Source of the DNA: Prevotella sp.
GTDB lineage: Bacteria > Bacteroidota > Bacteroidia > Bacteroidales > Dysgonomonadaceae
Length of the DNA stretch: 35,795 nucleotides
Direction: 5' to 3'
NCBI GenBank assembly: GCA_031285625.1
Contig: JAITVV010000059.1
Location: 1-35,795, forward strand
The position numbers and the translations under genes were made by a program. Positions 1-35,795 of the stretch are shown here, piece after piece. Numbering within the stretch: the first letter of the stretch is position 1; every line of letters begins with the position of its first letter. The notes below the pieces were generated by a model that was given only the letters and a program-made list of their open reading frames with translations, had not been told where the DNA came from and ran no database searches.

Positions 1-134
1 CTAAACAGGACATTTATGAAATCGGCTCCGCCCATGGCTCCGCCGGGATGACCCGACTTGGCACGCTCAACCATAGAAGCTGACAAAATACGAATGTTGT
101 CTGAACTTCTACTAAGTAATTTTATATCGTTCAT
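1..134 (-). CDS. tkt: Transketolase, N-terminal part (runs off window)
   Basis: Not in ORF track; manual translation from ATG at 134 gives MNDIKLLSRSSDNIRILSASMVERAKSGHPGGAMGGADFINVLF, with the SGHPGG transketolase N-terminal motif. Confidence 0.9.
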   Translation of the reverse strand, partial: MNDIKLLSRSSDNIRILSASMVERAKSGHPGGAMGGADFINVLF

Positions 135-154
135 ATAATTAGCTATTTAAGTAT

Positions 155-180
155 AAAAAGTGACAAAAGTGACACTTTTT
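155..180. promoter_or_regulatory. Palindromic operator-like site upstream of tkt (candidate AraR/NrtR-family site)
   Basis: AAAAAGTGACA-AAAG-TGACACTTTTT, 11-bp arms with 1 mismatch; same AAGTG...CACTT shape as sites at 4827, 4860 and 15399. Confidence 0.5.
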
Positions 181-245
181 CATTGTTTTTTTAATTGTTA
201 CTTTTTTTCTGTTACAATTCTCTATAAAAGATAAAATTATTGAAG

Positions 246-294
246 AAAAGGAACCCAAATACTCTTATTTTATAAATCGATTCGGATTCCTTTT
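246..294 (-). terminator. Probable intrinsic terminator after the GH51 gene
   Basis: On - strand AAAAGGAATCCGAAT pairs with ATTTGGGTTCCTTTT (two G-U wobbles); T-rich tail; just past the stop at 312. Confidence 0.55.
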
Positions 295-311
295 TCCATT
301 GTTGAATTGAA

Positions 312-2282
312 CTAGTATTTTATTTTATATACATTAAAAGATTGACCTTCAGCCTTTACATTTAATACATTTCCATCCAGAGTTGCAGTTGTACTTTTAG
401 GAATAATATTAGATTCATCCAATGTATTAATTGCTTTCAAATTATTATTGTGAATGGTAGTACAGTCTCCTACCGAAAAAGTGACACCTTTCTTAACCCC
501 AGATAATGCAATTCTGATATCTTTTACCTCTGTAGATGTATTTGCGACCTTTACTATATAGCAATTTTGATCTTTATCATATACAGCAGATGCATATAGG
601 TTATCTTGTCCGGCAATAGCCTTTTTATCTCTTGTCAGGTTCATTGTATTTGTTCCTGCGTTATGAGCATATAACTGTTGCACATAATAATTAGGAGTTT
701 TCATCATTCTCAGATTATCAAACCAGATCATATCAGGATTCCACTGCCATGCATCTACATGTGCAAACAGTGGTGCATAGGTACACATATGTACAATATC
801 AGCATTACGTTCGAGTCCGGTCATAAAAGCCGCCTCAGTCAAAGCAGACAAGAAATTATTTTGTTTACCTGTTGAATGATCATGCGAAGCATATTCTCCC
901 GCAAATACAGCAGGCCCTTTACGGTCATAATTGTCATAACGGTTAGCATTTGCTAAAAACCATTCAGGTTCTTTATAATAATGTTCGTCAACTAAATCCA
1001 CTTTCAGGCGCTTCATTTCAGGCCACAAATAGTCAAATTCCTTACCATCGGCAGAAGGCCCTGAACTACCAATCACTTTTATATTTGGATACTTTGCACA
1101 AATAGCTTTTACGAATGGTTCTAAACGTTCAGGGTATTCTTTACCCCATTGCTCATTTCCTATACCAATATATTTCAGATTAAAAGGAGACGGGTGCCCC
1201 ATGTCAGCGCGCAATTTACCCCATGTAGATGTAACTGGACCATTCGCAAATTCTATCAAATCCAAAGCATCCTGTACATAAGAGTCAAGTTCTCCTACAG
1301 GCACATGGCAATGTTCATCTTCATTCTGATACTGACAGGCTAAACCACAGCTTAACACAGGTAGAGGCTCTGCTCCCATATCCTCTGAAAGCAGGAAATA
1401 TTCATAAAAGCCCAGCCCGTAACTCTGATAATAATCAGGGAAGAAACGGTGAGGGAATGTGTAGTGCCACCTATTTTCGTTTACTGGTCTGTTTTCTACA
1501 GGACCAACACTTTTCTTCCAATCGTAGCGGCTATCCAGATCGGTTCCCTCAACGATACATCCACCCGGAAAACGAAATACTCCCGGATGAATATCCGTTA
1601 ATGCCTGTGCTAAATCTTTTCTCAAGCCATTCTCCCTACCTTTATAAGTATCTGTTGGGAATAAAGAAACATGTTCTAGTGCAACAGAGCCATTAGAAGC
1701 TAAGAAAATACGCAAGCGCCCTTTTTCTTCTGTAGCTTTCGATGTTAGAACAACCTGATATTTTTTCCAATCTGAGGAGTTTATTACCACTTCTTCACTC
1801 CCTATAATATCATTTTTAGAATTGATGAATTCAACCCTAATCTTTTGGTCGCCTGTAGCATTCATGCTTTTAGCCCAAACAGAGAAACGATATGTAGCAT
1901 CTGTTTTGAATCCTATACCACGAAAACCCTCATTTTCAATACCTGTACGCTTGTGAGCATGTCCGGGATCGGAAAGGATTACATAATTGGGATTTCTGTC
2001 AAATAACGGATTGCTTTTAGTTACCTCCACCTTACCAAAGGTATACCAACCCAGCAGGCTTTGAGGAAAATCAAACGAACGGTTTTTTATAAGTTCTGCA
2101 TATAACCCGCCATCAGCAGCAAAATTAATATCTTCAAAAAACAATCCATACATAGTGGATTGGACAGGACTACCTATTTTTTTCGTATCCAGTTCAAAGT
2201 TGTAAGTCTGTTGTGCATACGAACTTTGTCCTATCAGAAGCAAAGCAGCAAGCCTCAGAACTTTGATTAATTTCTTCTTCAT
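312..2282 (-). CDS. GH51 alpha-L-arabinofuranosidase with N-terminal CBM4/9-like domain, secreted
   Basis: Signal peptide; MYGLFFEDINFAADGGLYAELIKNRSF, RFPGGC, IGNEQWG, VDEHYY, GEYA, YAPLF motifs typical of GH51. Confidence 0.92.
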   Translation of the reverse strand: MKKKLIKVLRLAALLLIGQSSYAQQTYNFELDTKKIGSPVQSTMYGLFFEDINFAADGGLYAELIKNRSFDFPQSLLGWYTFGKVEVTKSNPLFDRNPNYVILSDPGHAHKRTGIENEGFRGIGFKTDATYRFSVWAKSMNATGDQKIRVEFINSKNDIIGSEEVVINSSDWKKYQVVLTSKATEEKGRLRIFLASNGSVALEHVSLFPTDTYKGRENGLRKDLAQALTDIHPGVFRFPGGCIVEGTDLDSRYDWKKSVGPVENRPVNENRWHYTFPHRFFPDYYQSYGLGFYEYFLLSEDMGAEPLPVLSCGLACQYQNEDEHCHVPVGELDSYVQDALDLIEFANGPVTSTWGKLRADMGHPSPFNLKYIGIGNEQWGKEYPERLEPFVKAICAKYPNIKVIGSSGPSADGKEFDYLWPEMKRLKVDLVDEHYYKEPEWFLANANRYDNYDRKGPAVFAGEYASHDHSTGKQNNFLSALTEAAFMTGLERNADIVHMCTYAPLFAHVDAWQWNPDMIWFDNLRMMKTPNYYVQQLYAHNAGTNTMNLTRDKKAIAGQDNLYASAVYDKDQNCYIVKVANTSTEVKDIRIALSGVKKGVTFSVGDCTTIHNNNLKAINTLDESNIIPKSTTATLDGNVLNVKAEGQSFNVYKIKY

Positions 2283-2300
2283 AATATATTTAGTGTTAAT

Positions 2301-4232
2301 TTAAAATACAATAACAAATCCGCCATTCGGCTGTACCTCAACTTTTAGTTTCCCATTATCTAAGGTTACTGTCTTCTGAGAAAAAGTCCTGTTAGTATCA
2401 CCATCAGTAATCATTATTCCCTCTCCCTGAATATTTAGTTTGGACAGATCCAGATCAAGCGATTTTACTGTTGTTTCAGCATTGATACCTGCCACATACC
2501 ATTTACCTCCTGCTTTACGGGCAAATACTGCATATTTTGCAGGGAATCCCTCGATTAACTTAATATCATCCCAGACACGTGGTACCTGTTTCATATATTC
2601 CTGAACATAATCAGGTTGTTTAACCATACTTTCAGGGGTCTCAACATAATGCTGTATGCCAGATTGAAAGAGAACTGTCAACGCTATCTCAAAACCATTA
2701 GATGTACGGCGTTGAATTCCCGGAATCTCTCCAAAACATACAGGTGTAAAATCCATCGGTCCTACTACATTACGGCTAAATACTGCTGTTGCACAATGTT
2801 GCGGAGCCAGATCGGCTGTTTCCTGTGCAAATGTAATAAATTCAAAACCCTTGATAGATTCCAGTGTCATCAGATTAGGATATGTGCGACTCCACCCTCG
2901 AGGTACTGTTGTCCCATGAAAATTGACCAGCAATTTATAATCGGCAGCATCCTGCATCATATCATAGTAATATTGTATAGCTGAAGGACCATCACCCGGC
3001 CAAAAATCTACTTTAACACCTTTTACTCCCATCTTGCTGATACGCTCAAATTCTGCACGACGGGCATCTTTTTCAAGCAATGCACTCTTAGGAGTATAAT
3101 GTGTTTCGTTCCAGTCCCCGGAAGAATTATACCAAAGAATAATTCCTACATTTTTTGATTTGCCATAATCGATCAATTCCTGTATTCTGTCGTAACCGAT
3201 ACGTTTGTCCCACTCTACATCGATAAGTACATATTCCCAAGTCATAGAAGATGCATAGTCGATATATTGTTTCTGGCGGTCATAGTTCACTGAATTATCT
3301 TTCTCAATACCCCAACTCCATGCTGCCAAACCCGGTTTTACAAAATCAATATTTTCAATCCTACTAGGTTCGGAAAGATCTGTTACCATTGTATTCTCAA
3401 CAATATCGTTTAACCGACCAATCATGATCACACGCCAAGGCGAACGTAAAGGTAATCTGGATATTGGTGTGACCGGATCGGTAGGTTTTACTGTTTCTCC
3501 TCTCTGTGGGAATTCTATAAAATATTCTCCATCCGGACTATCCTGTGCCAGGCGTGTACCACAATAAGAAGGTTCAAGCCCAGCCTCGGTAAGTAGCACC
3601 CACGAATCCCCTACCCTGTATAATGCAGGAAAACTCCAGCCTGCCTGTTTAGGAGCTTGTGTATTAACCGGCACATCAATAATATAATTATCTTCATAGC
3701 TCGGACATGTTTTAGCCCAACAGTTTTTTACATCGTCATGCGGATGAAGCCAGCCTTTGGATGTTAGCGAAAACTTAAATGAAGTATTTTCTTTTTCTAT
3801 CGTTTTCTCATCTTCTGAATTCTCATCAAATACATATCTGAAAGCTACACCATTATCAGCTAAATGAAAAGTAATTATCATTTCTTTTCCTTTGCTATTT
3901 TTCACTCTCACATTGTATTCGTTCGCTCTATAAGTGTTATTCAGTTTTTTCTCCGCAGGAGTAATATAATTTCCTGAAACTTCCTTCTTATCACTTATAC
4001 TAACAATTTCCAGATTGGAAAAATCCATATCGTTCCTCTTCAATCCCAGAATTGAGGGTTCGAGAACAGTTTGATCTCCATTTTTGACAGTATAGCGCAA
4101 AACTCTTGATGAATCTGTTTGCAACTCAACGCTTATCTTCCCATCAGGGCTCACTAGATTATTCTGTGTGAGTGAACATGAGAAGAATGAAAGCATGCAT
4201 AGGAGGGAAAACAATCCTATTACTTTTTTCAT
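2301..4232 (-). CDS. GH97 glycoside hydrolase (probably retaining type), lipoprotein
   Basis: FFSC lipobox; SPDGK, SPWRV, KPGLAAWSW, GVKVDF, NFHG..VPRGWSRTYPN, ESIKGFE, GPMDFTP GH97 motifs. Confidence 0.9.
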   Translation of the reverse strand: MKKVIGLFSLLCMLSFFSCSLTQNNLVSPDGKISVELQTDSSRVLRYTVKNGDQTVLEPSILGLKRNDMDFSNLEIVSISDKKEVSGNYITPAEKKLNNTYRANEYNVRVKNSKGKEMIITFHLADNGVAFRYVFDENSEDEKTIEKENTSFKFSLTSKGWLHPHDDVKNCWAKTCPSYEDNYIIDVPVNTQAPKQAGWSFPALYRVGDSWVLLTEAGLEPSYCGTRLAQDSPDGEYFIEFPQRGETVKPTDPVTPISRLPLRSPWRVIMIGRLNDIVENTMVTDLSEPSRIENIDFVKPGLAAWSWGIEKDNSVNYDRQKQYIDYASSMTWEYVLIDVEWDKRIGYDRIQELIDYGKSKNVGIILWYNSSGDWNETHYTPKSALLEKDARRAEFERISKMGVKGVKVDFWPGDGPSAIQYYYDMMQDAADYKLLVNFHGTTVPRGWSRTYPNLMTLESIKGFEFITFAQETADLAPQHCATAVFSRNVVGPMDFTPVCFGEIPGIQRRTSNGFEIALTVLFQSGIQHYVETPESMVKQPDYVQEYMKQVPRVWDDIKLIEGFPAKYAVFARKAGGKWYVAGINAETTVKSLDLDLSKLNIQGEGIMITDGDTNRTFSQKTVTLDNGKLKVEVQPNGGFVIVF

Positions 4233-4243
4233 AGTTTAAATTT

Positions 4244-4807
4244 TTATTTATCTATATTTAATTTCTTTACTATACGAGCTGGATTTCCTACAGCTAATGA
4301 ATCTGCAGGAATATCTTTAGTAACAACAGACCCTGCACCAATTACAGATCGGTCTCCAATAGTCACACCGGGAAGAATGGTAGAGTGTCCTCCTATCCAA
4401 CAATCACGGCCGATAACAACAGGCCTGCAATCTTCCCACTCGCGTCTGTCAGCAATATCTAATGGATGCCGGGCTGTATAGATGTGTACACCGGGAGCTA
4501 ACAAGGAATTTGCTCCAATGCGGATGGTTCCGCCATCTAAAAACACAGCGCCAAAATTGATAAATACATTTTCTTCTGCGTATATATGATCTCCATAATC
4601 ACAATAGAAAGGGGGCTCTAAATGTAAATTTTTAGCTGAATTAGGACATAATTGATTAATTACATCCTGAAAGTTTTCAGTATAATATTCCGTGACATTG
4701 AGTTTATGGAGTATAGATTTAACTTTTGTGCGAAGCCCAACCATTTCCTCACAATGAGCTGTATAGTGTTCTCCTGCAACCATTTTTTCCTTCTCTGTTT
4801 TTTCCAT
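4244..4807 (-). CDS. Sugar O-acetyltransferase (Maa/LacA hexapeptide family)
   Basis: TEKEKMVAGEHY N-terminus, PPFYCDYG, hexapeptide repeats (WIGG..TILPGVTIG..SVIGAGSVVTKDIP..GNPA). Confidence 0.9.
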   Translation of the reverse strand: MEKTEKEKMVAGEHYTAHCEEMVGLRTKVKSILHKLNVTEYYTENFQDVINQLCPNSAKNLHLEPPFYCDYGDHIYAEENVFINFGAVFLDGGTIRIGANSLLAPGVHIYTARHPLDIADRREWEDCRPVVIGRDCWIGGHSTILPGVTIGDRSVIGAGSVVTKDIPADSLAVGNPARIVKKLNIDK

Positions 4808-4826
4808 ATATGTAGCTATATTTTAT

Positions 4827-4845
4827 AAGTGTACCAAAAACACTT
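4827..4845. promoter_or_regulatory. Candidate AraR-type palindrome upstream of the acetyltransferase-GH97-GH51 unit
   Basis: AAGTGT-ACCAAAA-ACACTT (GTGT-N7-ACAC), about 20 bp upstream of the start codon at 4807. Confidence 0.55.
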
Positions 4846-4859
4846 GCAAGATATAAAAT

Positions 4860-4881
4860 TAAGTGTATAGGTATACACTTA
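4860..4881. promoter_or_regulatory. Perfect palindrome, second operator-like site
   Basis: TAAGTGTATA-GG-TATACACTTA, 10-bp perfect arms. Confidence 0.5.
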
Positions 4882-4886
4882 TAAAT

Positions 4887-5323
4887 ATGTTGTATAGCAT
4901 AATATCTTCAGGAAAAGAAAAAAAAGAAGAAGAGGAAAAGGAAATAAATGCAGAAAGAGAAAGATATGAAGCCCTTTATAATGAGATTCTCAATTACTTC
5001 TCCGAAAAAAACCGTATTGTAACCCAGAATTTAGCATAGTACAACTAGCCGAAGATCTTAACAGCAATGTGAAGTATATATCAAGGACAATCAGATTAAA
5101 AGAAAATGTAAATTTTAGCGTTTTCCTGAATATGTACAGGATCAACCTGATAAAAAAAATGACAGCGAAAGATTATCATAACAAATATACCATCGTATAT
5201 ATACCTCAGTGCAGGCTTCAGGCATCAATCAACTTTCAACAAAGTTTTTAAGGAAATTGAAGGAATCACCCCTCTGAATACATAAAAGGTGGTAAAATAA
5301 GAAACGATAAATTGAATGACTAG
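4887..5323 (+). pseudogene. Frameshifted AraC-family HTH regulator relic (C-terminal part only)
   Basis: Joining frames gives ...YEALYNEILNYFSEK / KPYCNPEFSIVQLAEDLNSNVKYISRTI..NFSVFLNMYRI..KYTIVYI / SAGFRHQSTFNKVFKEIEGITP / SEYIK; AraC HTH_18 pattern with about 3 frameshifts and no sensor domain. Confidence 0.8.
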
Positions 5324-5355
5324 GTTTATATCCTTTTCAAGGCAGGAGACTATAT

Positions 5356-5393
5356 TTAAAAAGCCACAATTTAAAAAAATTGTGGCTTTTTAA
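5356..5393. terminator. Bidirectional intrinsic terminator after the susC-susD-lipoprotein unit
   Basis: TTAAAAAGCCACAATTT-AAAA-AAATTGTGGCTTTTTAA perfect inverted repeat with A/T tails on both sides. Confidence 0.85.
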
Positions 5394-5413
5394 TATGATT
5401 TATCTTGTCCTAA

Positions 5414-6136
5414 TTAGATAGACAATTTAAACGATTCCGTATATATCATTGCATCTATCCCTTCTATCTTCAATCCCATTCGGGCATAGATGAAACCTGT
5501 AGACGGTAAAGAACCAGAAGTAGAACTAACAGATAAGCCACTCAGATCCAACGTAAGAGACACCCGGTCTCCGGCAGCAGCCGAAGTAGCTACCGAACCT
5601 GCCGTACCACCAAAGTTATAAGTATTATCAACTATAACATTCCTTCCTGCATAAAGTCCAACAGACTCTATATTGCGCCCTCCGGTAATTTGTCTTACAG
5701 AACAAGTACCCGACACTATTTTATTACTGCATGTAAGTGAAACATCTTCTAATAAGAAATAAGGTGTTACAGGCATATCCACTGTCTGATTTTTAGCACA
5801 ATTTATCACATAGATTGTATCAGAGGCTGTAGGATTAACCCACGGACCGATATTATTCTGACGAATCAGACAATAGTTTTTTCCTGAATACACGCTTGCA
5901 CTGAATGTTCCATCCTGAGCCACCTGCACATCCATATAAGTACTGGCCGATAATTCCCATCCAGGCTCATATAACCGGAATGTTACCTGATTATTTTTCA
6001 CAGAAATAGCTTGTCCATCATAAACAACTTTTCCTGATATGATTGCATTAGGTTCATCATAATTATCATATTCACAGGCCGTGAATATCATTGGTAATAT
6101 TATTATTAAAAATATTGCTATATTTTTCATATTCAT
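5414..6136 (-). CDS. DUF3823-type surface lipoprotein (putative glycan-binding protein)
   Basis: FTAC lipobox followed by EYDNYDEP; QDGTFS, VTPYF motifs; position directly after susD. Confidence 0.75.
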   Translation of the reverse strand: MNMKNIAIFLIIILPMIFTACEYDNYDEPNAIISGKVVYDGQAISVKNNQVTFRLYEPGWELSASTYMDVQVAQDGTFSASVYSGKNYCLIRQNNIGPWVNPTASDTIYVINCAKNQTVDMPVTPYFLLEDVSLTCSNKIVSGTCSVRQITGGRNIESVGLYAGRNVIVDNTYNFGGTAGSVATSAAAGDRVSLTLDLSGLSVSSTSGSLPSTGFIYARMGLKIEGIDAMIYTESFKLSI

Positions 6137-6143
6137 ATATTTT

Positions 6144-8012
6144 TTAGAAGTTAGGATTTTGTACCAGCTTCGGATTCTTATTCAATACATCTGTCTCGAA
6201 AGAAGTATAATAATTACCAATACGGAAATTACGCGGAGCTCTGAAACGATAAGCTACATGACGGTCGAAAATATATTTACCATCATCCGGTCCACCGATT
6301 ACACGGAACGGATAAAGTGCGTACAACATTGTATTTTCAGACTGTACACCATTCCACAAAGTATGCGCTTTTCTTAAACGTTTCATATCCCAGAAACGAT
6401 GATCTTCCAAAGCCAATTCGCAACGACGTTCGTGTAGTATATTATCGATTGTCAAATCTGATGCACTCCAGGAGTTAGCTCCAAATCCGGCACGTTCGCG
6501 AATAGCATTGGCATATCCGAGTGCTTTACCAGTTTGCCCAAGTTCCATAGCCGCTTCTGCCGCATTCAGGTATATCTCACCCATACGGAAATATGACCAC
6601 CAAATATATGACCCCTGTCCACGGGCAGAAGAGCCTGTAGTTTCATCTACATATTTACGCAAATTGAAACCGGTATTTGTATAAGTAGCACGACTTAATG
6701 GTCCGTCTTTTCCTACAAAACGTCCTCCATCGGCATTCGGATGATCATCTGCCGGCTGATAAGTACTATTTGCTTCTGACCCCTCAATAAGCCTGTATGT
6801 ACCATCACTCTGATAGATTGCAACTCCTGCCAGAATATCAAGTGTAGCCCCTTTAAATGTTTGCCCCGGAACCAGACATGTTCCTTTAAGACGGTAATCA
6901 CGATTTTCAAATATTTCAGAAACATCATTATAAGCAATATATTTACCACTGGCATCTTTGTCAGCCAATCTTCCTGAGCCACCACTCAAAGGAAGGAATG
7001 ATTCAACAAAACCCAGTGTAGGACAAAGATCAGATCCATTATCATTATCTTCGTTCATAGACTGTGCAATATTTGCAAAAGAGAATGAATGGAATTTACC
7101 CGAAGAGTAATCTTTTGACCAAATCACCTCTTTATTCCCCGCTTTAATACAAACAGCTTTATAAAAATCGTCAGCAGAATTTACGTTATGAAGTTGGAAA
7201 ACCCCATCGTTGATAATCTCTTCTGCAGCAGACAATGCTTTTTCGTAATAACCTCTAGGATCAGTACCTGTCATCCCAACAACACCCGATTGTAACGGTG
7301 AAGAAATAGGATTAGCCATTGCTGCATTATATTTTGAAATAGACCCGGCGTATAGCATTGCACGGCTAGCCAATGCTAAGGCTGCGTATTTATTAGCTTG
7401 AGACACATTAGCCACAGTATTATTAGCGGCCAAATTATCTTTTATTGCCATACACTCATCGTATACAAACTCATAGACCTCTGCCTCAGAAGCACGTGCT
7501 ACCTGAAGTTCCGTTACATCCATACCAACTGTATACACGGCAGTTTTAGTAATCAAAGGTACTCCTCCCATACGACGTGCCATTTCGAAATAGGTATATG
7601 CACGCAAGAAACGAAACTCTCCATCAAAAACTTTTATATTTTCCTCTGATAAAGTAGAAACCTGCAATTTTTCAATACTCTGATTCAATTTATAGATGTA
7701 CTTGTAATCATAATAGCGAAGAAAATCAAACGCATAGGCTATCATCTGGTTGCGCTCTGTTTCTACATCCGTATTCATAAGACCACACCACATCATATCG
7801 TCTATTAAAGAAAAATTTACATCATTATCTAATGAACCATTCATTGGTACATTATTATAAAGATTGGCCAGTACTCCCTGCACCATTTTTTCATCATTCC
7901 AGACCTGATCATCAGTAAGGAAGTCCGTTGGCGTGCGGTCCAGAAAATCTCCACAAGCAGAGAACTGGCATGCTAATGTGATCAATATTATATATATAAA
8001 ATTCTTTTTCAT
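6144..8012 (-). CDS. SusD/RagB family lipoprotein
   Basis: Start reassigned to MKKNFIYII (ATG 8012); FSAC lipobox; GEFRFLRAYTYF, GGVPLI, RMGEIYLNAAEA, ERRCELALEDHRFWDMKR, QNP motifs. Confidence 0.93.
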   Translation of the reverse strand: MKKNFIYIILITLACQFSACGDFLDRTPTDFLTDDQVWNDEKMVQGVLANLYNNVPMNGSLDNDVNFSLIDDMMWCGLMNTDVETERNQMIAYAFDFLRYYDYKYIYKLNQSIEKLQVSTLSEENIKVFDGEFRFLRAYTYFEMARRMGGVPLITKTAVYTVGMDVTELQVARASEAEVYEFVYDECMAIKDNLAANNTVANVSQANKYAALALASRAMLYAGSISKYNAAMANPISSPLQSGVVGMTGTDPRGYYEKALSAAEEIINDGVFQLHNVNSADDFYKAVCIKAGNKEVIWSKDYSSGKFHSFSFANIAQSMNEDNDNGSDLCPTLGFVESFLPLSGGSGRLADKDASGKYIAYNDVSEIFENRDYRLKGTCLVPGQTFKGATLDILAGVAIYQSDGTYRLIEGSEANSTYQPADDHPNADGGRFVGKDGPLSRATYTNTGFNLRKYVDETTGSSARGQGSYIWWSYFRMGEIYLNAAEAAMELGQTGKALGYANAIRERAGFGANSWSASDLTIDNILHERRCELALEDHRFWDMKRLRKAHTLWNGVQSENTMLYALYPFRVIGGPDDGKYIFDRHVAYRFRAPRNFRIGNYYTSFETDVLNKNPKLVQNPNF

Positions 8013-8016
8013 ATTA

Positions 8017-11000
8017 TTAAAAATTAAGATTGAAGCCAAAACTAATTGTACGCAGGTTAGGTGTAACCAAAGCACTGTTTGAAGAAATTTCAGGATCAAG
8101 CTGGTATTTAGATAAATTATCGATACTAAACAGATTATATGCATTTACATAAAAACGTAACCTGTTTACATAGAATTTGCTTGTTACCTTTTTGGGTAAT
8201 GTATAGCCCAGTTCTAATGTACGTAACTTTATATAATACGTATTATGCACCCAAAAATCCGAATAACGATTGAAGCTCACATTATCTCCGGCATAACGTG
8301 TTGCAGGAAAATAACCAGCAATCCAGTCACTGTTAGCATCTGTAGGATCTGCACGATGCCATGCATCTGTAAGCAAATATCTTGTAGAGTTACCATCGCC
8401 CTGGAATGGATATGCAACTTCCCAACTCATATGATATGTTTGGGCGGTTGCAGCAGCAAAATCTGCTTTAAGGTCAAACCCTTTCCATTCAAAAGAAGTC
8501 ATTAATCCGAAGTTCACATAAGGTAGCTGACCTGCCCCATAACCGATAGGACGCTCATCCAGTGCATTAATAACTCCATCCTTATTCACATCTTTATAAA
8601 TCAGATCCCCCGGAAGCATTGTAGCATTTCCTTGTCCGTCATTATCGATTTTATAGTTTTGAATCTCTTCATAATCCTTGAAACGGCCGACCACCTGATA
8701 TCCCCAGTTTATATTCGCCCATCTGTTTTCTGTAGAATTCCTGTATTCATTCCAGCTAGAACCAAAGCGAGGCTTATAAGAGTCTCCGTCTTTCTTCCGT
8801 GCAATTGTTGTATTGAAACCTAAAGAGTAACCAAAATCTTCGACCTGATCGTTCCAATTCAATGAAAATTCAACACCCTGATGATAATCCGATTTTAAAT
8901 TCTCCTGTGGCAAATCATATCCGACTTCTACCGGTACAAGTACATCATAACGGGAAGCCGGAAGGCCTGTACGTTTACGTTGGAAGATATCGAATGTACC
9001 ATTTAAACGATTTTGTAGAAAGCCAAAATCAAGACCAATATTTACCAGTGTCGATTTTATCCATGATAGTGTAGTAATAGGTTGTCCTCTATACATAATA
9101 CCTGTTGTTGTAGTTCCATTCAATACTGCATTACCTGCATCCGTACCTCCATAAGTATATCCGTTAAGATAAGAAAACGCCGGAACAATATCTTCAAGAA
9201 CATTATCAGTATTGAGAACCTGGTCATCTCCCATTTGTCCCCATGAAGCACGAAGTTTTAGATTAGAAAGAGATATTTTGTCATTCAACCCTGCCATAAA
9301 TGGCTCTTCAGACAATCTCCATGCACCGGATACTGCAGGAAAGAAGCCCCAGCGATGCCCCGGCCTGAATAGATAAGAACCATCATAACGGCCACTAAAT
9401 TCTACAAAATATTTGCTGGCATAGTCATATGCTCCACGGAAAATAAAACCTGCGCGGGCTGACTCAGCCATAATAGTTTCTATACCGGTTAAGTCTGTAT
9501 AATTATTAGTTAACGGTATATAATTATTTGTTGGATTAGTATTATAAAGTAAATAATCCCTGTTTCTTTCAAAAGTCTCTACACCTAATACTCCCGAGAA
9601 GTGATGCTTTTCATTAAAAGTATTATCATAATTTAATTGTGCCTGAAAAGTTTGTTCAACTTTTTCTTCTTTCACACGGCGTCTCCATGGATTCTGATTA
9701 CCCCAGCTTTCGAGATATGAGTCGGTAGCTTTGTCATAATCGTACACCTTGTAGGTATACTCAAACTGTTCCTGATCATTACGTGCAATCCAATAATTGT
9801 AACTAACTCTAGCTTTCAATCCCGGAAGAGGAGTAGTATACTCCGCGAAAATATTTGCTGAAGCTACCTTCCATACGTCATCTGTATAACCTGTCTGATT
9901 CTTATCAAAGATAGCAGCACCTGTTGCATTATTACGGGTATTATTTACATAATTGGGATTACCATTAGCGTATGCCTGTTGAGTAGGCCAGTTCTGGAAC
10001 ATAGCATAATACGGTTGCCAGTAATCGTCCAGCCCCGGAACACCAACATTATGACGTTCTTCGATACGTCCACTGATGCGTGTACCAACTTTCAGGTCTT
10101 TTGTAATATTAGCTTCTACATTACTTTGAATATTTGTACGCTCGAAGTTAAATCCATTGATCATCGCTTCCTGATTGGTATGAGCCAGAGCAAAATAGTA
10201 ATTGATCTTATCAGATCCCCCACTGGCACTTACATTACCATAAAAAATAGGAGCATTCTCATTTACTATAAACTTTTGCCAATCCATACTCTTGTAGTCT
10301 CCTTGGCCTTGTTTCCACAGATTTAATTCATCCATAGTGCGGTTTGTTGAACCCCAATGGTTCAAATCGGCTTGCATACGACCTTCATAAAACTCAGAAG
10401 CATTAGCAACCTCAGGATAACGCATAAAATTCTGAATACCATAGTAAAAATTTGCGTTAATCTGATTTTTTTCTCCACGTTTTCCTGTTTTAGTTGTAAC
10501 TAATACAACCCCATTAGCAGCTTTTAATCCATAAATAGCTGCAGAAGCATCTTTTAAGACAGTAATACTCTCAATATCATTTACATCAATATTATTAAAC
10601 TGCCCTTCTTCACTCTGGATACCATCAATTACGTATAATGGAGTACCCATATTACGAATCTGAATAGTAGCACTTGATCCCGGACGACCATCAGTCTGAC
10701 GGGCCGAAATGCCAGGTACTTTACCTACAAGCGCACCCGCAGTAGTAGTGGAAGTGGTACGAGTCAACTCATCCGCTCTAATAGCACTGATTGCACCCGA
10801 CAACGAGCCTTTCTTTTGTGTACCATAGCCGACTACAACCACCTCTTCGAGGTCTAAAGTGTTTTCCTGCATGGAAATTAGAAAGTCACGTTTTGTTCCT
10901 ACTGTTACGGACTCTTGCTTATAACCGATGAAAGTAAAAACAAGCACATCGTTTTCGCTATTTACTCTAAGTGTGAATGCACCATCCACATCTGTCATAG

Positions 11001-11169
11001 TAGCAATTTTCGATTCCTGTCCTTTTACTGCGACGGTAACACCGATCAACCCTTCATTCAGGGCCTGATCTATCACTTTTCCTGTTACTGTTATGTTATT
11101 TTGTGCATATACAGATAACTGTACTACGCCAATAAGCATAACAATAATCCAACATTTCATTTTTCGCAT
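8017..11169 (-). CDS. SusC/RagA TonB-dependent transporter
   Basis: LEEVVVVGYGTQKK, PLYVIDG, IESITVLKDASAAIYG..AANGVVLVTTK, RYDGS, C-terminal FGFNLNF. Confidence 0.95.
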   Translation of the reverse strand: MRKMKCWIIVMLIGVVQLSVYAQNNITVTGKVIDQALNEGLIGVTVAVKGQESKIATMTDVDGAFTLRVNSENDVLVFTFIGYKQESVTVGTKRDFLISMQENTLDLEEVVVVGYGTQKKGSLSGAISAIRADELTRTTSTTTAGALVGKVPGISARQTDGRPGSSATIQIRNMGTPLYVIDGIQSEEGQFNNIDVNDIESITVLKDASAAIYGLKAANGVVLVTTKTGKRGEKNQINANFYYGIQNFMRYPEVANASEFYEGRMQADLNHWGSTNRTMDELNLWKQGQGDYKSMDWQKFIVNENAPIFYGNVSASGGSDKINYYFALAHTNQEAMINGFNFERTNIQSNVEANITKDLKVGTRISGRIEERHNVGVPGLDDYWQPYYAMFQNWPTQQAYANGNPNYVNNTRNNATGAAIFDKNQTGYTDDVWKVASANIFAEYTTPLPGLKARVSYNYWIARNDQEQFEYTYKVYDYDKATDSYLESWGNQNPWRRRVKEEKVEQTFQAQLNYDNTFNEKHHFSGVLGVETFERNRDYLLYNTNPTNNYIPLTNNYTDLTGIETIMAESARAGFIFRGAYDYASKYFVEFSGRYDGSYLFRPGHRWGFFPAVSGAWRLSEEPFMAGLNDKISLSNLKLRASWGQMGDDQVLNTDNVLEDIVPAFSYLNGYTYGGTDAGNAVLNGTTTTGIMYRGQPITTLSWIKSTLVNIGLDFGFLQNRLNGTFDIFQRKRTGLPASRYDVLVPVEVGYDLPQENLKSDYHQGVEFSLNWNDQVEDFGYSLGFNTTIARKKDGDSYKPRFGSSWNEYRNSTENRWANINWGYQVVGRFKDYEEIQNYKIDNDGQGNATMLPGDLIYKDVNKDGVINALDERPIGYGAGQLPYVNFGLMTSFEWKGFDLKADFAAATAQTYHMSWEVAYPFQGDGNSTRYLLTDAWHRADPTDANSDWIAGYFPATRYAGDNVSFNRYSDFWVHNTYYIKLRTLELGYTLPKKVTSKFYVNRLRFYVNAYNLFSIDNLSKYQLDPEISSNSALVTPNLRTISFGFNLNF

Positions 11170-11209
11170 AAGTCTAGATTTATAATTAATTTAACAATTA
11201 GGTTTAAGG

Positions 11210-12691
11210 TTATTTTATTTTCTTTCCCCATAGGGAATATCCCTCAGAAGTAAGTCCTGTGAAAAGGATTGTTTGTGTTTGATTTTCCCAGTCTTGTCCC
11301 ATAAATAAATGTAAGTTTTGTGTTGATCCTGCAGCATCGATAGTGAGTGTATTACTCTCAAATGCCCAGCTACCTTGTAAGTCACCAGATAATGAAAGAT
11401 CATTATTCAATGTTATCAGACTTGATTTATTCACTTCATTTTCCCGTAATTTATTTTCGCCCCATAATATTTGGCCAGCTTCCAAACCCCGATCAGGTAC
11501 ATCGCCTTTAATCTCAATAATTTCCCAACTACCTGCAACATCATTTTGATTTATCTCCTTTTGAGCAGTATTAGCATATCGCTCCGGGGAAACTACAGGC
11601 CAGCCATCCTTTGTCCAGAACATTTCCCGAACATGTAAATCCATCATATGATTATCAGGCTGAAGACGAGCCTGATGTGCCATAAAGGACTGACCTTTCT
11701 GATTTTTGAACACACAGCAATGCGCCGTTCCTGACCATCCGGGATGATTCTCGAACTGGTATGGATAGGTAAGGATAGGATAATTATCAGTCTCATCCCG
11801 CATGTCTTTTCCAAAATAATCGAGAAATGGCCCTTCCGGCTTGTCGGAACGACCTACCCGTACATTGTAAGTAGTCATCAGTGGATCGTATGATACAAAC
11901 AGATAATAGTTTTTCAGTTCCGGATTATAAATAATTTCAGGAGCCTCAATATTATTTTTCTTTCCATCATATCGACGGGCAATCAGATGCCCCTTATCTC
12001 CCTGTTTCAGAGCCAGTCCTGTTTCCGGATTTAATTGAACACAATGCAATCCGCCAAAGTATGATCCGTAATGCATCCATTGTTCTCCATTATCAGGATT
12101 GGTGACAATACTAGGATCGATTGCATTCATTATATCGCCTGTTTTAGTTTTTACCACACAACCCTTGAGTTCCCAAGGTCCATCTGGTGAAGATGCCTCT
12201 GCCAGACCAATGTATGATACTTGTTTTGCGAAAGCGGAAACACTATAATACAAACGATACTTACCTTTATATTCAGTAATATAGGGTGCCCAGATATTAG
12301 TTGCTCCTTTACTCTCATTATTATCCTGTACCCACTTTCTGGCCTCAGCAGGGATCTCTTTAAAAGCCCACCCTGCAAATTCCCAATTGACTAAATCTTT
12401 AGATTTACGTACTTGTATATATCCAAATGGAAGACTATCATTCTTGATGTCTAAACTATCTTCTTTATAGATTGCATCTGTAGAATACATATAATATGTA
12501 TCTCCTATTAGCAGGCAAGACGGATCATGTACATTATACGTTCCCCATTGCTTATAATCCTTCATAGCAGACACAACAGTATAGTCATCCATCCATGGAT
12601 TTTCAGCGTATTTTGGCTCAAAGGATTTCTGAGAACAAGAGAAAAGAACAGCCGTCCACCCTAAAATCAGGGTGTAAAATATAGTTTTCAT
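11210..12691 (-). CDS. GH43 endo-1,5-alpha-L-arabinanase with C-terminal beta domain, lipoprotein
   Basis: ATG 12691 (MKTIF), LFSC lipobox; NVHDPS, IWAP, NAIDPS, YGSYFGG, IEAPEI, WPVVSPERYA, DWEN motifs. Confidence 0.88.
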   Translation of the reverse strand: MKTIFYTLILGWTAVLFSCSQKSFEPKYAENPWMDDYTVVSAMKDYKQWGTYNVHDPSCLLIGDTYYMYSTDAIYKEDSLDIKNDSLPFGYIQVRKSKDLVNWEFAGWAFKEIPAEARKWVQDNNESKGATNIWAPYITEYKGKYRLYYSVSAFAKQVSYIGLAEASSPDGPWELKGCVVKTKTGDIMNAIDPSIVTNPDNGEQWMHYGSYFGGLHCVQLNPETGLALKQGDKGHLIARRYDGKKNNIEAPEIIYNPELKNYYLFVSYDPLMTTYNVRVGRSDKPEGPFLDYFGKDMRDETDNYPILTYPYQFENHPGWSGTAHCCVFKNQKGQSFMAHQARLQPDNHMMDLHVREMFWTKDGWPVVSPERYANTAQKEINQNDVAGSWEIIEIKGDVPDRGLEAGQILWGENKLRENEVNKSSLITLNNDLSLSGDLQGSWAFESNTLTIDAAGSTQNLHLFMGQDWENQTQTILFTGLTSEGYSLWGKKIK

Positions 12692-12723
12692 AATTATCAC
12701 AAATTGCGTGTTCTTCTTATATT

Positions 12724-14268
12724 TTAATTTAATTCAATAGTTACTAAAGATTTAGCCGGAATTTTCACAATCGCCACTCCGTTTTTAAGAGTAACATCTT
12801 TGAAATCTTTAAGAACTACCTGATTTGGATTCTCAAACGTATTGTGTGAATCTGTTCTTGGCGCTGTTAATAGATTTCCGGAAACAAAGCGGCCATTTCT
12901 TAAATCTTTAATATTACAATTTACTTCAATAGATTGATTAGGATCGATATTCACAAATGATATATGTATTTTTCCATTACTGTCTTTAGAAGCGGAAGCC
13001 GATACGGATTTGAGTTCTTTACCCAAACGGCTGTAAACAGGACTTGTTATATCTATCGGCAACATTGTGGCATCCTGATGAACCTTATACATATCAAATA
13101 CATGATAAGTCGGAGTCAATATCATTTTATCCCCTTCAGTTAAGAATAATGCTTGTAGCACATTTACGAGTTGAGCGATATTGGCTATCCTAACCCTATC
13201 ACAATGTTTGTGGAAGATATTGAGAATACTACCGGCTAGCAAGGCATCTCTCAATGTATTTTGCTGAAATAAGAATCCAGGATTTGTCCCCGGCTCTACA
13301 TTATACCATGCTCCCCACTCATCAACGATCATCGCTATCTTTTTTTCAGTATCGTATTTATCCATAATAGCAGCATGCTTGGTAACAATCTCATCCATTC
13401 TCATACCATGTTCCAACAGGGAGAAGTATTCATCTTCGTTGAATCCAAGTGCGTTTCCTTTGTTTTCCCAACTATATGTAAAAGAATAATTATGTACTGA
13501 AACGCCTTTCATCATATGATGCGGTATATTTTTCATCATTATCTCCATCCAATGATAATCGTCAACATTAGGTCCTCCAGCTATTTTGTATAATCTGTTC
13601 TCACCATAATTGCGACAGTATGTTGCATAACGACGGTAATTTTCGGCATAACCTTCGGCAGTCATATTACCTCCACATCCCCAGTTTTCGTTACCTACTC
13701 CCCACAGGCTTACTTTCCATGGCTTTTCACGACCATTTTCCTTACGAAGTTTTGACATTGGACTTTCACCATCAAAAGTGATATATTCCACCCATTTCGA
13801 CATTTCTTCAACAGTGCCGCTACCCATATTACCACAGATATATGCTTCAGTTTCCAAAGCTTCGCACAAATTCAAGAATTCATGTGTACCAAAGCTATTG
13901 TCCTCAACAACCCCACCCCAATGGGTATTTACCATTTTAGGACGATTGGCTCTTGGTCCGATACCATCCATCCAATGATATTCGTCGGCAAAACATCCTC
14001 CGGGCCAACGCAAGTTTGGTATTTTAATATATTTTAATGCATCTATTATATCTTTTCGTACGCCATTAATATTTGGAATTGCAGAGTTTTCCCCTACCCA
14101 AAGTCCATCATAGATGCAACGTCCAAGATGTTCGGAGAAATGTCCGTAAATGTGCTTGTCAATCTTATATTTTCCCTGATCTGTATTTACTACAATTTCC
14201 GCCTTCTGTTGTGAGAAGGCCGTTATAGATACAAATAGTAATAAATAAATCAATAAATTCTTTTTCAT
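12724..14268 (-). CDS. GH51 alpha-L-arabinofuranosidase, secreted
   Basis: Signal peptide; [54 protein letters not shown]. Confidence 0.93.
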
Positions 14269-14299
14269 GGTGTTTTTATTTAGTGCTTAATAATTTATT

Positions 14300-15268
14300 T
14301 TATTGTGGACGAATACCTTCTGTTGTCATTTGTATTTTTTTTATTGTTCCATCTTCGTTATAATGGAGGCGGTCAATGCATGTAGATCGCCGATAACTAC
14401 CACCATCAACAGGCAAGCTACCATTGTGATATATAAAATACCAATTTCCTTTAAACTCAATAATTGCCTGATGATTGGTATTAGAATTTCCTGCTATTTC
14501 GTTTAACAGTCCTTTATATTCCCACGGCCCGTTTATACTCCGGCTCATCGAATAGCCTATTTTTTCGGGAAAGAATTGTGCATAAGATAAATAATACCAG
14601 TCATTGTATTTGTGAATCCACGGTGCCTCTGTAAAGTTGGGTAAATCAACAGGCATTATGGGACCATCCAATTCAATCATGTTTTCTTTTAACTTTGCAT
14701 AATAACATTGTGTATTTCCCCAGAACAGATATGCCTGACCATCATCGTCAATCCAAACAGTAGGATCAATATCATCCCATGTGATCTTCGTATATTCTGT
14801 AGTCATATCGTTTGTTACTAAAGCTGACCCTCTGGCATCTCTAAATGGCCCAAGTGGATTATCTGCAACAGCCACACCGATTGACTTACCTTGAATTGTA
14901 CCATGTTCGACTGTTACATACCAATAAAATTTACCATCACGTTCGATAACCTGTGAAGCCCATGCTTCTCCTTTAGCCCATTTAAAATCACTTGGACGAA
15001 GCGGTATTGAGTGTTCTGTCCAATTAACCAGATCGGAAGAAGAGAATACCAGCCATTCATTTATTACATAATGATTGTGAGGAGGAGGACACTCATCATG
15101 CCCTGCATATAAATACACCTTATCATTATATACTAGTGCAGCAGGGTCAGCTGTATATTTATATTTTACAATAGGATTACCATCGGCTACAAAAGTTGTA
15201 TCCCGAATAGCACCATATATATTAGATATAGAAAAAATTAAAAGAAATAATAGTTTAAAAGTTTTCAT
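14300..15268 (-). CDS. GH43 alpha-L-arabinofuranosidase/beta-xylosidase-type enzyme, secreted
   Basis: Start reassigned to MKTFKLL (ATG 15268, signal peptide); TADPA, AWASQ, DIDP, EAPW, TNHQ catalytic motifs. Confidence 0.88.
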   Translation of the reverse strand: MKTFKLLFLLIFSISNIYGAIRDTTFVADGNPIVKYKYTADPAALVYNDKVYLYAGHDECPPPHNHYVINEWLVFSSSDLVNWTEHSIPLRPSDFKWAKGEAWASQVIERDGKFYWYVTVEHGTIQGKSIGVAVADNPLGPFRDARGSALVTNDMTTEYTKITWDDIDPTVWIDDDGQAYLFWGNTQCYYAKLKENMIELDGPIMPVDLPNFTEAPWIHKYNDWYYLSYAQFFPEKIGYSMSRSINGPWEYKGLLNEIAGNSNTNHQAIIEFKGNWYFIYHNGSLPVDGGSYRRSTCIDRLHYNEDGTIKKIQMTTEGIRPQ

Positions 15269-15330
15269 GTTAGCAGATTTATGTATTAAACTTATTTTAT
15301 AGAATTTTAGATTTCGGTCGTATCTTGATA

Positions 15331-15338
15331 CAAATATA
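15331..15338 (-). promoter_or_regulatory. Bacteroidetes sigma-A -7 element for the PUL operon
   Basis: TATATTTG on - strand matches TAnnTTTG, about 60 bp upstream of the GH43 start. Confidence 0.65.
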
Positions 15339-15359
15339 TATACGTAAGTAGAATACAAT

Positions 15360-15388
15360 GGTGGACATTTAGACATTTTAGGTGGACA
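15360..15388. promoter_or_regulatory. Candidate HTCS activator site (direct repeat, 21-bp period)
   Basis: GGTGGACA at 15360 and 15381 (TGTCCACC-N13-TGTCCACC on - strand), just upstream of the -7 box. Confidence 0.65.
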
Positions 15389-15398
15389 AAAGTATTTT

Positions 15399-15417
15399 AA
15401 GTGTAAAAAATACATTT
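15399..15417. promoter_or_regulatory. Candidate AraR-type palindrome between PUL and HTCS
   Basis: AAGTGT-AAAAAAT-ACATTT (GTGT-N7-ACA). Confidence 0.5.
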
Positions 15418-15460
15418 TTTAGATAATATTATTAACTTTACTACACCAAAATCTATAAAC

Positions 15461-18400
15461 ATGAGAAACTCACTGATAATAAGTCTTCTTATATTGCTTT
15501 CATATATTCAGCCGATACTATCGCAAAATGATATTTCTTCAAAGTATATCTTTAGTACGATTTCGATAGATGATGGGCTTCCCATTAATTTTGTAGATGA
15601 TATCTATAAAGACAGCCGTGGTTTTATTTGGATTTCGACACAGGGGGGAGGCCTCGTACGATATGATGGATACGAATTTGTACCTTTAAATGTAAACAGT
15701 TATCCTATCTCTCTAAAAAGTAATTTTATAAGAAAAGTATGTGAAGATAATTATAACAGGCTATGGATTGCCTCTAATAATGGTATCGATATAGTAAGCC
15801 TGTCTATAATGATGAAAAGTGAAGTTTTCGATAAAGATAATCTGTTTGGAGAACTATCGAAAATATCGGCCAGTACAATCATTAAAGATTCAAAAGGTTC
15901 TATTTGGATTCTTGCAACAAATAAAATATATAGACTAGATTTTGACGAAAAGGGAAATATACAGCAAATTTATGCAACAAATTCACTAGTGGCACCTTCA
16001 ATTTTTTCTACAATTAAAGAAATCGACAGTGAAATCTGGGTCGGACATGATGGTTCGATTTGTAAAGTAGTAGCAAATGAAACAAAATTATTATTACATC
16101 CTATAGCAGATATACCCAGTCAGGGAACAAATGTATTCATATCATCTATTCTTAAAAAAGGAGACATAATATGGATAGGTACTGAATATGGGCTTCTCAA
16201 ATATAATTCGGAAAATAAAAATGAAACATTCTATACTCATAATCCTGCAGACAGATCATCTATATCTCAAAACATGGTGACCGACCTCAGCCTCACAAAT
16301 GATGGAGTATTGATAGCTGCTACTCTTAGAGGGTTAAACTTCTATGACCCTGTATCTGATAAATTCGAACGCTTATCTCATTGCAGTGATGAAAATACAT
16401 TAAATAATGATTTCATCAACTGCATATTACCTGATGGTAACAGCCTCTGGGTAGGTACCGAAGCCGGAGGTATTAATAAAATGACTTTGCGAAAATTGGC
16501 AGTTCAAAATTATATTCATAACCCTTATAATAAGAATAGCATATCCCCTAATCCAGTGAATGCTATATATGAAGACCGGAAAGGAAATCTATGGGTAGGA
16601 ACTGTTGAAGGAGGATTAAACTTAAAACGTAAAGATGAAAAAAATTTCAATCATTACCAATCAGGAAGGGGTTTACTCAGCCATAATTCAGTCAGTGCAC
16701 TGGAAGAAGATAATGATGGTAATTTGTGGATCGGAACCTGGGGAGGAGGTATAGATATTCTCAACTTAAACAAGCTACCACAAATTGCATTAAAAAAAAT
16801 ATCTTCTGATCAATACTACATCGGATTACTAAAATATGATTCACTCAATAATGGTATGTGGATTGGTACAAATAGAAATATCTTTTATTATGATATAAAA
16901 ACAGGAAGTATTAAAGAACCATTGCCAAAAGATGTGACAATGAACCTCATGGGAACACTCGGGTGCATCATCAATAATAAAAATGAATTATGGATTGGGA
17001 GTTCGAATGGATTAATAATTGCTGATCTAAACTCTTTTGATCAGACAAACTATAGATGCAACGCTAAATTCCTCAAACTTGACGAGCAAGAAAAGAGCCA
17101 ATTATTCTTAAAAAATATAACATGCTTGTATCAGGCAAAAGACCAGTCAATATGGATCAGCAGCAATGGATATGGAATCTGTCAGCTCACATCTGAAGAT
17201 AACAGATACTTCTACAAGCTATATACAACAACACAAGGCCTCGCAAATAATACAGTTTTTGGTATCCTGGAAGATGAAGAAGGTATGATATGGGCTACTA
17301 CCTGCCGGGGAATATCCAGCTATAACCCTTCTACAAATCGTTTTGTAAATTATACAAAAAATGATGGTCTGATCAACGACCAATTTTACTGGAATGCCAG
17401 CTATAAGTCTCCAGTCAATAAAAACCTTTACTTTGGCAGTATGGGAGGGCTTACCGAATTAAAAGGCAATAACCAATACACCACATCGGAGCAGAAGAAA
17501 GTCGTATTCACCAAACTCGGTATTTTAAATGAGACTGTATGGTGCAATGAAAATAACCATATAAAGAAAGATATTGCTTATGCCGATCGCATAAACCTGC
17601 ATGAAAAAGATAAATCTTTCTCCCTTGAATTCTCTGCTTTGGATTACGACAATCCATCCACAGTTGTATATTCTTACAGATTGTTGGGTTTCGATGACAA
17701 ATGGGTTGATATAGACGCTAACAGGCGTTTTATAAATTATACGAATCTTCGTCCGGGAATCTATCACCTACAGGTAAGATGTATGTCTAAAGCCTATGAC
17801 TGGTCTGATGATATTACAGAACTGGAAATAGAGGTCCATCCATTCTTCTATAAGACAAACTGGTTTATCGGATTATGCACCCTATTATTAATTATATTAA
17901 CTATATTCTTCTACAAATGGAGAATTAATTCTCTGAAAAAGCAGCGAACAATACTTCATAAAAAAGTAGACGAAAGAACGAAAGAGCTTGAAAATCAGAA
18001 AAAGCTGTTGGAAGAACAAGCCATAGAATTAAAATTACAAAATAATATACTGTTTACCCAGAACGAAAAAATATCAATACAGAGAAAGCAATTGATAGAT
18101 ATGTCTGAAAAAGTACAGGAAGCAATGACAGACAGGATTTCTTTTTTCACAAGTATAACTCATGAATTCCGGACACCTATTACCCTGATTGTCGGACCTA
18201 TCGAACGGGCATTGAAACTAAGTACCAATCCTAAAGTAATAGAACAATTACAATATGTAGCCCGAAATTCGAAACATTTATTATCACTGGTCAATCAATT
18301 AATGGATTTTAGAAAAGTAGAATCCGATAATATGAAAATTATTCCTGTAACAGGAAATTTACTCAGTTATTTGGATGAAATATTAATTCCTTTTGAAAAC

Positions 18401-19693
18401 TTTGCTCATGAAAGAAATATTGAGATAAGAAAACTATATAGATTAAAAGATCCATTTATCATGTTTGACGAAGAAGCTATTCGAAAACTGATAACCAATC
18501 TCTTTTCTAATGCCATAAAGTTTACTCCTGATCATGGAATAGTATCATTATATGTGAGCTCTTTTTTTAACACCAAAACGAAAAAAGAAAAATTATATAT
18601 CTGTGTACAGGATTCCGGTATTGGTATCAAAGAGGATGATCTCAACCGGGTATTCAATCGCTTTTATCAATCGAAAGGGCACGATAAATTCCCTGTTTAC
18701 GGACAAAGTGGAACCGGCATTGGCTTATATGTATGCAAAAATATAGTCAACTTATCAGAAGGCGATATATATGCGAAGAATAATCATACAGAAGGTACTT
18801 CATTTAGAATTATCATGCCTATAAAACGGGAGACAACCCAAAAGGTATTGCCAATAAAAAAAGAAATAGAAAAATTAAACACCATCTCAGAAAGTCCTAA
18901 TAATGAAATTCTACTTGCAAAAGGCAAACAAAAACTAACCATACTGGTAGTTGAAGACAATGTTGATATGCGAAAATATATCTGCTCTATTTTATCCGAT
19001 TATTATAAAATAGTAGAAGCTGAAAACGGAGTAGAAGCTCTTGATATATTAAAAAACCGCACAATTGACTTTATTATAAGTGACCTGATGATGCCTGTAA
19101 TGGATGGATTAGAATTATCTCAAAGGATAAAAGCTGATGTATCCATATCCCATATTCCTTTTTTAATGTTAACAGCCAAAACCTCACTGGAAACGCAAAT
19201 CAGCAGTTACAAAATCGGTGTGGATGAGTTTCTGGCAAAACCATTTGATGAAGAGTTATTATTAACCCGTATTAATAACATATTTGAATCAAGAAAAATA
19301 TATCAACGCAAGTTTAGCCTGAATATGGATGTGGAAAATCTAAATATAGAAAAAGAGTCAAATGATGAGAAATTCCTGAAAAAGGCTATATCAATAATAA
19401 AAGAAAACTATAAAAATACAGATTATGACGTGAGTGATTTCATTGAGTCAATGGGAGTAAGTAAAAGTCTGCTTAACAACAAAATGCAAATGCTCACAGG
19501 ACAATCTGCAGGAAACTTTATCCGAAACTATCGCTTGAGTATAGCTCATGAACTTATATTAAAGAGTCACGGAAATATGAATATATCGGAAATAGCGTAC
19601 GAGGTCGGATTTAACGACCCTAAATACTTTACCAGATGCTTTACAAAACATTATGGTGTAGCACCAAGCATGGTAAATAAAAATGGAAAATAG
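15461..19693 (+). CDS. Hybrid two-component system sensor-regulator
   Basis: Reg_prop beta-propeller repeats, Y_Y_Y domain, TM helix, HisKA (THEFRTP), HATPase (GTGIGL), REC (DLMMP), AraC HTH (AYEVGFNDPKYF). Confidence 0.95.
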   Translation: MRNSLIISLLILLSYIQPILSQNDISSKYIFSTISIDDGLPINFVDDIYKDSRGFIWISTQGGGLVRYDGYEFVPLNVNSYPISLKSNFIRKVCEDNYNRLWIASNNGIDIVSLSIMMKSEVFDKDNLFGELSKISASTIIKDSKGSIWILATNKIYRLDFDEKGNIQQIYATNSLVAPSIFSTIKEIDSEIWVGHDGSICKVVANETKLLLHPIADIPSQGTNVFISSILKKGDIIWIGTEYGLLKYNSENKNETFYTHNPADRSSISQNMVTDLSLTNDGVLIAATLRGLNFYDPVSDKFERLSHCSDENTLNNDFINCILPDGNSLWVGTEAGGINKMTLRKLAVQNYIHNPYNKNSISPNPVNAIYEDRKGNLWVGTVEGGLNLKRKDEKNFNHYQSGRGLLSHNSVSALEEDNDGNLWIGTWGGGIDILNLNKLPQIALKKISSDQYYIGLLKYDSLNNGMWIGTNRNIFYYDIKTGSIKEPLPKDVTMNLMGTLGCIINNKNELWIGSSNGLIIADLNSFDQTNYRCNAKFLKLDEQEKSQLFLKNITCLYQAKDQSIWISSNGYGICQLTSEDNRYFYKLYTTTQGLANNTVFGILEDEEGMIWATTCRGISSYNPSTNRFVNYTKNDGLINDQFYWNASYKSPVNKNLYFGSMGGLTELKGNNQYTTSEQKKVVFTKLGILNETVWCNENNHIKKDIAYADRINLHEKDKSFSLEFSALDYDNPSTVVYSYRLLGFDDKWVDIDANRRFINYTNLRPGIYHLQVRCMSKAYDWSDDITELEIEVHPFFYKTNWFIGLCTLLLIILTIFFYKWRINSLKKQRTILHKKVDERTKELENQKKLLEEQAIELKLQNNILFTQNEKISIQRKQLIDMSEKVQEAMTDRISFFTSITHEFRTPITLIVGPIERALKLSTNPKVIEQLQYVARNSKHLLSLVNQLMDFRKVESDNMKIIPVTGNLLSYLDEILIPFENFAHERNIEIRKLYRLKDPFIMFDEEAIRKLITNLFSNAIKFTPDHGIVSLYVSSFFNTKTKKEKLYICVQDSGIGIKEDDLNRVFNRFYQSKGHDKFPVYGQSGTGIGLYVCKNIVNLSEGDIYAKNNHTEGTSFRIIMPIKRETTQKVLPIKKEIEKLNTISESPNNEILLAKGKQKLTILVVEDNVDMRKYICSILSDYYKIVEAENGVEALDILKNRTIDFIISDLMMPVMDGLELSQRIKADVSISHIPFLMLTAKTSLETQISSYKIGVDEFLAKPFDEELLLTRINNIFESRKIYQRKFSLNMDVENLNIEKESNDEKFLKKAISIIKENYKNTDYDVSDFIESMGVSKSLLNNKMQMLTGQSAGNFIRNYRLSIAHELILKSHGNMNISEIAYEVGFNDPKYFTRCFTKHYGVAPSMVNKNGK

Positions 19694-19699
19694 ATATTA

Positions 19700-20632
19700 T
19701 TAATCTCCAATCCTCGATACTAATACAAAGGTATTTTCATTCATTAAAGAAAAACCAGGTATGGCTAATGTACCATTATAGTTACAGTTTACACCAGATT
19801 GTCCGGCTCCTAGTCTTAATCCCCAGGATGTATTATCACTCTCTATTCTTACTACATAGCTGATAGCTCCACCATGGTGCCCTTCTCTTCCGGGGTTATG
19901 GTATGCTACATTGTGTATCCTTGCCCTATCAGTTGTTATTCCATTTTTTTCCAAAGGAAAATCTACAAAATAAGATGATGCAGTACAGGCATCCCTTGGA
20001 ATCGACGGATTTGGATATGCATTTACAGACGGAATAAACTGATAAGCAAATGTTATGCTATAAACACCTTTTTTGAAATACAGATGGTAATACGCTGGAG
20101 ATTGAAAAACAAGCCTCACATCCCCATTAGTTTCATTATCAGTTTCCTTAAAGCTCAACCACCTTCTATCTCCCAAATTTGCATCCTTCATCACATCAAA
20201 CATTCCCATTACAGGATTAGCAGGATCGCTGTTATCTATTTTATCCTGGCCATTCAAATGAAAAACAGCAGATCTGGGAATACCTAAACCTTTTAACAGA
20301 TCGTTTATTTCAGCTTCAAGCACGTCTTCATAAACAAACTCTATCCATTTGCTGCCAGACCAAAAATAAAATTTCTCTTTCTCAACTTTATCATCGCCAG
20401 TTCCATTATCACCAATATTAAATACTAGAAGTCCTTTGGCTGGAGACACAATTGGGTTGGGACTGGAGACACCTTGCAATTGTATCCTCGGTCCCAAAAA
20501 ACCCAATTTTTCACTTTTTAATTCCAACACAGCACCCTTGTGTGGAGGATCACTGCTACCCATTGTCACCTGTGCAGATAAATTTAGGGAGAGTATTATT
20601 GTTATAATAAAAAAGATCAACTTATTTTTCAT
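19700..20632 (-). CDS. Secreted hypothetical protein, paralog 3 of tandem triplet
   Basis: Signal peptide; QVTMGS..PH..AVLEL.S..LGFLGP N-terminal motif; C-terminal domain shared with neighbours, ends IGD. Confidence 0.8.
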   Translation of the reverse strand: MKNKLIFFIITIILSLNLSAQVTMGSSDPPHKGAVLELKSEKLGFLGPRIQLQGVSSPNPIVSPAKGLLVFNIGDNGTGDDKVEKEKFYFWSGSKWIEFVYEDVLEAEINDLLKGLGIPRSAVFHLNGQDKIDNSDPANPVMGMFDVMKDANLGDRRWLSFKETDNETNGDVRLVFQSPAYYHLYFKKGVYSITFAYQFIPSVNAYPNPSIPRDACTASSYFVDFPLEKNGITTDRARIHNVAYHNPGREGHHGGAISYVVRIESDNTSWGLRLGAGQSGVNCNYNGTLAIPGFSLMNENTFVLVSRIGD

Positions 20633-20648
20633 ATTTTCAACTTATTTA

Positions 20649-21539
20649 CTAGTCTCCTACCTTAGTTATATATATAAAAGTATTTCTATTAGGTAAAGAA
20701 AATCCACCCACTCCGGTACAGTTACTTGGCCCCGCTCCCAATTTTACAGTCCACTCTGTACGTTGTTTTATTGGCGATATAAAATTAATAGTAGCTGCAT
20801 GAGATGACTTATCCTGTACATTATGATAAGTATTTGAATATACCCTGACAGATTTTAAACCGCTTCCATCTTCTGGATAGAAAGGAAAATCCATAAAATA
20901 CGATGATACATTACAATTAATTCCGATTGATGTTGTTGGTATAAACAAATAGGTAAAGATTATATTGTATATACCCGGTTCAAGTATTATGGTACTGGTG
21001 GTTCCTTCTTTTAGTTTAACTGCCCCTCCAGAATGATTAATGCTATCCATAAGGGGAATATCCCGGGTCGAATTTTGAGTTATTCCGTCCATAAAATTAC
21101 GAATTCCGGGCCTGTCATTAGACAGCATGTCGGTACCATCCAGATAAAGCAGTGTTGGCCGGGGTATCGACAATTTCGATATTTCTCTATCCAGCTTATA
21201 TTCGAGTTCGTCATGCCCGATAAACCTTTCCCATCCCGGGCGACTTCCTTCCACCCGGTAATAAAACCTGTAAGGATACACTCTCTCGTCAGCATCCTGA
21301 CTCATATCCGGTTCAGATATATTTAAAACCAATAGTCCAGGTACAGCATCAGGAATCGTAGTATTATCATATCTTCCGGTCAGACTAACCCTTGAGATCA
21401 AAAATCCTTTGTCAGATGACTGTAAGTCCAACATAGCACTTTCGTGTGGAGGATTTCCCGAACCAATGGTTACTTGAGCCTCAATATTGATTGGCAATAG
21501 ATGAATCAGCACTAATTGTACAATTATAATTTTTTTCAT
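20649..21539 (-). CDS. Secreted hypothetical protein, paralog 2 of tandem triplet
   Basis: Signal peptide; QVTIGS..PHESAMLDLQSSDKGFL; shared C-terminal domain, ends VGD. Confidence 0.8.
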   Translation of the reverse strand: MKKIIIVQLVLIHLLPINIEAQVTIGSGNPPHESAMLDLQSSDKGFLISRVSLTGRYDNTTIPDAVPGLLVLNISEPDMSQDADERVYPYRFYYRVEGSRPGWERFIGHDELEYKLDREISKLSIPRPTLLYLDGTDMLSNDRPGIRNFMDGITQNSTRDIPLMDSINHSGGAVKLKEGTTSTIILEPGIYNIIFTYLFIPTTSIGINCNVSSYFMDFPFYPEDGSGLKSVRVYSNTYHNVQDKSSHAATINFISPIKQRTEWTVKLGAGPSNCTGVGGFSLPNRNTFIYITKVGD

Positions 21540-21550
21540 ACTATTTCAGA

Positions 21551-22582
21551 TTATTGTACATCTCCTAATCTCGATACATATAAAAAGGTACTCTTATTGG
21601 GCATTGACAGTCCTTCCATTCCATTACAATAACTATCTCCATACCCCGTACCAAATGTGATATCCCAGACTGTTTCAGTAAGTAATACCGCAACGTAACT
21701 TATCGTATTTCCATGATCGGCATACCTCCCTTCTCCGGGTATTTCGTAGCCGGCACCATGATAACAGTTCGATTCTACCCGGGTTGATCCAGTTGTTATA
21801 TTTCCATTATCATCCACTAGAGTTACTGGAAATTGCATAAAATATGTTGCTGAGTAACATTTATCATGTCCTGGCTTATATTGGGGGTCTCCTGACCTTG
21901 GAACAGCAGTATCCGCAGGAATAAATTCATATGTAAAAATAAGACTGTAGATACCGGGTTGAAATGTTATAAAAAATTTCTTGTTGTTGTTACTAACTAC
22001 TGCCGAATCTAATTTAACAGTCCCTGATGTATAATTAACCCTCTCTTTAAAAGGCAAATAAGTAAAATTAGGTGACGAATCAGGAAAAATATCTTTTAAA
22101 GGATTGACAACTCCTAACATATCCGGATACATTATCCATCCCGAGCCTGGAAAAGGATTGTAATCGAATATTTTTTGCTGTCCATTCAATGTAAAAATAG
22201 CAGGGCGTGGTATTCCTAAATTAGCTAGACTCTGTTCCATATTCTCAAGCATGGTCTGCCTGCCCACTACCTGTATCCACCTATCTGTAGACCAATAATA
22301 ATATTTACCGGATTTTACCCTATCTCCAACAGGGGTTTCTGTATCAGAATCATTTATATTCAGAACTAATAATCCATCTGTATAATCTGGAACTGTTGTT
22401 TTATCCCATATATCTTTCAATGCTACTTGCGGTCCGAGAAATCCCTTATCCGAAGTTTTCACTTCCAGTACAGCACTGGGATGAGGCTCTTCGATTGATC
22501 CGATTGTGACCTGAGAAAATACTACAAAAGGGAAAATAACAAATAAAACCATTAGTTTTATTTTTTGCTTATAACAAATCAT
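21551..22582 (-). CDS. Secreted hypothetical protein, paralog 1 of tandem triplet
   Basis: Signal peptide; QVTIGS..PHPSAVLEVKTSDKGFLGP; shared C-terminal domain, ends LGDVQ. Confidence 0.8.
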   Translation of the reverse strand: MICYKQKIKLMVLFVIFPFVVFSQVTIGSIEEPHPSAVLEVKTSDKGFLGPQVALKDIWDKTTVPDYTDGLLVLNINDSDTETPVGDRVKSGKYYYWSTDRWIQVVGRQTMLENMEQSLANLGIPRPAIFTLNGQQKIFDYNPFPGSGWIMYPDMLGVVNPLKDIFPDSSPNFTYLPFKERVNYTSGTVKLDSAVVSNNNKKFFITFQPGIYSLIFTYEFIPADTAVPRSGDPQYKPGHDKCYSATYFMQFPVTLVDDNGNITTGSTRVESNCYHGAGYEIPGEGRYADHGNTISYVAVLLTETVWDITFGTGYGDSYCNGMEGLSMPNKSTFLYVSRLGDVQ

Positions 22583-22926
22583 AATTATTCATTCTATATT
22601 GGACATTTAAGCCTTATAAAGGTATGAATACAAAATGTAAGAATAAAGACTTATTTAGCTCCCTTTACAGAATTTCAGGTACAACTTTTGTCTGTCTTTC
22701 TAAAATATCAACAGATCATGTCTAATATATTTTATACATGACTTTTTTTCTAAAGCTGATTCATCCAATCTCTTTTTTGGTACAATCATATCTGATTGAT
22801 GATGAATTCATCTAAAACTGATGAAAAAATAAAGAAAGGCTCCTAAATCAGTACTCTATTATATTTTGTAAGACTAAACATCTTATATTAATTAGGTATA
22901 AGTGCTTTTCATGGCATATTATAATC

Positions 22927-23796
22927 TCAGATCGAAATATCCATCCTTTTATTTCTATATTGCCCTGGAGTCTGATTTGTATATTGCTTAAATAATCGAT
23001 TGAAGTATGAAATATTATCAATTGACAATTCCAACGCAATATCAGAAATAGAGAGTTCGGTGGTAAGAAGTAATAATTGTGCTTTCTCCATCTTCTTTAG
23101 ATTTATATATCTGATAGGAGTACAATTAATTTCCCTCTTAAAAATACGGATCAAATGATCTTCTGTAATACAAGCTATATTTGCCAATTGGGAAAGAGTA
23201 ACATTTTTATCTGTATTTTCATGAATATATTGCAGACATTGATTTATCCGTCCATCTTCATATCTTAATTTCAGTTTAGCTGATTCCATAAACTTGGAAA
23301 TCAATTGGTATAAAATGCCTTGTGTACCTATAATGGAATGAGTAGGTAGTCGGTTGTTATCAGCTACATACTGAGAAAAAGTGGGTATATTATCATACAT
23401 TTCCGGATCGATATATTTCAAGTGCCTATCAGGATTAATCTTCAATAACCTCTCAATTAATAATGAGTCCAAAAGATCACCTTCAATTTCGACCGGAAAA
23501 TCCAATTTTTCGAAAATAGATTCCTTATTATACGTTTTCTCATAAAAATGAATATAATAAAGAGAGAAAAAACCATCAGATTCGTCATCATGGAGGGTAA
23601 ATGGCGGGGTAAGATATAAATAACCCGGCCTTAATAGATGCATCTTCCCATTAATATAAGTCTTGGCCTCTCCACCTACCACATAATATATACGAGCAAA
23701 CGGACTATTGATATTTTTCCAGTTCCAGTTAGCATTAAGCTCGGAAAAGCCCACGTTCAATAATATTAGGTTCAGATTTTCTATTAATCGTCCCAT
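22927..23796 (-). CDS. AraC-family regulator (RhaR-like), copy 1, divergent from fucI
   Basis: N-terminal cupin (NWNWKNINSPFARIYYV), C-terminal double HTH (SYFNRLFKQYTNQTPGQYR). Confidence 0.9.
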   Translation of the reverse strand: MGRLIENLNLILLNVGFSELNANWNWKNINSPFARIYYVVGGEAKTYINGKMHLLRPGYLYLTPPFTLHDDESDGFFSLYYIHFYEKTYNKESIFEKLDFPVEIEGDLLDSLLIERLLKINPDRHLKYIDPEMYDNIPTFSQYVADNNRLPTHSIIGTQGILYQLISKFMESAKLKLRYEDGRINQCLQYIHENTDKNVTLSQLANIACITEDHLIRIFKREINCTPIRYINLKKMEKAQLLLLTTELSISDIALELSIDNISYFNRLFKQYTNQTPGQYRNKRMDISI

Positions 23797-23832
23797 CCCT
23801 CAGAATCGTTTTTATATTATCGTTGCACAATA

Positions 23833-23840
23833 CAAATATA
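23833..23840 (-). promoter_or_regulatory. -7 element for AraC copy 1
   Basis: TATATTTG on - strand about 37 bp upstream of ATG; the equivalent position before copy 2 reads TATATTCG (28430-28437). Confidence 0.55.
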
Positions 23841-23877
23841 CTTATTTATAAACAATAACAAGTTATAAATTATTCAG

Positions 23878-23946
23878 AATATCGATTTTATGCAATTCAT
23901 TGATCGATAAAATGAAAGCTAATCTTAAATTTAAAATCTATTTTTG
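23878..23946 (+). promoter_or_regulatory. fuc promoter 1: direct-repeat operator plus -7 box
   Basis: TCGATTTTATG (23882) and TCGATAAAATG (23904), 22-bp period; TATTTTTG at 23939. Confidence 0.65.
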
Positions 23947-23993
23947 TAAAAACCTAAGTCTAAAAAACACTAAACCGAAATAGAGAAATAACC

Positions 23994-25784
23994 ATGAAAA
24001 AAAACAGATTTCAAGGCCAATGGCCCAAAATAGGGATTCGTCCGACTATCGACGGCCGTATGGGTGGAGTTCGTGAGTCACTCGAAGTACAAACGATGAA
24101 CATGGCTAAAAGTGTAGTGGATTTACTCACTTCCACATTAAAATATCCTGATGGTACTCCTGTAGAATGTGTTGTAGCCGATTCAACTATCGGACGTGTA
24201 GCCGAAAGTGCAGCCTGCGCCGAAAAATTTCGTAGAGAAGGTGTAGGCGTTACTATTACTGTTACCCCTTGCTGGTGCTACGGCAGCGAAACAATGGATA
24301 TGGAACAGCATACAATAAAAGCCGTATGGGGCTTTAACGGGACAGAACGTCCGGGTGCTGTATACCTTGCTGCAGTATTAGCCGCACATGCACAAAAAGG
24401 ATTACCGGCATTCGGCATTTATGGACATGACGTACAAGATGCGGGAACAACAGAAATACCATGTGATGTGAAAGAAAAATTACTCCGTTTTGCAAAGGCT
24501 GGTTTGGCTGTTGCAACTATGCAGGGAAAATCTTATCTATCAATCGGCGCAGTATGTATGGGCATTGCAGGTTCGATCGTCAATACCGACTTCTTTGAAG
24601 ACTATTTAGGAATGCGTTGCGAAGGAGTAGACGAAGTAGAAATCATCCGTCGTATGACAGAAGGTATTTATGATAAGGATGAATATCAAAAAGCTCTGGC
24701 TTGGGCAAAAGCTAATTGTAAACAAGGTATAGATAATATAAATCGTCCCGATCTGATAAGAGATCACGCCGGAAGCGATAAAGACTGGGAGTTTATTGTA
24801 AGAATGACCCTGATCGTACGCGACCTGATGATTGGCAACCCGAAATTAAAAGAAATGGGATTCGGTGAAGAATCCCTTGGGCATAATGCCATTGCCGCAG
24901 GATTTCAGGGACAACGCCAATGGACAGATTTTTACCCGAATGGCGACTTTACCGAAGCAATACTTAACTCATCTTTCGACTGGACAGGCATTCGTTCGCC
25001 TTATGTATTAGCCACTGAAAATGATGCATTGAATGGTACTGCTATGCTATTTGGCTATTTATTAACCAATACAGCACAAATATTTGCTGATGTGCGTACA
25101 TATTGGAGTGCTGAAGCTGTAGAGCGTGTTACAGGGCATAAGCTCGAAGGCCTTGCAGCAGGAGGTATGATCCATCTTATCAACTCAGGTGCGGCTACTT
25201 TGGATGGTAGTGGACGCCAGAATGATAAGGAAGGTAAACCTACGATGAAACCATTCTGGGATATTACCGAGACAGAAGCAAAAGCATGTTTGGATGCGAC
25301 GACATGGATGCCTGCAAACCGTGAATATTTCCGTGGAGGAGGTTTTTCGTCCAAATTCCTTACACGTGGGGGAATGCCATGTACAATGGTTCGCCTCAAT
25401 CTGGTAAAAGGATTAGGCCCAGTATTACAAATAGCGGAAGGCTGGACCGTTGACCTTGATCCTGAGGTACACAAAATACTGGATGAGAGAACAGATAAGG
25501 GCTGGCCTACAACTTGGTTTGTTCCACGCTTAACTGACAGTGACAACTTTAAAGATGTATACTCTGTAATGAATAACTGGGGAGCCAATCATGGATCTAT
25601 CAGCTGTGGTCATATCGGAGCAGACCTTATCACATTAGCATCAATGCTTCGTATACCAGTTTGCATGCATAATGTAGATGAGGAAAATATTTATCGTCCT
25701 TCATCATGGAATGCCTTTGGCATGGATAAGGAAGGTGCAGATTACAGAGCATGCCAAACATATGGTCCTCTTTATAAAAAATAG
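23994..25784 (+). CDS. fucI: L-fucose isomerase, copy 1
   Basis: [66 protein letters not shown]. Confidence 0.96.
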
Positions 25785-25794
25785 ATAACCGGTT

Positions 25795-25827
25795 CCGGAA
25801 ATTAATAAAAGCCAGAAATTAATAAAA
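25795..25827 (+). repeat. 17-bp-period tandem duplication in the fucI-fucA spacer
   Basis: CCGGAAATTAATAAAA (25795) and CCAGAAATTAATAAAA (25812). Confidence 0.7.
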
Positions 25828-25837
25828 AACACAATCA

Positions 25838-26101
25838 ATGATTACTAAATATATATCAGAATTCATCAATCAGGCTCATCGTGTAGGTGCAGAACGTTTA
25901 CAACTTTGTAGTAGCGGGAACCTCTCATGGAGAGTAGAAGATAACCTGGCATTAGTTTCCGGAACAGGCTCATGGCTTCCGCGTTTAGCAGAAGAAAATG
26001 TAGTATTATGTGAGATATCCAGTGGCATGCGCGTAGATGGTCCGAAACCATCTATGGAAAGTACATTCTGCCTGGGACTACCGATAGGAAGAAACAAGTA
26101 G
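25838..26101 (+). pseudogene. fucA: Truncated L-fuculose-1-phosphate aldolase (about 77-80 codons, then unrelated tail)
   Basis: Aligns with intact copy at 31702 to PSMESTF(C)LG, then diverges to LPIGRNK*; the metal-binding His region and C-terminal 130+ aa are absent. Confidence 0.9.
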
Positions 26102-26241
26102 AACCCCAAACTCGAAAGTTTCAACAACCGAAAGAAAATCAGCAGAATAACCTTACTGTGGTGGAAAGGTTAGAAATAGAGACTTCATAAAATACAGGCT
26201 TTTGTTGTACAATTGTTAGACTAAAAACAATTGGGATCACA

Positions 26242-27444
26242 ATGAAAGCGACACTCAAAATTTTACTCAGGAACAATTACCGGACAAAGGAAGGCAAACG
26301 TCAGGTTTGCATCCGTTATACATCCTATAGACAGGCAACGTTTATAGGGTTAAACATATCCGTACACCCCAAAGACTGGAACGATAGCAGAAAGCAGGTC
26401 AAGGCTACCGAGCCACACCATTTGCTTTACAACCGCATTATTAAGGAACAGTACCATAAATCGGAAGGCATCATACTGGATAATTTCCTGACACCCCTAA
26501 CCACTAAAGACTTTATAGCGAAGCTAAAGGATAAACATTATGGTAACGAAGACTTCTATACTTTCATAGAAAACGAGTTGGAACTCATCAAGTCTTCCCG
26601 AGCGAGCCAAACCCTGTCCAACTACCGCAACCTTATCAACAAGATGAAGGAATGGAAACCCTCATTAACCTTCAATGAAATCACACTGGAATACATCCAG
26701 CGTTTCCACGACCACGAACTGAAAACAGGCAACATACTCTCCACTATCTATAAGAAACACGCCAATTTCAAGTTCCTGCTGGGTCTTGCGGTAAACAAGG
26801 AATACATGGAAAAGAACCCATACGAAAAGTTCGAGATAAAGAAGATAACAAAGGCACAGAATAACGATATACTGACCGAAGACGAACTGAAGATACTTCA
26901 AGAAGCCTATAACCAAGACAGATATACCGGAGGCAAGAAAGAAGTCCTGCGTGACTTCCTCTTTAGCTGTTACACCTCACTCAGTTATGCTGAGTTCCAC
27001 AATGTTACTTACGGCGATTTAAAGCCCGTTACGATAAAAGTAGATGGCAAGGAAGAAACATACCCTCTATTATGCAATGACCGCCAGAAAACGGCTGTAT
27101 TGTATAAGATACCCATTGTCTCACCCATAGTAGAACAGTTATTGGAACGAAAGACAAAAAAAGGAGATAAGGAAGCATTCCAAAAGATATTTTCTCCTTT
27201 GACTAACCAGCCGACTAACCGTTATTTGAAAGAAATCATAGAAGACCTGAATATTAATAAGACGATGACCTTTCATCGAGCAAGACATAGTTTCCGCACG
27301 ATAGCTGCGAAGAAAGGTATCCGGGACAGCATAGCCGAACGGATTATGGGGCATGCCGAGGGTAACGACATTCAAAATATCTACATGCACCTGAGTGACG
27401 AGGATATTGTTAGGGAGATGCTGGATAAGTGGGTGGTAAAGTAA
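26242..27444 (+). CDS. Bacteroidetes tyrosine recombinase/integrase (IntDOT-like)
   Basis: Arm-binding N-terminus, SAM-like middle (NPYEKF), catalytic domain FLFSCYTSLSYAE, RQKT, FHRARHSF, IMGH, IY. Confidence 0.92.
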   Translation: MKATLKILLRNNYRTKEGKRQVCIRYTSYRQATFIGLNISVHPKDWNDSRKQVKATEPHHLLYNRIIKEQYHKSEGIILDNFLTPLTTKDFIAKLKDKHYGNEDFYTFIENELELIKSSRASQTLSNYRNLINKMKEWKPSLTFNEITLEYIQRFHDHELKTGNILSTIYKKHANFKFLLGLAVNKEYMEKNPYEKFEIKKITKAQNNDILTEDELKILQEAYNQDRYTGGKKEVLRDFLFSCYTSLSYAEFHNVTYGDLKPVTIKVDGKEETYPLLCNDRQKTAVLYKIPIVSPIVEQLLERKTKKGDKEAFQKIFSPLTNQPTNRYLKEIIEDLNINKTMTFHRARHSFRTIAAKKGIRDSIAERIMGHAEGNDIQNIYMHLSDEDIVREMLDKWVVK

Positions 27445-27534
27445 ATTGCAGGATAGTGCACGATAGGGCGGTATATAGTTTAAATTTTAAAATATTTTTT
27501 TCAATGATTATTAAGATACGTGAATTAAACTATC

Positions 27535-28395
27535 TTAGCTAATATATGTACTCCGGTAGCCGCCGGGAGTTAGTCCCGTATATTGCTTGAACAACCGGTT
27601 AAAATAAGAGATATTGTCAATGGATAAATTAAGGGCGATATCGGTTATTTGCATATCCGTTGTTAAAAGCAGTAATTGCGCCCTCTCGATTTTCTTTTGG
27701 TTTATATATTTTACGGGAGTGCAGTCCAGTTCTTTCCTGAAAATACGGGTTAAATGGTCTACGGAGACGCACGCGATATCAGCCAGCCGGAGCAGCGTGA
27801 TATCTTTATCCATATTTTCATGAATGTATTGCATACATTTATTTATCCGTTCGTTTTTATATCTCATTTTCAGGCCGGCAAACCGGAGGAAGCGGGAAAC
27901 CAGCCAGGATAGTATGCTCTGGGTTTCCATGAACGAGTGCACAGGCAATATATTGTTGTCGGCTACATATCGGGAAAACGCGGGCATATTATCGTATACG
28001 CCGGGGTCTATGTGCTTCAGTTCCCTGTCCGGGTTTATATGCATCAGCCTTTTAACGAGCGACAGTTCCAGGGAGTCCGCGCTGATTTCAACCGGAAAAT
28101 CAAGTTTATCGAAAAGAGGTTCCCTATTATTTATCTTTTCATAAAAATGTATATAATAGAGGGAAAACAAACCGTCGCATTCATCGTCATGCAACGTGAA
28201 GGGTGGGGTAAGGTACAGGCTCCCGGGCTTCAATACATACATCTTTCCATTGATATATGTTCTGGCCTGTCCGCCGGTTACATAGTATATGCGGGCAAAC
28301 GGGCTGCAAACCTTTTTCCAGTTCCAGTCGGCATTCAGTTCCGAGAAACCGATATTCAGCAGGATGAAGCTTAAGTTATCGACAAGTTTATGCAT
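27535..28395 (-). CDS. AraC-family regulator (RhaR-like), copy 2
   Basis: Start reassigned to MHKLVDNL by alignment to copy 1; about two-thirds identical to copy 1 by manual count. Confidence 0.9.
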   Translation of the reverse strand: MHKLVDNLSFILLNIGFSELNADWNWKKVCSPFARIYYVTGGQARTYINGKMYVLKPGSLYLTPPFTLHDDECDGLFSLYYIHFYEKINNREPLFDKLDFPVEISADSLELSLVKRLMHINPDRELKHIDPGVYDNMPAFSRYVADNNILPVHSFMETQSILSWLVSRFLRFAGLKMRYKNERINKCMQYIHENMDKDITLLRLADIACVSVDHLTRIFRKELDCTPVKYINQKKIERAQLLLLTTDMQITDIALNLSIDNISYFNRLFKQYTGLTPGGYRSTYIS

Positions 28396-28473
28396 GGCAG
28401 GTGTCGTTTTTATGGCTTGGTTACGAATGCGAATATACACATTAACAAGTTATCACAGTACTGTTTTCTTTAA

Positions 28474-28542
28474 AATATCGGATTTGTGATATTAACTGGT
28501 CGGTAAAGTGAAAGTTATTTTTGCTTCAAGAATCTATATTTG
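28474..28542 (+). promoter_or_regulatory. fuc promoter 2: direct-repeat operator plus -7 box
   Basis: TCGGATTTGTG (28478) and TCGGTAAAGTG (28500), 22-bp period; TATATTTG at 28535. Confidence 0.7.
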
Positions 28543-28599
28543 CATATAGCCCGGATAAAACAGGATTTAAATAATCAACCGTTAAAATCTAAAAATATC

Positions 28600-30387
28600 A
28601 TGACAAGAAAAAGATTTCAAGGCGAATGGCCTAAAATTGGTATCCGTCCCACAATCGACGGACGTATGGGTGGTGTACGTGAATCACTCGAGACCCAGAC
28701 TATGAACATGGCGAAAAGTGTGGTTAGCCTGTTAACCGCTACACTTAAATATCCTGACGGGACTCCCGTGCAGTGCGTGATTGCGGATTCTACAATCGGC
28801 CGCGTAGCCGAAAGTGCAGCATGTGCTGAAAAATTCCGCAGGGAAGGAGTTGGCGTGACCATTACCGTTACTCCCTGCTGGTGTTATGGCAGCGAAACGA
28901 TGGATATGGAACCGCATACGGTTAAAGCTGTCTGGGGATTCAATGGCACAGAGCGCCCCGGAGCAGTATATCTTGCGGCAGTATTAGCCGGACATGCACA
29001 AAAAGGATTGCCTGCCTTTGGCATCTATGGACGTGATGTTCAGGATGCAGGTACTACCGAATTGCCTGCCGATGTGAAAGAAAAACTGCTTCGTTTTGCT
29101 AAAGCTGCATTAGCAGTCGCTACTATGCGCGGCAAATCATATCTGTCTATCGGAGCCGTATGTATGGGTATAGCAGGGTCTATCGTGAATACAGATTTCT
29201 TTGAAGATTACCTGGGCATGCGTTGCGAAGGTATAGACGAAGTGGAAATTATCCGCCGTATGACCGAAGGCATCTATGATAAGGAAGAATACGAAAAAGC
29301 ATTGGCATGGGCAAAAGCTAACTGCAAACAGGGTGAAGATAATATTAACCGTCCCGACCTGAAAAGAGACCCGGCCGGCAGTGATAAGGATTGGGAGTTT
29401 ATCGTAAAAATGACGCTCATTGTGCGCGACCTGATGGCAGGTAATCCGAAGCTCAAGGATATGGGATTTGGTGAAGAAGCATTGGGACACAATGCAATTG
29501 TCGCAGGATTTCAGGGCCAACGCCAGTGGACAGACTTTTATCCGAATGGCGACTTTACCGAAGCTATCCTTAATTCATCGTTTGACTGGACGGGAATACG
29601 TTCTCCTTATGTTTTGGCAACAGAAAACGATGCGCTGAACGGAACTGCGATGTTGTTCGGGTACTTATTAACAAATACAGCCCAGATATTCGCCGACGTG
29701 CGCACTTACTGGAGTGCCGAGGCTGTTGAACGTGTTACAGGAAAGAAACTGGACGGTTTGGCCTCAGGAGGAATGATTCATCTTATCAATTCCGGTGCGG
29801 CTACTCTGGATGGTAGCGGTCGCCAGAATGATGAAAATGGTAAGCCTACTATGAAACCGTTCTGGAACATTACCGAGGCAGAGGCGAAAGCCTGTCTGGA
29901 TGCAACTACATGGATGCCTGCCAACCGTGAATATTTCCGTGGGGGTGGTTTTTCATCTAAATTCCTGACTCGTGGAGGCATGCCATGTACAATGGTGCGC
30001 CTGAATCTGGTGAAAGGTCTCGGGCCTGTCTTGCAGATTGCCGAAGGATGGACTGTAGAACTGGAGCCTGCTGTACACAAAATACTGGATGATCGCACAG
30101 ATAAAGGCTGGCCTACAACATGGTTTGTGCCTCGCCTGACTGACGATCCTAATTTCAAGGATGTATACTCGGTAATGAACAACTGGGGAGCCAACCATGG
30201 TTCTATCAGTTGCGGGCATATCGGTGCCGATCTGATTACTTTGGCATCCATGCTTCGCATCCCTGTTTGTATGCACAATGTGAGCGCCGATAATATTTAC
30301 CGTCCGGCTGCATGGGCTGCATTCGGTATGGATAAGGAAGGCGCCGATTATCGCGCTTGTCAGACTTATGGACCTCTTTATAAATAA
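28600..30387 (+). CDS. fucI: L-fucose isomerase, copy 2
   Basis: Start at ATG 28600 (MTRKRF) by alignment; about 92% aa identity to copy 1 by manual count, many synonymous differences. Confidence 0.96.
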
Positions 30388-30396
30388 TTTATGTGT

Positions 30397-30510
30397 GAGG
30401 CTGTCTGAAAGGTAGTTGTTTGTCATCCTGACCAACGAGAAGGATTTATCTTCTTATTGTAAGAGATGTTTCACTACGTTCAACATGACAAAAAGCCCTT
30501 TTAGACAGCT
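30397..30510. repeat. Nested inverted-repeat element (MITE/REP-like) between fucI and fucO
   Basis: Outer IR GCTGTCTGAAAGG (30400) / CCTTTTAGACAGC (30497), 1 mismatch; inner IR TTTGTCAT (30419) / ATGACAAA (30485). Confidence 0.7.
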
Positions 30511-30550
30511 TTATATTTAAAATTCTACATACTCACAAATAAATGAAACT

Positions 30551-31705
30551 ATGATAAACAGATTCGTTCTGAATGAGGTGGCTTATTTTGGTCCGGGCGC
30601 CCGTCTAGTTTTACCTGATGAGATAAAAAGACTGGGATTGCATAAGGCTTTTGTTGTGACAGATAAAGATCTGATAAAGTTCGGTGTGGCTGAAAAAGTG
30701 CTTTCTGTTCTTGAAACGGCAAAAATACCATATGAAGTGTTCAGTGAAATAAAACAGAATCCGACTGTAAAGAATGTAAAAGACGGATTGACTGCATATG
30801 CCGGATCGGGAGCCGATTTTATTCTGGCTATTGGTGGAGGTTCATCTATCGATACGGCGAAGGCTATAGGCATTGTTTCCAATAATCCGGAATTCAGTGA
30901 TATTGTTTCCCTGGAAGGAACAGCGGCCACCAAAAATAAATCAGTACCTGTTATTGCGTTGCCTACCACGGCCGGAACAGCCGCCGAGGTAACAATCAAC
31001 TATGTGATAACAGACGAAGTAAATCAAAAGAAAATGGTTTGCGTCGATCCGAATGATATACCGATTCTGGCTATTGTAGACGCAGAACTGATGTACACAT
31101 TGCCGAAGAGCCTTACGGCAGCTACGGGTATGGATGCATTGACTCATGCTATAGAAGGCTTGATTACAAAAGGGGCATGGGAGATGAGTGATATGTTCGA
31201 AATAAAGGCTATCGAAATGATAAACCGCCACTTGGTGACTGCTACATTCGAACCGGATAATGCTGAAGCCCGCAACGGTATGGCTGTAGCTCAATATATT
31301 GCAGGAATGGCATTCTCAAATGTAGGCTTGGGTCTTGTACATGGTATGGCGCATCCTCTGGGTGCAATATTCGATATACCGCATGGTGTGGCAAATGCTA
31401 TGTTGCTCCCTACAGTGATGGAATATAATTCTCCTGCTGCTATCGGCAAATATGTGACAATAGCTAAGGCGATGGATGTATATCAGCCCGGAAAATCGAA
31501 AGTAGAAAACGCGCAACTGGCGATCAATGCCGTAAAACACCTGGCTGAAAAAGTCGGTATACCTGAACATTTGAGTGAATTCGGAATTACAGAAAACGAT
31601 TTGGATAAACTGGCAGAAGCGGCAGTAAATGATGTTTGCACTCCCGGCAATCCGAGGGAAGTAACCAAAGAAATTATTATTGAATTATATAGAAAAGTAT
31701 TATGA
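30551..31705 (+). CDS. fucO: Lactaldehyde reductase (1,2-propanediol oxidoreductase), Fe-ADH family
   Basis: NRFVLNEVAYFG, GGGSSIDTAKAI, PTTAGTAAEVTINYVITD, GMDALTHAIE, HGMAHPLG..HGVAN, DVCTPGNPR. Confidence 0.93.
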   Translation: MINRFVLNEVAYFGPGARLVLPDEIKRLGLHKAFVVTDKDLIKFGVAEKVLSVLETAKIPYEVFSEIKQNPTVKNVKDGLTAYAGSGADFILAIGGGSSIDTAKAIGIVSNNPEFSDIVSLEGTAATKNKSVPVIALPTTAGTAAEVTINYVITDEVNQKKMVCVDPNDIPILAIVDAELMYTLPKSLTAATGMDALTHAIEGLITKGAWEMSDMFEIKAIEMINRHLVTATFEPDNAEARNGMAVAQYIAGMAFSNVGLGLVHGMAHPLGAIFDIPHGVANAMLLPTVMEYNSPAAIGKYVTIAKAMDVYQPGKSKVENAQLAINAVKHLAEKVGIPEHLSEFGITENDLDKLAEAAVNDVCTPGNPREVTKEIIIELYRKVL

Positions 31706-32346
31706 TAACCCAGGAACATATAGAGCAGTTTATAGAAGCTGCTCATCGTGTCGGTCGCGAACGTCTTCAATTATGCAGTAGTGGAAACCTGTCGTGGAGA
31801 GTAGAAGAAAACCGGGCTTTGGTATCGGGAACAGGTTCATGGTTGCCGCGTCTAGCCAAAGAGAATGTTGCCATATGCGATATTTCAACAGGAATGCCTG
31901 TCGATGGACCTAAACCGTCTATGGAGAGCGTATTTCATTTAGGCGTTTTGCGTGAGCGTAAAGACATGAATGTGGTACTGCATTTCCAGTCGGAATTTGC
32001 TACTATCGTTTCCTGTATGAAGAATAAACCGGGAAACTTTAATGTTGTGGCAGAAGTTCCTTGTTATTGCGGAAAAGAAATTCCTGTTATACCTTATTTC
32101 CGTCCGGGATCGAAAGAACTGGCAGAGGCAGTAACAGAAGCATTGACCGATCACGATTGTGTGCTGATGGGCAAACACGGTCAGGCTGTATGTGGAAAAG
32201 ACTTTGACGATGCTTTTCAGAAGGCCGTATTTTTCGAACTCGCATGTAGCATTATTGTACGTGCTGGTGAAGGAAACTATCAGACTCTGACCGAAGATGA
32301 AATTCGCGATCTTGAAGTTTATATATTGGGAAAAAACACAAAATAA
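31702..32346 (+). CDS. fucA: L-fuculose-1-phosphate aldolase (class II), intact
   Basis: CSSGNLSWR, KPSMESVFHLG, VVLHFQS, HG motifs; overlaps fucO stop (ATGA). Confidence 0.88.
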   Translation: MITQEHIEQFIEAAHRVGRERLQLCSSGNLSWRVEENRALVSGTGSWLPRLAKENVAICDISTGMPVDGPKPSMESVFHLGVLRERKDMNVVLHFQSEFATIVSCMKNKPGNFNVVAEVPCYCGKEIPVIPYFRPGSKELAEAVTEALTDHDCVLMGKHGQAVCGKDFDDAFQKAVFFELACSIIVRAGEGNYQTLTEDEIRDLEVYILGKNTK

Positions 32347-32351
32347 ATACG

Positions 32352-33812
32352 ATGGCTTATTTGGCTTTAGATCTCGGTGCCGGAAGTGGCCGGGCTATTG
32401 TAGGAACTATTGAGGACGAAAAACTGGAACTTATTGAAATACACCGTTTCAATAATGTTCCCGTAAAGATGGGAAATACTCTCTATTGGGATTTTCTATC
32501 CTTATTTTCGAATATCAAAGAGAGTATCCGGTTGGCTGTAAAAAGAGGCTATGTGTTGCAAGGAATAGCTGTGGATACCTGGGGTGTTGATTTCGGACTA
32601 ATTGACAAATCCGGTAAATTACTCTCGAACCCTGTATGCTACCGGGATAGCCGTACTAAAGGAATGATGCCGGGAGCAATGAAATTAATATCTCAGAACG
32701 AACTGTATTCCATAACCGGAATCCAGCAAATGGAGATTAATTCTGTATTCCAGCTAATGAGCATGGGGAAACATAAAGATCCGACTTTATTAGTGGGGGA
32801 CAGACTATTGTTTACACCGGATCTGATAAACTTTTTCCTCACAGGCACTGTCTGCAATGAGTACACAATAGCTTCGACTTCCCAACTCTTAAACGCCCAA
32901 ACAAAAGAATGGGAAAAAAGTATATTCGACCGGCTGGGTCTGCCATCACATATGATGAGTGAAATCATACACCCTTGTTCTGTGATAGGAGAATTAAACA
33001 AGGATATTGCGGTGGAAACAGGAGTCGAAAACTCCAACGTATTTGCCGTAGGCTCTCATGATACAGCGAGCGCTATAGCTGCTATTCCGATGGAAGATGA
33101 TAATTGTGCCTTTCTTAGTTCAGGAACATGGTCTTTGCTGGGAGTTTTGCTGGACGAACCGATACTTAGTAATGAAGCTATGAATAATGAATTTACGAAT
33201 GAAGGCGGGGTTGATAATAAGATTCTCTTTATGAGGAATATTACAGGGCTTTGGTTGCTTCAACGTTTAATAGCCGAATGGGAAAAAAGTAATGAGGAAC
33301 TGTCTTATGAATATCTTTTATCAGCATGTAATCAAAGTGAACCTTTCCGCAGTATTGTAGACAGTGACGATCCGCTATTCAACAATCCGGCTTCAATGAC
33401 TGCGGCAATCAGGGAATATTGTACATATACTAACCAGAAATGCCCTGAAACACAAGGGGAGTTTGTTCGTTGTGTCCTTGAATCACTGGCTTTGAAGTAT
33501 AAAGTTGTGATGGAGAAACTGCAGGACTGTACAGGTAAGAAGATACAAAAGTTATATGTAGTAGGGGGAGGCAGCCGGAATGAGCTGTTGAACCAGTATA
33601 TATCGGACGCCCTGAATATGGAGGTAATCACAGGGCTTACAGAAGCAACAGCCATCGGAAATATCGTACAACAGGCTATAGCGAATAAACAGCTGGCGAA
33701 TATGAAAAAAGGCCATCAGATAATAAGTAACAGCTTTGATTTTAAATCTTACTATCCTCAAAACAGTGAAGATTGGGAGAATGCGGTGAAAACGTATGCC
33801 AATATATTCTGA
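32352..33812 (+). CDS. fucK: L-fuculokinase (FGGY, RhaB-like)
   Basis: LALDLGAGSGR, DTWGVDF, YRDSRT, SHDTASA, SSGTWSLLG, FTNEGG, VGGGSRN, EATAIGN; operon context. Confidence 0.85.
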   Translation: MAYLALDLGAGSGRAIVGTIEDEKLELIEIHRFNNVPVKMGNTLYWDFLSLFSNIKESIRLAVKRGYVLQGIAVDTWGVDFGLIDKSGKLLSNPVCYRDSRTKGMMPGAMKLISQNELYSITGIQQMEINSVFQLMSMGKHKDPTLLVGDRLLFTPDLINFFLTGTVCNEYTIASTSQLLNAQTKEWEKSIFDRLGLPSHMMSEIIHPCSVIGELNKDIAVETGVENSNVFAVGSHDTASAIAAIPMEDDNCAFLSSGTWSLLGVLLDEPILSNEAMNNEFTNEGGVDNKILFMRNITGLWLLQRLIAEWEKSNEELSYEYLLSACNQSEPFRSIVDSDDPLFNNPASMTAAIREYCTYTNQKCPETQGEFVRCVLESLALKYKVVMEKLQDCTGKKIQKLYVVGGGSRNELLNQYISDALNMEVITGLTEATAIGNIVQQAIANKQLANMKKGHQIISNSFDFKSYYPQNSEDWENAVKTYANIF

Positions 33813-33850
33813 AATAACTATTTTGTGATTGAAAAAAGAATTAATACCAT

Positions 33851-35185
33851 ATGAACAACACTAAGAAATCATTATTTACGGGAAGTCAGGGACAAAGTTA
33901 CCTGTTTCCTTTCATCCTGATAACAAGCCTTTTCTTCTTATGGGGGTTTGCCCACAGCCTGCTGGATGTATTAAATAAACATTTCCAGGATTCACTGCAT
34001 CTGACAAAGGCCCAATCGGGAGCCGTACAGGCATCGGCCTATGGAGCTTATTTCCTGATGGCGATACCGGCAGGTATAATTGCCCGGAAATTTGGGTATA
34101 AAAGAGGTATAATCGTAGGGCTTATCTTGTTTGCCTTAGGTGCATTCTGGTTTGTCCCGGCAGTAAGCATCGATACATTCTGGGCTTTTTTGCTGGGACT
34201 TCTTATTCTGTTTTGCGGGCTGACCTGCCTCGAAACAGTGGCTAATCCGTATACAATCGTATTGGGACCACCCGAAACATCTGCCAGCCGTATTAATCTT
34301 GCACAGACATTCAATGCTATCGGATGGATACTGGGCCCTTTGGTAGGCTCTATACTTATCTTTGGTAATGAGTCGGATAAATCTATATTTGAATTATTTA
34401 CAGAAGCGCTGGAGAAAGTCTTTCTGGGTGCTGCTGACACAGTTCAGACTGTGGCAAATACCGTAGAGGAACATACCGGTAATTCGGCCCTGATACCACC
34501 CTATGTAAGTTTAGGTATCTTAGTCCTTTTGGTGCTGGTTCTGTTCTTATTCACCAAACTTCCGGAGATATCCTCAAACGATGACGCACATCGAGCAGAA
34601 GTTGATAATACTATCACAAATAATAAACCATTGGTCAAACAAAAGCATTTCGTGATGGCTGTTATAGCCCAGCTTTTATATGTGGCGGCGCAAACCGGTA
34701 TCGGCAGCTTTTTTATTAACTACACGATAGAAGTAAAAGAGCTGCAACTGAACGAAATGCAGGGTGGACTCTTGCTCGGTATGGGCGGTATGGCATTGTT
34801 TGCCATCGGACGCTTCTCGGGAAGCTTTATCATGCGAAAAATCAAGCCCGGAACCTTATTGGGTACATTTGCCCTGATAAATACCTTGCTAATGCTGTTT
34901 GTGACTCTTAATCATAACCGCTTTGGTGTAATGGCACTGATTGCATCCTATCTGTTTATGTCGATTATGTTCCCTTCCATTTTTGCCTTGGGGGTAAAAG
35001 GCTTGGGGGAGAAAACAAAAACGGCAGCCTCTATTCTTGTACTGACAGTAGTCGGAGGGGCTATAGCGCCTGGTCTTATGGGAGTAATAGGAGCGAAAAG
35101 CATGAATACAGGCTTTATTATTCCGCTAATCTGCTTCTTGTATATTTCATTTTTCGGATATATAGGCGGACGGATAAAAAATTGA
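33851..35185 (+). CDS. fucP: L-fucose:H+ symporter (MFS, FucP family)
   Basis: FILITSLFFLWGFA, LETVANPY, RINLAQTFN, LYVAAQ, MSIMFPSIFALG, multiple TM helices. Confidence 0.85.
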   Translation: MNNTKKSLFTGSQGQSYLFPFILITSLFFLWGFAHSLLDVLNKHFQDSLHLTKAQSGAVQASAYGAYFLMAIPAGIIARKFGYKRGIIVGLILFALGAFWFVPAVSIDTFWAFLLGLLILFCGLTCLETVANPYTIVLGPPETSASRINLAQTFNAIGWILGPLVGSILIFGNESDKSIFELFTEALEKVFLGAADTVQTVANTVEEHTGNSALIPPYVSLGILVLLVLVLFLFTKLPEISSNDDAHRAEVDNTITNNKPLVKQKHFVMAVIAQLLYVAAQTGIGSFFINYTIEVKELQLNEMQGGLLLGMGGMALFAIGRFSGSFIMRKIKPGTLLGTFALINTLLMLFVTLNHNRFGVMALIASYLFMSIMFPSIFALGVKGLGEKTKTAASILVLTVVGGAIAPGLMGVIGAKSMNTGFIIPLICFLYISFFGYIGGRIKN

Positions 35186-35263
35186 AAAACAATTATTTGC
35201 TTTATGAAGTAAAGAGTCCGGATACCTTATTCTATTCACAAATATGAATATCCTTATATTAAG

Positions 35264-35332
35264 AATGTCGGTTTTGTGCAATAAACTGGTCGGATATGTG
35301 AAAAGCATTAACAAAAACTTAGCGTATTTTTG
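35264..35332 (+). promoter_or_regulatory. Third copy of the fuc operator/promoter architecture
   Basis: TCGGTTTTGTG (35268) and TCGGATATGTG (35290), 22-bp period; TATTTTTG at 35325, same 35-bp offset as promoters 1 and 2. Confidence 0.7.
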
Positions 35333-35460
35333 AAAAATCAATCATTGTAACCATATTCATGCTTGTAATATAAACCAGTTAATGACACAATCCCAACAAA
35401 AATACAGCGAACCGCAACGATTATTCCTCTCTGAAAATTTGGAAGTTAGCATTGTTTTGT

Positions 35461-35519
<59 letters not shown>

Positions 35520-35537
35520 AATCCCATTATATTAAGG

Positions 35538-35590
35538 ACAGAAAGCCTTTGTTTATCTTTTGCAGATAAGCAAAGGCTTTCTGTTTATAT
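35538..35590 (+). terminator. Strong terminator-like hairpin within the leader
   Basis: ACAGAAAGCCTTTGTTTATCT-TTTGC-AGATAAGCAAAGGCTTTCTGT, 21-bp stem with one U-G pair, T-rich 3' end (TTTCTGTTTATAT). Confidence 0.75.
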
Positions 35591-35676
35591 TCCATGCCTG
35601 ACCTGCAAAGGTCAGATTAATCTATAGAACATTCTAACCCTAATTAATTATTATATGTTAATTTAATTATTAATCT

Positions 35677-35795
35677 ATGAAAAAATCTAAAACAAAATTG
35701 AAAAAGCATGATGGATGCCTTTTTCACAGAAGTATGAGAATTTGTTTTATACTGTTCTCTGCCGGTTTTTGGACGATGCTGTCTGCTGCTCCGGT
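35677..35795 (+). CDS. 5' end of an exported protein, possibly SusC-like (runs off window)
   Basis: MKKSKTKLKKHDGCLFHRSMRICFILFSAGFWTMLSAAP: long basic N-region then hydrophobic stretch, as in many SusC signal regions; AT-rich upstream. Confidence 0.5.
   Translation, partial: MKKSKTKLKKHDGCLFHRSMRICFILFSAGFWTMLSAAP

Follow-up and report, generated by a model that had tools for sequence, protein, structure and literature searches.

How does an integrase gene come to lie between two diverged sets of genes for fucose catabolism, the first of which breaks off within fucA? This question is raised by a contig of 35,795 nucleotides (JAITVV010000059.1 of assembly GCA_031285625.1, here G000), the whole of which is referred to as the window. 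An earlier note on this DNA proposed that an integrative element targets a catabolic gene and makes good the lesion with an operon of its own, a "pathway-swapping" island on which the host comes to depend. The gene order that it described, an AraC-type regulator divergent from fucI and a truncated fucA, then an integrase and a second fuc set, is confirmed. In our view, the locus is probably explained by a tRNA-type, NBU-like island with catabolic cargo, situated at a secondary site in fucA, where the lesion is complemented by the cargo.

The resident fuc operon and its broken fucA

The first fuc set (copy 1) is represented in the window by three features.

22927..23796, minus strand: AraC1, which regulates the vertically inherited fuc operon of the resident set (Pfam HTH_AraC/HTH_18/AraC_binding)
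23994..25784, plus strand: fucI1, intact resident L-fucose isomerase (Pfam Fucose_iso N1/N2/C)
25838..26101, plus strand: fucA1', 5' fragment of the resident fucA, encoding a class II aldolase N terminus of 87 aa

Copy 1 groups with the sister species G002 in each of three trees, those of AraC (support 89/85), FucI (sister of G002 FucI, 100/99), and FucK (sister of G002 FucK, 100/98), and FucP1 is 87–90% identical to the proteins of most congeners. The GC3 of AraC1 is 0.31.

Alignment of the DNA with G002 fucA and with fucA2 of the second set places the end of fucA-derived sequence in fucA1' at about 26068, after which 10 element-encoded codons lead to a stop at 26101. At the protein level, fucA1' is 77% identical to residues 1–82 of FucA2, with no match beyond, and the match to FucA ends at 26069–26081. 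The product has 87 residues compared with 214 for the full protein, and the full-length target gene is not recreated at the junction.

The rest of the gene (fucA1'') had been predicted to resume near HLG/VLRER beside a short repeat, and it is found at about 1093–1504 of C92, another contig of the same assembly, ahead of fucK1-fucP1. It resumes at ...HLGVLRER, behind a 19-nt stretch that repeats the left junction imperfectly, and is collinear with both G002 fucA and fucA2. The remnant carries a +1 frameshift, which may be an assembly consensus error; given the frameshift, excision would not restore the gene. We suggest that this change post-dates the insertion, in which case it would lock in dependence on the island. 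The other four of the five resident genes (AraC1, fucI1, fucK1, and fucP1) are still intact, and fucA is whole and single in all 13 other genomes of the genus that have it.

Ends of the element and the empty site

The two ends of the element, with the integrase that lies beside the left one, are as follows.

26063..26081, no strand: attL, the left junction, ACATTCTGCCTGGGACTAC, of which the part from 26067 is the family core TCTGCCTGGGACTAC, the 3' end of tRNA-Ile(GAT)
26082..26241, plus strand: left arm, a conserved block with a putative arm-type site, TTGTACAATTGTTAGAC (26205–26221), just 5' of the integrase gene
26242..27444, plus strand: full-length tyrosine integrase (Pfam Arm-DNA-bind_5, Phage_int_SAM_5, Phage_integrase)
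C92:1093–1111: attR, ACACTCCACCTGGGAGTAC, partner of attL

attL and attR form a 19-nt imperfect direct repeat, identical at 15 of 19 positions, and fucA1 is collinear across both. The left end of the element carries the last 16 nt of tRNA-Ile(GAT), and its 15-mer core occurs exactly nowhere else in the assembly. The conserved block of the left arm also lies upstream of homologous integrases at seven loci (L066, L067, L068, L073, L092, L093, and L096). Its 17-nt motif has an exact second copy in the right arm (C92:1015–1031), beside attR, within a cluster of four matches where 0.11 would be expected, a number reached in 0 of 200 shuffles; these putative arm-type repeats may be bound by the N-terminal domain of the integrase.

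An empty site is available for comparison. A 22,980-nt contig of run X2 matches 22900–26081 at 97.7% identity, continues past 26081 for 182 letters, exactly the length expected for uninterrupted fucA, into the 3' part of fucA, and then reaches fucK1, where its sequence is identical to that of C92, with no copy 2 between; the site was judged empty by this length and the flanking alignment rather than by the letters of attB. The earlier note had allowed that homologous integrases might target tRNA genes and the truncation stem from a later deletion. The first part holds, as described below; the second does not, since the truncation is a true insertion.

The continuity of the window was also examined. 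Logan contigs of run X1 span 22900–26496 and 27413–29265, and hence both 26069 and 27480, where the note had feared a chimeric join, with 0 differences and an even depth of 47–50. Approximately 0.9 kb of the integrase region (26340–27400), through which attL and the 5' part of the integrase gene connect to the cargo, is multi-variant in X1, with a summed depth of 106–124, and is broken into unitigs of 150–210 nt. This would fit separate stacking of the integrase element and of the block of second fuc set and SusC/D genes, or a chimera joined through the multi-variant integrase gene. A minor X1 contig (depth 5.7, with a 34-nt side) points the same way, in that it joins 27446 to 35262 and so presents an integrase-proximal context without the fuc cassette, as do the tandem integrases of the relatives L069, L094, and L097. 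Moreover, no sequence was found in the assembly for the middle of the element, between the end of C71 and the start of C92, and the island may therefore be composed of more than one element. We nevertheless consider a composite or chimera unlikely. Variant-specific unitigs within the integrase gene have a depth of 52–57, close to that of the flanks, and 0 differences; the integrase and AraC2 genes share the unusual GC3 of 0.53; and the arm motif beside the integrase gene recurs exactly in the right arm, next to attR. The DNA between fucA1' and fucA1'' is, in any case, inserted under any reading.

The visible parts of the island amount to 9.7 + 1.1 kb, about 10.8 kb in all, and the insertion is probably 15 kb or more in length. 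These 10.8 kb showed no relaxase, oriT, or excisionase, nor any conjugation genes (T4SS, coupling protein). G000 has a single Mob_Pre homolog, on C22 beside a 430-aa ORF, and no tie between C22 and the island was found.

A foreign fuc operon as cargo

Beyond the integrase lies the second fuc set (copy 2), followed by the start of a further gene.

27535..28440, minus strand: AraC2, the regulator that belongs to the cargo operon, transcribed divergently from fucI2 (Pfam)
28540..30387, plus strand: fucI2, probably starting at 28600 (1110 bits with the NCBIfam fucI equivalog model, cut-off 850)
30551..31705, plus strand: fucO, lactaldehyde reductase of the Fe-ADH type (611 bits with the NCBIfam model, cut-off 537)
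31702..32346, plus strand: fucA2, class II aldolase (Pfam Aldolase_II)
32352..33812, plus strand: fucK2, FGGY rhamnulokinase-like kinase (Pfam FGGY_N/C)
33851..35185, plus strand: fucP2, encoding a 444-aa-type L-fucose:H+ symporter (347 bits with the NCBIfam fucP model, cut-off 280)
35462..35517, no strand: (AG)28 microsatellite downstream of fucP2, ahead of the gene that follows (TRF: period 2, 28 copies, 100% matches)
35677..35795, plus strand: start of a SusC-like TonB-dependent transporter, running off the contig
C92:1–273: C terminus of a SusD-like protein (PF12741, E 1.6e-35), likely the partner end of the SusC-like start

The names fucA and fucK are taken from operon context, as the aldolase and the kinase fall below all equivalog cut-offs: FucA2 scores 76 bits with the best FucA model (cut-off 264), and the NCBIfam rhamnulokinase model gives FucK2 479 bits, under the 528 required. 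The Logan contigs end at the microsatellite. The SusC-like start is 73% identical over 37 aa to the N terminus of L111:317–1930, which has CarboxypepD_reg and Plug domains; it and the SusD-like C terminus lie on separate contigs with an unassembled gap between them. At least one SusC/SusD-like pair probably lies deeper in the island, in keeping with the earlier suggestion of a downstream PUL.

Copy 2 is foreign in origin. The two copies are diverged, as had been claimed: FucI2 and FucI1 are 92% identical in protein and 80% in DNA, AraC2 and AraC1 68%, FucK2 and FucK1 64%, and FucP2 and FucP1 about 50%, FucP2 being 77–81% identical to the proteins of G021, G005, G027, and G020. In the trees that had been called for, copy 1 is sister to G002 and copy 2 stands apart on its own branches, as FucI2 does in the genus tree. 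Composition agrees, with a GC content of 42.3% in the element and 37.0% in the genome, and a GC3 of 0.35–0.53 in the element compared with 0.28–0.33 in copy 1.

These comparisons also bear on the reverse history, in which copy 2 is resident and copy 1 incoming, or in which an old tandem duplication was later split by the insertion. In its favor, FucA2 is 85–90% identical to the FucA of congeners and the FucA1 pieces only 75–91%. This lower identity, however, fits the decay of a broken gene, and the grouping of copy 1 with G002 in three trees, the much closer match of FucP1 than of FucP2 to most congeners, the host-like composition of copy 1 alone, and the X2 contig, in which copy 1 is contiguous and uninterrupted, together make either version extremely unlikely.

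The view that a xenologous operon with its own regulator has been acquired, adding fucO, is therefore upheld. fucO is the sole copy in the assembly (one tblastn match), and fucA2 is the only intact fucA-type gene: apart from the two pieces of fucA1, further matches do not exceed 26% identity. As both of these genes lie on the island, fucose catabolism would now depend on island genes.

The integrase family and its tRNA target

The integrase aligns end to end with six homologs at 71–92% identity, whereas the closest paralog elsewhere in G000 reaches only 28%. R237, H345-x-x-R348, H371, and Y381 are invariant in all seven sequences; we take R237, H345, R348, H371, and Y381 to be the canonical R-H-R-H-Y set.

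What the family recognizes is apparent from the loci of its members. Upstream sequence is available for 13 integrase-homolog loci, and 10 of them have CTGCCTGGGACTAC at the left end, about 150–170 nt before the integrase gene. At four of these 10 (L066, L093, L094, and L096), it belongs to an intact tRNA-Ile(GAT) gene, as confirmed by ARAGORN and Rfam; two others have 21–32-nt tRNA 3' fragments, and four have the core alone. Three more distant homologs (L071, L060, and L063; 62–71% identity) adjoin tRNA-Cys. The tRNA-Ile gene is itself absent among the 42 tRNAs of the assembly. Targeting of a catabolic gene by the element, as claimed earlier, is thus not borne out: its left end carries the 3' end of tRNA-Ile(GAT).

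Nor, at the loci examined, do integrase homologs sit beside split fucA genes, as the earlier note had envisaged. Matches to fuc genes or AraC are absent from all nine loci of the genus, searched to approximately 10 kb per side or less at contig ends, and from all six metagenome loci. The cargo of the family is very varied, encompassing RiPP-like genes, T6SS, and SprB/PKD surface proteins, with sugar catabolism in the present case, and the element that holds the relative at L066 encodes a Mob_Pre relaxase. Together these loci define a Dysgonomonas family of tRNA-Ile(GAT) integrases.

fucA as a probable secondary site

The similarity of fucA to the family core is confined to a narrow lineage. 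The core is matched at 12 of 15 positions in G000 fucA1, at 11 in the sister species G002, at only 5–9 in 10 others, and at 5 in the element's own fucA2; the resident site owes its 12 matches solely to the synonymous codon choices of its lineage. An inferred 19-nt attP has only six other matches of equal quality (no more than four mismatches) in the 4.84-Mb assembly. A point against an off-target hit is the coincidence that it requires: we estimate the chance that a fuc-carrying element should come to lie inside a fuc gene at roughly 1 in 7 to 1 in 43, assuming equal use of pseudo-sites of equal quality. Secondary-site use by tRNA-targeting Bacteroides IMEs, in the form of NBU1, has been described (PMC5704250).

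Could the island nevertheless have evolved to target fucA and swap the pathway, rendering the host dependent upon it? Cargo and target gene share one pathway, the assembly has no intact fucA and no fucO outside the island, and excision would not bring back growth on fucose. Furthermore, five to six of the 10 core-bearing loci, together with the present one, are not at intact tRNA genes, and the family hence uses other sites. We find such an addictive island very unlikely, and design for pathway swapping is not supported. The core is that of tRNA-Ile, its likeness to fucA is a synonymous accident that is poor in most congeners, fuc genes are found at 0 of 15 homolog loci, the 13 other fucA genes of the genus are whole, and fucA is not reconstituted where the element joins it. 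A related idea, that insertion in fucA is a recurrent and selected route by which an element knocks out a resident step and supplies its own regulon while the resident operon decays, as the frameshift would already indicate, seems improbable to us as well, if a little less so. If it were true, the island would be a metabolic "addiction" module, its loss entailing loss of fucose growth, and would offer a site-specific mechanism for xenologous operon displacement in situ.

We favor, then, off-target integration. The island, a site-specific integrative element from a Dysgonomonas family with a tyrosine integrase that would normally recombine with the 3' end of tRNA-Ile(GAT), appears to have entered a pseudo-att site in the resident fucA at codons ~76–82 (TFHLGVL). 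The inserted DNA splits fucA1 and cuts fucK1-fucP1 off from their promoter. The cargo is a self-contained, compositionally foreign regulon, AraC2 and the divergent fucI2-fucO-fucA2-fucK2-fucP2, probably followed by at least one SusC/SusD-like pair, and the lesion is presumably tolerated because this cargo complements it. The insertion may have been made tolerable by the cargo or selected on account of it; that a fuc operon was on hand to cover the damage is a matter either of luck or of selection.

The locus does not reveal a new mechanism. Its value is as a natural snapshot, in which both junctions, an empty site, the primary site of the family, and the logic of the pseudo-site are all visible. 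It illustrates how a tRNA-targeting island may land off target within a gene and yet be retained, the damage being covered fortuitously by what it carries, and, with four of the five resident genes intact, it appears to have caught operon replacement at an early stage.

Comparison with known systems

The closest parallels in layout are NBU1 and NBU2, for which the primary targets given in PMC5704250 are the 3' ends of tRNA-Leu and tRNA-Ser, respectively. Like the island, each has a single tyrosine integrase at one end and carries a tRNA 3' end. The secondary-site integration documented for NBU1 in the same source would find its counterpart in the pseudo-site in fucA, and a relaxase also accompanies one relative of the integrase, that at L066. 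The likeness drawn here is one of layout and type of target; the target of the island's family is tRNA-Ile(GAT), and the visible part of the island is without a relaxase or oriT. Whereas the cargo of NBUs consists of resistance or small accessory genes, that of the island is a sugar-catabolic regulon with SusC/D.

Target-restoring islands and prophages, like the fucA island, insert site-specifically into a gene, whether for a protein or for a tRNA, and make good the damage. Such elements carry a replacement fragment of their target, whereas here the fucA ORF ends 10 codons into the element, and complementation by a complete, diverged operon in the cargo seems to be a matter of chance, not a feature of the att site itself.

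The porphyran and agarose PUL ICEs of gut Bacteroidales are large, carry transfer genes, and add a new capability. They and the fucA island would be alike in the horizontal transfer of glycan-utilization loci on integrase-bearing elements; the fucA island, however, duplicates and then replaces a resident pathway. In xenologous gene displacement in situ, a diverged, acquired homologous operon takes over the resident function at the same locus. The fucA island appears to arrive at the same outcome by a different route, that of site-specific recombination at a pseudo-att site instead of homologous recombination in conserved flanks.

Gene order at the fucose locus

The Dysgonomonas assembly under study comprises 96 contigs (4.84 Mb, 94% complete, 3.9% contamination), and the earlier note's description of the locus on contig C71 (the window) proved accurate in every figure when re-measured. 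The resident operon (copy 1) is interrupted by an island that carries a second one (copy 2), and its remaining genes are located on another contig, C92.

Features of the locus (AraC1 to fucP2 from the ORF listing and Pfam; window positions unless C92 is named)
22927-23796, minus strand: AraC1
23994-25784: fucI1
25838-26101: class II aldolase fragment of 87 aa, the fucA1 5' piece
26242-27444: tyrosine integrase
27535-28440, minus strand: AraC2
28540-30387: fucI2
30551-31705: Fe-ADH, fucO (NCBIfam lactaldehyde reductase)
31702-32346: full class II aldolase, fucA2
32352-33812: FGGY kinase, fucK2
33851-35185: MFS permease, fucP2
35462-35517: perfect (AG)28 microsatellite, 3' of fucP2
35677-35795: start of a SusC-like transporter, 73% over 37 aa to the N terminus of a Plug/CarboxypepD_reg protein of the congener G020
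C92 start: SusD-like C terminus (PF12741, E 1.6e-35)
C92:1584-3047: fucK1, intact, 3' of the fucA1 remainder
C92:3066-4298: fucP1, intact, after fucK1

FucI, FucO and FucP exceed their NCBIfam curated cut-offs. For the aldolase and the rhamnulokinase-like kinase, scores fall below every equivalog cut-off, and "fucA" and "fucK" are therefore names taken from context. The two copies are diverged: FucI1 and FucI2 are 92% identical as proteins and 80% as DNA, AraC1 and AraC2 are 68% identical, and the aldolase fragment matches FucA2 at 77% over residues 1-82, with no match beyond.

An arabinan-type PUL adjoins the resident operon (312-19693), with two GH43 proteins, alpha-L-arabinofuranosidases, GH97, SusC/SusD, DUF3823, and a hybrid two-component regulator, followed by three ORFs (19700-22582) that belong to no Pfam family. 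Positions 1-99 are identical to the first 99 of contig C36, a repeat at the contig end. Elsewhere, a third fucI-like gene (67% to FucI2) and a fucP-like gene are found at ~128000-135000 of contig C28, and a FucP2-like permease (74% identical) is encoded at C95:7356-8672; the genome thus holds further fucose-type sugar loci.

The split fucA gene and its junctions

A search of the genome with FucA2 located the 3' part of fucA1, which the earlier note had predicted to lie beyond the window, at C92 ~1093-1504 (78-80% to FucA2 residues 76-213). Alignment of the DNA with fucA2 and the fucA of the congener G002 shows that the two pieces meet exactly at a junction repeat. The left junction, attL, is ACATTCTGCCTGGGACTAC (26063-26081), and the right, attR, is ACACTCCACCTGGGAGTAC (C92:1093-1111), with 15 of 19 positions identical. 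The fucA-type letters are found left of ~26068 in attL and right of ~C92:1098 in attR, a distribution that fits a single reciprocal exchange near "TC".

The 5' piece terminates 10 codons inside the element, and the island separates fucK1-fucP1 from the fucI1 promoter. In the assembly sequence, one extra nucleotide near C92:1196-1199 puts the 3' piece out of frame and brings a TAA into register, such that fucA1 would not be regained by precise excision.

The empty site with which the earlier note proposed a comparison was found in sequencing run X2, from a different study. A 22,980-nt contig of this run is 97.7% identical to 22900-26081 (72 differences, 3 gaps) and continues through the whole of fucA into fucK1: 182 letters, the exact length needed for an uninterrupted fucA, are followed by an alignment to fucA2 (32131-32334) at 80%, and a loose end at 32596 corresponds letter for letter to C92:1829-1858, within fucK1. 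This contig represents the empty site, with its inferred attB, of a near relative, and it shows that the left part of C71 and C92 are adjacent in the uninterrupted chromosome. Contigs of X2 and X3, a third run, extend over parts of the window only, and the uncovered parts were not counted as evidence.

Run X1 contains 91% of the sampled words and is probably the source sample, so its support is not independent. Its Logan contigs reproduce 22900-26496 (depth 47), 27413-29265 (48), and 29241-35450 (50) without a single difference. Summed depth across the integrase (26340-27400) is higher, at 106-124, and here the graph is fragmented into unitigs of 150-210 nt, from which we infer that several integrase variants coexist in the metagenome; unitigs specific to the present variant have depths of 52-57, near the flank values. 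A minor X1 contig (depth 5.7, shorter side 34 nt) connects 27446 to 35262, that is, the base after the integrase stop to 77 nt past fucP2, omitting the 7,815 nt of AraC2-fucIOAKP. If real, this join would represent a cassette-less variant of the element in the same metagenome, with the fuc block a discrete module. The fucI2-fucO spacer (30420-30495) contains a short palindromic repeat, gtcatcctgacc...gttcaacatgac, with a depth of 273 in X1 and 112 in X2 versus ~50 in the flanks, as expected of a small repeat dispersed in many genomes of these communities.

A tRNA-directed integrase family

The integrase is full length, and the expected Arg, His-x-x-Arg, His, and Tyr positions are invariant in all seven sequences compared. 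No second member of its family was found in the assembly (next best, 28% identical), and of 34 further genomes of the genus, 11 contain homologs at 50-80% identity. Homolog loci were collected from species-representative genomes (10 loci) and metagenome contigs (six), the closest being L092, at 90%.

The sequence CTGCCTGGGACTAC is located ~150-170 nt ahead of the integrase start codon in 10 of the 13 loci with upstream sequence. In four (L066, L093, L094, and L096), this 15-nt core forms the 3' end of a tRNA-Ile(GAT) gene that ARAGORN and Rfam confirm as intact; a tRNA 3' fragment of only 21 or 32 nt is present in L073 and L092, and the core alone in L068, L069, L072, and L075. More distant homologs (L071, L060, and L063; 62-71%) adjoin tRNA-Cys(GCA). 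The family is thus tRNA-directed, takes along the tRNA 3' end, and is found at non-tRNA sites too.

Immediately 5' of the integrase, here and in most relatives, is a conserved block containing TTGTACAATTGTTAGAC, a 17-mer that recurs in the right arm of the island at C92:1015. Its 13-nt core has four copies in C92:472-1031 versus 0.11 expected, a count reached in none of 200 shuffles. These copies are putative arm-type sites for the Arm-DNA-binding domain.

The cargo of the relatives is highly varied (radical-SAM/Nif11, HEPN-NTase, T6SS, and SprB/PKD proteins), and fucose genes are no trait of the integrase family. Tandem pairs of family integrases are found in L069 (10001-13394), L094 (252-3689), and L097, and in L068 RteC and HTH_17 genes lie directly upstream of the core; both suggest elements accreting at one site.

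Choice of fucA as the integration site

The assembly contains a single exact copy of the 15-nt core, that at attL; four sites match it with two mismatches and 39 with three, including the fucA side of attR. The inferred fucA site differs at four positions from the inferred 19-nt attP, and a match at least this good is found at just six further places in the assembly. The fucA1 gene matches the core at 12 of 15 positions, that of G002 at 11, the element's own fucA2 at five, and 10 other fucA genes of the genus at 5-9; the likeness is a matter of synonymous codons. No tRNA-Ile gene is present among the 42 tRNAs of the assembly; our guess is that it may lie within unassembled rRNA operons.

The earlier note's suggestion that the element targets a catabolic gene was not supported, the integrase homologs being tRNA-directed and none located at fuc genes. 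Neither fuc genes nor AraC were found near nine integrase loci of the genus (up to ~10 kb per side, less at contig ends; matches below 40% identity or 40% query cover were dropped), and at the six metagenome loci nothing matched except the integrase. A close fucA is present in 13 other genomes of the genus, in each as one copy that matches at least residues 1-211 of the 214; the match in G015 contains a TAA. Hence there is no sign of fucA targeting by the family or in the relatives.

Native and foreign copies

The typical operon of the genus is AraC/fucI-fucA-fucK-fucP, and among 12 fuc loci fetched, fucO occurs in that of G002 only. In midpoint-rooted trees of 11-13 rows, copy 1 is sister to G002 (FucI, 100/99; FucK, 100/98; AraC, 89/85). 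Copy 2 branches separately for both FucI and FucK, and AraC2 groups with the clade of this genome and G002 (97/96). Most congeners have a FucP 87-90% identical to FucP1; FucP2 belongs to a 444-aa type and shares 77-81% identity with four congeners and ~50% with FucP1. The GC content is 37.0% for the genome and 42.3% for the element part of C71, and GC3 is 0.53 for the integrase and AraC2 and 0.31 for AraC1. Composition thus agrees with the trees, which point to copy 1 as native and copy 2 as foreign.

The nearest FucK2 relatives within the genus are 65-71% identical, and none above 64% was found among 401 sampled genomes of the order; these low identities indicate an unsampled donor lineage, probably of the same family. 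The fuc operon of G020 is no closer, and the search yielded no donor. Searches of genus DNA with the integrase-AraC2 junction and the region after fucP2 gave no second copy of the cargo context, returning AraC homologs, GA-repeat matches, and one SusC-start homolog (G020:C315). In G013 (locus L050, 12303-14062), two neighboring AraC paralogs, 61-67% identical to AraC1/AraC2, lie beside a fuc operon.

Extent of the island

The element occupies C71 from ~26069 onward, up to the end of the contig, and on C92 its 820-nt right arm follows the SusD-like C terminus. The contigs of both assemblers break at (AG)28; of 34 other genus genomes, 23 give numerous BLAST matches to this repeat and its flank, so GA-repeats are common in the genus. 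No exact k-mer overlap (21-127 nt) was found between the C71 end or C92 start and any of the 96 contigs, and a tblastn search with a related SusC/SusD pair from G010 gave no contig with the missing middle. A collapsed repeat was ruled out as the cause of the break, as C92:1-272 and the paralogous SusD on C33 share only 79% identity. The island would span ~15 kb if the missing piece is the remainder of one SusC/D pair; it may be larger, with mobilization genes like those of the relative L066 (Mob_Pre). No transfer functions are visible in its assembled parts. The only Mob_Pre homolog of the assembly is on C22, next to a 430-aa ORF, and no tie to the island was found.

A fragment in the right arm (C92:525-950) shares 86% identity with C17:36-464, the 3' end of an ATPase-like gene and a downstream promoter-like region, and looks like host DNA acquired in an earlier round of excision or insertion. 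We abandoned the hypothesis of an earlier tRNA/rRNA target marked by this fragment, as no tRNA was found downstream of it in five loci and no Rfam match in three. None of the small ORFs of C92:273-1090 could be credibly assigned to a Pfam family, and no excisionase was found among them.

Consequence and comparison with known systems

In the E. coli-type fucose pathway, permease, isomerase, kinase, and aldolase yield DHAP and lactaldehyde, which FucO reduces to propanediol. The sole intact fucA-type gene and the sole fucO of the assembly are those of the island; by analogy with this pathway, fucose use would now depend on the island's self-regulated AraC2 regulon.

The simplest account supported by these observations is off-target integration complemented by the element's own cargo. 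A tRNA-type island would have integrated at a pseudo-site in the resident fucA, and the insertion would have survived because the fuc operon in the cargo renders the lesion harmless. If comparable pseudo-sites are equally used, the coincidence of cargo and target pathway has a chance of roughly 1 in 7 to 1 in 43, which is not remarkable for one case chosen from a very large scan. The locus thus offers a tidy early snapshot of operon displacement.

A full-text search, in the titles and abstract openings it returned, gave no description of an element inside fucA carrying a fuc operon. NBU-like tRNA-directed integrative islands are already known, as is catabolic or PUL cargo on mobile elements. 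The present island is likewise of the tRNA type, and for one such Bacteroides element, NBU1, integration at secondary sites is documented in print (PMC5704250).
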